A DNA stretch of 64,000 nucleotides, taken from the sequence record MK573636; one strand, given 5' to 3'. How positions within the stretch are numbered: the stretch's first letter is position 1; each line of letters starts with the position of its first letter. Made by a program: the position numbers and the translations under genes. Under the pieces are notes generated by a model, which was not told where the DNA came from, searched no databases, and worked only from the letters and a program-made list of their open reading frames with translations. Source of the DNA: Escherichia phage vB_EcoM_PHB13. This document shows, piece after piece, positions 1 through 64,000 of this stretch.

Positions 1-84
1 TCCGCGTTGGGAATTTATGCTTCTTCCGTGTGACCGCATTCTGTTTCGTGCTGTTCAATTAGTGAAATGATAGAGGATTATATT

Positions 85-645
85 ATGGTACAGAAAACGT
101 ATAAATTGTATCCGGCTAAGTCTTCAACTGATGCTGTTTTTGAACGAGGTCGTTATTACACTTTCCGTAATGCTGAGTCCGCAGAGGAATTTATCAAACG
201 ATGTCCGCAACATAATAAGTTCTTGTATGACGTGCTTTGTAACGGCTTTAAAGTTCTCACTGTTGATGCGATGGGGCGTGTGTATCTGGTAGAAACTCAT
301 GAGTATGAAGGTGCATCTGTTCTGATTGCTGCAAACGAGCGCAAATACTTTAAACGCATCACTAAAAAGCAGTTTGAAGAAATGAAACCAGTTAAGAAAG
401 AAGAATCTCTGGGAGATCTGATTAACTTGTTTGGTAAAGTTCGCTCGATCTCCTTTGCGATTGAAGATGACATTACTGACAATAAAATCTTTATCAAGAG
501 CGCGGAAGACCTGAAAGAGTTTCTTATTGAAAATAGATTTCGGCTGGAAACCTTTCTTGAAAGTGAAATTATTCGACATGATACTTACGCTAAATTCAGC
601 GCCGATAAAGTAGCTGAACTGAAAGAGATCCAAAAGTCACTTTAA
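85..645 (+). CDS. hypothetical protein, member of repeat-domain paralogous family (one beta-rich domain ending ...ERKYFKRI... plus helical C-terminal tail)
   Basis: ORF track 67..645; start moved to ATG at 85 after SD GAGGATTATATT; shares ERKYFKR motif with 709..1887. Confidence 0.5.
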   Translation: MVQKTYKLYPAKSSTDAVFERGRYYTFRNAESAEEFIKRCPQHNKFLYDVLCNGFKVLTVDAMGRVYLVETHEYEGASVLIAANERKYFKRITKKQFEEMKPVKKEESLGDLINLFGKVRSISFAIEDDITDNKIFIKSAEDLKEFLIENRFRLETFLESEIIRHDTYAKFSADKVAELKEIQKSL

Positions 646-648
646 CAC

Positions 649-683
649 TTGACATGATGAAACGGGAGTAGTAAGATACTCCC
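649..683 (+). promoter_or_regulatory. sigma70-like early promoter (TTGACA / TAAGAT) with inverted repeat GGGAGTA-gtaaga-TACTCCC in spacer/-10 (promoter-early stem-loop type)
   Basis: read directly; identical 27-nt core recurs near 44181 and 44462. Confidence 0.5.
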
Positions 684-708
684 ATTTAAACAACTAGAGG
701 ATTATATT

Positions 709-1887
709 ATGGCTAAATTCTTTGAAGGTCATTACTATGCATTCCGTGAAGGTGGTAAAGATGAGTTTCTAGACTTTTCTCGCTATTCAATTATTCTGAC
801 CGATGCTTCGCGCCGTGGTCATATTCGGGTTGCTGAAATCGTCGAAAAGGGCTTTAAAGTATTAGAAAAAGATGACAACGGTCATGTTATTACTATTGAA
901 GCTGGAGATGTAGTTTATTCCGCTGAGGATATCGTTTATTATTGGGCTACTATGATTATGCACGATGAGCGTAAATACTTTAAACGCATCTCAAAAGAGG
1001 CATACGAAGCGATGAACAAGAAAGAGGATGCAATGCCGACTTACTTTGAAAAAGGTAAATGTTATTCGTTTACACCAGAAGGTTTGCAAGAATTTAAGCG
1101 ATTCTGGGGAGAGCATGATCCAGATCACAAAGAAGCTATGAAACTTGTTGATTTTGTCGAATATGGCTTTTTAGTTGAAGAAGAATTGCACGGATCAGCT
1201 ACCATGATCACCGCGAAAGGTGAAACTGTTAAGGCAGATCGTTTTTGTGATCAATGGGCTTGTGTGTTTGATGGTGGCGAATTTGAATACTTCGCGGAAA
1301 TCACGAAACAACAATTTCATTCTATGCAAGCGGATGGTCAGAGATTTAAAGTAGGTGAACGCTACAAGCCAAATCAGCATAATTTGCCATATTGGTTTAC
1401 CGCTGAAACTGTATCAAGTCATGTTGTTGAAATTGTTCAAAAGCTGGGACAAGGATTTAAGGTGACTAAAGTAGATGATTATGGAAGTGTTGACGCGGTT
1501 GAAATTGATGGTGTAGAATATACACCGAAATCTTTCGGGCTTTGCTGGTATCACTTGATCAGCAATGATGAACGTTATAACTTTGTTGAACTGCCATCTG
1601 AACCGGAAGAAGCACTAGAAGATCATGATCATCTGTCTGAACTGGTTAAACTGTTTGGTGATCTGCCGGATGGTGTAGGCGTGGCGGTAATGGGTGAAGG
1701 TACTGTTATTCGCAACCTGAAAGACCTTAAAAAGTTCTTGATTGACATGCTGCCTAAACTTGATGATAATCTCGATAAAGATATTCAGAATCGCAAAGAA
1801 ATTGTTAAAGATACTGAAAAAGAGATCGAAGAGATTCGAGCAATTCGCCAGAAGGTGAAAGCAGTAAAGAAAAAAGTTAGTGCTTGA
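709..1887 (+). CDS. hypothetical protein, three tandem copies of the family beta-domain plus helical C-terminus
   Basis: ORF track; internal repeats ending DERKYFKRIS / EFEYFAEIT / ERYNFVEL. Confidence 0.6.
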   Translation: MAKFFEGHYYAFREGGKDEFLDFSRYSIILTDASRRGHIRVAEIVEKGFKVLEKDDNGHVITIEAGDVVYSAEDIVYYWATMIMHDERKYFKRISKEAYEAMNKKEDAMPTYFEKGKCYSFTPEGLQEFKRFWGEHDPDHKEAMKLVDFVEYGFLVEEELHGSATMITAKGETVKADRFCDQWACVFDGGEFEYFAEITKQQFHSMQADGQRFKVGERYKPNQHNLPYWFTAETVSSHVVEIVQKLGQGFKVTKVDDYGSVDAVEIDGVEYTPKSFGLCWYHLISNDERYNFVELPSEPEEALEDHDHLSELVKLFGDLPDGVGVAVMGEGTVIRNLKDLKKFLIDMLPKLDDNLDKDIQNRKEIVKDTEKEIEEIRAIRQKVKAVKKKVSA

Positions 1888-1917
1888 CATGCGAAGGGAG
1901 TATGCTATAATACTCCC
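1884..1917 (+). promoter_or_regulatory. early promoter TTGACA-16bp-TATAAT with stem-loop GGGAGTA...TACTCCC
   Basis: read directly. Confidence 0.5.
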
Positions 1918-1941
1918 ACTTAACAACGAGAGGATTATATT

Positions 1942-2436
1942 ATGTGGGTACAAGATGTTTGGTATACTGTAACTAAAGAAAACCTTGACGCATTCAGCGA
2001 CCAATCTTGCGCTAATAGCTCAATTGCTGGTATACTTACTGATGTGTTTGGTGGTGTAGATAAAATTCGTTTTAAAGTTGTTGTTAGTTCGCTGGGTCAG
2101 GTGAAAGATCTTTACACCGAAGATAAAGACCTTGATCTTGAACTTCGTCTTCGTATTGATAATGCAAGTCTAGGTTATTGGTTTGAAGATAACGAATATG
2201 AATACTTCACACCAGCAATTAAAGTTTTTGCGACTAAACTGGAAGCTGTACTGAATCTACGACCAATTAATGTTGACGGCTACATTATCAAAAATATTCA
2301 GGATTGGGAGTTGTATCTAGATCAGGTTATCCGAAATAGTAAGCAGGAAGCCGCTAATAAGAAGCGACAAGAGATTAAACAGCTTAAAGCTGAACTGGAA
2401 GCGGCGGAAAAAGAATTAGCAGAACTGGTAAAATAA
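1942..2436 (+). CDS. hypothetical protein with family-like motif (EYEYFTPAIK) and coiled-coil C-terminus
   Basis: ORF track; SD GAGGATTATATT. Confidence 0.5.
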   Translation: MWVQDVWYTVTKENLDAFSDQSCANSSIAGILTDVFGGVDKIRFKVVVSSLGQVKDLYTEDKDLDLELRLRIDNASLGYWFEDNEYEYFTPAIKVFATKLEAVLNLRPINVDGYIIKNIQDWELYLDQVIRNSKQEAANKKRQEIKQLKAELEAAEKELAELVK

Positions 2437-2444
2437 CTATCAAC

Positions 2445-2468
2445 GAGCGGGAGAAATCCCGCTTTTTC
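2445..2468 (+). terminator. intrinsic terminator-like hairpin AGCGGGA-gaaa-TCCCGCT plus T-run
   Basis: read directly. Confidence 0.45.
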
Positions 2469-2480
2469 ATAGGTGATACA

Positions 2481-4343
2481 ATGGAAAAACTAATCAAAGA
2501 CATTACAGAGATCGCAACGGGTAAAGAAAACGAAGTAAGCAAAGAGAACGCGAACAAAGACGCGCGAACATTCCCGACACGTCGAGATCTGATTGCTGGT
2601 GCTGTGTCTAAACAGATTGCTAAAACCGTGTTACCTGAGCACATCTATAAAGCGCATGTAGACGGTGACATTCATTATCATGATATGGATTATGCACCCG
2701 CTATGCCGTTTACTAACTGCTGTCTTGTTAATCTCAAAGACATGTTAGAGAATGGTTTTAAATTGGGTAGCGCACAAATCGAAAGTCCGAAATCAATCGG
2801 CGTTGCTTGTGCTGTAACCGCTCAAATTATCGCACAGGTGGCAAGTCATCAATATGGCGGGACCACAATCGCAAACATCGACCAGGTGTTAGCGCCGTAT
2901 GTTAAGAAAACATATCATAAACACCTTGCTGATGCCGAAGCCTACGGAATCAAAGCTGATACTCTCTATGCACAAGAGAAAACAGAAAAAGAAACGTTAG
3001 ACGGATATCAGGCGTTGGAATATGAGATCAACACTTTGTTCTCTACCAACGGTCAAACACCTTTTGTGACTTTAACCTTTGGTATGGGTACTAGCTGGGA
3101 AGAAAAACTGATTCAGAAAGCGATCCTGAAAGTTCGAACTAAAGGTTTAGGTAAAGACGGTATAACTCCGGTGTTTCCTAAGCTGGTGATGTTCTTAGAA
3201 GAAGGATTAAACCTTAAACCGGAAGATCCGAACTACGACATTAAGCAACTTGCATTGGAATGTTCTAGTAAGCGTCTTTACCCTGATTATATCTCTGCGA
3301 AGAATAACCGTAGCATCACTGGATCTAGTGTTCCGGTTAGCCCGATGGGTTGTCGTAGCTTCCTGGGTGTGTGGCATAATGATAAAGGCGAGGAAGTATT
3401 AGACGGACGTAATAACTTAGGTGTTGTGACTCTGAATCTTCCGCGTATTGCCCTTATTGCCGCTCGTCGTGCTGGTAAAGCGTCTGTAATGCGCAGAATT
3501 GAGCTATTCGAACAAGAGCTAGCTAATCGTATGCCTATTTGCTTTGATGCGCTCATGAGTCGCGTAGACGCTTTAAAAGGGGCTAAAGCCAATGTTGCTC
3601 CGGTGCTGTATACAGAAGGTGCATTTTTCCGTATTCATCAAAACGATGAAATTTTGGAAGTGTTGAAAGATGGTCGCGCTAGTATCTCTCTTGGGTATAT
3701 TGGTTTACATGAGGTATTGAGCGTCCTGTTTGGTGTTCATCCGTTTGATTCGGAAGATGCGCAGCGATACGGTAAACATATTCTTAAGATCTTGCGTCAT
3801 TATACTGAAAAATGGAAGGATGAAACCGGACTTGGGTTTAGTCTTTACGGTACGCCAGCCGAGAGCCTTTGCTATCGATTTAATCGACTGGATCGAGAGC
3901 AATTTGGTATTGTTAAGGGTGCTACCGATAAAGACTGGTACACCAACTCATTCCACCTTGACGTAGACCGGAAAGTCACACCATTTGAGAAAATCGACTT
4001 TGAGAAAGATTATCACTGGCTGGCGTCCGGTGGCATGATCTCTTATGTTGAGTTCCCAGACATGAAAAACAACCTGAAAGGTCTTGAAACTGTAGTAGAC
4101 TATGCAATGGATAAATTGCACTACTTCGGTGTTAATACTCCTTCTGATGTATGTCATGTATGCGGATCTAATAAGGAAATGAGAGCGACCGAGTCTGGTT
4201 TTGTTTGCCCTGATTGCGGCAATGACAATCTGGAAAAGATGAATGTTATCCGTCGCGTTAGTGGATATCTTGGATCTGTTGATCTGCGTCCATTCAACCA
4301 CGGGAAACACTCCGAGATGGTAAACCGCGTTAAGCACATGTAA
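2481..4343 (+). CDS. nrdD: anaerobic ribonucleoside-triphosphate reductase
   Basis: 620 aa; C-terminal Zn ribbon CHVCG...CPDCG and glycyl-radical motif RRVSGY; T4 NrdD-like. Confidence 0.9.
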   Translation: MEKLIKDITEIATGKENEVSKENANKDARTFPTRRDLIAGAVSKQIAKTVLPEHIYKAHVDGDIHYHDMDYAPAMPFTNCCLVNLKDMLENGFKLGSAQIESPKSIGVACAVTAQIIAQVASHQYGGTTIANIDQVLAPYVKKTYHKHLADAEAYGIKADTLYAQEKTEKETLDGYQALEYEINTLFSTNGQTPFVTLTFGMGTSWEEKLIQKAILKVRTKGLGKDGITPVFPKLVMFLEEGLNLKPEDPNYDIKQLALECSSKRLYPDYISAKNNRSITGSSVPVSPMGCRSFLGVWHNDKGEEVLDGRNNLGVVTLNLPRIALIAARRAGKASVMRRIELFEQELANRMPICFDALMSRVDALKGAKANVAPVLYTEGAFFRIHQNDEILEVLKDGRASISLGYIGLHEVLSVLFGVHPFDSEDAQRYGKHILKILRHYTEKWKDETGLGFSLYGTPAESLCYRFNRLDREQFGIVKGATDKDWYTNSFHLDVDRKVTPFEKIDFEKDYHWLASGGMISYVEFPDMKNNLKGLETVVDYAMDKLHYFGVNTPSDVCHVCGSNKEMRATESGFVCPDCGNDNLEKMNVIRRVSGYLGSVDLRPFNHGKHSEMVNRVKHM

Positions 4344-4348
4344 TTTTC

Positions 4349-4381
4349 AGCCGATCCGAAAGGGTCGGCTTTTTCGTTTTT
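4349..4381 (+). terminator. intrinsic terminator AGCCGATCC-gaaa-GGGTCGGCT plus T-run
   Basis: read directly. Confidence 0.55.
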
Positions 4382-4386
4382 GGGTG

Positions 4387-4414
4387 TTGACAACCTGATT
4401 AGCTAATGTATAAT
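4387..4414 (+). promoter_or_regulatory. sigma70-like promoter TTGACA-16/17bp-TATAAT
   Basis: read directly. Confidence 0.45.
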
Positions 4415-4443
4415 GCTCACATCGAAAACAACGAGAGGACAAC

Positions 4444-4986
4444 ATGATGATGATGTTTTGTGTACTGAGCAAAGAAGTTAAACTTCGTAAACTGGAAATT
4501 GGCGATGGTGTTGTTGTTAAAATGCACGCTAGCACATTGGCTAGTTTTAATTTAAAGGAAAGTTTTTTTATTAGAGGAACGGTGGTTAATGTCTGCTGGA
4601 GTCAAGGCGAAGGAATCCGTAGCTTTTGCGTAATTGACGATGATAATAACCTGTATGTGATTCGCTATCATAATAATTCTGTATTGGTCTATACCGACAA
4701 TTCACGAGAATTATATACTCTTGAATTTGTTAAGCGTACTGATTGCGACCGATTTGTTCGTGCTTATGAAGAAGATGGCTGTTTTGCGACTGAAACAGAA
4801 ACAAATGAATATGTTCCTATGGAAGTAGGAGCAGAAATTAAACACAAGATCACGGATCGTATTTTTAAGGTTGTGGCGGTTGCTCATACTCAATTTGTAG
4901 CGCAAGCGCCGGATGAAGAATTTATTATCTACAATATTGGTAATGCAAGTTCTCATTTTCATAATGTACTATATCGCGACCTTTGA
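4444..4986 (+). CDS. hypothetical protein
   Basis: ORF track, 180 aa, no recognised motif. Confidence 0.45.
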   Translation: MMMMFCVLSKEVKLRKLEIGDGVVVKMHASTLASFNLKESFFIRGTVVNVCWSQGEGIRSFCVIDDDNNLYVIRYHNNSVLVYTDNSRELYTLEFVKRTDCDRFVRAYEEDGCFATETETNEYVPMEVGAEIKHKITDRIFKVVAVAHTQFVAQAPDEEFIIYNIGNASSHFHNVLYRDL

Positions 4987-5003
4987 TAATGTGTGAGGTG
5001 AAT

Positions 5004-5531
5004 ATGAAATCATTAAACCGTAAGCGTAAAGCACAACGACACAAAGAACTAGCTAAAAAGATTGCTATTGAACTGGTTGAGCGTGAGGATAGCTATTTGT
5101 CTACGGGTCGTTTGTATACATTCCATGCATTGATTGATGGTAAGCCAGTGTTGCATAATCATGATTGTTTGGCACTGTTTCACGAAATCAAACCAATTCA
5201 TCGTGAATGGGATGACAACAAAGCAAAAGGTCAATATTTCCTTACTTGTTCGTGTGGTCATGCTGGATGTGCTGGATATTGGGAACCTGTTACTATCCGT
5301 GAGAAAAATGATACCATTCAATGGGTCGCCCGTACCCGCGATGGTTATGATAAAGGTGCTGATGGTACTGGAGATAACGTAGTTTACTTTAATCGTGATT
5401 GGTATTATATGGCGCGATGTATGATCCTGTTTTATCTTGACTCGATGCCGTATGAATATTTCAGTTTCCAGAATGGGACCGAACTGACAGGGAAGGAATG
5501 GTCTGACTACATTCGAAAAAATTTAAAATAA
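5004..5531 (+). CDS. hypothetical protein (Cys/His-rich: CSCGHAGCAGY)
   Basis: ORF track 4983..5531; start moved to ATG after SD GAGGTGA. Confidence 0.45.
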   Translation: MKSLNRKRKAQRHKELAKKIAIELVEREDSYLSTGRLYTFHALIDGKPVLHNHDCLALFHEIKPIHREWDDNKAKGQYFLTCSCGHAGCAGYWEPVTIREKNDTIQWVARTRDGYDKGADGTGDNVVYFNRDWYYMARCMILFYLDSMPYEYFSFQNGTELTGKEWSDYIRKNLK

Positions 5532-5535
5532 ATGC

Positions 5536-5564
5536 TTGACGGGGATCGCGAGATCCCCTATACT
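5536..5564 (+). promoter_or_regulatory. early promoter TTGACG / TATACT with stem-loop GGGGATC-gcga-GATCCCC in spacer
   Basis: read directly. Confidence 0.45.
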
Positions 5565-5606
5565 ATATTCATCAAGACGAGATACAACTTTACAGGAGAA
5601 TCAAAT

Positions 5607-5759
5607 ATGTGGACTTTACTGATTTGGGAAACTGAAAACGCACAAGTAGAAATCCGTGAATACGAATACCTAAGCCCAGCTTATCTATTAGCATCTCGCG
5701 GTGGTTACTATAAAGCGCAGATTGTAAACGAGTTCGGGGTAATTGAATATGAGTTCTGA
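5607..5759 (+). CDS. hypothetical small protein (50 aa)
   Basis: in-frame ATG within track ORF 5532..5759 after SD AGGAGAATCA. Confidence 0.3.
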   Translation: MWTLLIWETENAQVEIREYEYLSPAYLLASRGGYYKAQIVNEFGVIEYEF

Positions 5760-6252
5760 TACATACGGCAAACTACGCTATGCCGATATTAAAGATTGTG
5801 ATATGGTTAACGGTGAGGGAGTGAGAGTCTCCCTTTACGTTACCGGATGTTCACACGCATGTGATGGTTGCTTTAATGCTAGCCTACTCAATCCTAAGAA
5901 CGGGGAACCATTCACCGATGATACAATGGGATTGATTCTGGATCTGCTTAGACCTGATTTTATTCAGGGGCTAACATTCTTAGGTGGCGATCCACTGTAT
6001 AAACGCAATTTAAAGGGTGTACAGCGGATCATCGATGAAGTAAAATCATGGATGCCAAATAAAGATATTTGGCTATGGTCTGGTTATACCCTTGACCAAT
6101 TGAATGATGAGCAAAGAAAAATTGTAGAATCAGTTGACATGTTCATCGATGGGCGTTATATTAAAGATATGCCAACGAAGAAGCCGTGGCGGGGGTCTGA
6201 CAATCAAGTACAATACAAGATTGTTAATAGTATTCCAGTGAAAATTATTTGA
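5749..6252 (+). CDS. nrdG: anaerobic ribonucleotide reductase activating protein (radical SAM)
   Basis: Cys cluster GCSHACDGC (C-x3-C-x2-C); position next to nrdD. Confidence 0.8.
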   Translation: MSSDTYGKLRYADIKDCDMVNGEGVRVSLYVTGCSHACDGCFNASLLNPKNGEPFTDDTMGLILDLLRPDFIQGLTFLGGDPLYKRNLKGVQRIIDEVKSWMPNKDIWLWSGYTLDQLNDEQRKIVESVDMFIDGRYIKDMPTKKPWRGSDNQVQYKIVNSIPVKII

Positions 6253-6262
6253 GGTGATTATT

Positions 6263-6790
6263 ATGGAATGGGAAGTTGGTAAAACTTACAAGATTGAATG
6301 CGAAGCGTCGAAAGCCGAACTGACTAAATTTTCGTCGTCTATTAACAGATGTATTGTTGACTTGTTGGCTGGTCGCCCGTTTAGGGTAGAAGACCTTGAC
6401 GATGATGGTGATGTTAGAGAAATTACTATTATTGGTAGTAATTTCGACTCTATGACGTTAAAAGAATCCCCTATTGGCTGTTCCGGTGTGTGGTTTTGGT
6501 CGGGTGAGCGTCGTTTCTTTACCGAAGTTACTATTGAACCTAAGATTCCAGATTCGGAAGAAAAAGAAGAAGACCTAACTTTAGAACGCCTGGGTCTGCT
6601 TATGGAAGCCTACGACATTCAGTTGATCGATAAGATGGGGTTACATAATAGCATTGCCAAAATTACTACCCTAGAAGGTATTAAGAGCGTGCTTGATGGT
6701 ATGCCTAGCCGGATCGGTGCTATCCGAGAATACAAGCAAACGCGCGACCGTATGATCCAATTAGAATCACGTATCAAAAATGAGAGATGA
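6263..6790 (+). CDS. hypothetical protein, repeat-domain family (MEWEVGKTY... / ERRFFTEV)
   Basis: ORF track 6254..6790, start moved to ATG. Confidence 0.55.
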   Translation: MEWEVGKTYKIECEASKAELTKFSSSINRCIVDLLAGRPFRVEDLDDDGDVREITIIGSNFDSMTLKESPIGCSGVWFWSGERRFFTEVTIEPKIPDSEEKEEDLTLERLGLLMEAYDIQLIDKMGLHNSIAKITTLEGIKSVLDGMPSRIGAIREYKQTRDRMIQLESRIKNER

Positions 6791-6794
6791 TATT

Positions 6795-7259
6795 ATGAAA
6801 TGGGAAGCTGGTAAGACCTATGCGTGGAAAGATGTAAAAGATGCAAACCAATTTTTTAAATGGTATGATGTTGATTATTTGAAATATCTGAGATTACCGT
6901 TTAAAGTTGCGTCGGTTGATGCGAAAAAAGGATACGTGCGGTCTGTTTATCTTCATGATGGAACTTATATGAGTTCAACCGATGTAGGTCTATCTTGTTG
7001 GTTTCTGGATCATGACCGTAGCAGATTTGAAGAAATTATTATTCCAGAAGAATCTAAATTAATTGATCTTCTCAAGTTGGCGATGGATAATTATAAAATC
7101 CGCTTTGAATGCAAATCACATGCGGCTATCGGTGCTAACGCCTTGCGTCATATCTCCAGTTTTGAAGAGTTGAAAGATTTTCTTGACAAAATGCCGGAAA
7201 GGGTGCAAGCTATACAGGAAGCAGAGAAAGCATTAAACGAACTTGATAAAATCGGTTAA
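6795..7259 (+). CDS. hypothetical protein, repeat-domain family (MKWEAGKTYAWKD...)
   Basis: ORF track 6780..7259, start moved to ATG after SD. Confidence 0.55.
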   Translation: MKWEAGKTYAWKDVKDANQFFKWYDVDYLKYLRLPFKVASVDAKKGYVRSVYLHDGTYMSSTDVGLSCWFLDHDRSRFEEIIIPEESKLIDLLKLAMDNYKIRFECKSHAAIGANALRHISSFEELKDFLDKMPERVQAIQEAEKALNELDKIG

Positions 7260-7271
7260 GGGGAATATATT

Positions 7272-8096
7272 ATGAAATGGGAAATTGGTAAAACTTACAC
7301 CTGGAAAGACGAAAACGCTAAAACTGAGTTTATTACTAACGGAGAAGGTGTTCTTTCTCCACTTAACAGCGATATTAGTGCAGCTATTGGTGACAAGCCA
7401 TTTACCATCATCGAGATCGAGGGTAACGGTTGGATTGATGCAATAGAGCTAGACGGTGTTTATCATACGGCGAAAACTGCTACAGGAAAAGACATTTGGA
7501 AGTCAACATATTTGTTTAGTCCATTTGATAGAAAATTCTTTCGTGAAGTTGAAGAAGTTCCCCAGAAATGGGAAGTTGGTAAAACTTATACTTGGAAAGA
7601 TATTAAGGCTATGACCGACTTCTGTCATTATGCCGAAAACGTATCTAACCTTAATTATGTTATTGCACGAGCAATAAATTATAGACCTTTTACTGTTAAA
7701 AATGTTCGTCCATGTGGGCAAATTGATGTAATTGAAATTGATGGTAAAGACCATACTCTAATGAGCGCAACCGAAGATAGAGACCATAAAGGAACTAGCT
7801 GGTTTATTGATTCTGATAGAAAATTCTTTCGTGAAGTAGAAGAATTGGAAGTTATAACCACTGATTCTAAGATCGTTGGACAGTTGAAACGTCTGTTTAG
7901 TAGTCGTTACGGCCTGACAATGGTTAAATTTGGCGAAGCAAATGAAGGTAAAACCTTTGAACGTTTCGATGATTTCATTTCGGCACTTGACAAGATGGAT
8001 GAAATCATGCAAGATCGCCAGAAGATTAAAGACCTTCAAGAAGACATTAAACGTCGTGAAGTTGAATTTTTGATTGGTAAAGAGCGAGGATGGTAA
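7272..8096 (+). CDS. hypothetical protein, repeat-domain family with two tandem domain copies (WEIGKTYTWKD ... DRKFFREVEE, twice)
   Basis: ORF track; about 23-nt identical DNA repeat near 7528 and 7812. Confidence 0.6.
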   Translation: MKWEIGKTYTWKDENAKTEFITNGEGVLSPLNSDISAAIGDKPFTIIEIEGNGWIDAIELDGVYHTAKTATGKDIWKSTYLFSPFDRKFFREVEEVPQKWEVGKTYTWKDIKAMTDFCHYAENVSNLNYVIARAINYRPFTVKNVRPCGQIDVIEIDGKDHTLMSATEDRDHKGTSWFIDSDRKFFREVEELEVITTDSKIVGQLKRLFSSRYGLTMVKFGEANEGKTFERFDDFISALDKMDEIMQDRQKIKDLQEDIKRREVEFLIGKERGW

Positions 8097-8097
8097 T

Positions 8098-8583
8098 ATG
8101 TTTGTTGCTGGCGTGACCTATCAGTGGAAAGATAAGAAAACGAGAGAAGATTTTGCAAACTTTAGCGTTGCAAATGATGCAATAGCAGAGTTTATCGGCG
8201 ACCGTCCATTTAAAGTTATTGCATTTGATCACCACCATGCATCGGATGTGAATTATGTTTCTGTGATTGAAATTGATGGCACGGTATACACCTGCTGCAA
8301 TGTTGATGATGTACGGGAATACGCGCACAACTGGTTTTTGCAATCAGAAGAACGTCATTTTAAAGTGGTATCGGCAGAGCTATCATCCGAAGCAATGTTG
8401 GAACAATTTTTCAACAACTACGAAGTTTCTGTACGTCGCTATGGCGAAGAAGAAGTGTTTAAAATCGATGATTACAATCAGTTTAAACGAGTATTCGCCA
8501 CTAAGTTACAGCGTGATTTTGAACGCGAGAAGCGCATCAAGGAACTGGAAGAAGAATTGGAAAGATTAAAGGCTGAGAAATGA
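8098..8583 (+). CDS. hypothetical protein, repeat-domain family (GVTYQWKDKK ... ERHFKVV), coiled-coil C-terminus
   Basis: ORF track 8074..8583, start moved to ATG after SD GAGGATGG. Confidence 0.55.
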   Translation: MFVAGVTYQWKDKKTREDFANFSVANDAIAEFIGDRPFKVIAFDHHHASDVNYVSVIEIDGTVYTCCNVDDVREYAHNWFLQSEERHFKVVSAELSSEAMLEQFFNNYEVSVRRYGEEEVFKIDDYNQFKRVFATKLQRDFEREKRIKELEEELERLKAEK

Positions 8584-8849
8584 TCGAGATATACGGTATA
8601 CCGAAAGAGGCTTATCATTGTTATGGTTGTATTAGTGCAATGAAGCTACTGGATGATCTGGGTATTCCGTATACACTTAAACCAGTATTCAAGCAGGTCG
8701 GGGTTGACATTATTCCCGACCGTGATATGATTGAAGAACTGGCGGGGAGGCTAAACTCAAAGAGCCTCCGGTTTGTATACCCCCAGATATTCATTGACAA
8801 CGAGCACATTGGAGGCTATAAAGAACTGAGGGCGATTTATGATTATTGA
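8580..8849 (+). CDS. nrdC: glutaredoxin/thioredoxin-like protein (NrdC/NrdH-like)
   Basis: 89 aa, CxxC motif CYGC near N-terminus, ...HIGGY...L motif; resembles T4 NrdC. Confidence 0.6.
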   Translation: MIEIYGIPKEAYHCYGCISAMKLLDDLGIPYTLKPVFKQVGVDIIPDRDMIEELAGRLNSKSLRFVYPQIFIDNEHIGGYKELRAIYDY

Positions 8850-8997
8850 GAATTTAGTTTCGGTGTTCATTATTGCTTTATTTGCTATAATGACTTTACC
8901 GTTGAAGAAGTGTAAACACTGTAACGGAACAGGATTGCGTGGTGATGGGTGTTGCGCTCATTGTCATGGATCTGGTAAAGTAAGTATCATTAAGTAA
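8839..8997 (+). CDS. small membrane-anchored peptide with two DnaJ-type CxxCxGxG zinc-finger motifs (52 aa)
   Basis: not in track (<60 aa); N-terminal hydrophobic helix then CKHCNGTG...CAHCHGSG. Confidence 0.3.
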   Translation: MIIENLVSVFIIALFAIMTLPLKKCKHCNGTGLRGDGCCAHCHGSGKVSIIK

Positions 8998-9018
8998 TTC
9001 TTGAGTGAGGAATATATT

Positions 9019-9306
9019 ATGTTAGTACACAATGCAATCGCACACATGGTTTATTCTCGATTTGGGCGCAGGGAAGAAATCAATATTACCGACGCAGATT
9101 TAGATCTGATGCAAGTAGAAGGTCAGACATATCTGAAAAATAACGGCGTGAATATCGGTAAAGCGCGTGTGCGTGAATTGTTGGTTGAATATATTCTCTC
9201 TGAATTTGGCATTAGTGCTTTCGGTGTGAAAGAGCTTGCACCTAAGCGCGAAATTTCTGATAAAATGATCAAGAAATGCCAGAAAGCACGACGTAAGGGT
9301 TTCTAA
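9019..9306 (+). CDS. hypothetical protein
   Basis: ORF track 9001..9306; ATG after SD GAGGAATATATT. Confidence 0.45.
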   Translation: MLVHNAIAHMVYSRFGRREEINITDADLDLMQVEGQTYLKNNGVNIGKARVRELLVEYILSEFGISAFGVKELAPKREISDKMIKKCQKARRKGF

Positions 9307-10775
9307 TGAAGATTGAAACATTAATCGCATTGCCAGCGGCGGGGAAAACTGATGCTATACTTTCCCACGTCCTAGAGACAAAAGAAAAAGCGGTTATTGC
9401 TTCGCCATCTCGTGTTTTAAGTGAACAATCTTACAATAAGTTTAAAAGAATGGGCGGTCGTGCTGTCTTGATCGATAGCACAAGACTAAGAAGCCTTAAG
9501 ACAGTGCAAGCGTCGATAATGCAATCAGTTAAAGACGGTGCTGATGTGATATTCATTACACATACAGCGTTATCTAATATGGAACGTTCAAAAATGTTTG
9601 GTGAATATGCTCTTTACATTGATGAAGTTCCTCAACTGGTTGAATTTAATGAGTATCCGTTTAAGTCTAATCTTGAACTTATCACGAAGCATTGCGAACC
9701 AATCGCCGACGAATCGGAATGCCTACAGAACTTAGTTCTAAAAGACTCTGAGAAGGCCGCTATCAAAGAAAAGATAGAAAGTGCAAAGGATGGTACTGAT
9801 ATGATCGATTCTTCTCTTAGAGGGCTTTATGAGGCGTTATTAGAGAAGAAAATCAACGTTATGGTAAAACATAACGAAGGACACCGGAAGAATGGGTCGA
9901 AAATTGTTTTCTTGAACGATAACAAACACGGTACGTGGGGAGACTTTAAAAAGGTTACGATAGCATGTGCAAATCTCTTTGATACATATAGCGGGAAGTA
10001 TCTACGATACTATGCAAATTGCGATTTTGTTCCGAGTGCGCTAGAATCCAGACTATATTTCAAAGAGTATAAAAATACAGATAGAGTTAATATCATCCTT
10101 ATGACGGACTCCGAACGATGGTCGCGTCACCAGTCAGAAACAAACAATACCTTTGAACGTCTTGTTGATATGGTTAAAAATGAATGTGGTGATGACTTCA
10201 TTTATACCGTGAATCGGGACCGTGAAGCGTGCACAAATGGTATTGGCGAGCGGATACCTTACGGATCTTATGGTCTTAACTCTTACATTCATCATAAAAA
10301 TGTTGCTGTGATGTTCAGCTTTAACCCTCAACGATGGGAGATTGATATTTTAAAAGGTCTTGCTAATAGTTGTGATCTCCCGACAAATGAGTTTTTGAAA
10401 GCGCGTCATGTGTCTGATTATCTGGAACCAGCATTTCAATTATGTTTGCGTTGTAACCTGAGAGACAACGAGAGCAAGGAGAATGTTAATCTATATGTTC
10501 CTGATTGGGCGTTGGTAGATTATCTAAAAACGTTTCTACCTAATGCCAATGTAATAACAGACAGAATGATTCCGCTAGAATGTGGTGAGCGTAAAGGGCG
10601 AAAATCATTTAAAAAGATGTTCGATTTTAACGAGCAAGAGAATGCAAGATTTAACGGATTTAAGTACCGCATGAAGAAAAAGGGAAAAACTCTTGATCCG
10701 TCTGACGGTGAATCAGTAGAGATGGTTAGAGTGTGGATAACTAAGCAAAGAAAGTATAATGGCAATGGGGAATAG
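9306..10775 (+). CDS. P-loop NTPase of unknown function (Walker A ALPAAGKT, Walker B LYIDEV)
   Basis: ORF track 489 aa; Walker motifs read directly; AGA/AGG-rich codon usage unlike neighbours. Confidence 0.55.
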   Translation: MKIETLIALPAAGKTDAILSHVLETKEKAVIASPSRVLSEQSYNKFKRMGGRAVLIDSTRLRSLKTVQASIMQSVKDGADVIFITHTALSNMERSKMFGEYALYIDEVPQLVEFNEYPFKSNLELITKHCEPIADESECLQNLVLKDSEKAAIKEKIESAKDGTDMIDSSLRGLYEALLEKKINVMVKHNEGHRKNGSKIVFLNDNKHGTWGDFKKVTIACANLFDTYSGKYLRYYANCDFVPSALESRLYFKEYKNTDRVNIILMTDSERWSRHQSETNNTFERLVDMVKNECGDDFIYTVNRDREACTNGIGERIPYGSYGLNSYIHHKNVAVMFSFNPQRWEIDILKGLANSCDLPTNEFLKARHVSDYLEPAFQLCLRCNLRDNESKENVNLYVPDWALVDYLKTFLPNANVITDRMIPLECGERKGRKSFKKMFDFNEQENARFNGFKYRMKKKGKTLDPSDGESVEMVRVWITKQRKYNGNGE

Positions 10776-10815
10776 CCCGAAAGGGTTATTTCCTAAATAA
10801 TAGCGAGGGTGCGAA

Positions 10816-11349
10816 GTGTCTGATTATGTAAACAATAAAGAGCTTTACGAAGAAATTTGCCGTTGGAAACAACAAATTGCAGCAGAAGGTCGGCAAGTTC
10901 CAATGAGCGATCAAATCGGCCTAGCAATTATGCAAATCTCTAAAAATCTATCACGTCGTTTTAACTTTTCTGGTTATAGTCAAACATGGCGCGAAGAAAT
11001 GATCGACGACGGAATCGAAGCGGCGGTCAAGGGTTTGATTAATTTTGACGAGACAAAGTATAAAAATCCTCATGCTTACATCACGCAAGCGTGCTTTAAT
11101 GCTTTTGTACAGCGCATTAAAAAAGAGAGAACAGCGACAGCCGCAAAATACAAATATTTTGTGCATCATGTATATGACGAACGCGACGCTGATATGTGCC
11201 AGATTGCTGATGAGGCATTCATACAGGACATTTACGATAAAATCAACAACTACGAGGAATCGGTCAATAAACCGAAAGCGCCAAAGGTTGAAGATGTATT
11301 GACTGAGGAATTGCCTAGCCTGGACCAATTTTATGAGATTGAAAATTAA
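10816..11349 (+). CDS. 55: late-transcription sigma factor gp55
   Basis: strong similarity to T4 gp55 ([22 protein letters not shown]; C-terminal clamp-binding tail [10 protein letters not shown]); GTG start. Confidence 0.85.
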
Positions 11350-11566
11350 CATTTCCCGTTTGCTGGAAGAAGCAGAGTTTGAAACTGACCTCGTGCCGTA
11401 TTTCGCCAAATTATTTTTGAGAGATTGCGGCGTTCCGGTGATTATCGATCCGTGCAATATCAAATCACCGGATCTTGAGGTCTTGACGGGTACAATCTCA
11501 CATAGCTATAATGTATCAGAAGATGAATTTTCTTTAATAATTGATTATATCCCAGAGGTAAAATAA
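11333..11566 (+). CDS. hypothetical protein
   Basis: ORF track, 77 aa. Confidence 0.35.
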
Positions 11567-11567
11567 C

Positions 11568-11855
11568 ATGACTTACGATGAACAGCATGACAAGATTGCA
11601 GTGAATGAAGTAGACAAAGTACAAGCAGAACTAGAGGCTAAAGCCGCTAAGAAAGCGGAAAAGATCTTGCGTAAGAACTCGCGAGAGATTGCACGACTTA
11701 AGCGGTGGGCTGAACAAGCTATCATCGATGATAACCGTGATGCGTATATCTACGCTATCGGAAAGTTACGTGATATCTACAAACAGCCACACACGCCAGA
11801 ACTGCTTTCTGCTATGTGGATTAGTACACGGCAAACGGTATTAAGTATGCTGTAA
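11568..11855 (+). CDS. hypothetical protein
   Basis: ORF track, 95 aa. Confidence 0.4.
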   Translation: MTYDEQHDKIAVNEVDKVQAELEAKAAKKAEKILRKNSREIARLKRWAEQAIIDDNRDAYIYAIGKLRDIYKQPHTPELLSAMWISTRQTVLSML

Positions 11856-11945
11856 TGGCTTTATAAGGGAGACTCCGAAAGGGGTTTCCCTTTTTATTTT
11901 TCTGTGATATAGTGAGAGCATCGAAAACGAAGAGAGGAAGAGACT

Positions 11946-12971
11946 ATGAAAATTTTGCTTTTAGGTGATCTGCATACTGGCATCGGTGGCGATGATCCGT
12001 GGGTGCATGAGTATATTTTAGACACGATCAAGAAAGCTGTTGATTATTCTAAAGAAAATGGTATTAAGATATGGATTCAAACAGGGGATTGGTTTGATTG
12101 TCGCAAGGCTATCACACATGAAACCATGAAATTTAACCGTACTAAGGTCATCCCATTACTGGAAGAGGCAGGAATCACCTGTTATATCACGGTCGGGAAT
12201 CATGATATGTTTAAACGCAATAAGATCCAGCCTAACGCGCCGCGTGAAGTGTTAAGCCAGTATGATTGCATTAAGGTTATTGATAAGCCAGAAACAGTTA
12301 CCTTTGATGGGGTATCATTCGACCTGTTCCCGTGGTTTTGTGATGACAATAAATCCGAGGTTTTAGAGTTTATTCAAAATTCATTCAGCGAATATTGTGT
12401 AGGCCATTGGGAATTGTCCGGCTACTATTTCTATAAAGGGTTAAAATCCGAAGGTTATAGCGCGGACTTCCTCAAGAAATACCGTGAAGTGTTTTCCGGT
12501 CACTTTCATACTATCAGTGATGGCGGTAACGTAACGTATATTGGCACACCATACACACTAACGGCTGGCGACGAAAATGATCCGCGTGGTTTTTGGGTAT
12601 TCGATACAGATACACACAAAAAGGAGTTTATCCAGAATGACAAAACTTATCATGTGCGTATCACTTACCCGTCAGATGATAAAATCGATGTAGAACGCTT
12701 TAAAGGGCTTAGTGTGCGCCTAATTGCAACGGTCGCTGATAATGGGTTAACTAAGTTAGAAAGCGCGTTAGAAGCCGTTGTGCATAAGCTAAAAGTTGTC
12801 CATAAGCTGGAGAGTAGCGCATCACAGGAAACAGGTGTTATTGAAGTTAAAAGCACTATTCAGATGGTCTATGAATATCTGGAAGAACAAAACCTAGAAC
12901 CGGAAGAACTTGCGGCGGTCAAGCGTATTTCTGATGAACTTTTAGCCGAAGTAAATAACGCAAAAAGTTAG
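11946..12971 (+). CDS. 47: recombination endonuclease subunit gp47 (Mre11-like)
   Basis: phosphoesterase motifs LLLGDLHTG, GDWFD, GNHD; synteny 55-47-46. Confidence 0.85.
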   Translation: MKILLLGDLHTGIGGDDPWVHEYILDTIKKAVDYSKENGIKIWIQTGDWFDCRKAITHETMKFNRTKVIPLLEEAGITCYITVGNHDMFKRNKIQPNAPREVLSQYDCIKVIDKPETVTFDGVSFDLFPWFCDDNKSEVLEFIQNSFSEYCVGHWELSGYYFYKGLKSEGYSADFLKKYREVFSGHFHTISDGGNVTYIGTPYTLTAGDENDPRGFWVFDTDTHKKEFIQNDKTYHVRITYPSDDKIDVERFKGLSVRLIATVADNGLTKLESALEAVVHKLKVVHKLESSASQETGVIEVKSTIQMVYEYLEEQNLEPEELAAVKRISDELLAEVNNAKS

Positions 12972-13000
12972 TTGACGCGGGGAGAAATCCCCGTTATACT
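12972..13000 (+). promoter_or_regulatory. early promoter TTGACG / TATACT with stem-loop CGGGGA-gaaa-TCCCCG in spacer
   Basis: read directly. Confidence 0.45.
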
Positions 13001-13025
13001 CTCTAAAAATTGATTGGAGGTTGTT

Positions 13026-13271
13026 ATGGTTACTAATGCACTGAAAGAAATCAACGAAGGTTTGTCGAAATTCACTAAGATCCATGTATTTGAGGTTGTG
13101 CGAGATGGTCAGTATATGCTATCATTTCGGTCTAACTATGGTTTATGGACTCATGACGAAATCCCATTTGATCGTGAAAATATCACCAAAGAGTGGCTAA
13201 CAAACATCGTATCCCGTAAGGTTGCTGATATTACCCAGAATGTTATTGCTCGTGAATCGTGGAGTATGTAA
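13026..13271 (+). CDS. hypothetical protein
   Basis: ORF track 13014..13271, ATG start. Confidence 0.4.
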   Translation: MVTNALKEINEGLSKFTKIHVFEVVRDGQYMLSFRSNYGLWTHDEIPFDRENITKEWLTNIVSRKVADITQNVIARESWSM

Positions 13272-13272
13272 A

Positions 13273-13590
13273 ATGAAAACACTTGCACAAAAAGTAGTAG
13301 AATTTAATGCAGCTTTGCCTATGTTTGCTCGACGTAAGGGGATCTCCGTTGATGTATGGTATTCTAAAGAGCATGAAGAAGTTCGGATGATGGTCGAAAA
13401 GCGACTCACCGATACTACTGTTAAGTGTAAGATTCGCTCTATTCCTCGCGCGGAAATAGAATTTGATGAAAGCTATTACTTTACGCTGCGTCATGTGCTG
13501 AAACAAGCAGTGGATGAACTTTTAGAAGACCTGAAACAATATGAGATTGAACGAGGAACATATTATGAATACGACTATGGTCGCGGCTGA
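13273..13590 (+). CDS. hypothetical protein
   Basis: in-frame ATG within track ORF 13222..13590. Confidence 0.4.
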   Translation: MKTLAQKVVEFNAALPMFARRKGISVDVWYSKEHEEVRMMVEKRLTDTTVKCKIRSIPRAEIEFDESYYFTLRHVLKQAVDELLEDLKQYEIERGTYYEYDYGRG

Positions 13591-14137
13591 TTCTGATTGG
13601 TTGGTAATGGAACATTTTATTAAATTGGTGCACACATACACACTAAAACAATCACATTGCAAGAATCCGATCTATGGCTATCTGAAAGCGCGTATTGCTA
13701 AAATGTGGGGTCAGCCAGTGGTTAAGATGTGGTATGATGACGGTTATCGTCGTTACCTTAAAGTGATTCATCCACAGGATTTGATGGTAACTATGGACAT
13801 TGGCGACTTTGTAAAAGACAAAGTAGAATCCATTATTAAGAGTGTGGTTGGTGAATATAATCCGATTGTATATGGTGCTTTCGTACAGTGGAAACAATCC
13901 AGCAAGTATTATTTTCCGAATACTCCATTGACGTTAACAGGTTGGATCTCTGTCATGCATAGTGGGGTATTCCTGGAAGCGTCAGAGACAATGTATAAAG
14001 GGTATATTCTCCCGCATCGACTGGTGAAATGTGATTACCGCTTGACTGTAGGTGAATTTCGCGATATTCTGGAACAGCAAGCGGAAGACCTGCAAGGTGA
14101 AATTGAAGAATTTTTAGAGGAACATAAACTAAAATGA
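13565..14137 (+). CDS. hypothetical protein
   Basis: ORF track 13541..14137, start at ATG after SD. Confidence 0.45.
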   Translation: MNTTMVAADSDWLVMEHFIKLVHTYTLKQSHCKNPIYGYLKARIAKMWGQPVVKMWYDDGYRRYLKVIHPQDLMVTMDIGDFVKDKVESIIKSVVGEYNPIVYGAFVQWKQSSKYYFPNTPLTLTGWISVMHSGVFLEASETMYKGYILPHRLVKCDYRLTVGEFRDILEQQAEDLQGEIEEFLEEHKLK

Positions 14138-14397
14138 TTCTATCGATGACCTACCTTAGACACAGGGTTATAGAAGGTCTTCGCGAATATCTGGCATTGA
14201 ATAAAGGGATTTATGTTGATCCCTTTATGACATATGATCCTGCGACACTGGATTATGTGATCATGTTGCCAGATCGCAGAGACACATTAGTTAAAGTGAA
14301 GGCGGCAAGTGTTTACAACATTGATGAAGATGTGTTAGCATTTAATATTATGGAATGTGTGATTGCGGAGTGGCTTAATGGCAAAGTTAAATTTTAA
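14134..14397 (+). CDS. hypothetical protein
   Basis: ORF track, 87 aa. Confidence 0.4.
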   Translation: MILSMTYLRHRVIEGLREYLALNKGIYVDPFMTYDPATLDYVIMLPDRRDTLVKVKAASVYNIDEDVLAFNIMECVIAEWLNGKVKF

Positions 14398-16060
14398 AAC
14401 CTTGCGCTATCAAAATATAATGAGCGTGGGTGCTGAACCTGTTGAGATTCAGCTAGACGGATTCAAAAAGACACTAATCACTGGTGTCAACGGTGCTGGT
14501 AAATCGACCATGATCGAGGCGCTTTGCTTTGTGTTGTTCGGTAAACCGTTTCGTAGTATCAAGAAAGGCCAATTGATTAACAGCGTCAACAAAAAGAAAC
14601 TGTTAGTCGAAGTCTGGTTTGAACTGGACGGGAAAGAGTTTTATATCAAACGTGGTCAAAAACCGGAAGTATTCGAAGTGCATCGAGACGGTCAAAAGAT
14701 CGACGAGAGCGCAAGCACCAAAGACTTTCAGGAATATTTTGAAGGTATCATAGGAATGAACCTAGCCAGCTTTAAACAGATCGTTGTTTTAGGCACTGCT
14801 GGTTATGTTCCGTTTATGAGTCTTCCGGCAGCGGGTCGCCGTAAACTGGTCGAGGATTTGCTTGATATTGCTACGCTAGGCGAAATGGATAAACTGAATA
14901 AAGCGTATGTGCGCGAGATAACCCAGAATATCCAAATGCAGGAAATGAAAGCTAATCACGTTCAGCAACAAATCAACACTCATAAAAAGTACATAGAGGA
15001 CGCGAGCAAGGCTAGTGCCGAGAATCTACAGCGTTTGCAGAATATGTATGATAAAGAGGTAGAATCGGCTAAAGCATTTAAAGCCGAAGAAACGCGCTTG
15101 ACCGATGAGCTATTGGCTGTTGTTATGCCGGAAGATCCTAGCGCGGCATTGGCTAAAATTAATACGGCTATCGCACAGATTGGTGCGCAGATCCAGAACT
15201 TTGACCGTGTTATCCATATGCACGAGAAAGGCGGGATCTGTCCTACGTGCACACAACCGATCATTCAAGGTAATGATCAAGCTGTACGCGAACAAAAAGC
15301 ACAAGCAGAACATAAACTGTCTCTGATTGACGAGAAACGCGTAGAATACGCAGAGAAGGCCAATTCTTTCCAGACAGCACAAACTAAGGTCTTGGAAATT
15401 AAACGCGCTATAGAGTCACAGAGAGCGAATTTAACAGCATCTGTAGGTCGGGCTAAACAGATCCAGAAAGAAATTCAGGAATTACAAAAAGAAAGGGTTG
15501 ACAATTCCGAAGAACTTGCTAAACTGGAACACGAACTGGTAGAGATTACTAATGAAAAATCAAAGCTAGTTCTTGAAAAATATCACCGTGGATTTGTAAC
15601 AGAAATGTTGAAGGATTCCGGTGTTAAGGCGTCTATCGTCAAGAAATATATTCCATATTTCAATGATCGGATTGCGTATTATCTTGATATCATGGAAGCG
15701 GATTATATCTTTACGCTAGATGAAGAGTTTAACGAAACAATCAAATCACGGGGGCGTGAATCGTTTTCGTATACATCGTTCAGTCAAGGCGAAAAGGCAC
15801 GTATTGACCTTGCGATGCTCTTTACATGGCGTGATGTTGCTGGTAAAGTATCTGGTACTAATATTTCTTTGTTGGTGCTCGACGAAATTTATGATGGGGC
15901 TACGGACGTTCAAGGCGTAAAAGCACTTGATTCCATCATTGACAAATTAGATGATAACGTGTATATTATCAGCCATCGTGACCATAACCCTGATGATTTT
16001 AGCCGTCATCTCAAGATGGTTAAACGTGGGCGATTCACTGAAATGAATGTTAACATTTGA
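14378..16060 (+). CDS. 46: recombination endonuclease subunit gp46 (Rad50/SbcC-like ATPase)
   Basis: Walker A GVNGAGKST, zinc hook CPTC, signature FSQGEKARIDLA, Walker B LVLDEI; T4 gp46-like. Confidence 0.85.
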   Translation: MAKLNFKTLRYQNIMSVGAEPVEIQLDGFKKTLITGVNGAGKSTMIEALCFVLFGKPFRSIKKGQLINSVNKKKLLVEVWFELDGKEFYIKRGQKPEVFEVHRDGQKIDESASTKDFQEYFEGIIGMNLASFKQIVVLGTAGYVPFMSLPAAGRRKLVEDLLDIATLGEMDKLNKAYVREITQNIQMQEMKANHVQQQINTHKKYIEDASKASAENLQRLQNMYDKEVESAKAFKAEETRLTDELLAVVMPEDPSAALAKINTAIAQIGAQIQNFDRVIHMHEKGGICPTCTQPIIQGNDQAVREQKAQAEHKLSLIDEKRVEYAEKANSFQTAQTKVLEIKRAIESQRANLTASVGRAKQIQKEIQELQKERVDNSEELAKLEHELVEITNEKSKLVLEKYHRGFVTEMLKDSGVKASIVKKYIPYFNDRIAYYLDIMEADYIFTLDEEFNETIKSRGRESFSYTSFSQGEKARIDLAMLFTWRDVAGKVSGTNISLLVLDEIYDGATDVQGVKALDSIIDKLDDNVYIISHRDHNPDDFSRHLKMVKRGRFTEMNVNI

Positions 16061-16277
16061 CAGAGTAACGCAGCCGGAGTTAGAATTGTATACCTTAATC
16101 AATCTATATTCCGGTGAAGAATATGTAGTTAGTATGGGGGATATGAAAAACAGCATATACAGCGATGCAGACATAACAAAAATGTTGTCTTGTCGTCATC
16201 ATGAGTTTATGCTGGTCCCCAACTTTGATAAACTTGATTACCCTGATGCTGGGGTTGCAACAAACTTTAGAACGTGA
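16047..16277 (+). CDS. hypothetical protein
   Basis: ORF track, 76 aa. Confidence 0.3.
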   Translation: MLTFDRVTQPELELYTLINLYSGEEYVVSMGDMKNSIYSDADITKMLSCRHHEFMLVPNFDKLDYPDAGVATNFRT

Positions 16278-16307
16278 TATACTGATTTTATTTTGGAGAT
16301 TAATATT

Positions 16308-16685
16308 ATGACTACTTCCGCAAACCTGGCTAAAATTACTGTAGCAGACATTCAGAACAAGAAAACCAGTCTCGAATTTGACCGAGCAATGAACAAGATC
16401 CGTAAAGCGTGGGTACTACAAATGCCAGAAAGCGAGAAAGCTAAAATGAAGGTTATCCCGCAGCAAGCACGCTTTGAACTGTACGCGCATATTGATGATA
16501 TGGTGCAAAAAGAATGGATCGCGGCAATGCGCAAGTATTACGATGATTCAATTGCTAAAGGCGCTAAAACTATTCGAGGTAAAGATATTCTCGAAAAGGG
16601 TTATCAGATTGACACCGATGAACTGCTGATTGAAGCCGCTAGCGTAGTAGTAACTCGTCTGATCGCAATTGCTGATGGGAAGTGA
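16308..16685 (+). CDS. hypothetical protein (occupies the T4 rpbA/45.2 position)
   Basis: ORF track 16293..16685; position only. Confidence 0.4.
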   Translation: MTTSANLAKITVADIQNKKTSLEFDRAMNKIRKAWVLQMPESEKAKMKVIPQQARFELYAHIDDMVQKEWIAAMRKYYDDSIAKGAKTIRGKDILEKGYQIDTDELLIEAASVVVTRLIAIADGK

Positions 16686-16689
16686 TAGA

Positions 16690-17067
16690 ATGAAACGTAT
16701 GAGCTTAAAAGAACAATTAATGTTTATCGACCTTGACTATAAACTATTCCCGATACCGTTTGATTATGTCAAACGTGGCTGTGTGGTTAATTTTGATATT
16801 GGAACCGATAGCAACATTTGGCATTTTGTTGTTGATGAGTTTGTTGATAATGTGATTCGTCGTAAACTTGCGTTTGATGTTCGTGGTGATCTGGTATATC
16901 TCGAAGGTAAGAAGACCGCAAAGAATCCTGTTACTGTCTATGCTCTGCAACAATACTTGACAGCATACATTGGATTTAAGTATACTCATGCTATTGATGA
17001 GCAAGCTGCGGAAAACTTCCAAAACAAAATGCTCAAGATTCGTAACGAACACGCAGTAAACCCATAA
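16690..17067 (+). CDS. hypothetical protein
   Basis: ORF track 16669..17067, ATG start. Confidence 0.4.
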   Translation: MKRMSLKEQLMFIDLDYKLFPIPFDYVKRGCVVNFDIGTDSNIWHFVVDEFVDNVIRRKLAFDVRGDLVYLEGKKTAKNPVTVYALQQYLTAYIGFKYTHAIDEQAAENFQNKMLKIRNEHAVNP

Positions 17068-17099
17068 TTAATTGATTAACATGATAAGGTGATTTGAAT

Positions 17100-17786
17100 A
17101 TGAAACTAACTAAAGAAACTGTTGCGATCCTGAAAAACTTTTCCGCTATTAACCCAGGTATCATCCTGAAAAAAGGAAACGTCCTGATCACCAAAAACAT
17201 GACAAACGTTGTATATGGTGAAGCGACTCTGAATCAAGAACTGGAACACGAAATCGGGATCTATGATCTTAACTCTTTCCTGGGCATTCTGAATCTGGTG
17301 GGCGATGAAGCAGATATTACGGTTGATAACCGCACCGGAAACATTCGTGTGTCTAATGATCGTCTGAAAATTAATTATCCTGGTGCTAGTGCTGCTGCTA
17401 TCGTATCACCGAAAGGCCGAGTTACTCCACCTGCAAGCGATGTAGATTACGAACTGAGCAACGACGATCTGAAACAGCTTATGAAAATGAGCAATCAGCT
17501 TAAAGTGGATCGCCTTGAATTTCTTCCGATTGATGGTCGTCTGATGATCAAAGGTTGGGAAGAGATTGACAAAAATAATCCTAATGAGATGTTTTGTCTT
17601 GATATGGGCGAATATACCGGAACCGCAGACTTCCATTTCTTTATTCGTAAAGATAACATGAAACTGGTTGCTACTGACTTCGGCGATTACAAACTTAGCT
17701 TCACTCGCCGTAAGGCTGTATGGCTGGCAAGTGAAACCGTATCTTATATGATCGCGTGTGACCTTGACTCAAGCTACACCGACTAA
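17100..17786 (+). CDS. 45: sliding clamp gp45
   Basis: N-terminus MKLTKETVAILKNFSAINPGIILKKG resembles T4 gp45. Confidence 0.9.
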   Translation: MKLTKETVAILKNFSAINPGIILKKGNVLITKNMTNVVYGEATLNQELEHEIGIYDLNSFLGILNLVGDEADITVDNRTGNIRVSNDRLKINYPGASAAAIVSPKGRVTPPASDVDYELSNDDLKQLMKMSNQLKVDRLEFLPIDGRLMIKGWEEIDKNNPNEMFCLDMGEYTGTADFHFFIRKDNMKLVATDFGDYKLSFTRRKAVWLASETVSYMIACDLDSSYTD

Positions 17787-17793
17787 TATAATA

Positions 17794-17822
17794 TTTGTGG
17801 GGAGTGTAAATACTCCCCGTTT
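17794..17822 (+). terminator. hairpin GGGGAGT-gtaaat-ACTCCCC plus T-run after gene 45 (terminator or promoter stem-loop)
   Basis: read directly. Confidence 0.4.
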
Positions 17823-17851
17823 TAATGATGTAATTTGTGAGAGGTGATTAT

Positions 17852-18826
17852 ATGCTGAGTGTTAATGAAAATGAGTTTCAGTGGGAACAGAAATACCGTC
17901 CGAAATCAATTTCTGAATGTATTCTGCCGGAAGCAGATAAAAAGATCTTCGCGCAGATTGTTAAGCAAGGCCGAATCCCTTCTATGATCCTGCATAGCCC
18001 ATCGCCAGGTACTGGTAAAACAACCGTTGCTAAGGCGCTTTGCGAAGATGTGGGTGTTGATTATCTGTTTGTTAACGGCGCAGATTGTAAGATTGATTTT
18101 ATCCGCGATGAGATTACACGCTTTGCGCAGAGTGTATCACTCGATGAAGAAAAACGAGAAAAAGGCAAAGTTGTTATTATCGATGAGTATGACCGAGCGG
18201 GGTTGGCTGACGCTCAAAGACACTTGCGTAGTTTCTCTGAGGCATACTCAAACAACGTGACATTCATTATCACAGCAAACGATCTAGAAGGTATTATCCC
18301 GGCATTACGATCTCGATTTGATCCCATCACGTTTGGATCTCCGACTAAAGATGATCAGCTTCGCATGATGAAAGAAATGATCGTCCGGTGTAAAGCAATT
18401 CTTGATAAAGAAGGTGTACCAGTAGAAGAAATGCGCGTATTAGCGGAATTGGTTAAGCAGAACTTCCCAGACTTCCGGCGCGTAATGAAACTTTTGGACC
18501 GCTACGCTAAACATGGTAAAATTGATGCTGGCGTATTGAGCATGGTTATCGAAAGTAGCAATACCGAAGTAACCGATGTGGTGGAAGCACTTAAAACTAA
18601 ACAGTTTGCTAATGTGCGTAAACTCGCACCACGCTATACCAATACATACGCTCAATTTGTCAAGAAACTTTATAATGAGTTGTATACTCAAGTTAAGCCA
18701 GCTTCTATTATTCGTCTCACTGAGATTATCGGTGAAAATAATCAGATGTTTGCGCACGCGGCTGATAAAGAGATTCACATTGTCTTTTTGTTAATGCAAT
18801 TAATGGTTGAATTGGAGTTCGTATAA
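17852..18826 (+). CDS. 44: clamp loader large subunit gp44 (AAA+)
   Basis: Walker A SPSPGTGKTT, Walker B IIDEYD; T4 gp44-like. Confidence 0.9.
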   Translation: MLSVNENEFQWEQKYRPKSISECILPEADKKIFAQIVKQGRIPSMILHSPSPGTGKTTVAKALCEDVGVDYLFVNGADCKIDFIRDEITRFAQSVSLDEEKREKGKVVIIDEYDRAGLADAQRHLRSFSEAYSNNVTFIITANDLEGIIPALRSRFDPITFGSPTKDDQLRMMKEMIVRCKAILDKEGVPVEEMRVLAELVKQNFPDFRRVMKLLDRYAKHGKIDAGVLSMVIESSNTEVTDVVEALKTKQFANVRKLAPRYTNTYAQFVKKLYNELYTQVKPASIIRLTEIIGENNQMFAHAADKEIHIVFLLMQLMVELEFV

Positions 18827-19404
18827 TGTTAGGTCAATTTTTCGGTGAAGATGATACACAATTAAACGAGCATGAAATTGCATGGCGCTCTCGTGATTGG
18901 GAAAAGGTGTCTGAATTAGCTGACACATTCACCGAGAAAACCGACAATGCATTGTTTGCTCTGATGGATCATATCACCTTAGATAAACAGCGTGTTAATG
19001 TGGGAAACAATTCTGCATATAACCAGAGATGGATTAATACCGCTCTTTCCCAGCACGCAGATTGCCTATATAGCGCGTATGTGATGAATTTAATCGGTCA
19101 TGGCCTCCCAGATCAAATGCATTTTGATTATCTCTTACAGAGTATTTCTAAGGGGAAACGATACGGTAAATGGGCTAAACTAACAGAAGAATTGGACCAA
19201 AAATTGGTTTTAATGGCAGTGGCGAAAGCATATTGTGTAAATATGGATGACGCCCGGTTTTATCTCGATTTGGCTAATGAAAAGGGATATATGGACAAGT
19301 TATTGAAGCACATTAAACCGTATGCGACCGATGAACTTTTGGCGGGTGTTACTAAGAATCAGACAGAAAGGAAACGACTTAAAAAGATTATAGAAAGGTG
19401 GTAA
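18826..19404 (+). CDS. 62: clamp loader small subunit gp62
   Basis: size and position between 44 and regA. Confidence 0.7.
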   Translation: MLGQFFGEDDTQLNEHEIAWRSRDWEKVSELADTFTEKTDNALFALMDHITLDKQRVNVGNNSAYNQRWINTALSQHADCLYSAYVMNLIGHGLPDQMHFDYLLQSISKGKRYGKWAKLTEELDQKLVLMAVAKAYCVNMDDARFYLDLANEKGYMDKLLKHIKPYATDELLAGVTKNQTERKRLKKIIERW

Positions 19405-19405
19405 A

Positions 19406-19768
19406 ATGATTGAAATTAATTTGATTAGTCCTGAAAACTTCCTTAAAATTAAGGAGACTTTAACCCGCTGCGGCATTGCCAACAATCGTGACAAGACCCT
19501 GTATCAGTCTTGTCATATTCTCCAGAAGAAAGGGCGCTATTACATCGTTCATTTCAAGGAGTTGTTGAAATTAGATGGTCGTAGTGTTAAAATGACGTGG
19601 GAAGATGAATTACGCCGTAATAACATTGCAAAACTTCTTGCGCAGTGGAATCTGTGTACCCTGATTGATAGTGATTTTGAAACTACCGAAGTTAATAATT
19701 TCCGTGTACTGTCTTTCAAACAGAAAGAAGAGTGGACGCTGATCGAGAAATATCAGATCGGACGCTAA
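19406..19768 (+). CDS. regA: translational repressor RegA
   Basis: near-identical to T4 RegA over N-terminus (KETLTRCGIANNRDKTLYQSCHILQKKG). Confidence 0.9.
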   Translation: MIEINLISPENFLKIKETLTRCGIANNRDKTLYQSCHILQKKGRYYIVHFKELLKLDGRSVKMTWEDELRRNNIAKLLAQWNLCTLIDSDFETTEVNNFRVLSFKQKEEWTLIEKYQIGR

Positions 19769-19780
19769 GATACTGATGGG

Positions 19781-19818
19781 ATAGGGGTATTGACAAACTA
19801 AGTCGATTCCCCTATAAT
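19781..19818 (+). promoter_or_regulatory. early promoter TTGACA-18bp-TATAAT flanked by inverted repeat ATAGGGG ... CCCCTAT
   Basis: read directly. Confidence 0.45.
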
Positions 19819-19850
19819 GAGTGTCTTTCGTAAGTGAAGGAGTTTATATT

Positions 19851-22529
19851 ATGTATTTTCTGTCATGTGAGCGAGTAGGTGATAAGATCTACGAGCGTTA
19901 TATTGATGATGCTGGACAAGAACAAGAGCGTTACGTTGAATATACGCCAACTTTATTTCATCATGCCGCGCCTGGTATGGTTACGAATTATAAAGATATC
20001 TATGGCAAGCCTTGCATTGCTAAAAAATTCCCCTCTATGAACGAGGCCAACAAATGGCGTAAAAAGATGGGGGAGATGGGGCAAGAGGCACTAGGGATGG
20101 ATGATTTTATCATCTCCTATCTGTCTGATACGTATAAAGGCGAGATTCGATATGACCGAAATAAAATCCGTGTAGCATGGGTTGATATCGAGGTCACTGC
20201 CCCAGAATTTCCTAAACCAGAAGAAGCGAAATATCCTATCGATGCAATTACGCATTATGATTCCGTACATGATCGTTTCTTTGTATTTGATTTGAAAGGA
20301 AAAAACGGTGAATCTTGGGAAGCAAGCAAGTCTATTCTTCGCCCAGATATTGTAGAACGTGTTGTTTATAACGTCTATGACACAGAAGATGAATTGCTGT
20401 TAGAATACATCCGATTCTTTGAGGAAAACCGACCCGTTGGTTTCACTGGCTGGAACACAGAAACATTCGATATTCCATATATCATTAAACGTATCAGTAA
20501 TAAGTTCGGAAGTAGAACCGCTAACCGTCTAAGCCCGTGCGGTAAGATTAAATCCCGAATCTCACAGGATGATTTTGGCAACGAGCGTGAAGCATTTACG
20601 ATCATGGGGATCGAAAGCCTTGATTATATTGACCTGTACAAGAAATTTAGCTTTACGACTCAACCAACATATGCATTAGATTATGTTGCTGAATACGAGA
20701 CAGGAATCGGTAAGGTTGATTATGATGGTCCGTTAAAGAAATTGCGTGATGACAACCATCAACTTTACATCGATTATAACATCGGCGACGTTGATCGTGT
20801 GCTGGCGATTGATAAAAAGCGTGGATTTATCGATCTGGTGTATAGCCTATGTTTCTATGCAAAGATTAAATTTAACCATGTTTATAACCCGATGAAAGTA
20901 TGGGATGCTATTATCTTCGGATCTCTGAAAGCTGAGGGTAAAGTAGTACCGGAAAATAAGATACAACCTAAGCAGACGTATCCAGGCGCATTTGTAAAAG
21001 AACCTGTGCCAAATGCTTACCGTTGGATGATGAGCTTTGACTTAACAAGTTTGTACCCATCTATTATTCGACAGGTTAATATTTCGCCTGAAACAATCGC
21101 TGGATCTTTTGATGCTGCACCGATGCACGAGTATATCAATAAAACTGCACCACGTCCTAGTGATGAGTATTCTTGCTCGCCTAACGGATGGATGTATCGA
21201 AAAGATATTCATGGTATCGTACCGATTGAGATTAAAAAGGTATTCGATCAGCGTAAGCAGTACAAAAACATGATGTTGGCATGTGATCGCAATGCTGAAC
21301 TATGTAAAGCGATTCTACACGATGAAAATCATGTTTATGGGGGAACCATTAGCTATAGCGTTGAAGTGCGTCACGACTTCGATGAAGCGTTTAAATCGAT
21401 GCTTTCTGAATTAAGTAAAGACGCCTTAGAGAAATTGCTGGAAGAATGTAAAGACGAGTCGATCTTGTGCAATACAAACCAGCTTTCTCGAAAAGTTTTG
21501 ATCAACTCCCTTTATGGTGCGTTGGGGAATCCTAAATTCCGTTTTTATGATCTCCGTAACGCTAGTGCGATCACACTGTTCGGTCAGCTTGCAATTCAGT
21601 GGATTGAGCGTAAGATTAACGAATACTTAAACGAGCTTTGCGGAACAACCGATTTTGCATATGTTCGTTATTGTGATACTGACTCCGTTTATGTGCTGGT
21701 TAACAATGTTGTTGATAAGGTTGGCGGGGAAGACCGTTTCGACGATACCGAAAAACTTGTTGACTTCCTTGATAATTTCGGTAAACATCGAATGGAACCT
21801 ATTATCGACAAGGGATATCGCGAGTTATGCGAGTACATGAACAACTATGAGCACTTGATGTTTATGGACCGCGAGGCAATTGCTGGTCCTCCGTTGAAAT
21901 CTGCGGGTATCGGTGGATTCTGGACTGGTAAAAAGCGTTATGCTCTTAATGTTTGGGATATGGAAGGAACGCGCTTTGCTGAACCTAAGCTAAAAATCAT
22001 GGGCTTGGAAACGCAACGTAGCTCCACCCCGAAAGCATGTCAGAAATCACTGAAAGAATGTATTCGCCGTATGTTGCAGGAAGGTGAAGAGTCATTGCAG
22101 GAATACTACGGTATTTTTGAGCAAGAATTTAGAAAACTTGACTATCTTGATGTTGCTGCGGTATCATCTGCAAACAACCTACAGAAATACAGCGATTCAA
22201 ACGGGTATCCGATTAAGGGTTGTCCGTATGCGGTTAAGAGTGTATTGTGTTATAATCGTAATGCTCGAAAATTCGGACTAGATCCGATTCGTGAAGGCGA
22301 GAAGGTTATGATTGTACCGCTGAAAGATCGAAATCCGTTTGGAGAAATCTGTTTTGGTTGGTTGTCCGGTACTCGTATTCCTCCAGAGATTGAAAGCGAG
22401 GTGTTAAAGTGGTTAGACTGGTCTTTGTTGTTTAATAAGACTTTCGTCAAACCACTGGAGAACATTACAACGGCTGCAAAGCTGCAATATGAAAAAGTGG
22501 CATCTCTTACAGACCTGTTTGACATTTAA
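19851..22529 (+). CDS. 43: DNA polymerase gp43 (family B)
   Basis: exo motif VDIEV, SLYPSIIRQVNISPET, polymerase motif CDTDSVYV; T4 gp43-like; start at ATG 19851. Confidence 0.95.
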   Translation: MYFLSCERVGDKIYERYIDDAGQEQERYVEYTPTLFHHAAPGMVTNYKDIYGKPCIAKKFPSMNEANKWRKKMGEMGQEALGMDDFIISYLSDTYKGEIRYDRNKIRVAWVDIEVTAPEFPKPEEAKYPIDAITHYDSVHDRFFVFDLKGKNGESWEASKSILRPDIVERVVYNVYDTEDELLLEYIRFFEENRPVGFTGWNTETFDIPYIIKRISNKFGSRTANRLSPCGKIKSRISQDDFGNEREAFTIMGIESLDYIDLYKKFSFTTQPTYALDYVAEYETGIGKVDYDGPLKKLRDDNHQLYIDYNIGDVDRVLAIDKKRGFIDLVYSLCFYAKIKFNHVYNPMKVWDAIIFGSLKAEGKVVPENKIQPKQTYPGAFVKEPVPNAYRWMMSFDLTSLYPSIIRQVNISPETIAGSFDAAPMHEYINKTAPRPSDEYSCSPNGWMYRKDIHGIVPIEIKKVFDQRKQYKNMMLACDRNAELCKAILHDENHVYGGTISYSVEVRHDFDEAFKSMLSELSKDALEKLLEECKDESILCNTNQLSRKVLINSLYGALGNPKFRFYDLRNASAITLFGQLAIQWIERKINEYLNELCGTTDFAYVRYCDTDSVYVLVNNVVDKVGGEDRFDDTEKLVDFLDNFGKHRMEPIIDKGYRELCEYMNNYEHLMFMDREAIAGPPLKSAGIGGFWTGKKRYALNVWDMEGTRFAEPKLKIMGLETQRSSTPKACQKSLKECIRRMLQEGEESLQEYYGIFEQEFRKLDYLDVAAVSSANNLQKYSDSNGYPIKGCPYAVKSVLCYNRNARKFGLDPIREGEKVMIVPLKDRNPFGEICFGWLSGTRIPPEIESEVLKWLDWSLLFNKTFVKPLENITTAAKLQYEKVASLTDLFDI

Positions 22530-22572
22530 GATAAAGTGTGTATAATGGCGGGTGTTGGGTGACGATACCCGC
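22519..22572 (+). promoter_or_regulatory. promoter TTGACA-16bp-TATAAT followed by hairpin GGCGGGT...ACCCGCC
   Basis: read directly; overlaps gene 43 stop. Confidence 0.4.
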
Positions 22573-22590
22573 CAATGTGAGAAATATATT

Positions 22591-22779
22591 ATGAGAGACA
22601 TTGAAAAGATTAAACGTGAACGTGAGGAAGGCATAGAGCATTTCAAGAAAGTTCACGGAAATCACAGTAACGAAGTATTTGTGACGATCAATGTTGATGC
22701 GATGAAAAAGTTAATTCAAGAGCACTACAAAGATCGAATAACAATGAAGCAATTAAAGTATTACGGATTAACTGAATAG
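22591..22779 (+). CDS. hypothetical small protein
   Basis: in-frame ATG within track ORF 22552..22779 after SD GAGAAATATATT. Confidence 0.35.
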   Translation: MRDIEKIKREREEGIEHFKKVHGNHSNEVFVTINVDAMKKLIQEHYKDRITMKQLKYYGLTE

Positions 22780-22790
22780 AGGTATTAATA

Positions 22791-23861
22791 ATGTCTGTAC
22801 TGGAAAAACTGAAAAAGAACTCTACCCTGAAAACTACTGCGGTACTGTCTAAATCCAGCTTCTTTAACGAAAAAACAAATACTCGCACTAAGATCCCGAT
22901 GCTGAATATTGCGTTTTCCGGTGATCTTAAAAAAGGCTTTCAATCTGGTCTGATTTTCTTTGCTGGTCCGTCTAAGCACTTTAAATCAAACATGGGATTA
23001 ACCTGTGTTAGTGCATACATGAAACAGAATCCTGATGCGGCTTGTTTGTTCTTTGATTCTGAGTTCGGTATTACTCCCGCTTATCTGGAATCTATGGGCG
23101 TAGATCCTGATCGCGTAGTGCATGTTCCAATCAAGAACATCGAAGAACTTAAATTTGAAATCATGAACCAGCTTGAGCAAATTACCCGTGAAGATAAAGT
23201 GATCATCTTTATTGACTCAATTGGTAACTTAGCAAGTAAAAAAGAAGTTGAAGACGCGATTAATGAGAAATCCGCACAGGATATGACGCGAGCGAAAGCA
23301 CTTAAAGGCTTGTTCCGTATGGTTACGCCGTATCTGACTATGAATGATATCCCGTGCATCGCTATTAACCACACTTACGAAACGCAAGAAATGTTTAGTA
23401 AGACCGTTATGTCCGGCGGTACGGGCGCGATGTACAGCGCGAATGAAGTTTTTATTATCGGTCGTCGCCAGCAGAAAGAAGGTACAGAGTTGACTGGTTA
23501 TGAGTTTATATTGAAGGCCGATAAGTCACGAACTGTTAAAGAAGGGTCGAAGTTCCCGATTGATGTAACGTTTAGCGGTGGTATTAACCCATATTCCGGT
23601 TTACTGGATCTCGCAATCGAGCTTGGGTGGGTCGTCAGCCCGTCGAAAGGTTGGTATTCTCGTTCCATTCTGAATACTGAAACAGGAGAAATGGAAACAG
23701 AAGAACGCAAGTTCCGTGCTAAAGAAACTAATAGTGTTGATTTTTGGAGACCGCTTCTGACTAATGATAAGTTTAACGAAGCGATTAACGAACACTATCA
23801 GCTGGGTCAAGTTATAAGCGATGAGGCAGTTGACAAAGAAGTCGAAGATATGTTAGCATAA
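22791..23861 (+). CDS. uvsX: recombinase UvsX (RecA-like)
   Basis: strong similarity to T4 UvsX (GPSKHFKSN, IAINHTYETQEMFSKTVM). Confidence 0.9.
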   Translation: MSVLEKLKKNSTLKTTAVLSKSSFFNEKTNTRTKIPMLNIAFSGDLKKGFQSGLIFFAGPSKHFKSNMGLTCVSAYMKQNPDAACLFFDSEFGITPAYLESMGVDPDRVVHVPIKNIEELKFEIMNQLEQITREDKVIIFIDSIGNLASKKEVEDAINEKSAQDMTRAKALKGLFRMVTPYLTMNDIPCIAINHTYETQEMFSKTVMSGGTGAMYSANEVFIIGRRQQKEGTELTGYEFILKADKSRTVKEGSKFPIDVTFSGGINPYSGLLDLAIELGWVVSPSKGWYSRSILNTETGEMETEERKFRAKETNSVDFWRPLLTNDKFNEAINEHYQLGQVISDEAVDKEVEDMLA

Positions 23862-23871
23862 CAATGGTAGT

Positions 23872-23896
23872 AAAGGGGCTACGTGCCCCTTTTTCA
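23872..23896 (+). terminator. intrinsic terminator AGGGGC-tacgt-GCCCCT plus T5
   Basis: read directly. Confidence 0.5.
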
Positions 23897-23916
23897 TATC
23901 TAGAGAGGATTATATT

Positions 23917-24234
23917 ATGGATAAGAAACCAACAAGTTTAGAAGAAGCACACAGCTTGATTCAAGAAGCAATGAAGACAGTTATCCAGGAACTGATAATT
24001 GTTGATGAAGAGGGAGAACATCATATTGTCTATATTCATAATGTTGAATACGATCCAGACACTAAAGGTATTGTGGTCGACTACTCCACGCCGTCAGATC
24101 GTGATGTGGTATATCCACACGTCATTAAGGCGTTAACCGCGCAGATCAAAGAAGCAGAAGAAAAGTTGAAAAAAGAAACTTTCTGGTATAAACTCAAGAC
24201 CTTTGTTATGCGTGTAGTTGGGGGCTATGTATGA
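23917..24234 (+). CDS. hypothetical protein (occupies the T4 gene 40 position)
   Basis: ORF track; position only. Confidence 0.35.
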   Translation: MDKKPTSLEEAHSLIQEAMKTVIQELIIVDEEGEHHIVYIHNVEYDPDTKGIVVDYSTPSDRDVVYPHVIKALTAQIKEAEEKLKKETFWYKLKTFVMRVVGGYV

Positions 24235-25643
24235 TTAAAACTATCTTTTCACAGTTGATTTACAATGGCGCATTCTTTACGAATGTATGGCCTCACCTTA
24301 AAGCGGACTACTTCACCGAAGACGAAGAAAAACTGATTTATAAGCTGATTAAAAAGCACGTAGACGAATATTCCAATATTCCTACGCCAACAGCATTACA
24401 GATTGCTTTAGACAAGGAGAGAGGCAATCAGACAACATATGAAGGGGCTAAAACTCTTCTTGATTCGCTTGAGAATACACCGGAAGACCTTGATTGGTTA
24501 ATGAAGGAAACCGAAAAATTTATTCGTGACCGTGCCATGTATAATGCAATGTCACGGGCGCTAGAGATTCAGGCGAACGCACAACTACCAAAAGAGAAAC
24601 AGAATAAGAAATTGCCGAGTGAGGGTGCTATTCCTGAGATCATGCAGGAAGCACTATCCATTACGTTTGATTCTGATGTAGGTCATGACTGGTTTAATGA
24701 CTTTGAAAAACGATTCTTGCTATATCAGACTAAGGCGAATAAGATCCCGTTTAAGCTGCCGATGTTGAATAAAATCACGAAAGGAGGTGCGGAAAGAAAA
24801 ACGCTAAATGTGTTGCTTGCTGGTGTAAACGTTGGTAAATCGCTTGGCTTGTGTTCTCTTGCTGCGGATTATATGGAATGTGGTTATGATGTATTGTATA
24901 TATCAATGGAGATGGCAGAGCATGTCGTAGCAAAACGTATCGACGCAAACTTGCTTGACATTACATTAGATGAATTGGATAATGGTAATGTTTCTTTTGC
25001 GGAATATTCCGCACGCATGAAGCGTGTTAAGAATAAGAAGATCGGAGATCGTCCGGTTGGAAAATTGATGATCAAGCAGTATCCGACTGGTGGCGCAAAC
25101 TCCAATCACTTTGAGGCGTTAATGAATGAATTGCGACTCAAGAAACAGTTTAAACCTGATGTTGTGATTGTTGACTATCTGGGGATTTGCGCATCGTCTC
25201 GCTTGCGTGTATACTCTGAAAATAGTTACACACTAGTTAAGGCGATTGCGGAAGAACTGCGAGGATTTTTTGTTAAGTGGGATGTTGTTGGTTGGACTGC
25301 GGCACAGACTACCCGCGCGGGTTGGGATGCTTCCGACCTTAACATGAGTGATACCGCTGAATCAGCAGGTCTTCCGGCTACTGCCGACTTTATGTTGGGT
25401 GTTATCGAAACCGAAGACCTGGCTAAAATGGGCGTCCAACTCATGAAGCAGATCAAGTCTCGTTACGGTGATAAGAACTATTATTCACGGTTTAACGTTG
25501 GTGTGAAGAAAGGCAATCAGCGTTGGTATGAAGTACCAAACCAGATCGCAGATCAGGAGAATACACAAGTTAAACCACAAAGCGCACAGCAAGCCGAGAA
25601 ACGCGAAAAACTCGACGAGCTAGCAAATACCATGACTTTCTAA
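24231..25643 (+). CDS. 41: replicative DNA helicase gp41 (DnaB-like)
   Basis: Walker A AGVNVGKS, RecA-like core; synteny. Confidence 0.85.
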   Translation: MIKTIFSQLIYNGAFFTNVWPHLKADYFTEDEEKLIYKLIKKHVDEYSNIPTPTALQIALDKERGNQTTYEGAKTLLDSLENTPEDLDWLMKETEKFIRDRAMYNAMSRALEIQANAQLPKEKQNKKLPSEGAIPEIMQEALSITFDSDVGHDWFNDFEKRFLLYQTKANKIPFKLPMLNKITKGGAERKTLNVLLAGVNVGKSLGLCSLAADYMECGYDVLYISMEMAEHVVAKRIDANLLDITLDELDNGNVSFAEYSARMKRVKNKKIGDRPVGKLMIKQYPTGGANSNHFEALMNELRLKKQFKPDVVIVDYLGICASSRLRVYSENSYTLVKAIAEELRGFFVKWDVVGWTAAQTTRAGWDASDLNMSDTAESAGLPATADFMLGVIETEDLAKMGVQLMKQIKSRYGDKNYYSRFNVGVKKGNQRWYEVPNQIADQENTQVKPQSAQQAEKREKLDELANTMTF

Positions 25644-25649
25644 TAAAAT

Positions 25650-25666
25650 GCGCCCTACGGGGCGCT
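25650..25666 (+). other. GC-rich hairpin GCGCCC-tac-GGGGCGC downstream of gene 41 (no T-run)
   Basis: read directly. Confidence 0.3.
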
Positions 25667-25693
25667 GGTGAATGATTTGATAGGAGATATAAC

Positions 25694-26329
25694 ATGATCG
25701 CTAATGCTTTACCGCCAAAATGGATCGTAAGTCGCTTTTATACTCTCAAGGAAGGTAACGCACCTGATGGTCGTCCGATCCGAGATCTGTTTCTGGAGAT
25801 GACTACCGCCGAAGCACAATTTTATAATGATCTGACAGACGATAAGCCGTTTCTTGTAAATTCTGTGGATCTTGATGGTAATGTTACGTCAATTATCGCA
25901 CATGGTGGGGAAGTGAAAAATATTACTTCTCTGCGTGAACACGGTTGGGAAATTGCTTGTGTATTTCCTGCGGATGTACGCGGATTCTTTGATGAGGTAT
26001 CTGATATTAAAGTAAATGCACTAGAACCATATGACGAGATCCCACCACTGAAAGAAGAAAAAGAGTTGACACCGGAAGATGTAGATAGTACACTACACCC
26101 AGACCTATTTAAGAAGATTAGCGGTTTATGGACTGTTACCCTGCATCCAACCGCATTAGGTCTAGAATTGGGTATGCCAACTTATTCTGATATTGATAAT
26201 TGGACTAAGCATATTGATAAAGATGTTGAAAAACAGCGAAATAATGCTAAAATGCAACTTAAAGAGAAACGAAAAGATCTTGAACGACAACTGAAAGAAA
26301 CCAAACATTTGCTTTCTACGTTCGCTTGA
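25694..26329 (+). CDS. hypothetical protein, likely distant member of the repeat-domain family (VDLDGNV...ADVRGFFDEV)
   Basis: ORF track; motif similarity to the 6263..8583 cluster. Confidence 0.45.
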   Translation: MIANALPPKWIVSRFYTLKEGNAPDGRPIRDLFLEMTTAEAQFYNDLTDDKPFLVNSVDLDGNVTSIIAHGGEVKNITSLREHGWEIACVFPADVRGFFDEVSDIKVNALEPYDEIPPLKEEKELTPEDVDSTLHPDLFKKISGLWTVTLHPTALGLELGMPTYSDIDNWTKHIDKDVEKQRNNAKMQLKEKRKDLERQLKETKHLLSTFA

Positions 26330-26359
26330 TCTATAATGAAACTCTAAGGAGACTATATT

Positions 26360-26734
26360 ATGAAAAATATGATTACGCCGGAAGATGTAGCATTTAAAAC
26401 CGCAAATAACGGAGACATTCTTATTTTTATCGACGGTAAACATGCTGGTATGGTTGAACCGGAAGGACGCTGGGGAGTCGCCGAACTTTATGATGTGGCT
26501 GGTGTAGATCCGAAAACTGCAATTGTTTTTCTGGCGGATAAAGATCAAATGCGTCGAAAAATTGCTGCGCTCTATAATGAAGCATTGTATTTCTACGAAC
26601 CGTTTCATCGTATTAAAACGATCTCCCGCGTGACTCGAAAAGATGTTAATGCTTGTGTTATCAAGATTGTAGAGAATCAGGATAAACTGACGAAAGACCA
26701 GATTGTTGACTTACTGAAAGAGATTATTCTATGA
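26360..26734 (+). CDS. hypothetical protein
   Basis: ORF track; SD GGAGACTATATT. Confidence 0.45.
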   Translation: MKNMITPEDVAFKTANNGDILIFIDGKHAGMVEPEGRWGVAELYDVAGVDPKTAIVFLADKDQMRRKIAALYNEALYFYEPFHRIKTISRVTRKDVNACVIKIVENQDKLTKDQIVDLLKEIIL

Positions 26735-26906
26735 TTGGCTTTAAACAGTTTGTTGAAGAAAATAAACTCAAAGAAGATATGACCGCTGGCGATGCTGGCG
26801 GCAATCCTGAGAAGATCGCAGCAGGTGAAACGAGCGGATCTATTACCAATCGTGGACCTAGTGTAGCGGGTAAAGAAAAACGCAAAAAGGAGAAAGACGG
26901 TGCTTA
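26730..26906 (+). CDS. hypothetical small protein (58 aa, Gly/Lys-rich)
   Basis: not in track; ATGA overlap with upstream stop. Confidence 0.2.
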
Positions 26907-26914
26907 GTATCATC

Positions 26915-27058
26915 ATGTTTATCGTTGGCTTGCTGTCCGCTATTATCGGTGTTGTTGTTTTCGGATTATCTGGACACAAAACAAAAACAGAAAAGTTATC
27001 CGAGATCACAATGTATGTTGGTGTAGTTCTCATTCTGTTGTCGGTGGCGCTTAAATGA
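26915..27058 (+). CDS. hypothetical small membrane peptide (2 predicted TM helices)
   Basis: not in track; hydrophobic sequence read directly. Confidence 0.2.
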   Translation: MFIVGLLSAIIGVVVFGLSGHKTKTEKLSEITMYVGVVLILLSVALK

Positions 27059-27258
27059 TTACGATGAAATGTCTTAAAAGCACATATGCACTTTTTGAAG
27101 CCGGAAAAGAATATGAATTTACAGAACTTGACCCGGTAGGACGTTTTCGTGTATTCTCTTACACATCGCCAGATGGTAGTGTCTACAAATTTGGCTTAGA
27201 TGAAAACGGAGAGAATGAAAATGAAAGTGTAGGAACTTTCATGAAATTTGAGCTATAA
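27055..27258 (+). CDS. hypothetical protein
   Basis: ORF track, 67 aa. Confidence 0.35.
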   Translation: MITMKCLKSTYALFEAGKEYEFTELDPVGRFRVFSYTSPDGSVYKFGLDENGENENESVGTFMKFEL

Positions 27259-27267
27259 GAGGTTATT

Positions 27268-28296
27268 ATGATTTACTACGCAGATTATGAAATAGCGGAA
27301 AAAGCCATATACGGCGAACGAAATTTTAAACGGTTGCATACTAGCTCATTTACGCTGGTCTGTAGTTGTCCGATCTGCGGTGACTCAAAGAAAAATCATA
27401 CTCAAGCGCGATTCCGTATCTATACCTATAAGGATAGTTTGCGTTGCGGCTGTTTCAACTGTAACTACAATCAGCCGTTAGGTGAATTTCTCAAACAGTA
27501 TAAGCCGGACCTATTCAGGGAATGGCTTATGGAACGACGGAAGGAACAAGGCGACCACAAGAACACCACGTTCAAGCCACTGAAAAAGGTAGAAAAGCCG
27601 GAGATTAAGAAAGTGCAAACATTGCCTTTCTGCGAGAGATTAGATACTCTTCCGGCTAATCATCCTATAATAAAGTATGTCAGTGATCGTTGCATCCCTC
27701 ACGATAAATGGGATCTTCTGTATTTCACGAGAGAATGGCAAAAGGTAGCAAATCACATTAAGGCTGATACTTTCAAGAATCCACAACCTGAACCGCGTTT
27801 AGTGATTCCTATCTTTAACCGCGAGAACAAGATAGAATCCATTCAGGGGCGAGCATTGAGAAAGGATTACGGAAAGACCAAATATATGACGATTAAAACT
27901 CACGAGTTAGCGAGTAAGGTCTATGGTCTTGAACGCGCCGATCCGAGTAAACCAGTGTATTTCTTAGAAGGTCCGATCGATTCATTGTTTATTGATAACG
28001 GGTGTGCAATTACTGGCGGTACGTTGGGATTAGATGAAATCCCTTTCCCAGACCAGCGAGTGTTTGTACTTGATGCGGAACCACGGTCTGCCGATACAAT
28101 GCACCGACTGGAAAAGTTTATCAACGCAGGGGAAAAGATTGTATTATGGGATCGTTGCCCGTGGCATTCTAAAGACGTTAACGCCATGATTCAGGATGAG
28201 GGTGCTACACGCGACCAGATCATGGAATATATCAAAGAGAACACCGTACAAGGTCTGATGGCTAAAATGCGGTTTATGAAATATTGTAAATTTTAA
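27268..28296 (+). CDS. 61: DNA primase gp61
   Basis: zinc ribbon CPICGDSK...CFNCNY and Toprim EGPIDSLF; T4 gp61-like. Confidence 0.85.
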   Translation: MIYYADYEIAEKAIYGERNFKRLHTSSFTLVCSCPICGDSKKNHTQARFRIYTYKDSLRCGCFNCNYNQPLGEFLKQYKPDLFREWLMERRKEQGDHKNTTFKPLKKVEKPEIKKVQTLPFCERLDTLPANHPIIKYVSDRCIPHDKWDLLYFTREWQKVANHIKADTFKNPQPEPRLVIPIFNRENKIESIQGRALRKDYGKTKYMTIKTHELASKVYGLERADPSKPVYFLEGPIDSLFIDNGCAITGGTLGLDEIPFPDQRVFVLDAEPRSADTMHRLEKFINAGEKIVLWDRCPWHSKDVNAMIQDEGATRDQIMEYIKENTVQGLMAKMRFMKYCKF

Positions 28297-28304
28297 TTAA
28301 TGAG

Positions 28305-28829
28305 GTGAATATGTCAGAATTTAATTCTTGTGCTGGTCTGGTTAACGAAAAAGATATTAACGCGGCTATCGCCGCATATCATCACGCTATTGCAGAAGGT
28401 AAAGATCCGTTTCAGGTGATGCTCGAAATGCAAACTGGTTTGCAGGTTGCATTATCCGAAAAATTTGATTGGGTCCCAAATCCAACTAAGCTAGAGACTT
28501 GCGGTGAAATGCTGGATTGGATGCAACGGATGGATGACGCTATCGCAGACGAAACACGAGAGCTTTACACATCGCTGGGTGGAATGTCCAATGGTAAAGA
28601 TGCAAGTGCAATCTGGAAAATGTGGAAAAAGAACCACGGAGAAGCGCGAGCGCGTAAATTCTCTGAACTGTCACCGGAAGATCAGCTTGAAGTGAAATTT
28701 GAATTTGTGGACGCGATCCACTTCATTCTGTCAAAGATGATCCCGCTGGGTATTGACGCTCAAGAACTCTTTATTCTGTACTATCTGAAAAATGCTGAAA
28801 ACTTCGCCCGTCAAGAACGCGGCTACTAA
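28305..28829 (+). CDS. 56: dCTP/dUTP pyrophosphatase-like protein (gp56-like, all-alpha NTP pyrophosphohydrolase)
   Basis: 174 aa, position between 61 and dda; assignment by size and position. Confidence 0.55.
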   Translation: MNMSEFNSCAGLVNEKDINAAIAAYHHAIAEGKDPFQVMLEMQTGLQVALSEKFDWVPNPTKLETCGEMLDWMQRMDDAIADETRELYTSLGGMSNGKDASAIWKMWKKNHGEARARKFSELSPEDQLEVKFEFVDAIHFILSKMIPLGIDAQELFILYYLKNAENFARQERGY

Positions 28830-28836
28830 AAATTAG

Positions 28837-28898
28837 TTGACACTACTCTATCATGGTTTTATTATGCCTCCCGTCGAAAGATTGGAGGCTTTTTTATT
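28837..28898 (+). promoter_or_regulatory. promoter TTGACA-17bp-TATTAT followed by hairpin GCCTCC...GGAGGC that contains the SD, then U-run and AUG
   Basis: read directly. Confidence 0.4.
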
Positions 28899-29402
28899 AT
28901 GCAATTTACACCAGAAGAACTTAACATCATTGATGAGGTGATGAACTCTAAAGAAAATATCGATATGTCGATCCTTAATGGATTGATTGAAAAGACTGAG
29001 CGGTTAGTGCATCATGAAGCCTTGTATCGCGGTGTGAGCAAAAGAGAAGGTCGTAAGCTGGATACCTTAATTGTAGGCGATTCTTTCGTTGTAGAGCGTC
29101 CTATGAGCTTTACGCCACTGCAATCAACAGCAGAGGACTTTGCAACCGATGTTTATGCAACAGGAAAGATTATTGCAATAAAACCTACCAAGCCTTGCAT
29201 GAATTATTACGAACATGCTATTGACCGAGTGGTGTCTAAAGAGTATGACAATCCGACTACTCGACTGTCTTTGTATGCTATGTTGGCAGATGAGCGCGAG
29301 TGCATATACAAGACAGGGACGACCATGATCCTTGACGAGATCGAGGAAGTTTACGCGTGTAATGGCGATCTGATAGAGATTTACAAATTTTCTTTAATTT
29401 AA
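28899..29402 (+). CDS. hypothetical protein, possible Mod-like mono-ADP-ribosyltransferase (candidate R / S-x-T / E-x-E motifs: YRG, SFT, ERE)
   Basis: ORF track; motif spacing only partly canonical; in the T4 modA/modB position. Confidence 0.3.
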   Translation: MQFTPEELNIIDEVMNSKENIDMSILNGLIEKTERLVHHEALYRGVSKREGRKLDTLIVGDSFVVERPMSFTPLQSTAEDFATDVYATGKIIAIKPTKPCMNYYEHAIDRVVSKEYDNPTTRLSLYAMLADERECIYKTGTTMILDEIEEVYACNGDLIEIYKFSLI

Positions 29403-29405
29403 GTG

Positions 29406-29434
29406 TTGACAGCACAAACCAGATAGACAATAAT
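29406..29434 (+). promoter_or_regulatory. sigma70-like promoter TTGACA-17bp-AATAAT
   Basis: read directly. Confidence 0.35.
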
Positions 29435-29463
29435 ACACACATACCAACTAAGGAGAATCAATT

Positions 29464-30219
29464 ATGAAACTGTTTGCTTTTAAATCTAACGAAGAATTGG
29501 CGCTGGTTGTTTTCCGTCTGAACTCTATCATGGCTGGTGCTTCACGTCGCAACAAAGACTTCTCTATGAGCTTAGTCACTGTGCGTAACATTTACCGACA
29601 GACTCATTGCGCCTATTCCGGTGAGGCTTTCGGTGAAGGTGATGATGGACTCTCCTTAGAGCGCATTGATTGCAATCTGGGATATGTTGATGGCAATGTA
29701 ATTCCGGTTAAACTGAAATACAATTCTTTCCGTGGCAATCACACTATCGAATCTCTTAAAGAGATCCAGGAACTAGGAACTAACGGTAAACTTTCTGATG
29801 ATGAAATTGCCCTACGTGCGAAGTACATCGAGTGGATCGAACTTAACGAGAATCGCATCAAAAATCAGGAAATGGCAATCGAAGAAAAGAAATTAGCAAT
29901 CGAGCGCCATAAAAAGCACAACGAACCGGAGAAAGCAGAGGCAGCCGAGCGAGCGATTAAAAATACTCTCTTCCGTATGGAAGAACGTTATCAGAAAATT
30001 GCAGATCTCAAGCAAGCCCTTAGCGAAATCAACAAGAAAGAAGAAAAACTTAAGGCTATTGCAAACAATACCGAAATCGTGCTAAAATATACCAGCGTTT
30101 TGATTGAATCTCTTTCTAAGTATGAGAACTTAACGCCAGCACAAAAAGAACGCGTGAAATACGGGCTTCCGATTGATGCGTCGTGGATTGAATTGATGAA
30201 AGCGAAGGTAGGTTTATAA
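29464..30219 (+). CDS. hypothetical protein (size and position compatible with T4 srd; not verified)
   Basis: ORF track, 251 aa. Confidence 0.4.
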   Translation: MKLFAFKSNEELALVVFRLNSIMAGASRRNKDFSMSLVTVRNIYRQTHCAYSGEAFGEGDDGLSLERIDCNLGYVDGNVIPVKLKYNSFRGNHTIESLKEIQELGTNGKLSDDEIALRAKYIEWIELNENRIKNQEMAIEEKKLAIERHKKHNEPEKAEAAERAIKNTLFRMEERYQKIADLKQALSEINKKEEKLKAIANNTEIVLKYTSVLIESLSKYENLTPAQKERVKYGLPIDASWIELMKAKVGL

Positions 30220-30533
30220 TGCATGTATTTGCTGTATGTTATCGTGATAAAGACGGATTCTTTCAATACTCAGTGGACGCGAAGGGTCGCGTCCTAACTT
30301 GCGAAACACATGATGCTGCGTTAGCGTCAATGTGTGATCAGATAGATTATTGTGAGAGTCTATTGGCGGGTGAACCGAAATACAAGGTTGTACCTAAACG
30401 AAAATTTGGCATAATCCGGTCTTCTGAAATTGTTCGGGATGGTATCGAATATAAAATTCCTGAATATGAAAAAGAACGGGTACGGCGAGAACTCAATACT
30501 ATCTGTGTTCGCAAGGTGAGGATTTTAGGATAA
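30219..30533 (+). CDS. hypothetical protein
   Basis: ORF track, 104 aa. Confidence 0.4.
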   Translation: MHVFAVCYRDKDGFFQYSVDAKGRVLTCETHDAALASMCDQIDYCESLLAGEPKYKVVPKRKFGIIRSSEIVRDGIEYKIPEYEKERVRRELNTICVRKVRILG

Positions 30534-31924
30534 TGAGCAGAGTATTAACTTTCGATATGTTAACAGACGGGCAAAAACATGCTTTTGATGTTCTAATGAA
30601 ACGCATTGAACAAAAGAAGCATACAACTGTCCGTGGTGCGGCGGGTACTGGTAAAACCGCAATGATGAAATTCATTGTTCAGGAAATGGTCCGTCGTGGT
30701 GTAACTGGTGTGGTTTTGGCAACGCCTACCCACCAGGCTAAAAAAGTTTTGAGTAAAGCGGTAGGTCGTCAAGCATTTACTTTACATGCTTTATTGCGTC
30801 TTAATCCGACCAACTATGAAGATACTCAAGTATTTGAACAAAAAGATACTCCTAAGCTAGATGATGTTCAGATCATCATTGTTGATGAAGCGAGTATGGT
30901 CGATAAGAAGTTATTTGATATTCTCATGAAGAGTATCAACGGTCGAATTGTTGTTATTGCAGTTGGCGATCCGCACCAGTTACGACCAGTTGATCCAAGC
31001 GGTGCAACGTCAATTTCTCCTTTCTTCACGGATGAAAATTTTCAAAACGTGGAGTTGACAGAAATTAAACGATCTAATGCACCGATCATTGATGTGGCGA
31101 CCGCTGTCCGTAACGGTAAATGGGTATTCGAAAAGCAGTGCGGTAACGAGGGTGTATTCCATAGCTCAACTCTGCCGGAGTTTATGAAGCATTATTTCGA
31201 AACCGTTAAAACGCCGGAAGACCTTCTAGAAAACCGTATTCTGGCTTACACTAACAAGAGCGTCGAAAAACTCAATGAAATTGTGCGTAAGCGCGTTTAT
31301 AACACCGATGAACCCGTGATTGTAGATGAAATTCTGGTTACTCAGGAACCGTTGATCGAATATCTGCGAGATGAACGCGGGAAGAAAATTCCCAATGTTA
31401 TTTTTAACAATGGTGAGATGATCCGGGTTAAAGAGGTTATACCGCGTGAATTTACATTACGTTGCACGGGGGTAGATCCGCAACCAGTTTTAGGCTATAC
31501 TCTGAAAGTGGAAAGCGTCGATGATGACGAAGACAAAGAAATCCTAAATCAGAAAGTCGGTTTAGATGCAGTCGGAATCACTACAGATAAACCAGATTTA
31601 GTAGAAATCAACATTCTGACAGAACAACGTCAGAAGAACATTTTCTCTATCTATCTGAATACGGTCGCCGGACAATATCGCGAAATGAAGAAAGAGAATC
31701 CAAAATTTAAACCAGATTGGGATTCCTTCTGGACGATGAAACGTATGTTCTTGAATGTAAAAGCATTACCAGCTTGCACCATTCATAAGTCACAAGGGAT
31801 CAGCGTAGACCGCGTGTTCCTGTATACTCCTTGTATGTGTACAGACAATGTTGACTTTGAATTGGCAATGCAGTTATTATATGTGGGTGTTACCCGTGCG
31901 CGGTATCGAGTAGACTATATTTGA
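30533..31924 (+). CDS. dda: SF1 DNA helicase Dda
   Basis: Walker A GAAGTGKT, IIVDEASM, LYVGVTRAR; strong similarity to T4 Dda. Confidence 0.9.
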   Translation: MSRVLTFDMLTDGQKHAFDVLMKRIEQKKHTTVRGAAGTGKTAMMKFIVQEMVRRGVTGVVLATPTHQAKKVLSKAVGRQAFTLHALLRLNPTNYEDTQVFEQKDTPKLDDVQIIIVDEASMVDKKLFDILMKSINGRIVVIAVGDPHQLRPVDPSGATSISPFFTDENFQNVELTEIKRSNAPIIDVATAVRNGKWVFEKQCGNEGVFHSSTLPEFMKHYFETVKTPEDLLENRILAYTNKSVEKLNEIVRKRVYNTDEPVIVDEILVTQEPLIEYLRDERGKKIPNVIFNNGEMIRVKEVIPREFTLRCTGVDPQPVLGYTLKVESVDDDEDKEILNQKVGLDAVGITTDKPDLVEINILTEQRQKNIFSIYLNTVAGQYREMKKENPKFKPDWDSFWTMKRMFLNVKALPACTIHKSQGISVDRVFLYTPCMCTDNVDFELAMQLLYVGVTRARYRVDYI

Positions 31925-31934
31925 GGAAATTATT

Positions 31935-32090
31935 ATGATTATGCGAAGTATCCCAGAATTTAATGATGTGACGGTAAGCCGTCACAATGGAACTGTTACC
32001 ATGTGCTTTAGATGGGGTCTATACGGCTGGAACGTGTCCGGCGATAGTGAAGCTGAATGTATCAATAAAAATGCCAGAACATTCCACTAA
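31935..32090 (+). CDS. hypothetical small protein (51 aa)
   Basis: not in track. Confidence 0.2.
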   Translation: MIMRSIPEFNDVTVSRHNGTVTMCFRWGLYGWNVSGDSEAECINKNARTFH

Positions 32091-32104
32091 GCGAGGTTTT
32101 TGAT

Positions 32105-32347
32105 ATGGTTGTTATTAATGATATGGCTAATGTAATACATCTACAATCAATTGTCGCGTGGAACCGTCAAAAGATTCATTGTGACTATGCACAACATGTA
32201 ATGAATTTTAACAACAAAGTACGCGCATACATGGCAACGGACCGACTGTTAACCGATAATTACGGTAAAGGAATTATTGATTGTAGCGGTTTCATTCTTG
32301 ATAAAAATGATCTGGAGTTATTCCGGCACATCGCGGAGGATATTTAA
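32105..32347 (+). CDS. hypothetical protein
   Basis: ORF track, 80 aa. Confidence 0.35.
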   Translation: MVVINDMANVIHLQSIVAWNRQKIHCDYAQHVMNFNNKVRAYMATDRLLTDNYGKGIIDCSGFILDKNDLELFRHIAEDI

Positions 32348-32348
32348 A

Positions 32349-33017
32349 ATGCTTCCAGTGGATTTAATGATTGACTTTGAAAGTTTAGGTTATCCGCCTG
32401 ATGGGGCGGTTATCAATATGGCGGCAATCGGATTTAAAGAAGATCCGCACAATCCACCTACATTTAAAGAACTGGTTGACAATTCCTTTCTGGTAAAATT
32501 TGATATTCCTTCCCAGAAAGGTGTAAGAGTGTTTGATCATGGTGTGGTTGAATGGTGGAAGAATACCGCCTCAGAAGGCATGAGAAAGCAATTAATCACA
32601 AATGGTACGGAAGTATCAACTAAAGAAGGTTTAGCGCGTTTTAACGCATTCTGTGAAGCCGTAGGAGTAGATCCGGTTAAATCCGTAATGTGGTCACGCG
32701 GTAATGCGTTTGATATTCCGTTACTAGTTGATATGATCCGCCGTGCACACAATACACGAGAGACGTTCAGTCTTGAACCTGTGCGATTCTGGAATATCCG
32801 AGATGTTCGCACCGCCATTGAGCGTACATTGATGCATCGCGGGATGTGTGAGTGTCCGTTACCAATGGGTACGCTAGATGGTTTTATCGCACATGATGCG
32901 ATTCATGATTGCGCTCGCGATATTCTTATGCTAATCTATGCACAACGTTATGCTATGGGTCTGGAAGACCTGCCAGAAAATCCAGATCCAAATTCAGTTA
33001 AGAAACAAAGGGGATAA
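32349..33017 (+). CDS. dexA: exonuclease A (DEDD-type 3'-5' exonuclease)
   Basis: strong similarity to T4 DexA (IDFE, PLPMGTLDGFIAHDAIHDCARDIL); start at internal ATG of track ORF 32277..33017. Confidence 0.8.
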   Translation: MLPVDLMIDFESLGYPPDGAVINMAAIGFKEDPHNPPTFKELVDNSFLVKFDIPSQKGVRVFDHGVVEWWKNTASEGMRKQLITNGTEVSTKEGLARFNAFCEAVGVDPVKSVMWSRGNAFDIPLLVDMIRRAHNTRETFSLEPVRFWNIRDVRTAIERTLMHRGMCECPLPMGTLDGFIAHDAIHDCARDILMLIYAQRYAMGLEDLPENPDPNSVKKQRG

Positions 33018-33018
33018 T

Positions 33019-33192
33019 ATGCCATTATATGATTATTCTTGTGAAGAACACGGTCAATTTCAGAAAATCCGCAAAATTTCAGAGCGTGAAAAAGCGGAAT
33101 GTCCTGAATGTGGTAAAGAATGCAAACAGGGATTAACTGCCCCGCGCGGGATTAATGGCGGGTACTATGATAAAAATGTGCGCGTGTCATGA
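33019..33192 (+). CDS. small zinc-ribbon protein (FmdB-like: YDYSCEEHG...CPECG)
   Basis: in-frame ATG within track ORF 32938..33192. Confidence 0.35.
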   Translation: MPLYDYSCEEHGQFQKIRKISEREKAECPECGKECKQGLTAPRGINGGYYDKNVRVS

Positions 33193-33280
33193 GTCATATA
33201 CTTGACAATCACTCAATTTTTAATATGATTGTTGCAGCCGTCTTTGTGGCGGTTGCAGTAAGTTATGGTTATGTTATGTA

Positions 33281-34024
33281 TTGGAGAGAGAAAAAGTGAA
33301 CATCAAAAAGTTTATTGTTGATGTTCTGGAGGCGAAAAGCGGAAATAGACTAAACTCAAATCTTTTTAAAGAAAATAAAATTCCAGAAATGGAAAAATTG
33401 TATCCTGCGGAATTTCAGATTATAAGGAATGAGTTTAAGTTCTGTAATGGAGGTCTCAGAAATCAACAACCATATAACGAGGCTGTTTATAGATTGCGCC
33501 ACGGAATAACAGGAATAGTTAAATGTGCAAGATGCCCAAATCCCGTAAATTATCATACATACTCTAGAGGCTATCATAAATTTTGCTGTTCTCGTTGCGC
33601 ATCGTTGGACCAGGCACAAAACATAAAGATTGAACGAGAATGCGCTAAATGTGGTAAACCATTTGTTGCAATAAACGCATCTCAAAAGTATTGTTCTGAT
33701 GCGTGTCGATTGTTTGAGAAGCGAGAGCGAGAACTAGATAGGCCATATCATCATGCAGAAAATGGTATAAAAATATCAAAAAGAGAAGCGTTGGAAATTT
33801 TAGGTAGAGTTGACAATTGCGAGATATGCGGTGTAAAATTCATAAATGAACGATGCGGCGAGAGAAAACGCCAAAAGTGGAAACATCTTGACCATAATCA
33901 TAAGACTGGTAAGATAAGAGGTGTTCTTTGTGGAAAATGTAATGCCGGATTAGGAATGTTCAAAGACGATCCTCAAATATTATATGCGGCATTGGAATAC
34001 CTGAAACGAACTGACGGAGAATGA
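33281..34024 (+). CDS. HNH / endonuclease VII-family nuclease with Cys-rich zinc fingers (probable homing endonuclease)
   Basis: C-terminal motif LDHNHKTGKIRGVLCGKCNAGLG; AT-rich relative to flanks. Confidence 0.6.
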   Translation: MEREKVNIKKFIVDVLEAKSGNRLNSNLFKENKIPEMEKLYPAEFQIIRNEFKFCNGGLRNQQPYNEAVYRLRHGITGIVKCARCPNPVNYHTYSRGYHKFCCSRCASLDQAQNIKIERECAKCGKPFVAINASQKYCSDACRLFEKRERELDRPYHHAENGIKISKREALEILGRVDNCEICGVKFINERCGERKRQKWKHLDHNHKTGKIRGVLCGKCNAGLGMFKDDPQILYAALEYLKRTDGE

Positions 34025-34030
34025 TATAAT

Positions 34031-35854
34031 ATGTCTGAATTTTTGCTGTTAGATGATCGCGCTCACTGTCTTAAGAGACCTTCAATGTACATCGGGTCAA
34101 CTACTTATGAATCACATAATCGTTTCCTATTTGGAAAATGGACCAAAGTTTCATACGTTCCCGGTCTAGTTAAAATTATTGATGAAATTATCGACAACTC
34201 TGTAGACGAGGCGATCCGCACTAATTTTGAGTACGCTAATGTTATTAGTGTGGATATAAAAGATAACATTGTGTCAGTAACAGATAATGGTCGCGGTATT
34301 CCGCAACATATTGTTACGACGCCAGAAGGGAAACAGATTCCACAACCAGTTGCTGCATGGACACGAGCTAAAGCAGGGTCTAACTTTGATGATACAAATC
34401 GTGTTACTATGGGTATGAATGGGATCGGAAGCGCGCTCACATCATTTTTCTCGTCCTGGTTTACTGGTGTGACGTGTGACGGAGAGAATGAACTGACCGT
34501 TCAATGTACCAATGGTGCAGAAAATATTAGCTGGTCATCCAAGCCGTCAAAACTGAAAGGAACTAAGGTTACGTTCTGCCCCGATTTCGATCATTTTGAA
34601 GGTATGATCATGTCACAAGAAATTTCAGATGTGATTTGCGACCGAATGTATTCATTGAGTGTAATCTTTCCTAAGATCACGTTTAAATTTAACGGCAAAA
34701 AGATAACCAGCAAGTTCAAGGATTATGCTAAACTATACAATGATGATCCGTTTGTCATCGAGGATAAAAACTTCTCACTTGCCCTAGTTCCTGCGGTCGA
34801 GGGAGAAGGTTTTAAATCAGTATCCTTTGCTAATGGTCTGTTTACCAAAAACGGGGGAACACACGTAGACTACGTGACAGATGATCTTTGTGAAGAGATT
34901 GTAAAACGAATCAAGAAAGAATATAAGGTTGATGTTACTAAAGCTGCGGTTAAGTCTGGATTGACCTGTATTCTTATTGTTCGTGAATTGCCAAACCTCC
35001 GTTTTGATTCACAGACAAAAGAACGATTGACTAATCCAACTGGTGATATCAAGCGTCATATTGATCTTGATTTTAAAAAGCTGGCTAAAGTCATTGCGAA
35101 GAAAGAAAACATTATCATGCCTATTATTGCTGTAGTCCTGGCACGCAAAGAGGCAGCAGATAAAGCGGCAGCGACTAAGGCAGCAAAGGCAGCAAAACGG
35201 GCTAAGGTAGCAAAACACGTTAAAGCTAACCTTATTGGAACTGACGCAGAAACTACCCTGTTTTTGACGGAAGGTGATTCCGCGATCAACTATCTGATCT
35301 CTGTACGTGATCAAGATTTACATGGCGGTTTCCCATTGCGAGGTAAAACTCTTACAACATGGGAACAACCGGAGGCAAAGATCGTTAAGAACGCCGAAAT
35401 TTTTAACATCATGGCTATCACTGGTTTGCAATTTGGTGTTGATGCATTGGAAGTTATGCAATACAAAAATATTGCGATTATGACTGACGCGGATACCGAC
35501 GGGATCGGGTCTATTAAACCTAGTCTGATCTCCTTCTTTGCACGTTGGCCTGAATTGTTCGAAGATGGACGAATCCGGTTTATCAAAACGCCTATTATCA
35601 TTGCTGAACCAAAGAAAGGTGATGATGTTCGATGGTATTATGACCTAGAAGATTTCGAGAACGACCGAGATAATATCAAAGGTTACAACATTCGATATAT
35701 CAAAGGTTTAGCATCGCTCACAGAATCAGACTATCATCGCGTGATCAACGATCCTGTCATGGAGATCATCACGTTACCGGAAAACTATAAAGAGCTATTC
35801 GATTTGCTCTATAGTGAAGATGCAGATCAGCGCAAAATTTGGATGCAATCATAA
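34031..35854 (+). CDS. 39: DNA topoisomerase II large subunit, contiguous gp39+gp60-equivalent (GHKL ATPase plus Toprim)
   Basis: DNSVDEA, DNGRGIP, TEGDSA, IMTDADTDG; 607 aa covers T4 gp39 and gp60 regions. Confidence 0.85.
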   Translation: MSEFLLLDDRAHCLKRPSMYIGSTTYESHNRFLFGKWTKVSYVPGLVKIIDEIIDNSVDEAIRTNFEYANVISVDIKDNIVSVTDNGRGIPQHIVTTPEGKQIPQPVAAWTRAKAGSNFDDTNRVTMGMNGIGSALTSFFSSWFTGVTCDGENELTVQCTNGAENISWSSKPSKLKGTKVTFCPDFDHFEGMIMSQEISDVICDRMYSLSVIFPKITFKFNGKKITSKFKDYAKLYNDDPFVIEDKNFSLALVPAVEGEGFKSVSFANGLFTKNGGTHVDYVTDDLCEEIVKRIKKEYKVDVTKAAVKSGLTCILIVRELPNLRFDSQTKERLTNPTGDIKRHIDLDFKKLAKVIAKKENIIMPIIAVVLARKEAADKAAATKAAKAAKRAKVAKHVKANLIGTDAETTLFLTEGDSAINYLISVRDQDLHGGFPLRGKTLTTWEQPEAKIVKNAEIFNIMAITGLQFGVDALEVMQYKNIAIMTDADTDGIGSIKPSLISFFARWPELFEDGRIRFIKTPIIIAEPKKGDDVRWYYDLEDFENDRDNIKGYNIRYIKGLASLTESDYHRVINDPVMEIITLPENYKELFDLLYSEDADQRKIWMQS

Positions 35855-35856
35855 CA

Positions 35857-35895
35857 CTTGACATACAAGGGAGATTCTCTATAATGGGAGTCTCC
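35857..35895 (+). promoter_or_regulatory. early promoter TTGACA / TATAAT inside inverted repeat AGGGAGA...TCTCCCT, followed by T-run
   Basis: read directly. Confidence 0.45.
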
Positions 35896-35919
35896 CTTTT
35901 CTTTTATGAGGATTTAATA

Positions 35920-36219
35920 ATGAGCAAAAAGAATAACATGATGATGAGTATGGCAAAGTTCATGGAAGCAGACCTGATCAAAAATACAGTACAGCATGAA
36001 CGCCAGCGCGAAGCCGCAGTGATTGCAGAACAAGGTTTTCAGGTTATCCACAATCCACCTAAAGACACGGTTAAATCGAAATACAGAGACGATCTGAAAG
36101 ACCATGAAGTACGGGAACTGGTTAATGATCTGCGTGACATTGCCATCAAATATCATGGTTATCAGTGCTTACGAGAACTGATCGCAGAGCGAGTAATGGA
36201 TGCATTGAAAAAAGATTAA
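35920..36219 (+). CDS. hypothetical protein
   Basis: in-frame ATG within track ORF 35839..36219. Confidence 0.4.
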   Translation: MSKKNNMMMSMAKFMEADLIKNTVQHERQREAAVIAEQGFQVIHNPPKDTVKSKYRDDLKDHEVRELVNDLRDIAIKYHGYQCLRELIAERVMDALKKD

Positions 36220-36226
36220 AAATCTG

Positions 36227-36262
36227 TTGACACTGGATCGGGGATATATCATAATGTCCCCA
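36227..36262 (+). promoter_or_regulatory. early promoter TTGACA ... CATAAT with short GGGGA / TCCCC inverted repeat
   Basis: read directly. Confidence 0.4.
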
Positions 36263-36276
36263 TCGAAAACAAAAGG

Positions 36277-36480
36277 TTGACTTATATGAAACCGTTTAAG
36301 AATGAAGAAACTCAAAAATTTTGTGAAAAAATTGCAGAAATCTACTTGACAGGGAATAAGGAAAAAGCTAATATTATGTTCAAAGAGTCGGTTTCCATGA
36401 TGAAAGTAGCACGCTGGGAACTGATCGCAATGCAAGACCAAATTCGTTATCTAGTAACAAAGGAGAATCAAAATGCGTAA
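36277..36480 (+). CDS. hypothetical protein
   Basis: ORF track, 67 aa. Confidence 0.35.
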   Translation: MTYMKPFKNEETQKFCEKIAEIYLTGNKEKANIMFKESVSMMKVARWELIAMQDQIRYLVTKENQNA

Positions 36481-36667
36481 CCATTACATCGAACTGGCAA
36501 GCCGTAAAGTTTCCGATCTGAAAGGCGTAATTGCTTACTATGAAGAAGTCTTGAAAAACGAAATAGCTGATTGGGAACGTAAAGAATACAGCAAGTGCTT
36601 AGAGAAAAGCCGCGCTGAACTGGTTGACGCAGAAGCCCATCTGCAATGGGTGATTGAAAATGTATAA
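36473..36667 (+). CDS. hypothetical protein
   Basis: ORF track, 64 aa. Confidence 0.35.
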   Translation: MRNHYIELASRKVSDLKGVIAYYEEVLKNEIADWERKEYSKCLEKSRAELVDAEAHLQWVIENV

Positions 36668-36677
36668 GGAGTAGAAA

Positions 36678-36935
36678 ATGAGTCGAAGTTTTGATTTTCT
36701 GATCGCCAAGTGTCATCGAGAAAAGAAATCGATGGACCTGTTTATGGAGTGTTTGAGGTATGAATATGCGCATCTTCATAAACACAAAATTGATCCGCAA
36801 GTTTCCTACGAAAACATCAAGAAATATGCGAAAGAAGTGATTGACAACGATTGCACCGTGACATATAATGCGTTTATTGATTTATGGGCGTGGGATGTAA
36901 TCTACGCAGAGATGGACAAAGAAGATTTTAATTAA
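36678..36935 (+). CDS. hypothetical protein
   Basis: ORF track, 85 aa. Confidence 0.4.
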   Translation: MSRSFDFLIAKCHREKKSMDLFMECLRYEYAHLHKHKIDPQVSYENIKKYAKEVIDNDCTVTYNAFIDLWAWDVIYAEMDKEDFN

Positions 36936-36949
36936 GTGAGGATTATATT

Positions 36950-39058
36950 ATGAAAATGCATATTGATAATGAAGAAGTATTTGGCAGTGACTTGAGCGGT
37001 GCGGTTGATTTTTCACTGAAAGCAAGTAGCAAGGCTTTTATGGTGCTTTCTAAGAACACTTATCAATATTGTGAGCGTGCTTGCGTCCGTGAGTATTCGT
37101 GCAATGCTACCGACACTCACAAAGAAGCCGGAACCTTAGATCGTCCGTTTGATATTCATTTACCGACTGCAATCGAACCGTATTTTTCTGTGCGTGATTA
37201 TGGTACTGGTATTCCGTCTAAGAAAGAATTAGAACAACTGTTTACGGTTTACTTTGAATCAACAAAAGACCAGACTAATGACTATATCGGGTCTTTTGGT
37301 TTGGGTGCGAAGTCTGCTTATAGCTATACCGACACCTTTACAATCGTAAACTATTACAATGGTCGCGCTTATGGCTTTACGGCATTTGTGCAAAACTCTA
37401 TGCCGAAAATGGTGCAGATTTTCGACGAACCGACCTATGAAGACAATGGTCTGAAAATCACTATTCCGGTGAAAGAAAAAGATATTAAAACATGGCATCG
37501 AGAAGCACAATTTGTACTGCGTCATTTTGGGGAACATAAACCGAATATCAACGCAATCGAAATTAACTATTTCCCTAGCTTTGATAATTATTATGTGTGT
37601 AATGGGCGTGATAACGATTCCTACGTGGTATATGCAATCATGGGTAAGATCCAGTATCCAATCCCGTATGAATATATTCGCGGAACATGGTTAGAAGCTG
37701 TAAACCGCCAGCACCAGACCATTTACATTAATTTTGAGTTGGGTGATCTGGACCTGATGCCATCGCGTGAAGAAGTTCACTTGTCAATTGAGACTAAAGC
37801 GAACATCGAAAAACGTATTGCAGAAATCAATGAAATGATGTTGGAAAAGGTTAAAGAAAAGATCGCCAGCATTGAAACAGAGCGTAAACTTGCTCAATTT
37901 ATGAGCGAGTATTCATCGACTCAACGCAATATTATTGGCAAGATGGGTAAGATCGGACAATGGGATGATCCGGTAGCAATCTATAATAAGTTTGTGAATG
38001 CTGGCAAAGATTCACCCAATGACGTAGAAGGACAGGTGTATACTCTGTATCATACTCGTCACACAATCAGTAAATTGCGCCCTGCTTTCGTTAGCAGTCA
38101 ATACAACATTACGCATTTTGTATGGATGCATAAAGAAGATATTACGTGTCTTATTGATGATACCGATAAACCGAAACTGCGTGCACTGACTCTTAACGGC
38201 ATGGTCCAGGAATACGGCATCAATAAAAAGGTGCTGGTGTTCCGTCAGAACAACGAAAAACATATGGAGACTTTCGAGTACATCAAACAGTATTATGATG
38301 ATTCTGAAATGACCGTGATTAAGGTATCAGAGGCCGATGATCTTCGTGCTAAAGCAATTAAGCCGGAGAAGACCGAGCGTACACAACGTGAATCAACTCC
38401 TAAGCTGCCTAACGTGTATATCATGGAAAAGATTGGTGACAGTTGGCATAAAACCAGCCATCATATGAAAGCGGCAGAGATTCGCGAGTTATCAGGCTTG
38501 CACATGTTCCGCGTGGGTGATGCATTCGAAAGCCGTAGCCGTCAATCGATCTATAATGAAAATACATTACACACGGCGCTTGACTACTTCGGGGTAACAA
38601 AGTATATTATTACCCGTAACGAGACACAAAAATATCTCGTTGACGAACAATTGGAATGTGCGCTAGAATTTGTTCGCGGTAAGCTGGCTGGTCTGGCTAA
38701 GAAGGTTAAGACCAATCATCTGGGGTATGGCGAATATCTGGGTGTGATCACTATGTTGTTTCATGACGATGAACTAGAACGCTGTGTTCCAGAATTTATT
38801 GACAGACTGTACGGTCGTCATTATAATAAAGAGGTTTCCAAGTTACTCCTTCGTACTCGTTGGATTATGGACGAAGAAACTAAAAAGATCTGTGATGAAA
38901 AATTCACGGCAGCAAACGAACGAATTAAAGCAGTTTGTGCGAAGTTTAAAGAGAATAGCCCGTTACTGTATGATATTGTAGATAACTGGTATCGTATTCT
39001 GCATAACGACAAACGCGCACAAGACTTTATGAAACTGGTTAAGAATGTTAAATTTTAA
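36950..39058 (+). CDS. rIIA: rIIA protein (GHKL ATPase-like N-terminus)
   Basis: 702 aa, motif DYGTGIP / GSFGLGAKSAY; synteny 39-rIIA-rIIB. Confidence 0.8.
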   Translation: MKMHIDNEEVFGSDLSGAVDFSLKASSKAFMVLSKNTYQYCERACVREYSCNATDTHKEAGTLDRPFDIHLPTAIEPYFSVRDYGTGIPSKKELEQLFTVYFESTKDQTNDYIGSFGLGAKSAYSYTDTFTIVNYYNGRAYGFTAFVQNSMPKMVQIFDEPTYEDNGLKITIPVKEKDIKTWHREAQFVLRHFGEHKPNINAIEINYFPSFDNYYVCNGRDNDSYVVYAIMGKIQYPIPYEYIRGTWLEAVNRQHQTIYINFELGDLDLMPSREEVHLSIETKANIEKRIAEINEMMLEKVKEKIASIETERKLAQFMSEYSSTQRNIIGKMGKIGQWDDPVAIYNKFVNAGKDSPNDVEGQVYTLYHTRHTISKLRPAFVSSQYNITHFVWMHKEDITCLIDDTDKPKLRALTLNGMVQEYGINKKVLVFRQNNEKHMETFEYIKQYYDDSEMTVIKVSEADDLRAKAIKPEKTERTQRESTPKLPNVYIMEKIGDSWHKTSHHMKAAEIRELSGLHMFRVGDAFESRSRQSIYNENTLHTALDYFGVTKYIITRNETQKYLVDEQLECALEFVRGKLAGLAKKVKTNHLGYGEYLGVITMLFHDDELERCVPEFIDRLYGRHYNKEVSKLLLRTRWIMDEETKKICDEKFTAANERIKAVCAKFKENSPLLYDIVDNWYRILHNDKRAQDFMKLVKNVKF

Positions 39059-39069
39059 GAGGTGATATT

Positions 39070-39201
39070 ATGACTAAACTGACCGCTATCCAGAAAGAAA
39101 CCATCCGTAAACAATACGCTCGCGGCTTGACTAAAGGCGAACTGGCACGAATCTATAATGTATCAGACCGCACAATCCGCAAGGTTGTAGAAGCAAAATA
39201 A
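39070..39201 (+). CDS. small helix-turn-helix protein (43 aa; ...GELARIYNVSDRTIRKV)
   Basis: not in track; SD AGGTGATATT then ATG. Confidence 0.3.
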   Translation: MTKLTAIQKETIRKQYARGLTKGELARIYNVSDRTIRKVVEAK

Positions 39202-39254
39202 TTCTGGTATAATGATGTGAATCGGGCGGCGATAGTCGCCCAACTAATAGAGGA

Positions 39255-40256
39255 ATGAATACTATGACTAAAGCAAAAATCACCGTCTCTGACCGTAACG
39301 TTCAATGCCTGGATTCTGCGAAACAAATCAAACTGGCTAAACAGTGGGGAGAAGGTAAGTTTACTACCCGCGAAGCACTTGCGGCAGCATTTGGGGTATC
39401 TCGTCGTACTGCCTCCCGTGTATTACTGATTCAGAAAGACGCAGTAGCGGAAGGTCGCAAGGCACTAGAAAAACGTAAAGCACGCCGTAAAACAAGTAAA
39501 GGAAAAGGCGGTGAACGCGCAAAAAAGCCCGTGACTACTACCTCAAAAATCGTAGCCATAGCCTCAACTAAGTTTATTACTATTACATGCGGTGACATTG
39601 TTTATACTGCTGATCCATCACATGTTAACTTTAAGGAAGCACTGGAAGCAGTTAAGCAGAATGATTTTATTAAAGCAATTACGCTGATTGACATTAAGAA
39701 AGCGGTTGAAGTATATTATCACGGCGCTTTCCGTATCGAAAATGGTATTGTGTATTATCATAATATTGTTCTTGATAATAATCTGACTCGTCGAGTTGTT
39801 GAGTCTATTAAAGAGAATAAGCCATATACGCACTATCTGAACTTCTTTGAGAAGTGCAAGAAAAACCCTAGCCGTAAGGCGGTAGATCGTCTGTTTGACT
39901 TCTTAGAACACAACGACATTGAGATCGGGGAAGATGGTTGTTTCTATGCATGGAAACGTGTTGATGTTGATTATAAAGATTTCTTTACTCATACGTTTGA
40001 TAATAGCCCAGGGCGCACGGTTAAAATGAAGCGTAAAGACGTTGACCCAGATGATGATCGCACTTGCTCTAATGGCCTCCACGTTGCAGCGAAACACTAT
40101 ATTCCACACTATAGCGGTGGACGAGGCCGAATCATTAAATGCAAAGTTGATCCTCGTCACGTTGTAAGTATTCCGAAAGATTATGCGAATGCCAAAATGC
40201 GCTGTCATCGTTACTATGTGGTTGAAGATGTAACCGAAGGTTTTAGCCATTACTAA
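39255..40256 (+). CDS. rIIB: rIIB protein
   Basis: size and position after rIIA. Confidence 0.7.
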   Translation: MNTMTKAKITVSDRNVQCLDSAKQIKLAKQWGEGKFTTREALAAAFGVSRRTASRVLLIQKDAVAEGRKALEKRKARRKTSKGKGGERAKKPVTTTSKIVAIASTKFITITCGDIVYTADPSHVNFKEALEAVKQNDFIKAITLIDIKKAVEVYYHGAFRIENGIVYYHNIVLDNNLTRRVVESIKENKPYTHYLNFFEKCKKNPSRKAVDRLFDFLEHNDIEIGEDGCFYAWKRVDVDYKDFFTHTFDNSPGRTVKMKRKDVDPDDDRTCSNGLHVAAKHYIPHYSGGRGRIIKCKVDPRHVVSIPKDYANAKMRCHRYYVVEDVTEGFSHY

Positions 40257-40270
40257 CAGAGGAATTAATT

Positions 40271-40597
40271 ATGGTTGATATGAAAGTTACTTGCGAAAGT
40301 GCACATGTTGAAGTTGAAAGTAGCCAATATTCATTGCGTCCGTCCGGTCGCGTTACTGTGACTATGGATGATGTTGATTTGGTTAATAATGTTAGTGTTG
40401 AAGATATCGTTAATGAGTATGATCATAGCGAACTGCTAGACGCAATTCCTGAACATGTTGTGATCCAGCACGTAGTAAGCAATAATGATCCATCGACTTT
40501 CATTAAAGAATACGGCGCTGATGAAATGCTCGATGAAATTGGCGAAAAGATTGTTATTGCATGGCTTGAAAACAACGGTTATACTGTAGAACAATAA
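40271..40597 (+). CDS. hypothetical highly acidic protein (about 23 D/E in 108 aa)
   Basis: ORF track; composition counted by eye. Confidence 0.45.
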   Translation: MVDMKVTCESAHVEVESSQYSLRPSGRVTVTMDDVDLVNNVSVEDIVNEYDHSELLDAIPEHVVIQHVVSNNDPSTFIKEYGADEMLDEIGEKIVIAWLENNGYTVEQ

Positions 40598-40642
40598 TCA
40601 ACATAGGCCGCTTTGCGCGGCCTTTCTTAGAGGGAATACATT

Positions 40643-40936
40643 ATGACGGTCACGGTTATTACCAAATACGACGACGAAAATATGATTTACGGTGACGTGG
40701 TTGTTGTTCACGGTCGTAGCATGAAAGTTACTGGTAATTGTAAAGATGGTGCTATTATTTGTGGTGAATTGGTGAGAACAGTCAATCCTATCACCGACGA
40801 ACAAAAGCGAGTCATTATCAGAAAACTTAAAGACAGTGGATATTGTAACGTCGTGGTGATTCAAGAAAAAATTGAAGTAGGCCACTTATACACAAATCAG
40901 AAAACAATTCCGGTATCAATGGTTAAAGGCGGTTAA
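40643..40936 (+). CDS. hypothetical protein
   Basis: ORF track, 97 aa. Confidence 0.4.
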   Translation: MTVTVITKYDDENMIYGDVVVVHGRSMKVTGNCKDGAIICGELVRTVNPITDEQKRVIIRKLKDSGYCNVVVIQEKIEVGHLYTNQKTIPVSMVKGG

Positions 40937-40938
40937 TA

Positions 40939-41301
40939 ATGCTAGGTCATTCTAAAATAGAAGATTGCTCATTCAGAGCAATGAAAGATGATTTTTCGGT
41001 CCTGTACGCGTCTATCCGAGAGTTGTTTGTAGATTTTAAGCAATTCAGAGAATACAAAGGCGTTAAGATGCGGGAGTGGGTATTCTGGCCTTTCTATATC
41101 ATTACTCTGTTTTCTATGGTATTTTGTTTTGTCGGGATCACTATCGCTAGTTTTGTCACTTGCGTTTTCCTGATTATCAGGTGTATCATGTTTGCTTTGA
41201 TTGCTGCCCCGTTTATTGTTTCAATCCTTCCGTTAAAATGGCTATTGGATTGGGCTGATAAATCTGATAAAGTAAAGAATGTGATTTGTAAGCGTGTATG
41301 A
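40939..41301 (+). CDS. hypothetical integral membrane protein (2-3 TM helices)
   Basis: ORF track; long hydrophobic stretches. Confidence 0.45.
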   Translation: MLGHSKIEDCSFRAMKDDFSVLYASIRELFVDFKQFREYKGVKMREWVFWPFYIITLFSMVFCFVGITIASFVTCVFLIIRCIMFALIAAPFIVSILPLKWLLDWADKSDKVKNVICKRV

Positions 41302-41308
41302 GGTGAAG

Positions 41309-42673
41309 ATGGATAAAATTAGTCAAATTGTAAACACATTTACTTACCGCAGCCTTGAAAGCATTGTACATAATGAAGCTAAGGAATATGCGATCTATTC
41401 TGCCGAGGAACGCGGGATTCCTCAATTAGTGGATGGGCTTAAACCAGTGCAACGCTTTGTTATGGAGTGCGCACTTCAAAAGAGTAAAGGCGACCGTAAG
41501 AAATTCCGTAAGATGGCAGATATTGGATCTGGTGTTGCTGAGTTGGGTTATCACCACGGGGAAACTAATGCCGTAGAAGCCGGATCACTCATGGCGAATA
41601 CATGGAGCAATAATACTCCACTGCTTGACGGTCAAGGTAACTTCGGATCGCGTTTAGTCCAGAAAGCAGGTGCGGCACGTTATATCTTTGCTCGTGTGCA
41701 TGAAAACTTCTTTAAAATCTATAAAGATATGAATTGCGCACCTAAGCACGAAGATCTGGAACACATCCCGCCAGCATTCTACTTGCCAGTTGTGCCAATG
41801 GTATTGGCTAATGGTATTAGTGGTATTGCTACAGGGTATAAAACTGACATTTTACCGCATTCACTGGAAAGCCTTATTGAATGCACAGAGCTAGCACTTG
41901 CCGGAAAACTGGATAAAGAACCTAGTGTTCAATTCCCAAAATTCACGGGTAAAGTTATCCCGCGAGATGATCGCGATGGTGTGATTCTTGAGGGTACATA
42001 TGAACTAAACGGCAAGACTAAACTGACAATATCAGAAGTTCCTTATAAGTTCGACCGTGAAGAATATGTGGCGGTACTGGATGCGCTGGAAGAAAAAGAT
42101 CTGATTGTATCGTATAATGACCGTTGCTCTAAGGACGGATTCAGATTTGAAGTAACACTGAAACGCGATTATTTCAAAAGCGAAGATGAATCCGCTCGAC
42201 ATGAGCAAATCATGAAGGATTTTAAACTAACGCAGTTAGTAGCCCAGAATATCGTGGTAGTTAATGAACGTGGCTTAGTTGAAGTATTCGAGAAAGCGAG
42301 CGATCTGATCCGTCGATTCGTCGAAATCCGATTAGGGTATGTCGATAAACGCATTGAATTGATGCAAGCGGAAACGCTGGAAGCATACAATTATGCAATG
42401 GCTAAAGCCAAATTTATCGACCTTGTAATTAAGGGCGAAATCGAGCTACAGGGAAAGAAAAAGGCCGAGGTAATGCAATCCATCAATGGACATGAAAAAC
42501 TGCGTCCATACGCCGATAAGCTAGTTTCTATGCCATTGTATAGCGTTACTCAAGAAGAGTATGATCGACTGGTCAAAGATGCCGAGAAACATCATAGTGA
42601 ATATGAGTATTGGACAAAGACGACCGCAATGAAGGAATATAAGAAAGATCTTAAAGAACTTAAGAAGGGTTGA
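41309..42673 (+). CDS. 52: DNA topoisomerase II medium subunit gp52 (GyrA-like)
   Basis: strong similarity to T4 gp52 (GLKPVQRFV, LLDGQGNFGSR, RYIFARV); start at ATG after SD GAGGTGA. Confidence 0.9.
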   Translation: MDKISQIVNTFTYRSLESIVHNEAKEYAIYSAEERGIPQLVDGLKPVQRFVMECALQKSKGDRKKFRKMADIGSGVAELGYHHGETNAVEAGSLMANTWSNNTPLLDGQGNFGSRLVQKAGAARYIFARVHENFFKIYKDMNCAPKHEDLEHIPPAFYLPVVPMVLANGISGIATGYKTDILPHSLESLIECTELALAGKLDKEPSVQFPKFTGKVIPRDDRDGVILEGTYELNGKTKLTISEVPYKFDREEYVAVLDALEEKDLIVSYNDRCSKDGFRFEVTLKRDYFKSEDESARHEQIMKDFKLTQLVAQNIVVVNERGLVEVFEKASDLIRRFVEIRLGYVDKRIELMQAETLEAYNYAMAKAKFIDLVIKGEIELQGKKKAEVMQSINGHEKLRPYADKLVSMPLYSVTQEEYDRLVKDAEKHHSEYEYWTKTTAMKEYKKDLKELKKG

Positions 42674-42873
42674 TTATGAAAGAATATCCAGAAGGCGGTT
42701 ATATTGCATTTCTGTACAACAATAAAAAGATTGTGCCAATTGTCGTTGAAACACTGGAAGAATCCAACCGGATCACCAGTGAATCTCTGAGCAAATTAGC
42801 AGAGATGACAAACACGCCAGAACACAGAGCAAAGATCGACAGCTTGATGAAAGAATTATCAGAGAGGAAATAA
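42670..42873 (+). CDS. hypothetical protein
   Basis: ORF track. Confidence 0.35.
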   Translation: MIMKEYPEGGYIAFLYNNKKIVPIVVETLEESNRITSESLSKLAEMTNTPEHRAKIDSLMKELSERK

Positions 42874-42876
42874 ATT

Positions 42877-43272
42877 ATGACTGAACGACGCATCACTTCA
42901 AATGGTTTGGGTACTCATCATGCATGGATGGTTGACCCAGACAAAAATCCTTATAAACTTTACGATACAACGATTAAACCGTGGAATAATGGCGTATGGA
43001 AAACACCACACACAACAGCACCTATTATGACTGATCCGAAACCGATTAGCCCGATGGCGGAACCAGTACAGATTAAGCCGTTACCTTACCAGATAACAAC
43101 GAATAGCATCGCCAACAAACAAGAAAATGATATTGATATGATCTACGAGATGATTAAACTTTGGCGTGATGTTTATCTGGGTGTTCTCTGCAACACAGAT
43201 AAAAGTGCACATGCGGCAGCGGTACTGGCATCTCATGCAGTAGACGAAGCCAAAAAGAAATTTAGTAAGTAA
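42877..43272 (+). CDS. hypothetical protein
   Basis: ORF track, 131 aa. Confidence 0.4.
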   Translation: MTERRITSNGLGTHHAWMVDPDKNPYKLYDTTIKPWNNGVWKTPHTTAPIMTDPKPISPMAEPVQIKPLPYQITTNSIANKQENDIDMIYEMIKLWRDVYLGVLCNTDKSAHAAAVLASHAVDEAKKKFSK

Positions 43273-43281
43273 CTGATTATT

Positions 43282-43310
43282 AAGCCGATCCTTGTGGTCG
43301 GCTTTTTTAT
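43282..43310 (+). terminator. intrinsic terminator AAGCCGATCC-ttgt-GGTCGGCTT plus T-run
   Basis: read directly; same hairpin inverted near 53208. Confidence 0.55.
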
Positions 43311-43322
43311 TTTAAAAAGTTG

Positions 43323-43351
43323 TTGACTTACAGAATCCAACATTGCATAAT
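43323..43351 (+). promoter_or_regulatory. sigma70-like promoter TTGACT-17bp-CATAAT
   Basis: read directly. Confidence 0.4.
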
Positions 43352-43382
43352 ACACCCATACCAAACAAAAGGAGAATCAAAG

Positions 43383-43655
43383 ATGTGCAACGAAAACAGC
43401 AAAGTGTTGGCAATTGCAGATAAAGTAGGTTACTGGAAATGCTGGGATGATATGGAGAAATTAGGCGGTCGCTATCTCGATAACTTAGAGTTGCATTATT
43501 GCCAAGCGCGTAATGCAGAAGTTGCGGGAGTAGCAATCGAAGATATTCCGTCTAAAGTCTTCGGATTCTCTAAAGATGATACTCTAGAGTATGTTTTTAA
43601 GGCTGTAATGGATCAAGCATGGGAAGACGCAGAGACACGCGCTCTTGATTGGTGA
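43383..43655 (+). CDS. hypothetical protein
   Basis: in-frame ATG within track ORF 43320..43655 after SD AGGAGAATCA. Confidence 0.4.
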   Translation: MCNENSKVLAIADKVGYWKCWDDMEKLGGRYLDNLELHYCQARNAEVAGVAIEDIPSKVFGFSKDDTLEYVFKAVMDQAWEDAETRALDW

Positions 43656-43659
43656 TAAT

Positions 43660-43878
43660 ATGAACTGGTATAAAATTTGGAAAAATCAGGTGGAGGCTTA
43701 TCTAGGGTATAAGCCCACCGACGAAGAATTACTCGATGCAATGTACGAAGACGGACTAAATCCGAAAGTAGCCGCGCGAGAATACGCGGAATGGATGAAG
43801 GTCGAAGATAACCTAGAGGCAACGAAAAATTTTCACGAAAATAATAAAAAAGCAGTTGACGCCAAAGGTCATCGATAG
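43660..43878 (+). CDS. hypothetical protein
   Basis: in-frame ATG within track ORF 43645..43878. Confidence 0.35.
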   Translation: MNWYKIWKNQVEAYLGYKPTDEELLDAMYEDGLNPKVAAREYAEWMKVEDNLEATKNFHENNKKAVDAKGHR

Positions 43879-43918
43879 TATTATACTCCCATACCGAAAC
43901 GAACTGGAGGAAATAAAA

Positions 43919-44161
43919 ATGGTTAAAGTTAATGTTATCGAAGTTGCACTGTACGACGCTGGAATCTTCCTGAATGAAAAAGAAGCTGCCGTGCTCGATG
44001 AACTGAAAACTGTTTTTGTTCCTGTAGTAGAAGACGTTGAAGCAATTAAAATCGCTTCTCGTAAACTGTCTCGCGAAGCATTCGACATGATTGATCCGGT
44101 TTTCAAAGTTATGCACGAATGCGCGGTTATGATGACCGAAGAAGAAGCGAAAAATTTCTAA
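43919..44161 (+). CDS. hypothetical acidic protein
   Basis: in-frame ATG within track ORF 43856..44161 after SD GGAGG. Confidence 0.4.
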   Translation: MVKVNVIEVALYDAGIFLNEKEAAVLDELKTVFVPVVEDVEAIKIASRKLSREAFDMIDPVFKVMHECAVMMTEEEAKNF

Positions 44162-44168
44162 AAACCAG

Positions 44169-44203
44169 TTGACGTAAAGAAACGGGAGTAGTAAGATACT
44201 CCC
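44169..44203 (+). promoter_or_regulatory. early promoter TTGACG with stem-loop GGGAGTA-gtaaga-TACTCCC (same core as 649..683)
   Basis: read directly. Confidence 0.5.
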
Positions 44204-44226
44204 ATACCAAACGAAAGGAGAATCAC

Positions 44227-44439
44227 ATGAAATCTATCGAGCAAGTAGTAACAGAGTTTATGAGCTACGAAGGAAACCGCATCTTTGGACGTTCTCAAGT
44301 TCGCGAGATCGTGGAAGAGGTCTCTGGAGAGTTTGCGGAATCTGGTCACGTTATCACGCAAGAACGTAAAGAAGAAGCAGTAAACCAGATCATGGCTATG
44401 CAGAAAATGCGTATTAATGCACGAGCGGGTAAAAATTAA
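44227..44439 (+). CDS. hypothetical protein
   Basis: ORF track, 70 aa. Confidence 0.4.
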   Translation: MKSIEQVVTEFMSYEGNRIFGRSQVREIVEEVSGEFAESGHVITQERKEEAVNQIMAMQKMRINARAGKN

Positions 44440-44446
44440 AAAGTAG

Positions 44447-44481
44447 TTGACACCGGATTAAGGGAGTAGTAAGATACTCCC
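44447..44481 (+). promoter_or_regulatory. early promoter TTGACA with stem-loop GGGAGTA-gtaaga-TACTCCC (third copy)
   Basis: read directly. Confidence 0.5.
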
Positions 44482-44508
44482 ATCAAGAAAAACATTGAGG
44501 AATATATT

Positions 44509-45309
44509 ATGAAAAACATTATCGCTGCGATCGTTCTTTCTACTACGGCTTTCGGTGCTAATGCTGCGTCCTTTGATTGCGCTAAAGCTACTACCAAACC
44601 AGAGAAGTTTATTTGTGCTAATGAGTCAATCTCCGCACTGGATTCTAAACTTAATGAAGTATATGTTAAGGCTGTTAAGATTGATCCATCTCTTAAACAA
44701 GAGCAACGCAACTGGAATAAAACTGTTCGTGATACAATGATCAACATCGGGCAAATACAGCCACTGGAGGCTGTATATAACGCTCAAATCCAAAACTTGA
44801 TGAACGTATTACCTAAAGAAGAAACAGCGTCAGAAAGCGATTCAGAGACTTCTGCGAAGGTTGAAGAAGAACAACCGAAACAAGAAGAAAAAGTGGTAGA
44901 GCAACCGAAGAAAGAAGAGAAAATCTATGGATCTATCACTTACCAGTGCATTGCAAAATTTACATGGAAAATCATTGATGGTATTGAGACAGACAGCCGC
45001 AAAGATCCATTGTATGGAAACTCTACTTATGGCAACAAGGGCGGAAAGCTGAAAATGACCATGACCGAAGGTGAATTGTCTTCTTTCGTATATGTTGATG
45101 AGCGCGAAGTGTTTAAATCAAATCTGACACGCAGCAAACAATATAAAAATATGGTTGTTGGTATGAGCAAACCGGATGTAGCAGGATACTTCAACGAGTA
45201 CAAAATGTGGGTAGGGGAAAACGATGAAATCCGCTTTGAAGTCATCGAGAAAGGTCGCATTAGCTATGATTATGGTACTCAATATGTTTGCGAATATAAG
45301 AAGGGTTAA
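44509..45309 (+). CDS. secreted/periplasmic protein with N-terminal signal peptide and DUF1311 (LprI lysozyme-inhibitor-like) domain
   Basis: signal peptide ...AFGANA/AS; motif FDCAKATTKPEKFICANESISALDSKLNEVY...EQRNW. Confidence 0.55.
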   Translation: MKNIIAAIVLSTTAFGANAASFDCAKATTKPEKFICANESISALDSKLNEVYVKAVKIDPSLKQEQRNWNKTVRDTMINIGQIQPLEAVYNAQIQNLMNVLPKEETASESDSETSAKVEEEQPKQEEKVVEQPKKEEKIYGSITYQCIAKFTWKIIDGIETDSRKDPLYGNSTYGNKGGKLKMTMTEGELSSFVYVDEREVFKSNLTRSKQYKNMVVGMSKPDVAGYFNEYKMWVGENDEIRFEVIEKGRISYDYGTQYVCEYKKG

Positions 45310-45591
45310 ATGATGAAATTTAACAACATGAAGTTTAAAAAAGATTGGTGGGATGCTATGAGAGCTAACGACCGGATCGGAATTGGAAAGGCAGAAAAGA
45401 CAGTTGTTATTGTCAAGTATAAAGCGACGCAAGATCTTTTGATTAAGGAACTCATTCGAGCGGGTAACTATCAAACACCGGAAGGTCTTATTGACATGAT
45501 GGTTGATAACATGTATAGTGACGAACCACCAAACATTAAACAATATTACAAGCAGTATTACCGAAAGTGGCAGAATTACAACCGAAAATAA
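45310..45591 (+). CDS. hypothetical protein
   Basis: ORF track. Confidence 0.35.
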   Translation: MMKFNNMKFKKDWWDAMRANDRIGIGKAEKTVVIVKYKATQDLLIKELIRAGNYQTPEGLIDMMVDNMYSDEPPNIKQYYKQYYRKWQNYNRK

Positions 45592-45614
45592 GTTGTTGAC
45601 GTGAGGATTATATT

Positions 45615-45806
45615 ATGGTAATTTTTAATCGCGATGGTATCATAGTTCGGCAACACCCATTCCTTGAATACTATCAGGTTGAACAATGGGGATATGGGGA
45701 TTGTTCTCGATCATACGGTCAAAGCTGGGGATACCGTACAGTTTTTGAATCAACCGATATTGACAAAGTACGACAGAAAGTTTTAGAACTTCTTAACGAT
45801 AAGTGA
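45615..45806 (+). CDS. hypothetical protein
   Basis: ORF track; SD GAGGATTATATT. Confidence 0.4.
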   Translation: MVIFNRDGIIVRQHPFLEYYQVEQWGYGDCSRSYGQSWGYRTVFESTDIDKVRQKVLELLNDK

Positions 45807-45816
45807 GGATTAAATC

Positions 45817-46185
45817 ATGGAAATTCAAAACAATTACGAAAAATGTGTTATTATCAATGATTTGCAACGTCAATTGCATCATTACGAAACCGATTATAAA
45901 ACAGCAACCAAAACCGGAAAGTTGAAAGTGTGGGAAGTCTGGTATAACCGAAACTATCTGGGAAGCATCCACAAACTTGATCGCAGTGATGTTTATACAA
46001 TGCATGTGGGCGCGTGTGGCGAATCGGATGTAGCATCTAATTTCATGGAAGCACTTGCATTCTATGTAGAATATCTGGTAGACTATATCGAGTTGGAAGA
46101 GGAAGTGGTAGAATTGCTTCCTCCACCGGAAGAAGCGCCGGAAGCAACGATCCTGAAAGCATTAAAGAAAATCTTTGTTAAGTGA
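45817..46185 (+). CDS. hypothetical protein
   Basis: ORF track. Confidence 0.4.
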   Translation: MEIQNNYEKCVIINDLQRQLHHYETDYKTATKTGKLKVWEVWYNRNYLGSIHKLDRSDVYTMHVGACGESDVASNFMEALAFYVEYLVDYIELEEEVVELLPPPEEAPEATILKALKKIFVK

Positions 46186-46193
46186 GGTGAACT

Positions 46194-46526
46194 ATGAAAA
46201 ATGTACTGATTGTGTGGGAACTGATTCCAGAAACTACTGAATTATACATGGTACAGGTTGATAATAAAGAATTTGAAATTCTGAAACGCGTCAACTGCAA
46301 ATATATTAACATTGATGACATGACCCCAGAAATGGACTATGTAAACTATGCTCTCATGCAGCCTAGTTGGATTATGGATGAAACTAAAGCCGACGCCGAA
46401 TCGCTGGGTGTACCGGAAGAAGTATTAGCGAAATGGCATCAATTCAAAGTTGAAATAAAAGAGGGCGAACCGTTTATTCCTAGTGGTATGATCGATGCGG
46501 TGATCGTAACAGGTTTTCATCTGTAA
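46194..46526 (+). CDS. hypothetical protein
   Basis: ORF track. Confidence 0.4.
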   Translation: MKNVLIVWELIPETTELYMVQVDNKEFEILKRVNCKYINIDDMTPEMDYVNYALMQPSWIMDETKADAESLGVPEEVLAKWHQFKVEIKEGEPFIPSGMIDAVIVTGFHL

Positions 46527-46538
46527 GGAGATTATACA

Positions 46539-46871
46539 ATGTTTAACTATGACAAATATGAATCATGGAAAGCGACCGAACTGAAAGAGGCAGCGCGGTT
46601 AATCACACCGCGTCTTTATCCGGTGTTGTTTAGCGCCGATAAAGTAACAAGGGAAGTAAACGAGGCGCTATCGGTTTTAGGCTATCTGATCGATAAAGTA
46701 GAGAAGACATCGGTATTCACAAATAGCGTAGAATATACCAGATATCGAGTGTTTTTAGATTCCTTGCTCGTTGTCATTAAAGCACTAAATGATCATAACT
46801 ACACCATGAACATGACGAAAATAATCGACGAAGCAAGAATTATGACAGAGAATATTTTCGGTAAATTTTGA
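46539..46871 (+). CDS. hypothetical protein, paralogue of 46980..47309 (shared C-terminus ...ENIFGKF)
   Basis: ORF track. Confidence 0.4.
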   Translation: MFNYDKYESWKATELKEAARLITPRLYPVLFSADKVTREVNEALSVLGYLIDKVEKTSVFTNSVEYTRYRVFLDSLLVVIKALNDHNYTMNMTKIIDEARIMTENIFGKF

Positions 46872-46979
46872 TTATGAAAGATGATGAATCATTGAAAATT
46901 GCACTGGTTATGCTATTACAAGGTATAGAATTAGCAAACCACGAAAAAATGTTGAAACAACAGCGTGAAATTATGAGAG

Positions 46980-47309
46980 GTGATTATGATCGAGTTTGAA
47001 ATTGACAACTTTCACGAAAAAGCAGAAGACCTAACCAAAATTTTGATTAGTCGAGGTGCATATAATACGAAAGATATTATAAAAGAAGTTAATGTAGCGA
47101 TGGACGCGATCCGAAAGGAATTTAAACATATTTCAGAGATTGGAGAAAATGGTCATCTTGAAGATGTTGAGCTGGTAGCACTGCGACGCTATTACTTCTT
47201 TGTTGATTGCATCATTGATCTATCTAAAAATTATAGTCATTACATGAAAGATATTGTAAAAGATGCACGTAAGCTGGCAGAGAATGTTTACGGGAAGTTT
47301 CCAGAATGA
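46980..47309 (+). CDS. hypothetical protein, paralogue of 46539..46871 (C-terminus ...ENVYGKF)
   Basis: ORF track. Confidence 0.4.
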   Translation: MIMIEFEIDNFHEKAEDLTKILISRGAYNTKDIIKEVNVAMDAIRKEFKHISEIGENGHLEDVELVALRRYYFFVDCIIDLSKNYSHYMKDIVKDARKLAENVYGKFPE

Positions 47310-47554
47310 AATTAGAACAAGCGATTGTATACTTTGAGATGGGCTATGATATTGCTCGTGTAGAGTGGGAAGATGGTGATTTTGTCCGATTGATTAATCT
47401 TCCAGAAACAGCTATTGCACTGGTCAAAGTAGAAAACGGTATACAACGAAATTACGCGTTCTCTGACGAAGACAAACAAGCCGATGACTGGTACGCTACA
47501 TGTTTTCATCATACAGCGTCAAAATGTGATTCAGGGGCTTCTATGCGCCAATAA
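47306..47554 (+). CDS. hypothetical protein, possible DUF2829/Tad2-like small protein
   Basis: N-terminal pattern L-x-QAI-x5-G-x2-IARVEW and C-terminal DKQADDW; motif-level only. Confidence 0.35.
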   Translation: MKLEQAIVYFEMGYDIARVEWEDGDFVRLINLPETAIALVKVENGIQRNYAFSDEDKQADDWYATCFHHTASKCDSGASMRQ

Positions 47555-47557
47555 AAA

Positions 47558-47584
47558 GAAGGGGAGGCCGAAAGGCTTCCCCTT
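47558..47584. terminator. bidirectional intrinsic terminator (hairpin AAGGGGAGGCC-gaaa-GGCTTCCCCTT, A-run upstream, T-run downstream) between convergent modules
   Basis: read directly. Confidence 0.6.
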
Positions 47585-47588
47585 TAAG

Positions 47589-48245
47589 TTATCTAATCCT
47601 TCCGAGGATTCTGGCAGATTGATTGCAAAGAGTATCTAAATTCTCAATGTCAATATCCGGTTTATTCTTCCATGAAATGGCGATACTACCAGAATAGACA
47701 TTATCGAGATTGAATATAGGACAAGAATACATGAAACCTATATCGATATTCTCTAATTTCTTTTCTCTTGATGGAATATACTGGAAATCTTTATCGGTAA
47801 AATATGATTTACCTAAAAGATGCCTACGATATTCTTCACTCGTTTTATTGATAGGGAATCCGCCTAAATTTTTTTCATCGATTGTGTGTGGTAGCTTTCC
47901 TTCATATGCCACCAAATCAACAAAATAGTTTAGGTTTTTCGGACGAAAACTAAAAACAGCAGAAAAATCGGCATCAGCCGACACATGAACTATCTGTAAC
48001 TGCTCCTGTGCTGCATTATCAAAATTGCGGTCTTTCTCTACCTGGAGAATGTGAGCATAAGTCTCATAACGAGTCTCTTTATAAAGCGCAAATAACTCGT
48101 TTTTACTATAAACGACAAATGCCAATATGGACAACACGACGGCAGCAAAAACACGAAGTACGAGCAACTCCGTGCTTTTAGTTGTGAAAATAGCGCGCAG
48201 GACATTTGAGATAGCAAAGTCTTTCCCTTTTTCAGAAACTTGCAT
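47589..48245 (-). CDS. t: holin
   Basis: 218 aa; strong similarity to T4 holin T (LEQLQIVHVSADADFSAVFSFRPKNLNYFVDLVAYEGKLP), one N-terminal TM. Confidence 0.85.
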   Translation of the reverse strand: MQVSEKGKDFAISNVLRAIFTTKSTELLVLRVFAAVVLSILAFVVYSKNELFALYKETRYETYAHILQVEKDRNFDNAAQEQLQIVHVSADADFSAVFSFRPKNLNYFVDLVAYEGKLPHTIDEKNLGGFPINKTSEEYRRHLLGKSYFTDKDFQYIPSREKKLENIDIGFMYSCPIFNLDNVYSGSIAISWKNKPDIDIENLDTLCNQSARILGRIR

Positions 48246-48278
48246 ATAATGCCCTAAGATAACTATGACAGTGTACTC

Positions 48279-48518
48279 TTATTTAGGTAGTTGACTATCA
48301 CTAGGTTTATCTTGCTCGTTACTATCTTCTGACTGATCTTTATTAAACTCCTTATAAAGTTCTTCCACAAAACGATCATCAATTGGCGTATTGGTATAAG
48401 CCGCAAGACGACGAGCGCAATAGAAGAAAATTTTAGTGAGCATCTTTTCACTAATTAACTTTGACAATAATTTCATTCCGAAATTAGACAAAGCACCAAT
48501 GACGATATTATAGACCAT
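48279..48518 (-). CDS. hypothetical protein between gene 37 and holin (the T4 gp38 position; not gp38-like)
   Basis: ORF track; SD AAGGAGA. Confidence 0.4.
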   Translation of the reverse strand: MVYNIVIGALSNFGMKLLSKLISEKMLTKIFFYCARRLAAYTNTPIDDRFVEELYKEFNKDQSEDSNEQDKPSDSQLPK

Positions 48519-48558
48519 AGCCGTTTCTCCTTAGTAGTTCCCTTCCCTGGGATTTTCC

Positions 48559-51477
48559 TTAATTCTTTTTAAGTTCCGCTAGTTCAGCTTTAACGGCTTT
48601 CAATTCTTCGCTCATTTCCTGAAACGCCTTAATTAAAAGAGCGTTGACAGCAGAGTTAGAAATTGTTAAGATCTCTTCTGGTTTATCTGGATCGCCGATC
48701 TTAGAAGTTGTTACTGCTTCCGGCAATTCTTTTTCAAGATCCTGAGCAATAATACCAACTTCATGAGCGATAACAGTGCGGTCCGTCAAAGACTTAACCT
48801 TATCGTAGGTGTACACAGTCAAGCGATTAACTTTATCGGTGGCATTCTCCTTATACTCTTCCTTGTTGATTTTCAGACGAGCATCAGAACGAATATACAC
48901 ATCGTTAAACGAACCGTTACGTCCTGCCGACATGTCACCGGTGGCGCTAAAGTCAAAGTTGGCGTCATTAACGTTTAGGCGTGCTATAGCATTACCTATA
49001 GTGCCGCCAGGAACGTGTACACCCATTGCCGCAATATGATATTTTCCCCAATGAGTCGCTTTCCAGATGTTATGAGCGGAATCGGTTGATTGAGGACAGT
49101 CTACGAGGATTCCGGCAGAACGATCACGCCAGCTAGCCCAGCTACCACCAGCAACACTACCACGAATCAAACCTTTATCAGATCCGCCGACGCTACCAGA
49201 TTCCAACTGGATCATTTTATCTGCAAATTTCCACACCTGGGCTTGTTTCTGACCACGGAAGCGAATAACACCAGCATCATCGCAGTACATCAAGCCTAAC
49301 TCTAAACCGTTCGGATCTCTAAACCAGATGTGCTTATTGCCAGTACGACGAAAATCAATATCAGAACCGCCCAAAATAATATTACCGCCAGTGGTAATTG
49401 CTTGCGGCCTAAGAGTACCGTTGATGGCAAACTCGATTAATTCAGTACCCGGACCGCCAGGTCGGTGGGTATACCAATGCCACCCGCTTTCATCACCGCA
49501 TTCAAATATTTGTTTACGACTATCGTTACCCCATACACGTAGAGTAAACGTAGATGCGGCGGTCCCTTTACCCCATTTAATTTGACCAGCAGATTCCAAA
49601 TCACCGAAGAATTTAGTTTTAATCGCACCAGTTGATAAAGTACGTTCAGTGGTGAAGTGTGCACCCATGCTATCGTCAAGCTGTAAGATGTTATCACGCG
49701 CGTTATTGCTATCGCCCCAATGGTTAAACCGGAAGTAGTCGCGGGAATTTAATCGCCCAGCGTCGAAAGTCAAATGCCCTTTCTTAATGTAAACGTCATT
49801 ACTAAAGCGAGCGGCACGAGAAGCACGTTCTAACGTTAATGCTTCTTCGTTACCATCACCGCCTAATTGAACGTTACCGGAAGTTAAATCATAAATGAAT
49901 GGACGATAGCTATTCCATCCACCAAAACGATCATTTTCGGCAGTAGAAAGAAGATAAACTTTAGTGCCGTCATTACGCCAGAATGCACCGTAATTACCAA
50001 AGATCATACGGTATGCATTAGAGTTAGCGGAATAATATTGTCCGTTGGTATATACAATTTTTGTTTTTCCTACCGACAGCGTAACCTGACCAGTATCATC
50101 CAGTCTTAATGAGTTAGTACCTTCCGTTAATTCATTTACTAACTGTACGGTGTTAGTAGTAGCGTCACCATACCCTAGATAACCTTGACGGCGGTTAGCA
50201 CCGGAACGATAATCATAAAATTCTAGGTAATTACTTTGTCCGTCTCTACGCTCCATTCTGATAGCGTTATTTCCCTTAACGAAAAGACGATTTACAGTAA
50301 CCCCATTAAAATCAATTTTTAGTTGGTCTGACTGATCAGTAACGCCAGTAGCTAAACGATATACGCCACCCTCGACAACCTCATGCCATATTGTTTCTGC
50401 GGATTTGCTACGAAACTTACGAAGATATTTTTTATTGCTATCAGTCGAGTTATTCAAGCTGATAATATCATACGTTCCTTGACCGTTATTATCAAACATC
50501 AACGTTCCGGCTTTGTTTTCGGTGTTGAACATGGTAATAACACGAGCATCAAATTTAGTTCCGGTTTCTGGTTTAGTCGCCGAAAATTCAGGAACATCGT
50601 GAACAGTCAATGCAACATCAACAGTTTTTCCAAACTCTACAATAACGTTATCAGTGAAGCGACCATAGTTAACATAAATGTCATAGTTATCACCGGAAGT
50701 ATTAATTGCAAATACTTCATGGACGTTCAAAGAATTTCGACGATATGCAGCAATACTAACGCCTTTAGGGTTATTATTACCACTACGAATCACAATTTCA
50801 AGGAAATCCACCTGATCGTAGGAGTTAACATTAAATCCGTTCCCACCATAGATTCGCAGAAACGCCATCCGACCACTCTGCGGGATCATTGCGGATGCAA
50901 TTTTAAAATAACCACGGGTTGCTCCACCAGAAGGAGTAGACATTTTAACGTTCTTAACAAACATACGGTCAATTTCTTGTTTGCTATAGACGTTCAATTC
51001 TGAGGGAGTAGGTTTATCACCTTCGTGATACATGCGAAAGCTGAATCTCTTGTTACCATCCTTATCAAAGCCATAGGTTTTAACCTGAGAGGAACTAGAA
51101 CCATATTGAAATTCGAACCCGCGACCGTGTGCTTTACCGCTGGGATGAGGAATGTTCAGAATCAAGTTAGACCAATCATCAGCATTATTCGGTCGAAACG
51201 CACCAAAATAATTAAGATCTCGCGCGGTTTGGTCTTCAAAATAATTAGCGGTTTTACTTAAAATATAATTATTTCCTTTAACCTTACCCGCCATTGTAAC
51301 ATCGCTGTCATAAACCGGAGGACAACTTAAATTGATAATAGCACCGGAATCATTTTTAGTAAGAAGATATTGATCCGCAAGGTTGATTGCCAATTCCCCC
51401 GGATTCATCGTACTAGCATCCGGTCGACGACCTTTAGTGCTAGTGCGTTTAAATTGGATTCTGCTTAAATCTGCCAT
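48559..51477 (-). CDS. 37: long tail fibre distal subunit gp37 with C-terminal intramolecular chaperone-like domain
   Basis: N-terminus MADLSRIQFKRTSTKGRRPDAS...GELAINLAD resembles T4 gp37; C-terminal coiled-coil tail ...AVKAELAELKKN. Confidence 0.8.
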   Translation of the reverse strand: MADLSRIQFKRTSTKGRRPDASTMNPGELAINLADQYLLTKNDSGAIINLSCPPVYDSDVTMAGKVKGNNYILSKTANYFEDQTARDLNYFGAFRPNNADDWSNLILNIPHPSGKAHGRGFEFQYGSSSSQVKTYGFDKDGNKRFSFRMYHEGDKPTPSELNVYSKQEIDRMFVKNVKMSTPSGGATRGYFKIASAMIPQSGRMAFLRIYGGNGFNVNSYDQVDFLEIVIRSGNNNPKGVSIAAYRRNSLNVHEVFAINTSGDNYDIYVNYGRFTDNVIVEFGKTVDVALTVHDVPEFSATKPETGTKFDARVITMFNTENKAGTLMFDNNGQGTYDIISLNNSTDSNKKYLRKFRSKSAETIWHEVVEGGVYRLATGVTDQSDQLKIDFNGVTVNRLFVKGNNAIRMERRDGQSNYLEFYDYRSGANRRQGYLGYGDATTNTVQLVNELTEGTNSLRLDDTGQVTLSVGKTKIVYTNGQYYSANSNAYRMIFGNYGAFWRNDGTKVYLLSTAENDRFGGWNSYRPFIYDLTSGNVQLGGDGNEEALTLERASRAARFSNDVYIKKGHLTFDAGRLNSRDYFRFNHWGDSNNARDNILQLDDSMGAHFTTERTLSTGAIKTKFFGDLESAGQIKWGKGTAASTFTLRVWGNDSRKQIFECGDESGWHWYTHRPGGPGTELIEFAINGTLRPQAITTGGNIILGGSDIDFRRTGNKHIWFRDPNGLELGLMYCDDAGVIRFRGQKQAQVWKFADKMIQLESGSVGGSDKGLIRGSVAGGSWASWRDRSAGILVDCPQSTDSAHNIWKATHWGKYHIAAMGVHVPGGTIGNAIARLNVNDANFDFSATGDMSAGRNGSFNDVYIRSDARLKINKEEYKENATDKVNRLTVYTYDKVKSLTDRTVIAHEVGIIAQDLEKELPEAVTTSKIGDPDKPEEILTISNSAVNALLIKAFQEMSEELKAVKAELAELKKN

Positions 51478-51522
51478 TTTATAAAATCCTTAAACGGTTA
51501 TTAGAATAATATTATTTAGAAA

Positions 51523-51543
51523 AGCGGGGAGATAATCCCCGCT
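51523..51543 (-). terminator. terminator hairpin AGCGGGGA-ttatc-TCCCCGCT downstream of gene 36 (minus-strand sense)
   Basis: read directly. Confidence 0.4.
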
Positions 51544-51547
51544 AAAA

Positions 51548-53038
51548 TTAGAAAGTACCAAAATCAATCACCGCATTAAGTGGAACTGCGCCAACATCAG
51601 CCGGAGTAGGTTTATTGCCTTCATGATAAAGCTGATAGCGGTCCACGGTTTGAGTATTGTTTCTAGAACGGAAAAACACGACCTTTGAGTCGTGGGTGAT
51701 CCCCAGCTTTTCGGTCCCTTTAATATCACTAATACGGTGAATCATAGCAGTACCATCAGCACCGCTTAACGCCGCATAACAGTTATCCCCGTTATAGTTA
51801 GTTTTAGCTGTTCTAACACCGTTTGCAGCCGGAACAGTTAACGGTCCTGTCATGGTATCGCCAGTTACGTTAACATAGCGAATATCGGCTAATTTACGGT
51901 GATCTACATAGTTCCATGCAGTCCATGATTCATTAGAACACGAACGCCAGCACATCGGATGATCAATAGATTCAGGATAATACACCTGAACAATTCGACG
52001 AGTACCGACCGCATCTTCTGGGCGATATACCATCAAAACGCCGTTATAATAACTATCAGACGGTTTATTAGTACCCGACCCAGCATTTTCCACACGATAG
52101 ATACCGCGATTAATAAGAGTGTTCCAATCAACGTTTCCAATGATGGTTGGATTTGCTACCATTGATTTTCTCTCAAAGTAGCTCAAACGAACCAATTCAT
52201 TAGGACCAGCAGGATCGTTTGTCGCCAACATTCTAGGCGCTTGCAAGTTACCTTCCATAATATCACCAGCACGTTTAACCTGTGCATCATTGGTGACATT
52301 GCCTAGCCCAACATCGGCTTTAGTTGGTTTATTGTTGGTGTGATAAAAACGACCTTCTCTGCCATTAACAAAAATGGTAGGCTCATCTTTACTTCGGAAT
52401 ACCAACGTATCAAGAACGTTACCATAATAGATCTTAGTCGCATCAAAATTAATTAAATCACGTTCCCTTGCAATTAATTTCGAATCAACCGATAGTTTAA
52501 CAGTGACAGTGTTTAAATTATATGTTCCTGTGAGAGTATCACCGCGACGAGACACCAAATCTAAATCATTATTCGTTGGTTTATTAACAGGGCTATAGAC
52601 GCGTTGACCTGTGTCTTTAATGGTTGTCCCTTCGATAGTCCCTTTAGACTTAAATTCGCCCGTTGTGGTGTCAATATACGCCATAATAACGCCATCACGG
52701 GCATTAACAAAGCCGATTGACTTCCATGAATGCAAACCCCAGCTTACGCCGTCAAAATTAGCGGCATCACTCTGGCCTTTAAAGATACCATTCTTTTTGG
52801 TTTCTCCAGCCGATGCGCTACCTACGCTTAAACCTTCCTCGAAATGAACTTGCTTTTGAAATGTGCCACCTTCGGATGCACTAACAGCATCAAAATCGGT
52901 AGCCGAAGGTCTATCAAAAGCGGTATAGATTTTATGACCTTTGTAGAAAAGCTGGTCCCCCGCTGGCTGGATCGTCAAGTTTCCTTGCGTCCAAATGGGA
53001 GATCCGCCTACAGTAGATCCATATTTCAAATCTGCCAT
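51548..53038 (-). CDS. 36: long tail fibre subunit gp36
   Basis: N-terminus MADLKYGSTVGGSPIWTQGN resembles T4 gp36; candidate late promoter TATAAATA upstream. Confidence 0.6.
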   Translation of the reverse strand: MADLKYGSTVGGSPIWTQGNLTIQPAGDQLFYKGHKIYTAFDRPSATDFDAVSASEGGTFQKQVHFEEGLSVGSASAGETKKNGIFKGQSDAANFDGVSWGLHSWKSIGFVNARDGVIMAYIDTTTGEFKSKGTIEGTTIKDTGQRVYSPVNKPTNNDLDLVSRRGDTLTGTYNLNTVTVKLSVDSKLIARERDLINFDATKIYYGNVLDTLVFRSKDEPTIFVNGREGRFYHTNNKPTKADVGLGNVTNDAQVKRAGDIMEGNLQAPRMLATNDPAGPNELVRLSYFERKSMVANPTIIGNVDWNTLINRGIYRVENAGSGTNKPSDSYYNGVLMVYRPEDAVGTRRIVQVYYPESIDHPMCWRSCSNESWTAWNYVDHRKLADIRYVNVTGDTMTGPLTVPAANGVRTAKTNYNGDNCYAALSGADGTAMIHRISDIKGTEKLGITHDSKVVFFRSRNNTQTVDRYQLYHEGNKPTPADVGAVPLNAVIDFGTF

Positions 53039-53207
53039 AAAGTAACCTCAAAAATTAGTTATAGTTCCGAGTATTTATAGAATGTTAACAAAATATCGCT
53101 TCGCGACGTGCCGTAGGCACTGACTAATTTTTAACCGAAACAAACTTTTCTATATTCTAAAGATCTTTCTTCGTTTTGGTTACATTTTAACCAACTGTAT
53201 AAAAATA

Positions 53208-53230
53208 AAGCCGACCACATGGATCGGCTT
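53208..53230 (-). terminator. terminator hairpin downstream of gene 35 (inverted copy of the 43282 hairpin)
   Basis: read directly. Confidence 0.4.
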
Positions 53231-53240
53231 GTAAAAAATG

Positions 53241-54380
53241 TTAATCAACATCGAACTCTTTAAAGTTGTTGGATGTGATGTGTTTATTATCTCTGGGTAG
53301 TTTAAGAAGACTCATTACAGGGTTAGTAAAATCACCGTTATCCTGAATATGAGTTGTTCTAACACCATTAACACCAAATGAAGTAGGACCAGTAGTTTTG
53401 ACGACTCCACTGATCGGCGTTATTAGTATGTTTCTAATTTTAACAATACCTTCATTGGAGTTGGTTGGATATCTGATACAACCAGTTACTACACTATCGA
53501 CACCTTCCGGTACTGTATAGACTGCTTCAAACTTTTCCCATTGGTCTTTTTTGCTGGCATTGTATCTAACACCAGTTTTATATTGTCCATCGGTGAAGTA
53601 GTTGTGATAGAAACGCGCTGTTACGTTGGCTGCGGCTGCGGCACTATCACGGAACAATTCAAAGGATATTGATAGTTTGTCACCTGCCTTTATGTTAAAA
53701 TCTTCAAGTGGTGCGCTGATCTCATCGTGAGGCCATTGTATTAGCTCGAAATGTTCGGCATCTTCGCTAACATACTCAACCGGATAATCTAAAAATCGTT
53801 GTGGTGTTCCTGTTATAGCAAGATCATCTATAGTATCATAGACTTTCTCAATTTGTATAGATGAATCTTGTCCTTCCCCGTGAGTTGCTTGCATCCCTTC
53901 GCACACAATTTTACCCATTTTAGTAGAATAAATTGCTGCATATGATACACGAGGCATTTGCTGTAACAAAATGTGATTCGGGAATGATACCGATCCCATC
54001 TTAGAAAATACAACATCACTTATCGGATCTGCAAACAATTCTCCATGAGTTGCCATCGCAATGATATAATCACCTTTCAGCAAAGAAAGATAATCACGCA
54101 TTGCCAAAACAGCACCGCGACCATAGAATACCTTTTCTTCGTGTAGTTGTCCAGTTGGAGTAAGAACTTTAAAATTTAGGCCATTTTCATAGCCAGTGCC
54201 AACGATATCCACTCCATTAAATCTAATCCTTGCTGGTTTGGTAGAATCCGCATTAGATCCGCGCACTTCCAGCTTATACATCACAGAGTTATTTTCTGAA
54301 ATGCTGGTAAATGTCGCAGAGTCTTCGTCGAAATGCGCAAACCTAATTCCAGTGTTGCGTAATTCTATATCTTGTGTCAT
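53241..54380 (-). CDS. 35: long tail fibre hinge subunit gp35
   Basis: size and position between 34 and 36. Confidence 0.6.
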   Translation of the reverse strand: MTQDIELRNTGIRFAHFDEDSATFTSISENNSVMYKLEVRGSNADSTKPARIRFNGVDIVGTGYENGLNFKVLTPTGQLHEEKVFYGRGAVLAMRDYLSLLKGDYIIAMATHGELFADPISDVVFSKMGSVSFPNHILLQQMPRVSYAAIYSTKMGKIVCEGMQATHGEGQDSSIQIEKVYDTIDDLAITGTPQRFLDYPVEYVSEDAEHFELIQWPHDEISAPLEDFNIKAGDKLSISFELFRDSAAAAANVTARFYHNYFTDGQYKTGVRYNASKKDQWEKFEAVYTVPEGVDSVVTGCIRYPTNSNEGIVKIRNILITPISGVVKTTGPTSFGVNGVRTTHIQDNGDFTNPVMSLLKLPRDNKHITSNNFKEFDVD

Positions 54381-54391
54381 AATAACCCCAT

Positions 54392-54414
54392 AGGGGGGCT
54401 TTCGCCCCCCCCTT
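54392..54414 (-). other. G/C-rich intercistronic hairpin (GGGGGGG-cgaaag-CCCCCC) between gene 34 stop and gene 35 start
   Basis: read directly. Confidence 0.35.
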
Positions 54415-54417
54415 TAA

Positions 54418-57400
54418 TTAGTCTTCCCAGATAAAGTCTACGGTACGAGTCAGATTATTGGCGATGATTTTAACATTACCAACTTTGATCCAATCACGAA
54501 CCGTCATAGAGTTCATTAAACCACCTTCTGCAACTACTGCCCCGATTTCCTGAGCTGTAGGCTTATTCTGTTTGGTGTAAATTTCACCCCATGCGGTCCA
54601 TTGACCACCAGTACCGGAACGGATATAATGTTTATGAGTACCATCAGGGGACCAAAGCTGGGTAAGCCCGTCCGCGTCAGTACCCCATTGCATCAGAGTA
54701 CCGTTTTTCTTCTCTGGATAAGTTTCTTTGATGTTCTGGGTAGTAACTCGCATATTCCAGAAACCGATGTTACCGATTGCTGGAGCGGTTGCCGCGCTAG
54801 CTTCATGCTTAACAGAAACAATAGGCGCATTATCCATAGTCAGCTTACCGACCATTGTATCGCCAGCATTCTTAACAAACTGACGGTTAAGAACTTCGTC
54901 AGCGTTTCCTGCGTGTACGATCTGATATTTCTGTCCGGCGATCTCTGTAGTTAACGTTTGATGACCTGCCTTGATGTTAACACTTCCACCGTGCCCGATA
55001 TTCAGCATACCATCTGGGGAACGAGTCATTGCCGGATTAGACTGGTCAACAATGTATAAACCGCCTTGTTTCGCATACAGGTTACGACCTGCAATAAAGT
55101 CTCTATATGCTGTCGCGTCGCCATTGTGTTTCATAGCAAAGGCGTAATGCTCGACGACTCCACCATCATTGATTTTACCGAAAGCGATAGCATCACTATC
55201 AACAACTTGCGCTGTTCCAGTACCACCAACGATAATAGACCATGAGTTTTTCATGCCTTCCGATGCGGTTGTGCCATGCAGAGTAATTCCGGTGTGTCCG
55301 TCAACTCCACGCTCACCCAACACCAGATGACCATTACTCGGATCATCAGTAGAGTTCTTAGTCACAGACAGAGTTTCAAAGGAACCAGATTTTAAGCACT
55401 CTAAATCGCCCTTCACGTTAACGTTTTTATTAAACGTGTAATTGCTCTCTATGGTCTGGTCAATGTCTCTACGCGCCCATTTAGCGGCCTCTACGTTACC
55501 CAATTTCAAACTATTCTGAGCGGTTGCCATCTTAGGTAAGAAATTAGCAAGTGCGTAGTTTAATCCTTTAGGGGTAACAGCAATTCCGTCATGCTGGTAG
55601 TTTCCTAGTTCTTGAGTAGAACCTTGCAGATTATCACCAACAAAACAGTTTTCCTGAGTAGCAACTTTCAAGAATCCACGACGCGCTTCTGTTGCTTTCC
55701 ATGTATCCTCTGTCTGAACAACATATTTGAAGTTCTTCGGAGAAATTGCTACATTAGCCAGTGTACCAGCCACGGTTTCGGCTTGAGTACCAACTCGGAT
55801 AATACCTTCTTTACCTTCGGTGGCTTTTTTGCCTTGTAGCTTTTTAGGCGTGATGATTGTAGTATCATCTTGACCAGCATCCGTAAGCTGAGTAGTAGCA
55901 ACTTTAGCGACACCTTTTGTGTCTTCGGTTGCATCCAGACCGCTGATCATGATACCTTGCCACAAATCACCAGTAAGGTTAAGCCCCTGAGTCGGATCTA
56001 CTTTCAAACGCTGTGCATTCTCAAAGAAGGTTTTAATCTTCAATGGGGTAGAAATGCGAGCATCGTCAAGACCTGCGTCAAACTCCGGTTGAGTTGCAAT
56101 TTCTGCTAAACCATGTAAAGTTTCCGTTGCGCGGCGAGTATGCAGCTTTTTAGGCGTGATGATATGGTTATCACTTTGACCTAAGTTTGTTTCTTCCTGA
56201 GTTGCAATTTCAGCGATACCAGTGCGCGATTCTGTAGCAGTACGTTTCGTTAGCGTGCGAGTCGTGATTAGTAAAGCATCTTGCGGGGTTGATTCTGTAG
56301 CCCCTTGCACTTCCGCGTCAGTTGCCAGATAGCCAACACCACGGGAAGTTTCGGTCGCCTTGACTTCGTTGATGTTTTGTGGCGTAACAATTTTAGCATG
56401 GTCGTTGATGTTATAGATCCCTGTACCAGCTTCGCCACGTCGAGCGGCAGCACTACCGCCAACCTGAACAATTTCAGCAATACCAGCGAGATCTTCGGAA
56501 GCGCGACGTTCTTCTAATTTCTTAGGAGTTATTGCGCGAGTATCGTCTAAACCTTCGTTGGTTTCATGTTGAGTTGCAATTTCCATCACACCACGACGGG
56601 CTTCGGTAGCAACACAATCATTTAACTTTTTAGGCGTAACGATAACATCATCCAGGAAGCTGGAACCAGTATCTTGATGCGTTTCCGCTTGAGTCGCAAT
56701 GCGAGCAATACCGCGTCGAGTTTCGTTGGCGGTTTTATTAGCCAGCATTTTTGGTGTTACCGCAACTTCGTCGCTAGGATTCTCTTCATGATTTTTATTC
56801 GTTTCAGTCTGGGTAGCCAGTGCAATTACACCAACACGATCTTTACGAGTCGGATCTACTCGTTCTACAATCGGGTGAGCATGTGCCACCAACCAGTATT
56901 TCTTACCATCATCAACTTCTGAATAAGAGAACTCCAGATAAGGTACATAATCATTTGCAGCGTTGAAAGACAATTCAGACACTCCCGTCCATGTATCGGT
57001 CCCATTGAATGGGTACTCGCTACGCTTAGGAAACTGAACCATGTTTTTCTGAATAAGGATTTTTGTATCCTCTGTGGCGGTGATAATACGGCAATTCTGG
57101 TTTCCTTGCATATACTGCATAGAAACTTGAATACGATCACCCTGCTCGACATTGGTCGGCAGCGTCAGAGTAACATCACGATCACCAAATACAGCAACAT
57201 AGCTATTAGGTTGCAAGCGAGTGTCATCGATGATCGGTTTAAGACGAACAGACTGATCACCATCCCACAAACGCCATAAGTTTTCCGTCTTGTCAAAGAT
57301 GAATACACCATGACCGCTACGCTTACCGATAATCTCTTTTAGACCGGACGTGCCAATTGATTGTTCTTCTGCGTGCTCATGAACTTTAACCGTAACGTGG

Positions 57401-58158
57401 TTGGTTGCGGTTAATCCGTCAAGGTCTGTAGTCTGGATCATGTCGCCATTGTTGGCAAACTTAGGAAGCACTAAGGTAATATTACCCAACGAACTACGAC
57501 GAAATACCTGATCACCATTCTGCATTTGAATAGCATCAATCGCTGGCTGTGCGTACACACCGCGCGGCTCTGTTCCCGTCTGATAAACATGCCAACGATT
57601 CCGAACAAAGATGAAATAGTTCATTGCATACGGGGTAGTGCAATACCATTTTCGGTTATACACATTACCGTTATGGTAAAACTCATGTCCTGAACTCAAG
57701 AACGATAATTCGTTAACACCACACTTGCCACCGATATCTTTTACTGTTATAGTGTCTCCCTCTGCTGGTTTAGTTGGCATAGAGAAAGTCAAGTTTGCAA
57801 ATTGACCATCTGCTGCGATATAATCACCAGACTTTAAAGGAGTATCACCGGAAGTTGCTGCAATATAATCCCAACGTGGGTCAGTGCGCAGTGCTTGCCA
57901 TTTAGTCGGGTCAAAATCACCTGCTGGCTTTGTGATATCTTCTTTTGCATAATACGGACGGTTTTGATAGATTGTAGTTCCGTATTGATCATAACCGCGA
58001 GTTGTGTCATACTGAGTAATACCATTATGGTAATTGAAAAATTCAACGTTGACCGCATCCGTTGATGTGTTTTTATCTGCGTATGCTACATTGACGACCT
58101 TTTCATTACCAGCGTCAAAGCCAAATGTGGCCTTGAAATGTTGAGAAAAATCTGCCAT
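54418..58158 (-). CDS. 34: long tail fibre proximal subunit gp34
   Basis: 1246 aa; extensive similarity to T4 gp34 (RGIARIATQAET..., GLAEIATQPEFDAGLDDARISTPLKIKT, C-terminus VGNVKIIANNLTRTVDFIWED). Confidence 0.9.
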   Translation of the reverse strand: MADFSQHFKATFGFDAGNEKVVNVAYADKNTSTDAVNVEFFNYHNGITQYDTTRGYDQYGTTIYQNRPYYAKEDITKPAGDFDPTKWQALRTDPRWDYIAATSGDTPLKSGDYIAADGQFANLTFSMPTKPAEGDTITVKDIGGKCGVNELSFLSSGHEFYHNGNVYNRKWYCTTPYAMNYFIFVRNRWHVYQTGTEPRGVYAQPAIDAIQMQNGDQVFRRSSLGNITLVLPKFANNGDMIQTTDLDGLTATNHVTVKVHEHAEEQSIGTSGLKEIIGKRSGHGVFIFDKTENLWRLWDGDQSVRLKPIIDDTRLQPNSYVAVFGDRDVTLTLPTNVEQGDRIQVSMQYMQGNQNCRIITATEDTKILIQKNMVQFPKRSEYPFNGTDTWTGVSELSFNAANDYVPYLEFSYSEVDDGKKYWLVAHAHPIVERVDPTRKDRVGVIALATQTETNKNHEENPSDEVAVTPKMLANKTANETRRGIARIATQAETHQDTGSSFLDDVIVTPKKLNDCVATEARRGVMEIATQHETNEGLDDTRAITPKKLEERRASEDLAGIAEIVQVGGSAAARRGEAGTGIYNINDHAKIVTPQNINEVKATETSRGVGYLATDAEVQGATESTPQDALLITTRTLTKRTATESRTGIAEIATQEETNLGQSDNHIITPKKLHTRRATETLHGLAEIATQPEFDAGLDDARISTPLKIKTFFENAQRLKVDPTQGLNLTGDLWQGIMISGLDATEDTKGVAKVATTQLTDAGQDDTTIITPKKLQGKKATEGKEGIIRVGTQAETVAGTLANVAISPKNFKYVVQTEDTWKATEARRGFLKVATQENCFVGDNLQGSTQELGNYQHDGIAVTPKGLNYALANFLPKMATAQNSLKLGNVEAAKWARRDIDQTIESNYTFNKNVNVKGDLECLKSGSFETLSVTKNSTDDPSNGHLVLGERGVDGHTGITLHGTTASEGMKNSWSIIVGGTGTAQVVDSDAIAFGKINDGGVVEHYAFAMKHNGDATAYRDFIAGRNLYAKQGGLYIVDQSNPAMTRSPDGMLNIGHGGSVNIKAGHQTLTTEIAGQKYQIVHAGNADEVLNRQFVKNAGDTMVGKLTMDNAPIVSVKHEASAATAPAIGNIGFWNMRVTTQNIKETYPEKKNGTLMQWGTDADGLTQLWSPDGTHKHYIRSGTGGQWTAWGEIYTKQNKPTAQEIGAVVAEGGLMNSMTVRDWIKVGNVKIIANNLTRTVDFIWED

Positions 58159-58209
58159 TATTGGGTCTCCTGTTATAATATGAAATTATTTATTATGTGA
58201 GGTGTTGTT

Positions 58210-58774
58210 GTGGCAAAAACAAAATTTTGGGATATCGAGACACAGAAAGCGATAAAAGGTAGATTTTATCATGTTGATGGAATATTATACCATTTAAAGG
58301 ATTCTGTATCTGCTGGATTCCGAAAAGAAGGGTCCAGATACAAAAAAAGGTGATGTGGTAAGGGTACGTCTCCATAAAGAAGGATATTTATACTTTACAT
58401 TTTATAACAATGGTCATAAACTTAATCTGTTTGTACATAGAGTTGTCTGGTTTTTAGAGTATGGTACTCAGGTTGAACTAATAGATCACATAGACCAAGA
58501 CAAAACTAACAATAGACCGTCAAACATGAGAGAAGCAACAGAACAGCAAAATCAGTTTAACGTCTCAAAGAAAAAGGCTTGCCATAGCAAATATAAAGGT
58601 GTATCATTATCAACAAGCAAGAAAAAGCCGTGGAAGGCGTATATTGTTATCAATCGAAAGAATATACATCTAGGATACTTTGAGACAGAAGTTGAGGCGG
58701 CTAAGGCTTATGACCGTGCAGCACATGAAAGAGTTGGCGAGTATGCTTATTTAAATTTTCCAAAAAGAGGATGA
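58210..58774 (+). pseudogene. HNH-AP2 homing endonuclease split by frameshift at an A7 tract (N-terminal fragment about 58210..58353, HNH+AP2 portion 58355..58774)
   Basis: HNH motif HRVVWFL...IDHIDQDKTNNRPSNMRE and AP2-like YKGVS...WKAYI...GYFETEVEAAKAYD; removing one A near 58342-58348 joins the frames. Confidence 0.5.
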
Positions 58775-58780
58775 TATATT

Positions 58781-58966
58781 ATGGTTAAAGTTGATTTGTC
58801 AGAAGGTGCAAAATGGGTAGTTGACAGAATCCCTGATAAGGATTATAATTATTTCCGTGCCGAATTAAACAATGCAATTCTGCGAGTTATGGAAAAGTAC
58901 GGGTATGACCGTGAAGTATCTAACTCGTTTGGTGAATATGTTGTTGTGAGAGTGGAGAGAACTTAA
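58781..58966 (+). CDS. hypothetical protein
   Basis: ORF track, 61 aa. Confidence 0.35.
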   Translation: MVKVDLSEGAKWVVDRIPDKDYNYFRAELNNAILRVMEKYGYDREVSNSFGEYVVVRVERT

Positions 58967-58968
58967 TT

Positions 58969-59916
58969 ATGACGTATAACCCGTTTACAAAAACTACCGC
59001 TACACTTAATGATTTCTTCGATGATCCAGAAGATAAACTGCCGGAAGGTGTGCATTTGATTGATATGTCGCAGCTTATGATTGCTACTATCTCGCATACC
59101 TTTAAACCGGAAGATCCTATTAGTGAAGGTATGATCCGTCATCTTATTCTTGACACCATGCGTTATAATATGACAAAATTCAAAGAGCAATACCCAATTA
59201 CGGTACTTGCCTTTGATTCAAGCAAAGGTTACTGGCGACGTGATATCGCACCTTACTATAAACGCAACCGTAAGGAAAAACGAGACGCAGATCCGCGTGA
59301 TTGGGAGATGATCTTTGCTGCGATCAATAAGATCACCGAAGAGTTTAAAGAGAACATGCCTTATCACGTTATTAAGGTTGACAAAGTTGAAGCAGATGAT
59401 ATAATCGCTGTGTTAACTAAAAAGTTTTCTGTAGAAGGTCGCCAGGTGCTAATCAACTCCGGTGATGGTGACTACACACAGTTGCACAAATACAAAAACG
59501 TGAAACAGTGGGCACCAGTACAGAAAACATGGAAGAAGTGCAAATATGGTAGCCCATACAAAGACCTTATGGTAAAATGTGTTAAGGGTGACGCAAAAGA
59601 CGGTGTAGCTTCTATCAAGTGCCGTAGTGATTTCATTATCTCACGACTGGAAGGGGAACGAGCTAAACCAATTGCAACCAAATGGTTAGAGCAAATTTTC
59701 GATGCCGAAGATCCAAAGTCTTTGATGACAGAGGAAGAAGCACGACGCTTTGACGAAAACCGCGAACTTATTGATTTTGAATTTATTCCTGATAACATCG
59801 AATATGAAATTTTGTTAGCATGGGAGAAATCTAAACCAGCACCACGCGGTAAAATTTATAACTATTTTGTAACAAATGCGTTAGTTAAAATGTTGCAGAA
59901 AATTGGTGAGTTCTAA
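58969..59916 (+). CDS. rnh: RNase H (5'-3' exonuclease, FEN family)
   Basis: strong similarity to T4 RNase H (GYWRRD, EADDIIAVLTKKFS, GDGDYTQLHKY, PRGKIYNYFV). Confidence 0.85.
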   Translation: MTYNPFTKTTATLNDFFDDPEDKLPEGVHLIDMSQLMIATISHTFKPEDPISEGMIRHLILDTMRYNMTKFKEQYPITVLAFDSSKGYWRRDIAPYYKRNRKEKRDADPRDWEMIFAAINKITEEFKENMPYHVIKVDKVEADDIIAVLTKKFSVEGRQVLINSGDGDYTQLHKYKNVKQWAPVQKTWKKCKYGSPYKDLMVKCVKGDAKDGVASIKCRSDFIISRLEGERAKPIATKWLEQIFDAEDPKSLMTEEEARRFDENRELIDFEFIPDNIEYEILLAWEKSKPAPRGKIYNYFVTNALVKMLQKIGEF

Positions 59917-59926
59917 GGGTTGACAT

Positions 59927-60523
59927 ATGAAAGAACTTGAATTAAAATACTATGCACACTCACAAATTGGCGTCGAAACAATCTGTGATTTGTGGGTAGC
60001 AATGTATGACGGGTACAATCTAGTAGATCGTGCTAACACTCTAAAACACGAATTTTATTATGATACCGAAGATCATGCACTGCGTCGAAAAGGAATTTAT
60101 GCTAGACTTGACGTTAATAGATCATTGATCATGGTCAAAATAGGTGATAGTGAATCTGGACTCTTCAACCGAGAAGAAATTACTTTTTCAACAACGGATG
60201 ATTTCTATCACTATGTTGATAGTCTAGGCGTAAACTCCGACCTTATCATTCCTTTACTTCAAGTAATGACATACCGCAAGTCATTGACACTTGACCTTGA
60301 GGGTGCTATAGTGGAAATGTGCAAAGACACTTTCTATTATTGCAAAGTCGGCGAAGTAATGGGAGATGCTCACTATGAACTTGAGTTCGAGTTAAAATCA
60401 GGTGATGAAAAAGCACTTGACATTATCCGAGAAATGATGCTAGAATATGTTGGTGACGATTTAAGTCCTAGCGAAATTTCAAAAGCTGAACGTGGTTTTC
60501 AATTAATGACGAAAGAGGGTTAA
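59927..60523 (+). CDS. CYTH-domain protein (triphosphate tunnel metalloenzyme; class IV adenylate cyclase / thiamine-triphosphatase-like)
   Basis: N-terminal ExExK (MKELELK), YYDTEDHALRRKG, C-terminal YELEFEL; motif-level match to the CYTH family. Confidence 0.6.
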   Translation: MKELELKYYAHSQIGVETICDLWVAMYDGYNLVDRANTLKHEFYYDTEDHALRRKGIYARLDVNRSLIMVKIGDSESGLFNREEITFSTTDDFYHYVDSLGVNSDLIIPLLQVMTYRKSLTLDLEGAIVEMCKDTFYYCKVGEVMGDAHYELEFELKSGDEKALDIIREMMLEYVGDDLSPSEISKAERGFQLMTKEG

Positions 60524-60528
60524 ATATT

Positions 60529-60804
60529 ATGACTGAACAGAAAAAAGAAAAAGTAGTATTCGATGAAAATGTACACGGAAATACCCTGGCACAACTGATT
60601 AAAGAAGCCAGCGATCAGAAAACCATTCAAGAAGCATACGGCGATAAGATCAAAGAGATCAAACAGCGTGCTAAAGAAGAATTAGGCGTAGACGGTAAAA
60701 TGTGGGGCATTCTGTTTAAACTGTATCACCAGCAACAGCGCGAAACCTTCGAAGCAGAACGCGATGAAGCGGTAGAACTCTATGATCGGGTGTTCAATGC
60801 TTAA
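60529..60804 (+). CDS. hypothetical protein (size and position compatible with T4 dsbA)
   Basis: ORF track, 91 aa. Confidence 0.3.
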   Translation: MTEQKKEKVVFDENVHGNTLAQLIKEASDQKTIQEAYGDKIKEIKQRAKEELGVDGKMWGILFKLYHQQQRETFEAERDEAVELYDRVFNA

Positions 60805-61051
60805 TGAACATGCGGTAAAAGCCGCGAATAAAACAGCAAACGGTCTTGCAATCGAAAAACTGGTTGTTGAAGAGGGATTGACCTATCTTGAAGCAACAAC
60901 TCAGTTTGTAGAGGAAAACTCTATCGAATATGGTCACTATCAGAAGTATATTCCGGTGTCCATTATTGACAAGATCACACAAGAATGTATAGTAAATAGA
61001 ACGCTCAGGAAGGGAGTGATCGACGAACCGACCAACACTCTCGATATTTAA
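60782..61051 (+). CDS. hypothetical protein (position compatible with late-transcription co-activator gp33)
   Basis: ORF track, 89 aa; position only. Confidence 0.3.
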   Translation: MIGCSMLNEHAVKAANKTANGLAIEKLVVEEGLTYLEATTQFVEENSIEYGHYQKYIPVSIIDKITQECIVNRTLRKGVIDEPTNTLDI

Positions 61052-61060
61052 GGGGTATGT

Positions 61061-61741
61061 ATGATCAGAAACCGTCTTCCTCCAGATCCAGATATGCGAA
61101 TTAATGCTAAATCTGTGTATATGTTATATTGCATGATGAAAGCTCATATGAACGGGCGTTATGATTGCGTAAAATACAATTGGAGGATGCGGTTGTCTGA
61201 TGCCGCATTCAATAAACGCAGAGATAAGTATTATTTCGCAAAATTAGCGGAAAAGTACAATCTAAGAGAACTATACTTCCTATTCCTAAGCAATCTGGTG
61301 GCTAATACCGATGCATGGGTAGGTGAAATCACTGATGTTGACGCATACGGCTTTTATATGGAATACATAGGAAAGATAACCGATGCAGCAACAAGATTTG
61401 ACGATGACATTAAAAGTCTGGTATACTTCTCCGAGAAACGCGGGGTTACTCTTAAAGAGCTAATTACATACAATCCCGCAACCGAAACAAGCGGTATCTT
61501 TAAACTACTGCAAAATCGGATTATATCGTTTGAGTCGTTTATGTTGTTAGATAGCTTTCTAAATATAATCGACGAACACGACAAGGTAGCCAAAGACTTG
61601 ATTTGGCAAACTTATAGTGTTAAAATGAAGGCGTACAAGAAACTACTTGTTATTGACGCCGCAAAAGCAAGAGCATTATTTGTTAAAGTAGTTAAAGAGT
61701 GTAAAGAAATATCTCAATTAAAAACCGAAACAAATAGTTGA
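61061..61741 (+). CDS. 59: helicase loader gp59
   Basis: strong similarity to T4 gp59 (NGRYDCVKYNWRMRLSDAAFNKRRDKYYF, ISFESFMLLDSFLNIIDEHD). Confidence 0.85.
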   Translation: MIRNRLPPDPDMRINAKSVYMLYCMMKAHMNGRYDCVKYNWRMRLSDAAFNKRRDKYYFAKLAEKYNLRELYFLFLSNLVANTDAWVGEITDVDAYGFYMEYIGKITDAATRFDDDIKSLVYFSEKRGVTLKELITYNPATETSGIFKLLQNRIISFESFMLLDSFLNIIDEHDKVAKDLIWQTYSVKMKAYKKLLVIDAAKARALFVKVVKECKEISQLKTETNS

Positions 61742-61766
61742 CAAGTAAATTTAAATCTGTATAATA
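61738..61766 (+). promoter_or_regulatory. sigma70-like promoter TTGACA-16bp-TATAAT upstream of gene 32, followed by AU-rich leader
   Basis: read directly. Confidence 0.4.
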
Positions 61767-61801
61767 ATCTAGTAAATTAATCAAAAGAAGGAATAGTGAA
61801 T

Positions 61802-62770
61802 ATGTTTAAACGCCAAGATTCTTCCAAACTGCAAGCTCAACTGGCCGCACTGAAAGGTGGCAACGGTTTCTCCAAAGAAGATCCGAAAGAGTGGAAGATT
61901 AAGACTGATGCAGCAGGTAACGGTGAAGCCCTGATTCGCTTCCTGCCGTCTAAGACAGAAGACGGTCTGCCGATTGTGAAACTGGTAAACCATTCCTTCA
62001 AAGTTAATGGCAAATGGTATTGGGAAAACTGCTCCAGCACCCACGGTGATTTTGATTCTTGCCCTGTGTGCAAATATATTAACGAAAAAGACCTGTACAA
62101 TACCGATAAAACAGAATGGCAACTGATTAAGCGTAAAGCGTCTTACTACGCAAATATTCTGGTACTGAAAGATCCTCAAGCACCAGAAAATGAAGGTAAG
62201 GTATTCAAATTCCGCTTCGGTCAGAAAATTTATGATAAGATCGTTGCAATGGTGAACGTGAATACCGATATGGGCGAAGTTCCGGTCGATGTAACTTGTG
62301 TGTTCTCTGGTGCTAACTTCCTCCTGAAAGCTAAGAAGGTTGATAAACACCAGAACTATGATGATTCTCGTTTCATGCAGCAATCACAGCTTCCGAAAAT
62401 TGAAGACGAAGCATATCAGAAATATCTGATGGAAAACATGGTTGATCTGAGTGAGATTGTAGCGCCTAGCCAGTTTAAACCGTTCGATGAACTGGAAACC
62501 AAATTTAAGAAAACTATGGGCGTTTCTATGGTAGCTGGTGCTGCGGCTTCCAGTGCTGCGGCAGCGATTAACAGCCAGCTTGACGATTTTGACGCACAGA
62601 TGAATGCATTCGATTCTGGTATGACCGCAGCTAGCACTGTAGTTGGTATTAACGCAGCTAGCACGGCGTTAGATTCTTCCGCTGATGACCTGATGGCATC
62701 GCTGGATCTGGGTGGCGGTACTTCCTCCGCTTCTGATCTGGATGATCTCGACGCTCTGTTAGGGATGTAA
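61802..62770 (+). CDS. 32: single-stranded DNA-binding protein gp32
   Basis: strong similarity to T4 gp32 (VIRFLPSK, zinc site [24 protein letters not shown]); start at ATG 61802. Confidence 0.9.
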
Positions 62771-62780
62771 TGAATTTTAA

Positions 62781-62808
62781 AGCCTTCCTTCGGGGAGGCT
62801 TTTTTATT
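62781..62808 (+). terminator. intrinsic terminator AGCCTTCC-ttcg-GGGAGGCT plus T6
   Basis: read directly. Confidence 0.5.
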
Positions 62809-62834
62809 ACCTAAATTTTTATGAAAAAATATAT

Positions 62835-62862
62835 TGACATGCTGGCGCGGTAATGTATAATA
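62835..62862 (+). promoter_or_regulatory. sigma70-like promoter TTGACA-17bp-TATAAT
   Basis: read directly. Confidence 0.45.
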
Positions 62863-62896
62863 CACACATCGAAACAACGGAGGATAATATTATATT

Positions 62897-63226
62897 ATGT
62901 GGACTGTAGAACAAATCGTAGATGAAAAAGTAAGTATTATCTCGTGCGGCACTATTGAAGAATGCCTTAAAGCCGCTAATCGTGAATGTATTACGGTTTA
63001 TGAAGCCCGTCGCGGGGATGGTACTGTGTTAACCAGCGACTATCGATATGAACCAAAAATGATTACCTTTCGTTTTTGGGAAAATGGTGTTAATGTTGGG
63101 GTATCTCACTTAAAACGTTTTCGTGATTATTCTGACCGTTATTTCATCACACCGGATAACGGTCAAGAATTTAAGACAGCAATCACAGAAGAAAATGTAA
63201 ACGAAAACTATTTCAAACTGATTTGA
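62897..63226 (+). CDS. hypothetical protein
   Basis: ORF track, 109 aa. Confidence 0.4.
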   Translation: MWTVEQIVDEKVSIISCGTIEECLKAANRECITVYEARRGDGTVLTSDYRYEPKMITFRFWENGVNVGVSHLKRFRDYSDRYFITPDNGQEFKTAITEENVNENYFKLI

Positions 63227-63241
63227 TGGGAGATTTATATT

Positions 63242-63811
63242 ATGATTCAATGTGTATTTGCGATTGGTGACACTAAAATGTCAGATGAAAATTGGGCTTT
63301 TGGTTTTAAAGGCGGTTTACCGTGGGGTCGTCCAATCAAAAAGGACATGGAAAACTTTAAAATGCGCACTATGGGAGATGTTGACCTTGCGGCGGTGGTA
63401 ATGGGACGTAATACCTTTGAAAGTCTCCCTAAAGCACTGGAAGGACGTCTTAATGTGGTTATTAGCACCGATGCCAGTAAGCCGACACCAAAAGCTAAAA
63501 ACGGCGACCAGCCTAATGTGTATACTGGAATTGAATTAAAGGATCTGTTAAAAGTCCTGGAGAAAACGCAAGGTTTGGTAAGCGTTATCGGTGGACCTTC
63601 CCTAATTGAAAAAGCAGTTGACTTTGCGGACCGTATTGTGTTAACGTATGTTCAACGTTCAGGGACCAACGATCCATTGGAATATGATGTTGGAATCTCT
63701 AAGGATATGATTCAGGAATTATTTTTTGACTTTGCAACAAAAGAAGAACATAATTACTTCCTTGATGATTACCTGATCAGCGAACAAATTTTAGAACGTA
63801 AGAAGGCGTAA
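63242..63811 (+). CDS. frd: dihydrofolate reductase
   Basis: DHFR motifs GGLPW and VMGRNTFESLP. Confidence 0.8.
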   Translation: MIQCVFAIGDTKMSDENWAFGFKGGLPWGRPIKKDMENFKMRTMGDVDLAAVVMGRNTFESLPKALEGRLNVVISTDASKPTPKAKNGDQPNVYTGIELKDLLKVLEKTQGLVSVIGGPSLIEKAVDFADRIVLTYVQRSGTNDPLEYDVGISKDMIQELFFDFATKEEHNYFLDDYLISEQILERKKA

Positions 63812-63812
63812 C

Positions 63813-63904
63813 ATGAAAATTCTGACAGATTATGAGTGCAAACATTGTGGTGAATCTTTGATGTTTGCTGGTAGTCGGTGCTTACATTGCGGACGGGAAC
63901 AATA
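63813..63904 (+). CDS. tiny zinc-ribbon peptide (about 30 aa; CKHCG...CLHCG)
   Basis: not in track. Confidence 0.2.
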
Positions 63905-64000
63905 ATGAAAGTCGGTATTATTCAATTATGGACGGCTACCAGTGAAAACTACGCAGTAGCCGTAGATTATTACGGTTTACAATATCTCTATGATGAAGCG
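63905..64000 (+). CDS. 5' end of an ORF truncated by the window edge (MKVGIIQLWTATSENYAVAVDYYG...); not thymidylate-synthase-like
   Basis: read directly; incomplete. Confidence 0.2.
   Translation, partial: MKVGIIQLWTATSENYAVAVDYYGLQYLYDEA

Follow-up and report, generated by a model that had tools for sequence, protein, structure and literature searches.

Tandem GoF-type modules in two genes of an RB49-like coliphage, with natural copy-number variants of one of them

Two genes of Escherichia phage vB_EcoM_PHB13, located at positions 709–1887 and 7272–8096 of the 64,000-nucleotide stretch of DNA analyzed here (from record MK573636; hereafter the window), carry three and two tandem copies, respectively, of a module that is the N-terminal domain of the GoF/Frd.2/MotB.1 family of phage T4. 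Judged by sequence divergence, both arrays are old in-frame tandem duplications. The reading that we prefer, with a probability of about 0.7, combines old tandem GoF-type modules, recombination at the repeats that bound them, cassette-like exchange, and acidic binding modules mounted on an oligomerizing tail.

The GoF/Frd.2/MotB.1 family comprises early proteins of the Tevenvirinae and has been described as having an “LSm-like fold”, a predicted bent, antiparallel β-sheet of five strands (Kim et al. 2025, PMC12152347). The family was recognized only in 2025, and the literature gives its wild-type members no known function; an effect on mRNA level or stability is reported for the GoF D25Y mutant only, and no confident multimer models of GoF were obtained (PMC12152347). 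A text search of that paper for tandem modules, RB49-like phages, or variation in copy number gave no match.

The module family and its tandem arrays

The window derives from a Krischvirus, i.e., an RB49-like T4-type coliphage, and is 97% identical to MIZ4 and RB49 over 9 kb, with equal gene order. Its first 9 kb contain seven paralogous genes with one to three modules apiece. Each consists of one or more five-stranded SH3/LSm-like β-barrel modules of ~95 residues, into which two helices are inserted, and ends in a helical tail of ~70–90 residues. The window has one more member of the family, the eighth, immediately downstream of gene 41. The features of the first 9 kb are as follows.

67–645, + strand: single-module paralogue, RB49p059, recognized by PHROG and module HMM
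649–700, + strand: early promoter with stem-loop (PeSL-like) upstream of the three-module gene; TTGACA, 17-nt spacer, TAAGAT; stem GGGAGTA...TACTCCC
709–1887, + strand: three-module gene, 392 aa, orthologue of RB49p058 “frd.2” (98% identical); three module-HMM domain matches
709–1038, + strand: its module 1, aa 1–110; nearest relative is the module of the paralogue at 67–645 (z = 17)
1039–1338, + strand: its module 2, aa 111–210, the most divergent copy; z = 11 against module 1, z = 8 against the module of 67–645
1339–1608, + strand: its module 3, aa 211–300; z = 15 against module 1, z ~8 against each module of the two-module gene
1609–1887, + strand: its C-terminal tail; helix, β-hairpin, and long helix (aa 337–391) in the AF2 model; homologous to the paralogue tails
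1942–2436, + strand: single-module paralogue, RB49p057; a perfect PeSL-like promoter precedes it at 1884–1918
6254–6790, + strand: single-module paralogue, RB49p051; likely start ATG 6263
6780–7259, + strand: single-module paralogue, RB49p050; likely start ATG 6795
7272–8096, + strand: two-module gene, 274 aa, orthologue of RB49p049; two module-HMM domain matches
7272–7565, + strand: its module 1, aa 1–98; z = 42 against module 2; pLDDT ~90
7566–7853, + strand: its module 2, aa 99–194, from Smith-Waterman alignment and the AF2 model
7854–8096, + strand: its tail, 95–99% identical in RB49, FL04, E26, AV108, ELT4, L003, and the L011 chimera
8074–8583, + strand: single-module paralogue, RB49p048; likely start ATG 8098

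Internal repetition was evaluated by Smith-Waterman self-alignment, with z scores computed against 300 shuffles, and significant internal repeats were found in both reading frames. The original prediction, made from the letters of the sequence, of three modules in one gene and two in the other is thereby confirmed, with scores far above chance. In the three-module gene, module 1 aligns with both module 2 and module 3 (scores above), and the pair of modules 2 and 3 gives no significant score by itself, so that their relation is transitive. A leave-one-gene-out HMM recovers modules 1 and 3 of this gene (E = 1.5e-10 and 3e-7) and, weakly, module 2 (E = 0.09); in the two-module gene, both copies are recovered with E = 3.5e-14 and 1.2e-15. 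Independently of these HMMs, PHROG profiles match three stretches in the former gene and two in the latter. The secondary structure predicted by AF2 follows the same periodicity, with a β-α-α-β-β-β-(α)-β pattern that occurs three times and twice, respectively. For the two-module protein the model has five strands per module and a pLDDT of ~85–90. The model of the three-module protein is of low confidence (pLDDT 63) and was therefore used for secondary-structure periodicity only; within that low-confidence secondary structure, the divergent module 2 also has the pattern of the other modules.

Two-module and three-module proteins recur in the wider family: an exhaustive profile search yielded 84 clusters, 14 of them with two modules and three with three, and many structural matches in BFVD are of two-module length. 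The wider family is visible by exhaustive profile search; a word-indexed search of proteins, queried with the module alignment, returned Krischvirus relatives only, and tblastn of the three-module protein against phages gave no match outside Krischvirus. Scans of all seven paralogues against Pfam and NCBIfam returned sub-threshold noise only.

Relation to GoF and a putative role for the modules

An HMM built from the 10 modules of the window matches residues 4–91 of T4 GoF, also named comC-alpha, with E = 6.6e-11 (38 bits), Frd.2 with E = 3e-3, and, marginally, MotB.1 with E = 0.13, and the goF-labelled PHROGs 8944, 13003, and 2980 also match. The arrangement of one module, a linker, and a C-terminal domain is found in the five other paralogues of the first 9 kb and departs from that of the two tandem genes, which are thus architectural variants; this does not exclude their homology to the GoF family.

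We favor a model in which the modules would be acidic binding units on an oligomerizing tail, their number corresponding to valency. Nine of the 10 modules have a pI of 4.3–5.6 and a net charge of −2 to −10, the exception being the module of the paralogue at 67–645 (pI 7.7), and generic RNA binding is therefore not favored; a host or phage protein would be the likelier target. The genes themselves would be early genes under sigma-70-type PeSL promoters, as suggested by the consensus sigma-70-type promoters with stem-loops that a promoter scan of the sequence located at 649–700 and 1884–1918. The long C-terminal helix may oligomerize, and the number of modules may set valency or target range. 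Selection by variable host factors would drive the rapid turnover of alleles described below.

An alternative, possible but doubtful, is that the modules are LSm/Hfq-like RNA-binding domains, of which tandem copies would form a multivalent RNA chaperone or mRNA stabilizer, a role that has been proposed for T4 GoF. In its favor are the homology of the modules to the N-terminal domain of GoF, the stabilization of gene 41 mRNA by GoF(D25Y) (PMC12152347), and the position of the eighth family member next to gene 41 in the window. However, no Pfam family passed the threshold at E ≤ 1, so that LSM, Hfq, and FeoA (PF04023) are unmatched, and Hfq is absent among the top 50 Foldseek matches. Apart from the acidity of the modules, it also counts against RNA binding that wild-type GoF and MotB.1 had no RNA effect, the gain-of-function mutant alone having one, and that sharp allelic dimorphism between near-identical phages would be unusual for a housekeeping RNA chaperone.

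Boundary repeats, natural variants, and the age of the arrays

The modules of the two-module gene are delimited by repeats at the DNA level, one of which, a near-identical stretch of about 23 nt, had been pointed out originally; the other, at the module starts, had gone unreported.

7275–7310, + strand: 5′ boundary repeat, copy 1, encoding KWEIGKTYTWKD; 32/36 nt identical to 7566–7601
7527–7549, + strand: 3′ boundary repeat, copy 1, exact 23-mer, encoding DRKFFREV
7566–7601, + strand: 5′ boundary repeat, copy 2, at the start of module 2
7815–7837, + strand: 3′ boundary repeat, copy 2

The 3′ repeat, GATAGAAAATTCTTTCGTGAAGT, is indeed exact in both copies, which are spaced 288 nt apart; no such match occurred in 100 shuffled versions of the window. 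The 5′ repeat is also common to the starts of the genes beginning at 6263 and 6795 (families D1 and D2). Overall, identity between the two modules is 51% at the amino-acid level and 57% at the nucleotide level, and identical residues are encoded by identical codons in 15/19 cases at the module ends versus 11/28 in the interior (Fisher p = 0.009), the latter being, by a rough judgement, about the level expected from codon bias alone. Some 36 nt at the module starts and 30 nt at the module ends thus appear to have been homogenized at the DNA level, with near-random synonymous sites in the interior. Selection on the nucleotide sequence itself could be a partial cause.

A survey of relatives, in which eight loci were read in detail and coverage tables were compiled for 58 GenBank records, found the two-module gene polymorphic and the three-module gene constant. 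For the former, 52 records have the same module 1–module 2 form, three have an alternative second module (FL04, JK32, and UPWr_E1), two have module 1 only, and one has module 2 only. The forms with module 1 only, in E26, ELT4, and the metagenome contig L003, are shorter by 288 nt, and their junction falls within the 23-nt repeat. The form with module 2 only, in AV108, is missing 291 nt and is joined at the 5′ boundary repeat, within which SNPs of the module 1 type come first and then switch to the sequence of module 2. P0055 also keeps module 2 alone. The metagenomic examples of variants lie in syntenic position, and all variants of the gene are in frame on one common tail. In FL04 (H88), a match in two pieces was considered as a change in copy number and rejected, being due to the upstream paralogue. 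The idea that the array recombines and varies in copy number therefore holds for 7272–8096, where variants exist and their junctions fall in the repeats, and is not supported for 709–1887. The three modules of the latter are present in 58/58 GenBank relatives and in eight metagenomic clusters, down to 81% identity. PeSL-like motifs flank this gene, yet it is invariant.

The single-module forms would mostly have arisen by deletion, the boundary repeats having recombined homologously in the course of replication or in mixed infections. We infer this direction from frequency and within-species nesting rather than from a rooted phylogeny: E26 is classified in species gec3s, and phage GEC-3S carries the tandem gene. 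The opposite direction, in which the module 1-only (E26 type) and module 2-only (AV108 type) alleles are ancestral and were placed in tandem by unequal crossover in mixed infection, strikes us as unlikely. It would fit the ~50% difference between the two modules, which resembles that of allelic modules at neighboring loci, and the existence of both single forms with the same start and tail. But in addition to the nesting of E26 within a species with the tandem gene, the tandem form occurs in 55/58 isolates and in the most divergent relatives (63–88% identity), the inter-module linker GTTCCCCAG is unlike both the sequence upstream of the start codon and the start of the tail, and module 2 is closer to module 1 (z = 42) than to any other module.

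Very little probability attaches to the view that the 23-nt repeat plays no part in recombination and is explained by conservation of the peptide DRKFFREV together with codon bias. In favor of this view, DRKFFREV is the most conserved motif of the module, but eight identical codons are expected by chance from the codon usage of the window with P ~0.0016. The excess of identical codons at module ends over interiors points the same way, and the deletion junctions of three independent sequences lie inside the repeat. The exact 23-mer exceeds what protein conservation and codon bias explain.

Equally improbable is the original proposal of a recent tandem duplication with intrinsically unstable copy number in both genes. 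The exact 23-nt repeat and the natural single-module variants of 7272–8096 speak for it, but the modules of this gene have diverged to 57% nucleotide identity with interior synonymous sites close to random, and the same two modules are found in 52/58 isolates. The modules of the three-module gene are mutually only 15–25% identical; no DNA repeat common to them was found, and their number does not vary in any relative found. Tandem Repeats Finder detected no array matching the modules, which are too diverged for it; its one find was a 21-nt repeat of 1.9 copies at 901–940. An assembly artefact, i.e., collapse or expansion of repeats, for which the mere presence of repeats is the sole argument, can be dismissed, as dozens of independent assemblies agree (the 825-nt two-module gene in 52, the three-module gene in 58), and reads could not be confused since the repeats span only 23–36 nt and the modules are 57% identical.

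Cassette-like exchange and comparison with known systems

The four genes of the nrdG–nrdH cluster differ in blocks between phages that are otherwise 95–97% identical. These divergent blocks coincide with the module bodies, which are 48–75% identical versus 92–100% for the tails, and the start motifs are conserved as well; the modules therefore behave as exchangeable cassettes. No module type was found at different gene positions, as shuffling among paralogues would produce, among the eight loci at ≥80% identity, so alleles stay at their own positions. Phages that are nearly identical differ here in their modules and not in their tails, and one gene has natural one- and two-module alleles; this suggests that the module is the part of the protein that evolves fast and determines specificity. 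A more speculative extension, which we put forward tentatively, is that the nrdG–nrdH cluster is a domain-level diversity locus: start motifs and tails would serve as homology arms, and through them co-infecting phages would exchange, duplicate, and delete SH3-like target-binding modules without loss of frame, tuning the specificity and valency of early proteins toward variable host factors such as defence or takeover targets. If true, the locus would parallel, within genes, the shuffling of whole genes by PeSLs.

The arrays vary the architecture of a known family to a modest degree and are no new kind of system, tandem domain duplication as such being ordinary. The analysis does show that the GoF family has expanded to at least eight genes in RB49-like phages and that a single tail can carry two or three GoF-type barrels in a row. 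It also provides a clean case of how a phage hyperplastic region gains and loses protein domains in frame, at short repeats within coding sequence, and E26, AV108, and FL04, compared with RB49, are ready natural variants for finding the targets of the modules.

With the GoF/Frd.2/MotB.1 proteins, the genes described here share a homologous N-terminal β-barrel of ~90 residues, a flexible linker leading to a C-terminal domain that varies, and a putative early-gene setting in T4-type hyperplastic regions. They differ in that the T4 members have one module each, whereas the window has two and three in tandem, in that seven to eight paralogues cluster around nrd genes, and in that the tail (helix, hairpin, long helix) is unlike the GoF C-terminal domain. 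The structural neighbors FeoA and SloR are also held in common: both were among the nearest neighbors of GoF (Kim et al. 2025, PMC12152347), and a Foldseek search of the PDB placed the Mib repeat of Mind bomb (tandem SH3-like, E = 3.6e-4), FeoA, and SloR/ScaR on top. The resemblance to the Mib repeat of Mind bomb 1 (4tse), FeoA, and the FeoA-like C-terminal domains of SloR/ScaR/IdeR is one of fold only, at 9–13% identity (best FeoA-type match 3e19_C, target-normalized TM 0.57, 12% identity), and these proteins are eukaryotic or bacterial with unrelated functions. The Sm/LSm/Hfq architecture differs from that of the AF2 model of the two-module protein, which has two helices between β1 and β2 instead of one N-terminal helix.

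The closest parallel for the exchange itself is the PeSL-mediated modular shuffling described in RB49, phi1, and JSE (Arbiol et al. 2010, PMC2839356; Comeau et al. 2014, PMC4122927), which belong to the same phage group. In both cases, short conserved flanking sequences act as recombination points that lead to indels and replacements, and PeSL-like promoter-stem-loops precede the three-module gene and the paralogue at 1942–2436. Identity of the two-module gene with a PeSL-bounded gene cassette was rejected: its breakpoints lie in the coding repeats 7275–7310/7566–7601 and 7527–7549/7815–7837, and the promoter scan found no PeSLs between the four genes at 6254–8583. The exchange points thus differ from those of PeSL shuffling in being inside the coding sequence, at the motifs with which modules begin and end and at the tail, and what is exchanged is an in-frame protein domain rather than a whole gene between two PeSLs.

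Tandem modules of the GoF-type family

Both open reading frames predicted to carry internal repeats exist, among seven visibly related proteins encoded at 67-645, 709-1887, 1942-2436, 6254-6790, 6780-7259, 7272-8096 and 8074-8583 (o67, o709 and so on, by start position).

709-1887, + strand: o709, 392 aa, orthologue of RB49 'frd.2' (RB49p058), RefSeq name 'goF mRNA metabolism modulator'
7272-8096, + strand: o7272, 825-nt gene, RB49p049, annotated 'hypothetical protein'

The first 9 kb of the window is 95-97% identical to RB49, MIZ4, Phi1, JSE and 50-odd other Krischvirus genomes, with the gene order of these relatives (...49, small ORFs, nrdD, nrdG, four small ORFs, nrdH, 55...); judged by sequence, the phage is an RB49-like T4-type coliphage, Krischvirus. 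GC skew turns negative for ~10 kb at about 48000-58000 and then positive again, consistent with a gene block on the opposite strand.

The seven proteins were split into modules and tails, and modules were compared pairwise (Smith-Waterman, 300 shuffles). The two o7272 modules, m1 and m2, match at z = 42; in o709, m1 matches m2 at z = 11 and m3 at z = 15, the m2-m3 pair alone reaching no significance in this test. Profiles from which the gene under test was left out detect both o7272 modules at E of about 1e-14 and, in o709, m1 at 1.5e-10, m3 at 3e-7 and m2 weakly at 0.09. With PHROG profiles, o709 gives three matching stretches and o7272 two. The predicted three and two modules are thus confirmed. 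The weakest link is o709 m2, supported by its resemblance to both m1 and the o67 module as well as by the secondary-structure periodicity of an AlphaFold2 (AF2) model. The repeat of about 23 nt predicted in o7272 is also real, the 23-mer GATAGAAAATTCTTTCGTGAAGT being exact at 7527 and 7815 (0 matches in 100 shuffles).

Also seen were a 21-nt tandem repeat (1.9 copies, 78% match) at 901-940, within o709 module 1, encoding ...AGDVVYSAEDIVYY..., and a 24-nt stretch GAGCGYAAATACTTTAAACGCATC (encoding ERKYFKRI) at 337-360 and 967-990, 630 nt apart with one base different. Its copies lie at the module end of o67 and at the end of module 1 of o709. The pair is a homogenised module boundary of the same kind as in o7272, and recombination there would fuse the two ORFs.

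Pfam and NCBIfam scans of the proteins found nothing. An HMM built from the ten window modules finds the N-terminal domain of T4 GoF (residues 4-91, E = 6.6e-11), T4 Frd.2 (3e-3) and, marginally, MotB.1 (0.13). The three T4 early proteins are placed in one family by Kim et al. 2025 (PMC12152347), with a five-stranded barrel of the 'LSm-like'/SH3-like type at the N-terminus; the solved structures nearest to it were those of FeoA and of FeoA-like domains in SloR/IdeR. The wild-type proteins have no known function, gene 41 mRNA being stabilised only by the GoF(D25Y) mutant. The AF2 prediction for o7272, with a mean pLDDT of 77 and about 85-90 in the modules, has the fold beta1-alpha-alpha-beta2-beta3-beta4-(alpha)-beta5 twice, then a helix, hairpin and second helix, the last 40 residues long, and the same secondary-structure pattern recurs in the o709 model, module 2 included. 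Foldseek with the o7272 model ranks the Mib repeat of Mind bomb, likewise two SH3-like units in tandem, first in the PDB (E = 3.6e-4), followed by FeoA and SloR/ScaR, and finds in BFVD uncharacterised proteins from many Straboviridae, several of two-module length. By sequence and by predicted fold, the modules belong to the GoF-type family. Assignments to Sm/Hfq proper and to FeoA were rejected.

An eighth member (25694-26329, + strand, 211 aa, module HMM E = 3e-7), outside the HMM training set, lies immediately downstream of a gene 41-like replicative helicase (24231-25643), a curious position since the sole known T4 GoF(D25Y) phenotype concerns gene 41 mRNA. Just upstream of the window start lies a module-only 90-aa member without a tail (RB49p060, positions 1298-1570 of RB49 locus L001), a gene type found with the module HMM in RB49 and FL04; window positions 1-63 are its 3' end.

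Searched exhaustively with the profile, 1.84 billion representatives yielded 84 clusters at E <= 1e-3, comprising 62 one-module, 14 two-module and 3 three-module clusters (o709 type included) and 5 long proteins with short partial matches, judged spurious. In other T4-like genera, many of the two-module proteins have a GoF-like C-terminal domain in place of the Krischvirus tail. Tandem arrays have thus arisen repeatedly in the family. The GoF-type family is already published and functionally uncharacterised; neither tandem modules nor duplication nor RB49-like phages turned up in a term search of PMC12152347, and the tandem architecture and domain-level polymorphism are new, modest additions.

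Old duplications, with module loss and replacement at boundary repeats

The original prediction of recent duplication fails for both genes. The o7272 modules share 51% amino-acid and 57% nucleotide identity, and in their interior the same codon is used at 11 of the 28 residues identical between copies, roughly the level judged to arise from codon bias alone. At the module ends the figure is 15 of 19 (Fisher p = 0.009 versus the interior), and the eight identical codons for DRKFFREV have a probability of about 0.0016 under the window's codon usage. Because interior codons are nearly random, end codons mostly the same and the 23-mer improbable, the duplication is evidently old, its ends kept or made identical at the DNA level. 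The o709 modules share 15-25% identity with no DNA repeat among them, and this 'triplication' is, on sequence grounds, ancient.

Recombination and variable copy number, also predicted, hold for o7272, which has natural one-module and swapped-module forms, but not for o709, near full length in 58 of 58 GenBank Krischvirus records (each covering 97% or more of its 392 aa). In a 5.8-billion-protein collection it forms eight 90%-identity clusters, every one 391-392 aa long and the most distant at 81% identity. By megablast, o7272 is a full 825-nt gene in 52 records, 834 nt in three (FL04, JK32, UPWr_E1; second module alone unaligned) and 534-537 nt in three (E26, ELT4, AV108). By DNA alignment, exactly 288 nt are missing from E26, ELT4 and the syntenic metagenome contig L003, with m1 kept and the junction within the 23-nt repeat; AV108 instead retains m2 and is 291 nt short. 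Since the three m1-type SNPs, all in its first 35 nt, precede the switch to m2 sequence, the AV108 junction lies in the repeat at the module starts (7275-7310 versus 7566-7601). The metagenomic protein P0055 is m2-only, as in AV108, and more distant relatives include m1-only proteins (P0062-P0067) whose linker matches the gene type with an alternative second module (m2'). There have thus been at least three independent module losses and one replacement. Every variant is in frame, with a tail 95-99% identical. An assembly artefact was rejected: no assembler can be misled by repeats as short as 23-36 nt or by modules only 57% identical, and independent assemblies show these structures again.

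Module alleles as cassettes on conserved tails

The window was compared with RB49, FL04, E26, AV108, ELT4 and two metagenome contigs. Between these phages, the modules of the four nrdG-nrdH genes are sharply different, cassette-like alleles (o6254, 48% identity to FL04; o6780, 48-49% to E26 and FL04; o8074, 58-59% to RB49, AV108 and L003) on tails 92-100% identical. In a 40-nt identity profile the divergent blocks are the module bodies, flanked by the tails and by a conserved start motif, ATGAAATGGGAAGTTGGTAAAACTTA, common to four module starts, and each module type keeps to its own gene position (eight loci). The nrdC-nrdD cluster (o67, o709, o1942) is far more uniform, at 85-99%.

Logan contig L011 (SRR11185258_147272) has between nrdG and the o8074 orthologue, instead of three genes, a single 154-aa chimeric gene (4001-4465) with an o6254-type start, an m2'-type module end and the o7272 tail, joined at DDD/GATGATGAT microhomology; either a genuine deletion or a chimera made in assembly could explain it, and it is taken as suggestive only. 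In ELT4 (L009:1739-2235, 297 + 189 nt) and in L011 (4467-4938, 64 + 105 aa) two ORFs stand in place of an intact o8074 orthologue, which suggests frameshift or decay of the paralog in some genomes.

Possible mechanism, function and relation to PeSL shuffling

We infer that homologous recombination between boundary repeats, either inside a single genome or across genomes in co-infection, gives rise to the variants, mostly by deletion from the tandem form. This direction is favoured over an improbable origin of the tandem gene by fusion of two single-module alleles, because the tandem form predominates and occurs in the most divergent relatives, and because E26 (species gec3s) has a single module and phage GEC-3S itself a tandem gene.

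Functionally, the modules may be protein-binding units on a helical tail that oligomerises, and their number may set valency or target range. We prefer this, the weakest part of our account, to a generic LSm-type RNA chaperone because 9 of the 10 window modules are acidic (pI 4.3-5.6), wild-type GoF has no RNA effect (PMC12152347) and modules turn over between near-identical phages.

Promoter-early stem-loops (PeSLs) have been described in RB49 and phi1 as mediators of gene-level shuffling (PMC2839356). Upstream of o709 and of o1942 stands TTGACA-N16/17-TA(A/T)(G/A)AT, its -10 element embraced by a stem-loop, the arrangement of the described PeSLs.

649-700, + strand: PeSL-like element, consensus early promoter with its -10 region within a GGGAGTA...TACTCCC stem-loop
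1884-1918: PeSL-like element of the same description; its TTGACA at 1884 overlaps the stop codon of o709
4349-4414: listed as PeSL-like, after nrdD; strong terminator hairpin (4349-4370), then a perfect TTGACA-16-TATAAT promoter (4387-4414)

Between the four genes at 6254-8583, which abut or overlap, there is no PeSL. Whereas PeSL shuffling in RB49 and phi1 acts at the level of genes, the exchange points at 6254-8583 sit in coding sequence.

Follow-up and report, generated by a model that had tools for sequence, protein, structure and literature searches.

A putative XPD/DinG-like SF2 DNA helicase in the early replication cluster of T4-like phages

The gene and its family

What kind of enzyme is encoded directly upstream of gene 55 in Escherichia phage vB_EcoM_PHB13, and is its gene a recent arrival or an old part of the T4-like repertoire? 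In the window, the whole stretch of 64,000 nucleotides analysed here (MK573636), this gene, which we call X, begins with ATG, and the ends of its open reading frame coincide exactly with positions 9306 and 10775 (Table 1). A preliminary description had reported a P-loop NTPase with Walker A and Walker B motifs, without an assigned function, lying between nrdC and gene 55. The motifs are confirmed below, and homologues carry the GenBank label “hypothetical protein” in nearly all records; gene 55 is indeed a neighbour, but the other flank is gene 55.2 and the nearby redoxin gene is nrdH.

By tblastn, the X protein is 100% identical to RB49ORF044c (AAQ15319.1) of phage RB49, likewise labelled “hypothetical protein.” Homologues were found in 243 phage records, with at least 80% of X covered in 237 of them; thus X is a real gene and no chance open reading frame. 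The protein matches PHROG 2467 (E = 8.8e-175; X residues 1–489 against profile positions 8–502 of 502), a phage protein family whose function is unassigned, and the wider X family comprises more than 1,300 clusters at 50% identity. We found no experimental work on the X gene in the literature.

Table 1. Coordinates of X, its motifs and domains, and neighbouring features in the window.
Feature	Position	Strand	Basis or remark
Sigma-70-like consensus match TTGTCA-18-TATCAT	8961..8990	+	Pattern scan, 10/12 matches; just upstream of 55.2
Gene 55.2 (Pfam DUF7570)	9019..9306	+	DUF7570, E = 8.6e-28
X coding sequence, 489-aa SF2 helicase-like ATPase (putative)	9306..10775	+	Stop codon included; ORF list, tblastn, RB49 annotation
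Motif I/Walker A ALPAAGKT, residues 8–15	9327..9350	+	P10, G13, K14, T15 invariant in A1
Motif Ia-like strand and helix ASPSRVLSEQS, residues 32–42	9399..9431	+	S33, L38, S42 invariant in A1
Motif II/Walker B LYIDEVP, residues 103–109	9612..9632	+	Conservation
Insertion of ~106 residues, residues 110–215	9633..9950	+	RecA-like domain 1, between motifs II and III; secondary structure of model
Motif III-like ACAN, residues 220–223	9963..9974	+	Ends strand 216–221
RecA-like domain 2, about residues 258–420	10077..10565	+	Model
Motif VI FQLCLRCNLR, residues 377–386	10434..10463	+	Candidate arginine fingers R382, R386
Basic two-helix C-terminal tail, residues 427–489	10584..10772	+	Model helices 443–458, 468–486
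Intrinsic-terminator-like hairpin	11865..11892	+	Pattern scan; 12-bp stem then T run, after a-gt.4

Conserved motifs and predicted fold

We read conservation from an alignment of 29 X homologues (A1; 32–74% identity) and from a second set of 136 more distant relatives. In motif I, G13 and K14 are conserved in 88–89% of the distant members. The Walker B sequence proper, LYIDEV, spans residues 103–108; its D106 and E107 are invariant in A1 and 100% conserved in the distant set, where P109 reaches 88%. Within the motif III-like stretch, at least 90% of the A1 sequences have N223, and A222 is found in 95% of the distant members. RecA-like domain 2 carries the motifs FIYTxN (residues 298–303), G-x-N (G323 and N325) and FSxNP (337–341), with G323 and N325 retained in all 136 distant members, N303 in 94% and N340 in 85%. 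In motif VI, Q378, R382 and R386 occur in all 136 distant members, and neither A1 nor A2 shows a substitution at these positions. In the C-terminal tail, no A1 sequence deviates at E445 or W477.

Pfam DEAD/DEAH (PF00270) matched X with 27.4 bits (cut-off 26); beyond this family, AAA_34 and one spurious match, the Pfam search returned nothing, DEAD_2 and Helicase_C_2 included. A search of PDB sequences with the A1 profile yielded no relevant match, and one of NCBIfam no meaningful match. With a profile built from the longer relatives described below, PDB chains matched only in the generic motif I–Ia region of DEAD-box proteins, reverse gyrase, Mfd and RecG; in that profile, the motif Ia-like stretch of X lines up with “PTReLa.Q,” a motif of chains from DEAD-box proteins and reverse gyrase.

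The AF2 model of X has a pLDDT of 87.8 and a pTM of 0.76. Its best Foldseek matches were XPD (E = 3e-10) and CasDinG (E = 7.5e-10), at modest TM-scores of 0.41–0.49. XPD/DinG chains align over 318–348 residues of X, compared with ~240–260 for other SF2 classes, a surplus of about 70–90; several DEAD-box RNA helicases also appear among the matches, with the XPD/DinG DNA helicases clearly ahead. The model contains two tandem RecA-like domains, a Walker A motif, a DExx Walker B motif and an arginine-containing motif VI at the ATP cleft, the features of an SF2 helicase. As modelled, the fold of X is thus that of an SF2 helicase closest to XPD/DinG. The earlier statement that there was no further similarity to a helicase does not survive the Pfam match, this fold and the conserved motif VI.

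The insertion between motifs II and III is predicted to form three strands and a helical hairpin and, from its position, may be the counterpart of the Arch domain of XPD/DinG. The Fe-S cluster domain is absent from X: cysteine conservation is at most 18% at any position across the 136 distant members, and C130 and C380 are the only cysteines invariant within A1. In the model, ~45 residues separate motifs Ia and Ib, and an Fe-S domain would not fit between residues 42 and 81.

Locus, expression signals and inheritance

X lies in the early cluster nrdD-nrdG-nrdH-55.2-X-55-47-46-45-44-62-43-uvsX-41-61-dda. The TAA stop codon of 55.2 overlaps the ATG of X (TAATG), and 55.2 (DUF7570) directly abuts X in six of the eight lineages examined, including RB43, JC221, PM2, S13 and Assk. 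Given the stop/start overlap, 55.2 and X form a conserved and probably translationally coupled pair. In T4, gp55.2 is an early-expressed inhibitor of topoisomerase I (PMC4396842). In Aeromonas phage phiAS4, the ORF that precedes X is annotated as “DprA-like,” an assignment that we set aside, the Aes508 equivalent having no Pfam support.

Pattern scans flagged two signals around the pair: the sigma-70-like match upstream of 55.2, a site at which the RB49 record carries no promoter annotation, and a hairpin that is the first strong one downstream of X. The former is a possible early promoter for 55.2-X, and a transcription unit 55.2-X-55-a-gt.5-a-gt.4 may end at the latter. The T4 late-promoter motif TATAAATA does not occur near X; the whole window holds two, at 53 kb and 58 kb.

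This arrangement invites a reading in which X, as an RNA helicase or transcription-linked motor, partners the late sigma factor gp55 and, for instance, remodels RNA polymerase or RNA-DNA hybrids at the middle-to-late switch. In most lineages gene 55 follows X directly, and the two probably share a transcript, the first predicted terminator lying at 11865; the sole Pfam family of X is DEAD/DEAH, and DEAD-box RNA helicases are among its fold matches. We nevertheless consider such a function very unlikely: in RB43 and JC221 X is followed by gp34 in place of 55, with the 55.2-X pair still intact, the best folds are the DNA helicases XPD/DinG, and the fusion partner found in relatives of X has a DNA primase-polymerase fold.

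The preliminary description had further called X AT-rich, with frequent AGA/AGG and a codon usage unlike that of the core genes, and had proposed horizontal acquisition. If so, X would be a recent arrival, an accessory P-loop NTPase that belongs to no recognisable class, and three observations do lean that way: AGA makes up 11 of its 28 arginine codons versus 15% in other ORFs (Fisher p = 0.0015), its synonymous-codon likelihood is the second lowest of 30 long ORFs, and T4 and its closest relatives are without X. The composition, however, is typical (GC 0.390 versus a mean of 0.400 over 77 ORFs, z = −0.48; GC3 0.359 versus 0.374, z = −0.31). AGG does not occur, so that only the AGA half of the codon claim stands, and this excess is common to many ORFs of the window, the AGR fraction equalling or exceeding that of X in 13 of 76 others. 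The synonymous-codon log-likelihood lies at z = −0.9 against all ORFs and z = −1.3 against those of at least 200 codons; codon statistics thus largely match the rest of the genome, the very outcome named in advance as counting against the proposal.

Synteny tells against it as well. X occupies the same slot in at least eight lineages (Krischvirus, Pseudotevenvirus, Tulanevirus, Roskildevirus, Bragavirus, Ceceduovirus and two unclassified Straboviridae), and its divergence (35–42% identity) parallels that of the flanking gp55, gp47 and gp46. With an SF2 fold in addition, a foreign NTPase outside any known class is extremely improbable. As judged from sequence and gene order, X is inherited vertically in many T4-like phages and is no recent acquisition. 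Nor is it limited to T4-like phages with unmodified cytosine, an idea that we rejected: Erwinia phage Cronus carries X in a locus that also encodes a DNA alpha-glucosyltransferase.

Primase-fused relatives and a proposed role

A C-terminal extension of ~350 residues is present in 62 of the 184 family members retrieved, roughly a third of the distant relatives with the best scores. In these long forms an AEP primase-fold domain and then a PriCT-like tail follow at the place of the C-terminal tail of X. The AEP acidic triad is conserved (D131 in 61/62, D/E133 in 62/62, D213 in 61/62), and the motif II histidine is replaced by arginine in 58 of the 62. A PHROG labelled “DNA primase” matches the extension, Pfam PriCT_1 and PriCT_2 match a few members, and a profile search of the extension alignment against PDB sequences gave nothing useful. 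X itself has no AEP domain; its chain closes with a helical tail of ~60 residues, the last being residue 489. The fusion of its relatives to a DNA primase points to a role for X in DNA replication; with the T4-like proteins themselves lacking the primase domain, the link is one of guilt by association.

The genomic settings of the relatives point the same way. Within 10 kb of two long forms (L004 and L007), both on phage contigs, no further replication gene is recognisable, and two others (L006 and L010) adjoin resolvases. Short forms occur in integrative islands of ~11.5 kb edged by duplicated SRP-RNA or tRNA, where they are the only replication-type gene. A plasmid search with a long form found just three Sinorhizobium megaplasmids, covering the helicase part alone; the X family is thus not a common plasmid Rep. 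The ancestral job of the family may have been to open DNA for priming and initiation.

Could X then be a UL9-like, origin-binding initiator helicase, whose basic C-terminal tail recognises a specific phage site and melts the DNA? Downstream of the helicase gene, the integrative islands and one 146-kb phage contig have a non-coding, AT-rich gap of ~1 kb (GC 0.35–0.40), which in L017 holds several families of repeats; in L019 and L020 the repeats are weak, so that iterons are at most suggested. A search for a hidden or frameshifted primase domain in these gaps (L017–L020, A3 profile, three forward frames) found none. Behind the motor lies a basic tail, which in the long forms bears GRP(K) AT-hook-like motifs. 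PF02399 (Herpes_ori_bp) gives weak matches in three of 57 long forms (E ~0.009), but X has no match to it at E ≤ 1. The related pVOG9714 is most similar to UL9/PF02399 (Kazlauskas et al., PMC5862659). In T4-like phages, however, ~40 bp separate X from gene 55, with no adjacent non-coding or iteron region. We also know of no T4 replication origin near gene 55, and hold site-specific origin recognition by X to be rather unlikely.

A further possibility is a role in conflict or counter-defence, X being a helicase/translocase directed at DNA-protein complexes of the host or one that overcomes a host defence system; this would explain both the patchy retention of X and its accessory-gene-like codon usage. 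The region around X is variable and holds many small host-modulating ORFs, T4 55.1 and 55.2 act on host proteins, T4 does without X, and L006 also adjoins a type I R-M system. On the other hand, PADLOC assigned X only a non-significant RTasSLATT hit (E = 0.0088) with no matched stretch, and its typeIV_DinG model matched one long relative only, over the N-terminal 120 residues. The deep, syntenic and vertical conservation of X is unlike the turnover typical of anti-defence genes, and the recurrent fusion partner is a primase and not a nuclease or sensor. An anti-host function is therefore unlikely.

The reading that we favour as probable is that X is an active, DNA-dependent SF2 ATPase/helicase of XPD/DinG type, an old, vertically inherited early gene expressed with 55.2, serving as an accessory replication helicase. 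The enzyme would comprise two RecA-like domains, an insertion at the Arch position in domain 1, and no Fe-S cluster. Conservation indicates that ATP would be bound and hydrolysed in the cleft between the RecA domains through K14, D106/E107 and R382/R386; by analogy with XPD/DinG, hydrolysis would drive translocation on ssDNA, probably 5′→3′. As part of the Straboviridae replication, recombination and nucleotide-metabolism cluster, X would be expressed early as a coupled pair with 55.2 and may assist initiation, restart, or R-loop/D-loop processing beside the gp41/gp61 primosome and Dda. An accessory role would explain the loss of X in some lineages, and its absence from T4 makes it dispensable for the T4-type replication programme. 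The idea that X replaces a missing T4 helicase was discarded: RB49 has gp41, gp61 and Dda, as well as UvsX, so no missing function calls for X.

More tentatively, the X family may be an Fe-S-less, XPD/DinG-like branch of SF2 from which mobile elements draw a replicative or initiator helicase, the fused form being a single-chain “mini-primosome” of which the T4-like phages kept the motor alone; this is possible, though we would not call it likely. To our knowledge, no phage or bacterial replicative helicase-primase is built on an SF2 motor. Three T4 helicases have been described, gp41, Dda and UvsW, and X would, if this is true, be a fourth, so far unrecognised, replication helicase of T4-like phages, possibly exploiting or resolving R-loops promoted by the inhibition of topoisomerase I by its co-expressed partner.

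T4-type replication is among the best understood, and X adds a fourth helicase-type gene to the early replication cluster of hundreds of T4 relatives; since it is absent from the T4 branch, the T4 gene set of the textbooks is a slimmed-down form of the family repertoire. For annotation, “hypothetical protein” can be replaced by “putative SF2 (XPD/DinG-like) DNA helicase,” and the label “DNA primase,” occasionally given to the short form, is better avoided. The AEP fusions and the lone replication-type genes in islands turn a large uncharacterised family into the subject of a concrete, testable hypothesis.

Compared with known systems, X may be a further member of a kind of helicase already predicted in 2018, when Kazlauskas et al. 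described a novel helicase family of viruses and plasmids, pVOG1685/pVOG9714, that includes “some T4-like phages” (PMC5862659). Compared by description only, X fits as a remote SF2-like helicase with Walker A/B motifs, found in T4-like phages and with AEP-primase-fused homologues. The fusions in that paper place the primase N-terminally (Prim+zf-CHC2+helicase; PMC5862659), whereas most of the fusions found here have the helicase first, then AEP, then the PriCT-like tail; a BLAST comparison of the paper's All3500 primase domains with the family matches found here was not significant.

Like X as modelled, XPD, Rad3, DinG and CasDinG are SF2 enzymes; they are 5′→3′ DNA helicases whose family has four conserved cysteines in a 4Fe-4S domain set into helicase domain 1 between motifs Ia and II, while X has neither a 4Fe-4S nor a vestigial Fe-S domain. 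In XPD, the Fe-S domain is the strand-separating wedge. X is also much smaller (489 aa), falls outside the sequence profiles of XPD/Rad3/DinG, and has a motif VI of the form Q-x3-R-x3-R unlike that of XPD, Rad3, DinG or CasDinG. Herpesvirus UL9 resembles X, as read here, in being a virus-encoded SF2 helicase with a link to the start of replication, its motor lying N-terminally and its DNA-binding part C-terminally, but X has no origin-binding domain and its best fold match is the 5′→3′ XPD class; UL9 moves 3′→5′. The ~800-residue relatives of X combine helicase and primase fold by the same logic as P4 alpha, T7 gp4 and herpes UL5/UL52, whose motors belong to SF3 (P4), SF4 (T7) and SF1 (UL5), while theirs is an XPD/DinG-like SF2 motor placed before the primase. 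Closest in the proposed role are T4 Dda (SF1) and UvsW (SF2), early helicases outside the replicative ring that aid initiation, fork progression and the processing of R-loops and branches, much as X may do in the phages that have kept it.

Identity and fold of the 9306-10775 gene product

The gene studied here (X, a name also used for its product) starts in overlap with the stop codon of its upstream neighbor (ATG and TAA in TAATG). X shares 100% of its residues with RB49ORF044c (AAQ15319.1), which in Escherichia phage RB49 is annotated as a "hypothetical protein". The window is Krischvirus DNA, and its 8500-13500 segment shares ~97.8% DNA identity with phages E26 and ECD7. The preliminary description placed X between nrdC and gene 55; gene 55 does lie directly downstream, but the redoxin gene close by carries the annotation nrdH rather than nrdC, and the direct upstream neighbor is 55.2. 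GenBank labels for X homologues disagree, with "hypothetical protein" the commonest, "putative helicase" in one record (phage W115, ON286974.1) and "DNA primase" in another (Klebsiella phage phi1_146002, PP889458.1). The last label was probably transferred from fused relatives, because the short form consists of the motor without a primase domain. A literature search for experimental work on the X gene found none.

Both P-loop motifs recognized earlier are present in X, with ALPAAGKT (Walker A) at residues 8-15 and LYIDEV (Walker B) at 103-108. The accompanying statement that no further similarity to a helicase could be recognized does not hold, as residues 11-130 match the DEAD/DEAH family (PF00270) at 27.4 bits against a 26-bit cut-off, and the predicted fold is SF2, nearest to XPD/DinG. 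X also matches PHROGs family 2467 (no function assigned, E 8.8e-175). NCBIfam and PADLOC searches returned nothing meaningful, and a profile built from 29 homologues had no match among sequences of solved structures. In the secondary-structure order, motifs I, Ia and II (103-109) are followed by an insertion of ~106 residues, made up of three strands plus a helical hairpin. Next comes ACAN, which resembles motif III, and then a second RecA-like domain with FQLCLRCNLR at its end. The insertion occupies the position that corresponds to the Arch domain of XPD/DinG, and the length aligned to X is ~70-90 residues greater for XPD/DinG chains than for other SF2 proteins, which together give indirect support for an Arch-like element. 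Canonical XPD/DinG proteins are defined by an Fe-S cluster, whereas X has none: there is no space for an Fe-S domain, and no cysteine is conserved among 136 members outside the T4-like clade (≤18% at any position).

An exhaustive profile search recovered 1,323 clusters (50% identity) at E ≤ 1e-3 and 756 at E ≤ 1e-10. When the same 136 distant members were aligned to the family profile, the positions identical to the target in at least 80% of them were G13, K14, P109, A222, S273, N303, N340, V398 and D400, plus D106, E107, G323, N325, Q378, R382 and R386, which were identical in 100%. These residues are almost exactly the ATPase/translocase set, and their conservation indicates that X is a functional NTPase, with arginine fingers in motif VI, rather than a degenerate relic. 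We regard X as very probably an active SF2 ATPase/translocase of XPD/DinG-like architecture, as judged from sequence and predicted fold.

Positions of X and of the other features discussed
Feature	Source	Position	Strand	Size	Remarks
X ORF (ORF list)	window	9306-10775	+	489 codons	ATG start
55.2	window	9019-9306			paired with X; pair also at loci L002 and L013-L016
Tandem paralogous genes (four)	window	6254-8583	+	178, 159, 274, 169 aa	between nrdG and nrdH
CxxCxGxG ORF	window	8839-8997	+	52 aa	counterpart of RB49ORF046c; phrog_3931, no function assigned
AT-hook-like KGRKSFKK	window	~10590-10613			X residues ~429-436
RB49ORF040c site	window	11856-11945		~90 bp	
Terminator-like hairpin	window	11865-11892			strong
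Probable shadow ORF	window	26677-27033	-	117 codons	within otherwise plus-strand genes
Non-coding stretch after X-like helicase	L017	9497-10672			several repeat families
Island	L019	5689-17383		~11.5 kb	flanked by duplicated SRP-RNA matches
Island	L020	1645-13280		~11.5 kb	flanked by two tRNA matches

Codon usage and history of the gene

X had been described as AT-rich, with frequent AGA/AGG codons, and this was taken to suggest horizontal acquisition. Among 77 non-overlapping window ORFs of at least 80 codons each, its GC (0.390, mean 0.400; z -0.48) and GC3 (0.359, mean 0.374; z -0.31) are typical and do not bear out the first point. AGA is indeed enriched (11 of 28 Arg codons, against 15% AGA/AGG in the other ORFs pooled; Fisher p = 0.0015), but AGG is absent and 13 further ORFs match or exceed its AGA/AGG fraction, including 4 of the 30 that reach 200 codons or more. 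In leave-one-out synonymous-codon log-likelihood X is modestly low (z -0.9 vs all ORFs, -1.3 vs long ORFs). The codon bias of X is therefore mild, shared and accessory-gene-like, without a foreign signature. The lowest likelihood of the 77 belongs to a minus-strand ORF (GC1 0.29; AGR in 5 of 7 Arg codons) that is probably a non-coding shadow rather than a gene.

Homologues of X occur in 243 phage records. The gene lies between nrd/glutaredoxin genes and 55 in RB49 (Krischvirus), Aes508 (Tulanevirus), Cronus (Roskildevirus), PM2 (Bragavirus), Cronobacter S13 and Assk (Ceceduovirus); in RB43 and JC221 it follows 55.2 and precedes gp34 in place of 55. Across these syntenic phages X is 35-42% identical to the window's protein, in parallel with the flanking core proteins gp55 (34-63%), gp47 (38-56%) and gp46 (43-53%). 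In T4 the interval from 55.2 to 55 contains just the 87-aa gene 55.1. Recent horizontal acquisition is highly improbable because the same syntenic position is kept across Straboviridae lineages, with parallel divergence and typical composition. The simplest history is an old, vertically inherited Straboviridae gene that the T4 branch has lost or replaced.

The four tandem paralogues, one of which (274 aa) contains two domain copies, all start with a W-E/K-x-GKTY-x-WKD motif and match phrog_5347 (E 1e-55 to 1e-92), with weaker matches to "goF mRNA metabolism modulator" PHROGs; they are a locally amplified family. The 52-aa ORF combines a hydrophobic N-terminal helix with CKHCNGTG ... CAHCHGSG, two CxxCxGxG motifs resembling the DnaJ zinc-finger repeat. 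Between a-gt.4 and gene 47, RB49 has the 555-bp HNH/AP2 homing-endonuclease-like RB49ORF040c where the window has only a short hairpin-bearing segment, a mobile endonuclease presence/absence polymorphism among Krischviruses.

Fused relatives and mobile-element contexts

Long forms account for 62 of 184 retrieved family members (each at least 400 aa); they span 700-1,270 aa and append ~350 residues to the helicase module. The extension consensus reads K.DN.L.SPA.F ... WLDxDGG ... RYRxxIPT ... GxDxSK ... FYLP ... GxGNxxFFxLxxxLxxxGL. It matches the PHROGs "DNA primase" family phrog_9765 (E 1e-8) and, in a few members, Pfam PriCT_1 and PriCT_2 (best E 4.9e-7). The metal-binding triad is nearly invariant (D131 61/62, D/E133 62/62, D213 61/62), and the motif II histidine position is Arg in 58/62. 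In these relatives the helicase is joined to an AEP-fold domain that has a PriCT-like tail. Two members have an N-terminal extension instead; in one, P0126, FDFD and GSGHVYV hint at AEP motifs I and II. Many long forms (e.g., proteins P0142, P0183 and P0099) carry AT-hook-like basic GRP(K/T)K-type motifs between the helicase and AEP domains, and T4-like proteins have a degenerate version; the motif may be a minor-groove DNA-binding element.

In phage contigs L004 and L007, which encode capsid, tail, PhoH and HNH genes, no second recognizable replication gene was found within 10 kb of the long form. The long form adjoins a serine recombinase in L006 and L010. The nearest non-T4-like short forms reside in L017, a phage contig of 146 kb, and in two chromosomal islands (L019 and L020). 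Each island encodes an integrase, an X-like short helicase followed by ~1 kb of AT-rich non-coding DNA in which no hidden primase domain was found, and a resolvase, likewise a serine recombinase. Both also encode a DUF6538 protein, which in L019 alone carries a Phage_integrase domain as a fusion. The islands look like small integrative elements with the X-like helicase as sole replication-type gene. The corresponding L017 stretch contains repeats such as ATACCCC..AAAATATC x3 and GGTA.TTTGTAGG, along with an inverted repeat of 39 nt, and could be an origin or have a regulatory role; its equivalents in the islands have weak repeats only. Overall, the contexts of X relatives point to replication.

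Pairing with 55.2, proposed role and known helicases

Both the window's 55.2 and T4 gp55.2 (E 3e-42) belong to Pfam DUF7570. In six of the eight lineages examined (the window, RB43, JC221, PM2, S13 and Assk), the DUF7570 gene lies immediately next to X or overlaps it, and two ORFs separate them in Aes508. T4 gp55.2, which is expressed early, inhibits E. coli topoisomerase I and raises phage fitness (PMC4396842); T4 retains 55.2, with 55.1 in the place of X. The conserved, overlapping arrangement suggests co-expression of 55.2 and X. Negative supercoiling and R-loops are favored when topoisomerase I activity is lost; R-loops are unwound by DinG-type helicases and used in T4 origin initiation. 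A functional link between 55.2 and X is speculation.

X sits within the early replication/recombination cluster. ATP hydrolysis would drive translocation on single-stranded DNA, probably 5'->3'; the ancestral family role may have been opening DNA for priming in mobile elements, and in T4-like phages X could be an accessory helicase that assists initiation, restart or R-loop/D-loop processing. We consider the whole proposal, with its role in DNA replication or recombination, reasonably probable. An RNA- or transcription-linked function with gp55 would suit the adjacency of the two genes; with gp34 in place of 55 in RB43 and JC221, it seems improbable. A conflict or counter-defence function, for which PADLOC gave no meaningful match, is unlikely. 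UL9 is the closest similarity reported for pVOG9714 (Kazlauskas et al. 2018, PMC5862659), and a UL9-like site-specific initiator might also suit the L017 repeats; we consider it unlikely, if the least so of these alternatives.

The 2018 paper had predicted a helicase family for T4-like phages, with pVOG1685 and pVOG9714 proteins given as uncharacterized (PMC5862659). Relative to that paper, the Fe-S-less, XPD/DinG-type fold assignment, fusion in the order helicase first, then AEP-plus-PriCT module, and the conserved 55.2-X gene pair may be additions. X itself is an ordinary-looking, uncharacterized putative member of the predicted family, and its features agree with the published description of pVOG1685/pVOG9714.

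Follow-up and report, generated by a model that had tools for sequence, protein, structure and literature searches.

The DNA polymerase gene (gene 43) and the recombinase gene uvsX of Escherichia phage vB_EcoM_PHB13 lie 261 bp apart, and a stem-loop promoter and one 62-aa ORF fill the entire space. In T4, the same position (position 1) takes up 3635 bp and holds imm.1, imm, 42, b-gt and segA. We analysed this junction and two further T4-syntenic positions in a 64,000-nucleotide stretch of the phage DNA (MK573636; here called the window), with the following features.

10816-11349, + strand: gene 55, late sigma factor (61% identity to T4 gp55, E 3e-68; agrees with the RB49 annotation); left border of the a-gt position
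11333-11566, + strand: homologue of T4 a-gt.5 (tblastn E 2e-7; Pfam DUF5491 E 3.7e-4, under the curated cut-off)
11568-11855, + strand: homologue of T4 a-gt.4, DUF2654 (tblastn E 3e-12 to 2e-16; Pfam PF10849 E 1.3e-22)
11946-12971, + strand: gene 47 (56% identity to T4 gp47, E 1.5e-116); right border of the a-gt position
19851-22529, + strand: gene 43, DNA polymerase (55% identity to T4 gp43, E 0; start as annotated in RB49)
22519-22574, + strand: PeSL-type early promoter, TTGACA, 16 nt and TATAAT (12/12 consensus), directly followed by an 8-bp stem-loop, TGGCGGGT..ACCCGCCA
22591-22779, + strand: 62-aa ORF, the sole gene separating 43 from uvsX (phrog_12120, E 2.5e-41, function not assigned; no Pfam match), equivalent to RB49p025
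22791-23861, + strand: uvsX recombinase (63% identity to T4 UvsX, E 1e-150)
23917-24234, + strand: gene 40 homologue, head vertex assembly chaperone (Pfam PF11113 E 6e-25; tblastn E 9e-8)
24231-25643, + strand: gene 41 helicase (57% identity to T4 gp41, E 0)
25694-27258, + strand: five small genes, namely dc2, dc1, a 61.1 homologue and two small ORFs (PHROGs with no assigned function; RB49 annotates dc1 and dc2)
26731-26907, + strand: the 61.1 homologue (E 8e-13)
27268-28296, + strand: gene 61 primase (51% identity to T4 gp61, E 2e-110)
28311-28829, + strand: gene 56 homologue, dCTPase/dUTPase family (49% identity to T4 gp56 over its full length, E 2.5e-50; Pfam dUTPase_2 E 3e-5)
28837-28865, + strand: consensus promoter (11/12 match) ahead of the ModB-like gene
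28899-29402, + strand: ModB-like ADP-ribosyltransferase (phrog_832 E 1e-20; RB49 annotates modB there)
41309-42673, + strand: gene 52, topoisomerase II medium subunit (51% identity to T4 gp52, E 1e-145)
42674-47588, + strand: hyperplastic region of 14 small ORFs from 52 to t (no MotA/AsiA Pfam or PHROG match)
about 43856, 44169 and 44447, + strand: PeSL promoters in the 52-t region
45817-46185, + strand: ORF similar to T4 arn.4 (E 3.5e-6)
46539-46871 and 46980-47309, + strand: two paralogues in the 52-t region
47306-47554, + strand: Tad2-like ORF in the 52-t region
47589-48245, - strand: t holin (homologous gene annotated in RB49 and W115); right border of the motA/asiA position

Position 2, between 55 and 47 (11350-11945), measures 596 bp with two ORFs, versus 3152 bp in T4 with a-gt.5, a-gt.4, a-gt.3, a-gt.2, mobB, a-gt and 47.1; a-gt, mobB, a-gt.2, a-gt.3 and 47.1 were not found between the two border genes of the window. 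Position 3, between 52 and t (42674-47588), takes up 4915 bp and carries 14 small ORFs, versus 2998 bp in T4 with motA.1, motA, arn.4 to arn, asiA.1 and asiA. Of 62 related genomes, only 32 cover 80% or more of it, and one of its cassettes (43919-44161) belongs to no PHROG family. The initial annotation had described only small, unrelated ORFs at the three positions. They are indeed small, but the a-gt.5, a-gt.4 and arn.4-like ORFs are related to T4 genes. It had also assigned all three positions to 22530-29402, an interval that contains position 1 only and otherwise consists mostly of clear T4 homologues (uvsX, 40, 41, 61.1, 61, 56 and the modB-like gene). The T4 counterpart of the five-gene stretch at 25694-27258 holds dmd, 61.4, sp, 61.2 and 61.1.

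The genes around these positions are those of a T4-type phage. On the + strand, nrdD, nrdH, 55, 47, 46, 45, 44, 62, regA, 43, uvsX, 40, 41, 61 and 56, then the modB-like gene, srd, dda, 39, rIIA, rIIB, 52 and small ORFs, follow one another as in T4, up to t on the minus strand. The core genes of replication and late transcription (43, 44, 45, 62, 41, 61, uvsX, 46, 47, 55, 39, 52, 32 and 59) are all present; genes for replication and recombination keep the T4 order, with 49-63% protein identity for the neighbours 43, uvsX, 41, 61, 56, 55, 47 and 52. Small ORFs (40, 61.1, a-gt.4, a-gt.5, arn.4), gp56 and TATAAATA late promoters are also common to both phages. In contrast to T4, the window lacks 42, a-gt, b-gt, imm, motA, asiA, arn, ndd and denB, and its close relatives lack alc.

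About 58 genomes of Krischvirus coliphages (RB49-like, "pseudo-T-even") share 96-98% nucleotide identity with the window; over its whole length the values for FL15, kaaroe, W115, RB49, Phi1 and GEC-3S are 95.4-97.7%. Coverage is 94-100% across three window segments, and the ORFs match the RB49 annotation one by one, which places the window in this genus by both identity and collinearity. RB49 and Phi1 (about 95.8-97.4% identical in three compared stretches) share with the window its gene order, its three gaps compared with T4, its PeSL promoters, and the small ORFs RB49p025, dc1, dc2, a-gt.4, a-gt.5, gp56, modB and srd. Differences are local: RB49 has an HNH endonuclease between a-gt.4 and 47 that the window lacks, and the cassette content of the 52-t region is nearest to GEC-3S and E26, unlike RB49/Phi1.

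We searched for ten T4 proteins (gp42, b-gt, a-gt, MotA, AsiA, Alc, Arn, Imm, DenB and Ndd) by tblastn (word size 2) and phmmer --max. None matched in the window (best E about 0.4 or worse), whereas the controls gp43, 55, 56, 61, 41, uvsX, 47 and 52 scored from 1e-50 down to 0. The same two methods found no homologue of the ten in the complete genomes of RB49 (NC_005066) or W115 (ON286974), where denA is present, outside the window region. The best values in the window were 3.9 for gene 42, 3.0 for a-gt, 0.53 for motA and 4.3 for asiA. The two glucosyltransferases never scored better than E 0.4, either in the window or in RB49 and W115; in the two full genomes motA gave 0.06-0.8, all short fragments, and asiA at least 0.5. 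Alc, denB and arn matched nothing in the window, RB49 or W115. We also scanned 50 small or uncharacterised window ORFs against Pfam, and 30 of these against PHROGs. None contained PF00303, PF09198, PF11440, the motA models PF09114 and PF09158 or the asiA model PF09010, although the same Pfam models score 3e-16 to 3e-260 on T4 proteins. At E <=0.1 the 50 ORFs gave no AsiA/MotA profile match, nor did any of them show a glycosyltransferase or ThyA-like domain. The initial claim that dCMP hydroxymethylase, glucosyltransferase and motA/asiA genes are missing from their T4-syntenic positions is confirmed.

The product of gene 42 is an enzyme of the thymidylate synthase fold with Asp at the base-specificity position. 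The sole match of gp42 in RB49 and W115, a weak one, was td (E 0.009-0.015). We rejected td as a gp42 homologue: it is a true thymidylate synthase, with the dUMP-type Asn in LPFNVASY and PF00303 at 1e-84. The gene 56 homologue is kept despite the missing gene 42 and would by similarity be a dCTPase.

Promoter content also separates the window from T4. Mot-box promoters (TGCTTNA at -30 plus a -10 element) occur at chance level in the window (1 observed versus 1.0 +/- 1.0 expected in 47.6 kb), in contrast to the syntenic 28 kb of T4 (7 versus 1.2 +/- 1.0). The pattern for TTGACA-N16-18-TANNNT is the opposite: 23 sites against 1.2 expected on the early strand of the window, about 20-fold enriched, and 0 against 0.8 in the syntenic T4 DNA. 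Early promoters of the window, unlike those of T4, have a perfect TTGACA -35 element, and several come with stem-loops. The tail-fibre genes 34 and 36 have T4-type TATAAATA sites upstream, and an overlapping early/late promoter lies within a stem-loop upstream of gene 44 (~17790-17825). Replication genes carry early and late promoters. In RB49, searches for a motA orthologue and for a middle-promoter consensus came up empty (PMC1524935). The altered middle-mode regulation that the initial annotation had proposed is supported.

The stem-loop promoters noted there are present too and, judging by their make-up, are the PeSL (promoter-early stem-loop) cassettes that Arbiol et al. described in 2010, which act as promoters, terminators and recombination sites (PMC2839356). 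Sites at 649, 1884, 22519-22574, 44169 and 44447 qualify as PeSLs by sequence; the early promoter at 22519-22574 is also annotated in RB49. They share with the published cassettes a strong sigma-70 consensus promoter, a G/C-rich stem-loop (GGGAGTA..TACTCCC or GGCGGGT..ACCCGCC), intergenic placement and adjoining ORFans, and we detected no difference between the two in sequence. Under a strict hairpin criterion 5 of 32 perfect-TTGACA promoters score, and many promoters of the window are plain.

These results are best explained if the window is part of a Krischvirus genome (RB49-like "pseudo-T-even", Straboviridae) without the hydroxymethylcytosine and MotA/AsiA systems, a reading to which we give a probability of roughly 90%. 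The gene absences are correct but ordinary: RB49-like phages have long been known to be without both systems, and the absences are already published for RB49, including its unmodified cytosine by restriction digests. RB49 has neither the hydroxymethylase nor b-gt, and HpaII and NheI cut its DNA (PMC4041780); DenA and dCTPase homologues are all that is kept in the RB49 group (PMC8056088). In Krischviruses the syntenic positions are empty of synthase and glucosyltransferase genes, and DNA of TB34 contained only canonical nucleosides by HPLC-MS (PMC13390438). The earlier proposal of an unmodified-cytosine phage is supported by the relatives, with the qualification that one stock, SAP, was reported as modified. 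A counterpoint is that a gp56-family gene is kept in the window and denA in relatives. T4 gp56 and DenA both act against cytosine DNA.

The missing genes might instead have moved into the ~100 kb of genome outside the window, as the initial annotation allowed. The window is ~39% of a ~164 kb genome, and the hyperplastic regions of Krischvirus genomes are mosaic, which leaves room for such a move. It is nevertheless very improbable: in the complete RB49 and W115 genomes, 96-98% identical, none of the five genes (42, a-gt, b-gt, motA and asiA) has a homologue, the td of RB49 is a true ThyA, and published genus surveys agree on the absence. Beyond the window, too, the five genes appear to be missing, as the complete relatives RB49 and W115 suggest; a scan of IMG/VR with exact 39-mers gave no contig from which the window could come. 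Sequence methods could miss non-homologous functional analogues among the ORFs with no assigned function, a further counterpoint. One of the small early ORFs, perhaps in the 52-t region or the one for the Srd-like protein, could encode such an analogue of MotA/AsiA and act at cryptic middle promoters that carry another box. Srd-like and ModB-like genes and RpbA are retained, and partial or replaced systems exist, since Aeh1 and KVP40 retain AsiA without a recognisable MotA (PMC1524935). We find this very unlikely, given that neither the profile scans of the 50 ORFs nor phmmer on whole RB49 and W115 found either protein, that Mot boxes are not enriched and that replication genes have early plus late promoters instead. 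Desplats et al. are said to have described, in 2002, only two temporal classes of promoter in RB49.

It is similarly hard to credit that cytosines are modified through a pathway with no sequence relationship to gp42 or the glucosyltransferases, encoded by ORFs of unassigned function. The case for it comes from the Krischvirus SAP, for which 5-hmdC and alpha-gentiobiosyl-mdC were reported in 2026 without explanation; SAP is sensitive to BrxU and has no candidate modification genes (PMC13390438). Homologues of gp56, DenA, gp1 and Cd are kept in the genus, and many window ORFs are uncharacterised, including six goF/frd.2-like paralogues. A more specific form, in which the phage swaps cytosine for the hmC-type bases of SAP by an unrecognised ORF-encoded pathway of which gp56 dCTPase and gp1 kinase are surviving parts, is more doubtful still. 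Against modification stand the cutting of RB49 DNA by enzymes sensitive to C methylation (PMC4041780), the scanned ORFs free of glycosyltransferase and ThyA-like domains, and TB34, unmodified although 99.96% identical to SAP (PMC13390438). Most of the differences listed between SAP and TB34 are 1-nt indels, which would put polymerase, clamp, UvsX and topoisomerase out of frame; we therefore read them as probable errors of assembly, not as a genetic switch, and the SAP data would fit a mixed stock.

As the sequence shows, the phage keeps its T4-type core in T4 order but lacks the hydroxymethylcytosine system: gene 42, both glucosyltransferases (alpha and beta) and, as accessories, Alc, DenB, Arn and Imm. 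It likewise lacks MotA/AsiA sigma appropriation and the Mot-box middle promoters that go with it. Published work on close relatives suggests that it makes its DNA with ordinary cytosine. By analogy with those relatives, unmodified host sigma-70 holoenzyme would transcribe the prereplicative genes from many near-consensus promoters, several of them joined to stem-loop attenuators as PeSL cassettes, and gp55-type late promoters would also reach replication genes, as with the early/late promoter upstream of gene 44. The three T4-syntenic positions are, on this reading, junctions between conserved blocks, at which small-gene cassettes are swapped among phages; Arbiol et al. attribute cassette exchange at such junctions to PeSL-mediated recombination (PMC2839356).

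We compared the window with complete phage genomes by megablast, using three segments that cover nearly all of it. About 58-62 genomes matched at 95-98% identity, all of them RB49-like coliphages of the genus Krischvirus (family Straboviridae), including FL15, kaaroe, W115, RB49, Phi1 and GEC-3S. The window corresponds to RB49 from about 149.5 to 164 kb plus 1-38.3 kb, in reverse complement, and each of its ORFs has its counterpart in the RB49 annotation. On the + strand the genes follow T4 order (nrdD, nrdG, nrdH, 55, 47, 46, rpbA, 45, 44, 62, regA, 43, uvsX, 40, 41, 61, 56, modB-like, srd, dda, dexA, 39, rIIA, rIIB and 52). Downstream of 52 lies a block of small ORFs, followed by minus-strand t and tail-fibre genes 37 to 34. 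The computed G+C content is 40%.

Query proteins from the T4 reference record were searched against the window by tblastn (word size 2, low-complexity filtering off, E-values of at most 10) and against its six-frame ORFs by phmmer --max. The T4 flanking genes were recovered at 49-63% identity.

Window matches to T4 proteins (E-value)
gp43: 0
UvsX: 1e-150
gp41: 0
gp61: 2e-110
gp56: 2.5e-50
gp55: 3e-68
gp47: 1.5e-116
gp52: 1e-145

By the same two methods gp42, beta-gt, alpha-gt, MotA and AsiA gave only chance fragments in the window (E 0.53 to 4.3), and likewise Alc, Arn, Imm, DenB and Ndd. None of the relevant Pfam families was found among 50 window ORFs, which included every ORF at the three positions where T4 carries the missing genes, and none of the relevant PHROGs families among 30 of these 50. 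The Pfam models were present and sensitive, since the T4 proteins score in the same library, from 3e-16 (gp42) to 3e-260 (alpha-gt).

Intervals at the three positions in T4 and in the window
43 to uvsX: T4, 3635 bp with imm.1, imm, 42, b-gt and segA; window, 261 bp with a promoter and stem-loop and a single 62-aa ORF (22591-22779)
55 to 47: T4, 3152 bp; window, 596 bp (11350-11945) with two ORFs
52 to t: T4, 2998 bp; window, 4915 bp (42674-47588) with 14 small ORFs

Together, the searches, the profile scans and the comparison of positions confirm the core observation of the initial annotation, that 42, the glucosyltransferase genes and motA/asiA are absent from their T4-syntenic positions. The initial annotation had further described only small unrelated ORFs there. 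Small they are, but three are related to T4 genes. The interval from 55 to 47 holds homologues of T4 a-gt.5 (E 2e-7) and a-gt.4 (DUF2654, E 1e-22) as its two ORFs and lacks, relative to T4, only alpha-gt, mobB, a-gt.2, a-gt.3 and 47.1; and ORF 45817-46185, in the block between 52 and t, is similar to T4 arn.4 (E 3.5e-6), which in T4 sits between motA and asiA. Nor do the coordinates 22530-29402, originally assigned to all three positions, hold for more than the first; the remainder of that stretch consists mostly of clear T4 homologues (uvsX, 40, 41, 61.1, 61, 56 and modB-like).

Two mid-size ORFs, 709-1887 and 7272-8096, were considered as hidden transferases or synthases and rejected, as both are members of a goF/frd.2-like paralogue family in which no enzyme domain was detected. 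Six paralogous + strand ORFs (67-645, 709-1887, 6254-6790, 6780-7259, 7272-8096 and 8074-8583) make up this family and cluster around nrdD-nrdH; they match phrog_5347, phrog_8944 and phrog_622 in varying combinations, and Pfam found no domain in them. Between 55.2 and 55, a 489-aa ORF (9306-10775, +) matches the DEAD-box helicase family PF00270 (E 3e-6); it is hypothetical in the RB49 annotation, and T4 has no gene of such size there. In RB49 a gene for an HNH endonuclease separates a-gt.4 from 47 (26380-26934 in the RB49 coordinates labelled L001), whereas the window (11856-11945) and W115 have none there; in W115 an HNH gene adjoins gene 39 instead. These differences are homing-endonuclease presence/absence variation within Krischvirus.

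To stand in for the PHB13 genome, complete RB49 and W115 genomes were assembled from public records and the same searches repeated. The ten T4 proteins had no homologue anywhere in either genome; DenA (2.6e-41), Cd (3e-59) and gp56 were found by these searches. The sole weak match to gp42 was the thymidylate synthase gene td (E 0.009-0.015), whose product matches the thymidylate synthase model at 1e-84. Within the LPFNVASY motif the specificity residue is Asn in td and Asp in gp42. RB49 td (410 aa) is not a hidden hydroxymethylase: its product is a ThyA, a real dTMP synthase, in which the specificity residue is Asn and ~135 aa are inserted. The insertion is in frame and splits the ThyA domain, the Pfam match falling in two stretches (47870-49102 in the RB49 coordinates labelled L006, outside the window); it may represent an unusual insertion or an intervening sequence that has escaped recognition.

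Transcription signals were counted on the early strand (1-47560) against dinucleotide shuffles, with the syntenic 28 kb of T4 for comparison. The Mot-box motif TGCTTNA-N11-13-TANNNT occurred once in the window (1.0 ± 1.0 expected) and seven times in the T4 stretch (1.2 ± 1.0 expected). Conversely, TTGACA-N16-18-TANNNT was found 23 times in the window against 1.2 expected, and not at all in the T4 stretch. Several of these promoters are joined to G/C-rich stem-loops, listed here together with late-promoter elements:

649, 1884, 44169 and 44447: GGGAGTA..TACTCCC stem-loops joined to promoters
22546-22574: stem-loop TGGCGGGT..ACCCGCCA, immediately 3' of a -10 element, loop of 13 nt
17780-17830, +: on the 5' side of gene 44, an early TATAAT box, then stem-loop GGGGAGT-GTAAAT-ACTCCCC, whose loop contains TGTAAATA, an annotated late promoter in RB49
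tail-fibre genes 34 and 36: canonical TATAAATA sites upstream

The element upstream of gene 44 reads as early and late promoters that overlap within a hairpin. A strict hairpin detector (stem perfect over 6 bp or more, loop of at most 10 nt, 4 or more G-C pairs) picked out only 5 of 32 perfect-TTGACA promoters versus 5% of random windows, but it undercounts promoter-early stem-loop cassettes (PeSLs) and yields no census of them, because the 22546-22574 stem-loop, with its 13-nt loop, was missed. A generic terminator scan barely exceeded shuffles (13 versus 8.7 and 8 versus 5.8). The suggestion of altered middle-mode regulation is supported by the lack of any MotA/AsiA match, Mot-box counts at chance and the excess of TTGACA promoters. 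The pattern is compatible with a two-class programme, early and late, without MotA; RB49 reportedly has only two temporal promoter classes, a result credited to Desplats et al. in 2002.

Stem-loop promoters of this kind are the PeSLs of Arbiol et al. 2010, who demonstrated promoter activity, terminator activity and PeSL-PeSL recombination, by which ORFan cassettes are reshuffled within hyperplastic regions (PMC2839356). Coverage of the 52-t region reaches 80% or more in only about half of the related genomes; the region also contains the following:

43919 (ATG)-44161, +: small ORF with no PHROG family match; it resembles a mobile cassette bounded by PeSLs, since similar promoter/stem-loop units (TTGACG..ACTCCCATACC) lie on both sides of it (43856-44205, +)
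44509-45309, +: 266-aa ORF whose N-terminus holds a lysozyme inhibitor (LprI) domain (PF07007, E 9e-7, exceeding the cut-off)
46539-46871 and 46980-47309, +: adjacent paralogues of 110 and 109 aa (phrog_9457, E 3e-43 and 4e-56)
47306-47554, +: 82-aa ORF adjoining the holin gene, with a match to a Thoeris anti-defence Tad2-like domain (PF11195, E 3.1e-6, 28.1 bits, cut-off 25; phrog_1048, E 5e-19)

The feature is real and already known; it restates published properties of the genus. That RB49-type phages lack the hydroxymethylcytosine (hmC) genes and MotA/AsiA was published as early as 2002-2006, and unmodified DNA has already been shown. Nolan et al. 2006, with reference to Desplats et al. 2002, state that an RB49 motA orthologue and a middle-promoter consensus were sought and neither found; they list AsiA for RB69, 44RR, Aeh1 and KVP40, RB49 not being among them (PMC1524935). 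Yaung et al. 2014 report that hydroxymethylase and beta-glucosyltransferase are absent from RB49, and that HpaII and NheI digest RB49 DNA, in contrast to T4 DNA (PMC4041780). Of the hmC-linked gene set, the RB49 group retains only DenA and dCTPase homologues according to a 2021 survey (PMC8056088), and a 2026 paper found synthase and glucosyltransferase genes absent at syntenic positions in Krischvirus genomes (PMC13390438). The proposal of an unmodified-cytosine phage is thus supported through relatives, by the digestion of RB49 and by the canonical DNA of TB34, measured by HPLC-MS (PMC13390438).

The Krischvirus phage SAP shares 99.96% identity with TB34 but is reported to contain 5-hmdC and alpha-gentiobiosyl-mdC and to be sensitive to BrxU; the paper identified no pathway (PMC13390438). 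Most SAP/TB34 differences (Table S5 of that paper) are 1-nt indels that would frameshift DNA polymerase, sliding clamp, UvsX and topoisomerase, and the remainder consist mainly of C-to-T substitutions in proline codons. Only two SNPs map into the window, one inside and one outside a Dcm (CCWGG) site. We infer that the differences are assembly or sequencing errors and the two phages genetically the same; the modification difference, therefore, probably has no genetic basis, and a mixed SAP stock would be the simplest reading. That Krischviruses modify cytosine by an unknown route has a small probability. The unmodified-cytosine interpretation of the initial annotation is supported.

PHB13 would accordingly be expected, like its relatives, to replicate cytosine DNA. 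Its early genes would run from strong sigma-70 promoters insulated by stem-loops, with a later switch to gp55/gp33/gp45-dependent late transcription that bypasses a MotA/AsiA stage. A full-length gp56 (dCTPase/dUTPase) homologue (28311-28829, +; 49% identical to T4) is retained without gene 42, and denA, cd and gene 1 are also retained in relatives. Speculatively, gp56, with Cd and Td in relatives, may plausibly channel dCTP and dUTP into the supply of dTMP that a genome of 40% G+C requires.

The practical value of the finding is classification, as it marks the window as that of a T4-like phage with cytosine DNA. Restriction enzymes that are blocked by the modified DNA of T4 would be expected to act on such a phage; Cas9 targets RB49, and unmodified TB34 escapes the modification-dependent enzyme BrxU.

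Follow-up and report, generated by a model that had tools for sequence, protein, structure and literature searches.

ModA-type enzymes target RNA polymerase alpha, ModB-type enzymes target S1, EF-Tu and trigger factor, and T4 ModB also attaches NAD-capped RNA to proteins (RNAylation). Both T4 Mod enzymes are early products, and the synthesis of ModA is reported to be highly toxic to E. coli (PMC2988021). In phage RB49, about 51 PeSLs have been described, each consisting of an early sigma-70 promoter, a terminating stem-loop, a Shine-Dalgarno sequence and an ATG (Arbiol et al., 2010; PMC2839356). The stem-loop of a PeSL can take five possible positions, including a place downstream of the -10 hexamer, and in one PeSL the stem-loop was as efficient a terminator as rrnB T1 (PMC2839356). 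At the T4 genes e, soc, 49 and I-TevI, RNA initiated upstream buries the Shine-Dalgarno sequence, while a promoter within the region of the 5' strand gives a translated RNA without that strand (PMC3014915). For RB49, the supplement of Nolan et al. (2006; PMC1524935) lists a TransTerm terminator 'modB<--56' at 9430-9453, with a confidence of 100 and a 10-bp stem, and an early promoter Pe:9496 at 9446-9496.

Here we describe the modB locus in a stretch of 64,000 nucleotides from Escherichia phage vB_EcoM_PHB13 (MK573636), called the window below. The window is from a Krischvirus and is 99% identical to phage RB49, and its region 28300-30600 shows 98.8-99.6% identity to about two dozen Krischvirus genomes, including RB49. 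The analysis indicates that the locus probably combines a Mod enzyme with a promoter and terminator cassette of the PeSL kind, with ModB synthesis tied to its own early promoter. More tentatively, the stem-loop of this cassette may serve two purposes, terminating the 61-56 transcription unit and leaving ModB translatable only from the RNA of its own promoter. The features of the locus are collected in Table 1.

Table 1. Features of the modB locus, in window coordinates
Feature	Position	Strand	Description or basis
Primase 61	27268-28296	+	Gene order
Gene 56 (dCTPase)	28305-28829	+	PHROG 173, E = 5e-37; gp56 in RB49
Early promoter of modB, sigma-70 type	-35, 28837-28842; -10, 28860-28865	+	TTGACA, 17-nt spacer, TATTAT; 11/12 match
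Stem-loop	28866-28889	+	GCCTCC 28866-28871 pairs with GGAGGC 28884-28889; inner 3-bp helix, GAAA tetraloop
Predicted transcription start of the modB promoter	28872-28873	+	C28872, G28873; from geometry, 7th-8th base after the -10
Shine-Dalgarno GGAGG	28884-28888	+	Within the 3' arm of the stem
T-run TTTTTTATT	28890-28898	+	Terminator tail and spacer from Shine-Dalgarno to ATG; read from the sequence
modB-type ADP-ribosyltransferase ORF	28899-29402	+	167 aa, ATG start
Catalytic codon R44	29028-29030	+	
Catalytic codon S70	29106-29108	+	
Catalytic codon E132	29292-29294	+	
Catalytic codon E134	29298-29300	+	
srd	29464-30219	+	Srd family, E = 6e-74
dda.1 homologue	30219-30533	+	Gene order
dda	30533-31924	+	Gene order

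The modB-type gene and its product

The first-pass annotation of this DNA had proposed a Mod-like ADP-ribosyltransferase at the position of T4 modA and modB, between dda and 56. The order of genes on the + strand (61, 56, modB ORF, srd, dda.1, dda) is that of the T4 modA/modB position and confirms this placement. Gene 56 would close the upstream transcription unit, the one that the hairpin would terminate. In the Srd homologue (29464-30219), residues ~23-168 also match PHROG HNH endonuclease and endonuclease families (E = 2.7e-12 and 1.2e-10).

The assignment to the Mod family was upheld. The product of ORF 28899-29402 matches PHROG 832 ('RNA polymerase ADP-ribosylase', E = 1e-20), precomputed Pfam matches name PF26816 (Mod_ADP_RT), and BLASTP of the 167-aa protein finds T4 ModB (8e-11) and T4 ModA (2e-6). 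A search of a Pfam-A copy without PF26816 returned just DUF5507 (E = 0.13), NCBIfam gave no match, and a sequence search against solved structures gave no match at E up to 10. The motifs that had been picked out as candidate R, S-x-T and E-x-E elements, LYRGVS (residues 42-47), MSFTPL (69-74) and ADERECIY (130-137), were the right ones, because R44, S70, E132 and E134 are invariant in Mod proteins. These four residues and G45 are shared by all 11 Mod proteins compared (this protein, T4 ModA, T4 ModB and eight others). R44 aligns with R73 of T4 ModB, and the R73A mutation renders T4 ModB inactive (PMC10468400).

A comparison of the predicted fold with ADP-ribosyltransferase structures had also been suggested, and the AlphaFold model of the 167-aa protein (pLDDT 92.3) shows that fold; the input alignment of the model held 22 sequences, gathered by a profile seeded with phage Mod proteins. 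Among solved structures, the best Foldseek matches are R-S-E toxins (Certhrax, BECa, VIP2, C3 exoenzymes, CDTa and iota-Ia), with a probability of 1.00, and the best matches among viral models are those of phage ModB and ModA (TM 0.85-0.93). Sequence similarity, the R-S-ExE residues and the ADP-ribosyltransferase fold all agree with membership in Mod_ADP_RT. Homology, catalytic residues and modelled fold thus support the identification of ORF 28899-29402 as a Mod-family ADP-ribosyltransferase. By analogy with T4 ModA and ModB, its product would be the phage's single Mod-family arginine ADP-ribosyltransferase, an early enzyme that uses NAD on host proteins. Neither the sequence nor the modelled structure separates ModA-type from ModB-type action for this protein.

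The protein is short, with 167 aa compared to 200-230 aa for the rest of the Mod family. It is without the N-terminal extension (~30-60 residues shorter) and without an internal insertion of ~15 residues. This small size could suggest a Mod-derived protein that is catalytically dead or repurposed, but the catalytic residues are all invariant, the ADP-ribosyltransferase core is modelled with high confidence, and three diverged clusters have the short form in common, all of which make this reading exceedingly improbable. Krischviruses carry one Mod copy per genome and T4-like genera carry two. The first homologue search gave only 3 clusters, and a scan of IMG/VR only 3 loci.

Promoter and stem-loop upstream of modB

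A promoter had been placed immediately upstream of the hairpin, and a sigma-70-type promoter is found there. Both of its hexamers are kept in all aligned relatives, and the GenBank record of GEC-3S annotates the same -35 and -10. The last base of the -10 hexamer, 28865, is directly followed by the first base of the 5' arm, 28866, so that GCCTCC corresponds to promoter positions -6 to -1. Every relative examined, down to a protein identity of 63%, retains this abutment of the -10 and the 5' arm, and so does phage JSE. Transcription by E. coli RNA polymerase commonly begins 7-8 bases past the -10 hexamer, with a preference for a purine after a pyrimidine, and the start is therefore predicted at C28872 or G28873. 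Because the 5' arm occupies -6 to -1, the promoter's own transcript should be without it; by geometry, a transcript from the conserved promoter would include at most one base of the arm. According to Nolan et al. (2006; PMC1524935), C is preferred at -3 to -1 of RB49 early promoters, and these bases are TCC in the modB promoter. A literature search returned no mapped start or RNA 3' end for the modB locus and no Krischvirus start-site study. Desplats is said to have mapped the 5' ends of RB49 early transcripts in 2002.

The spacer of the modB promoter holds TATCAT at 28849-28854 in the window, where RB49, KFS-EC and two metagenomic relatives hold TATAAT. The perfect hexamer is present in RB49 and most relatives and absent in the relative L013. 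If this TATAAT worked as a -10 with a poor -35, RNA would start upstream of the hairpin. We discounted it as an alternative -10, given that it has no usable -35, that the window reads TATCAT, and that L013 does not have it.

The hairpin GCCTCC...GGAGGC, with the GGAGG Shine-Dalgarno inside it and followed by a U-run and the AUG, is present as first described. Its stem spans 10 positions with one mismatch and begins 37 nt past the stop codon of gene 56. The tail consists of T6 (28890-28895) and ATT before the ATG at 28899, and the T-run varies from T5 to T7 among relatives. The free energy of the hairpin is -13.8 kcal/mol alone and -15.0 kcal/mol with the tail. Hairpin and tail together give z = -4.1, with none of 200 shuffles as good, and a local hairpin of equal stability appears in none of 300 shuffles of the intergenic region. 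The site shows the sequence features of an intrinsic terminator, namely a GC-rich stem-loop, a U-run directly after it and a same-strand gene upstream. A plain terminator scan with a loop limit of 8 missed the hairpin, probably because of the internal mismatch, as the unbroken part of the stem is only the outer 6 bp and the loop then measures 12 nt. An Rfam search gave no match at threshold and three sub-threshold chance matches at E up to 1.

RNA forms, conservation of the stem and alternative readings

Folding predictions give different states of the Shine-Dalgarno sequence on two RNA forms. On read-through RNA, the hairpin forms with a probability of ~1 and the Shine-Dalgarno P(unpaired) is 0.00, while on RNA starting at 28873 it is ~0.3-0.8 per base. 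A weak alternative pairing persists in the leader without the 5' arm, leaving some Shine-Dalgarno bases at a P(unpaired) of only ~0.3. The predicted cost to open 28882-28904 is ~14 kcal/mol on read-through RNA, compared to 4.6-5.1 kcal/mol for starts at 28871-28874. In the read-through context, the modB Shine-Dalgarno is the most buried among ~79 candidate + strand genes (0.00 vs a median of 0.52).

These predictions suggest the following mechanism. The stem-loop and U-run would stop transcription arriving from genes 61 and 56, and the terminated RNA would end ahead of the modB ATG. RNA from the modB promoter would begin within the stem-loop and would be unable to form the hairpin, leaving its Shine-Dalgarno free. 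On RNA that escapes termination, the stem would form and bury the modB ribosome site. ModB synthesis would be tied to modB's own early promoter, because the Shine-Dalgarno would be free on the promoter RNA and buried on the read-through RNA. Judging from the geometry, a ribosome terminating on gene 56 should be unable to melt the stem, because the stem lies too far past the stop codon (37 nt). Such a tie to the early promoter is plausible, since ModA is toxic and the T4 Mod enzymes are early products. We infer the start site, actual termination at the stem and the translational block on read-through RNA.

A late promoter upstream was considered as a source of read-through RNA and rejected, as TATAAATA occurs nowhere on the + strand of the window; on the - strand it occurs twice, at 53072 and 58385. 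RB49 has regB (PMC3014915), and cleavage of an exposed GGAG at modB by RegB can be offered as an idea only.

The cassette is kept in 58 phage records, with one copy per genome, and in metagenomic relatives with no more than 63-75% identity in the Mod protein. In L013, with a protein of 63% identity, GCCTCC...GGAGGC is replaced by GCCCCC...GGGGGC. This two-sided change from U-A to C-G keeps the pair and weakens the Shine-Dalgarno consensus (GGAGG to GGGGG), and the one compensatory change supports selection on the stem. It is the only covariation event in a set of five distinct sequences and does not reach significance, with 96 of 500 shuffles reaching the observed score. In L014, a C to A change turns the internal mismatch into a pair, so that the stem runs without a break over 10 bp (-18.9 kcal/mol). 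The value for L005, -10.3 kcal/mol, is understated, as the folded slice was one base short at its start. The tetraloop in relatives is always GNRA (GAAA or GAGA). In phage JSE, the cassette is intact from the -35 to the ATG and the upstream gene is different: a homing endonuclease gene on the opposite strand (L017, 1-644) is inserted directly upstream of the modB cassette.

The first-pass annotation had read the hairpin and U-run as an attenuator or regulated translational switch in the promoter's own leader, acting on a toxic enzyme. The sequestration of the Shine-Dalgarno survives as a prediction, on read-through RNA only. The switch on the promoter's own transcript was not borne out, as the 5' arm lies at -6 to -1, upstream of the expected start. 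The hairpin cannot attenuate modB's own mRNA, because the promoter transcript should lack the 5' arm, and it should form only on RNA from upstream, because the own transcript begins at about 28872-28873. A stable hairpin that contains the Shine-Dalgarno would suit an attenuator, as would the reported toxicity of ModA synthesis (PMC2988021), and the RB49 TATAAT at 28849-28854 might at least in theory initiate RNA ahead of the stem. However, that alternative -10 lacks both a usable -35 and conservation, the conserved promoter places -6 to -1 on the 5' arm, folding of long RNA predicts no competing antiterminator or alternative structure, and Rfam assigns no family. An attenuator in modB's own leader is therefore very unlikely. 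Another possibility is that the locus holds a terminator and a promoter only, with the Shine-Dalgarno in the stem as a result of tight packing, negligible read-through and no regulatory effect. The TransTerm confidence of 100, the strong stem followed by U6 and the PeSL stem-loop that matched rrnB T1 (PMC2839356) all speak for this reading, as does the placement of the Shine-Dalgarno 20-30 nt past the stem in most other PeSLs of the window. On the other hand, modB is the only gene among the ~79 of the window with a fully buried Shine-Dalgarno, and the arrangement persists to 63% protein identity, with the stem kept at the cost of the Shine-Dalgarno consensus. In addition, intrinsic terminators are seldom complete. 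We consider packing without regulation to be rather unlikely.

The inverted repeat could also act mainly as DNA, either as an operator at the start site, bound by a dimeric DNA-binding protein, or as a PeSL recombination site that serves gene shuffling. The compensatory change preserves the DNA palindrome just as it preserves the RNA stem, PeSLs mediate recombination (PMC2839356), and an insertion lies directly upstream of the cassette in JSE. However, the insert in JSE is a gene for a homing endonuclease, with its own means of moving, and homologous exchange would lack a partner, as the window holds the stem sequence only once. The GNRA tetraloop, the inner helix and the following T-run are features of an RNA terminator. 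A role mainly at the DNA level is accordingly most improbable. The preferred reading remains a stem-loop that ends the 61-56 unit and also buries the modB ribosome site on read-through RNA, held tentatively for this second function.

Comparison with other cassettes and known systems

The window contains 63 sigma-70-like promoter matches of at least 10/12 on the + strand and 8 on the - strand, and it is early region almost throughout. Many of the + strand matches have a GC-rich stem over the -10, and the window is full of PeSL-like cassettes. Near-identical PeSL cassettes are found at 649-735, 1884-1970 and 44447-44535, with a GGGAGT...ACTCCC stem that spans the -10; they end in a conserved GAGGATTATATTATG, and the same 3' end follows the promoters at 23830 and 45491. 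At 35858-35925, a PeSL has a 13-bp stem (AAGGGAGATTCTC...GGGAGTCTCCCTT) whose loop holds the -10 TATAAT; a T-run follows, after which a three-codon mini-ORF (ATG AGG ATT TAA) overlaps the Shine-Dalgarno of the next gene. At 17764-17852, a promoter (TTGACT, 17 nt, TATAAT; 11/12) is followed by the stem-loop GGGGAGTGTAAATACTCCCC, which begins 6 nt past the -10; its own transcript would start at or just inside the stem, with a possible 5'-terminal hairpin. At 23830-23905, a promoter (TTGACA, 18 nt, TAGCAT; 10/12) is followed ~13 nt past the -10 by a terminator-like hairpin, AAAGGGGCTACGTGCCCCTTTTT. This hairpin would lie within the promoter's own leader, ahead of a Shine-Dalgarno and ATG, and 23830-23905 is a better candidate than the modB site for a true leader terminator.

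The modB locus of RB49, in a genome with 99% identity, has the same structure as that of the window. Converted to window coordinates, the RB49 terminator at 9430-9453 corresponds to 28866-28889, exactly the hairpin, and Pe:9496 corresponds to 28823-28873, which overlaps it and encloses the modB promoter from its -35 to its -10 (28837-28865). RB49 annotates the gene as modB (AAQ15305), dozens of genomes already annotate it, and identical proteins bear ADP-ribosylase names. In the GenBank record of Ec_Makalu_003, a terminator covers the hairpin and T-run, with a ribosome binding site annotated inside. Nolan et al. (2006; PMC1524935) give coordinates only, with no comment on the Shine-Dalgarno being the 3' arm or on the start inside the stem. 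By 2006, predictions for RB49 covered the gene, its promoter and its terminator, and the type of cassette was described in 2010. The finding is to this extent an ordinary one, because modB, the hairpin terminator and the early promoter were already annotated or predicted. The silencing of modB on read-through RNA is possibly the only point not yet described.

Like the PeSLs of RB49 and phi1 (PMC2839356, PMC4122927), the modB cassette has an A-rich upstream tract, a near-consensus sigma-70 promoter, an adjacent stem-loop terminator, and then a Shine-Dalgarno and ATG. The layout is that of a PeSL, and only the promoter hexamers are shared with other cassettes of the window. A search of the window that allowed 3 mismatches gave a single copy of the stem sequence, so the repeat shared among PeSLs is not found here. 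A typical RB49 PeSL stem has a G-run, a loop and a C-run, whereas the modB stem is C-rich and then G-rich. The modB stem also swallows the Shine-Dalgarno, and modB is a conserved known gene, unlike the ORFans of PeSLs. If true, the dual-purpose reading adds a level of translational control that seems to go unmentioned in the PeSL papers; the word 'translation' is absent from Comeau et al. (2014; PMC4122927). The modB locus offers a clean and compact case for asking whether PeSL-type cassettes also control the translation of read-through RNA.

The window protein resembles T4 ModA and ModB in its R-S-ExE residues, its ADP-ribosyltransferase fold and its early position by srd. It differs from them in sequence (25-33% identity) and in length (167 aa vs 200-207 aa), with an N-terminal extension of ~30 aa missing. 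T4 has the same gene order, with both modB and modA between 56 and srd, whereas the window phage has one Mod gene. T4 modB is preceded by a plain early promoter and no hairpin, in contrast to the promoter and hairpin of the window modB. The C3-like, VIP2, Certhrax, iota-Ia and CDTa toxins share the catalytic fold (TM 0.5-0.6) at 9-16% identity. As RB49-type phages have a single, minimal Mod of 167 aa, its targets could show ancestral ModA or ModB activities.

The gates at T4 e, soc, 49 and I-TevI are the closest parallel to the translational part of the dual-purpose reading. As at these genes, the modB Shine-Dalgarno is predicted to be paired on RNA initiated upstream. The T4 genes use late (gp55) promoters, which delay expression, whereas modB has an early sigma-70 promoter and its hairpin is also a terminator. 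If the dual-purpose reading is true, the stem-loop would restrict an ADP-ribosyltransferase, probably a toxic one, to the opening minutes of infection, and the modB cassette would be an early-promoter counterpart of the late-promoter gates of T4.
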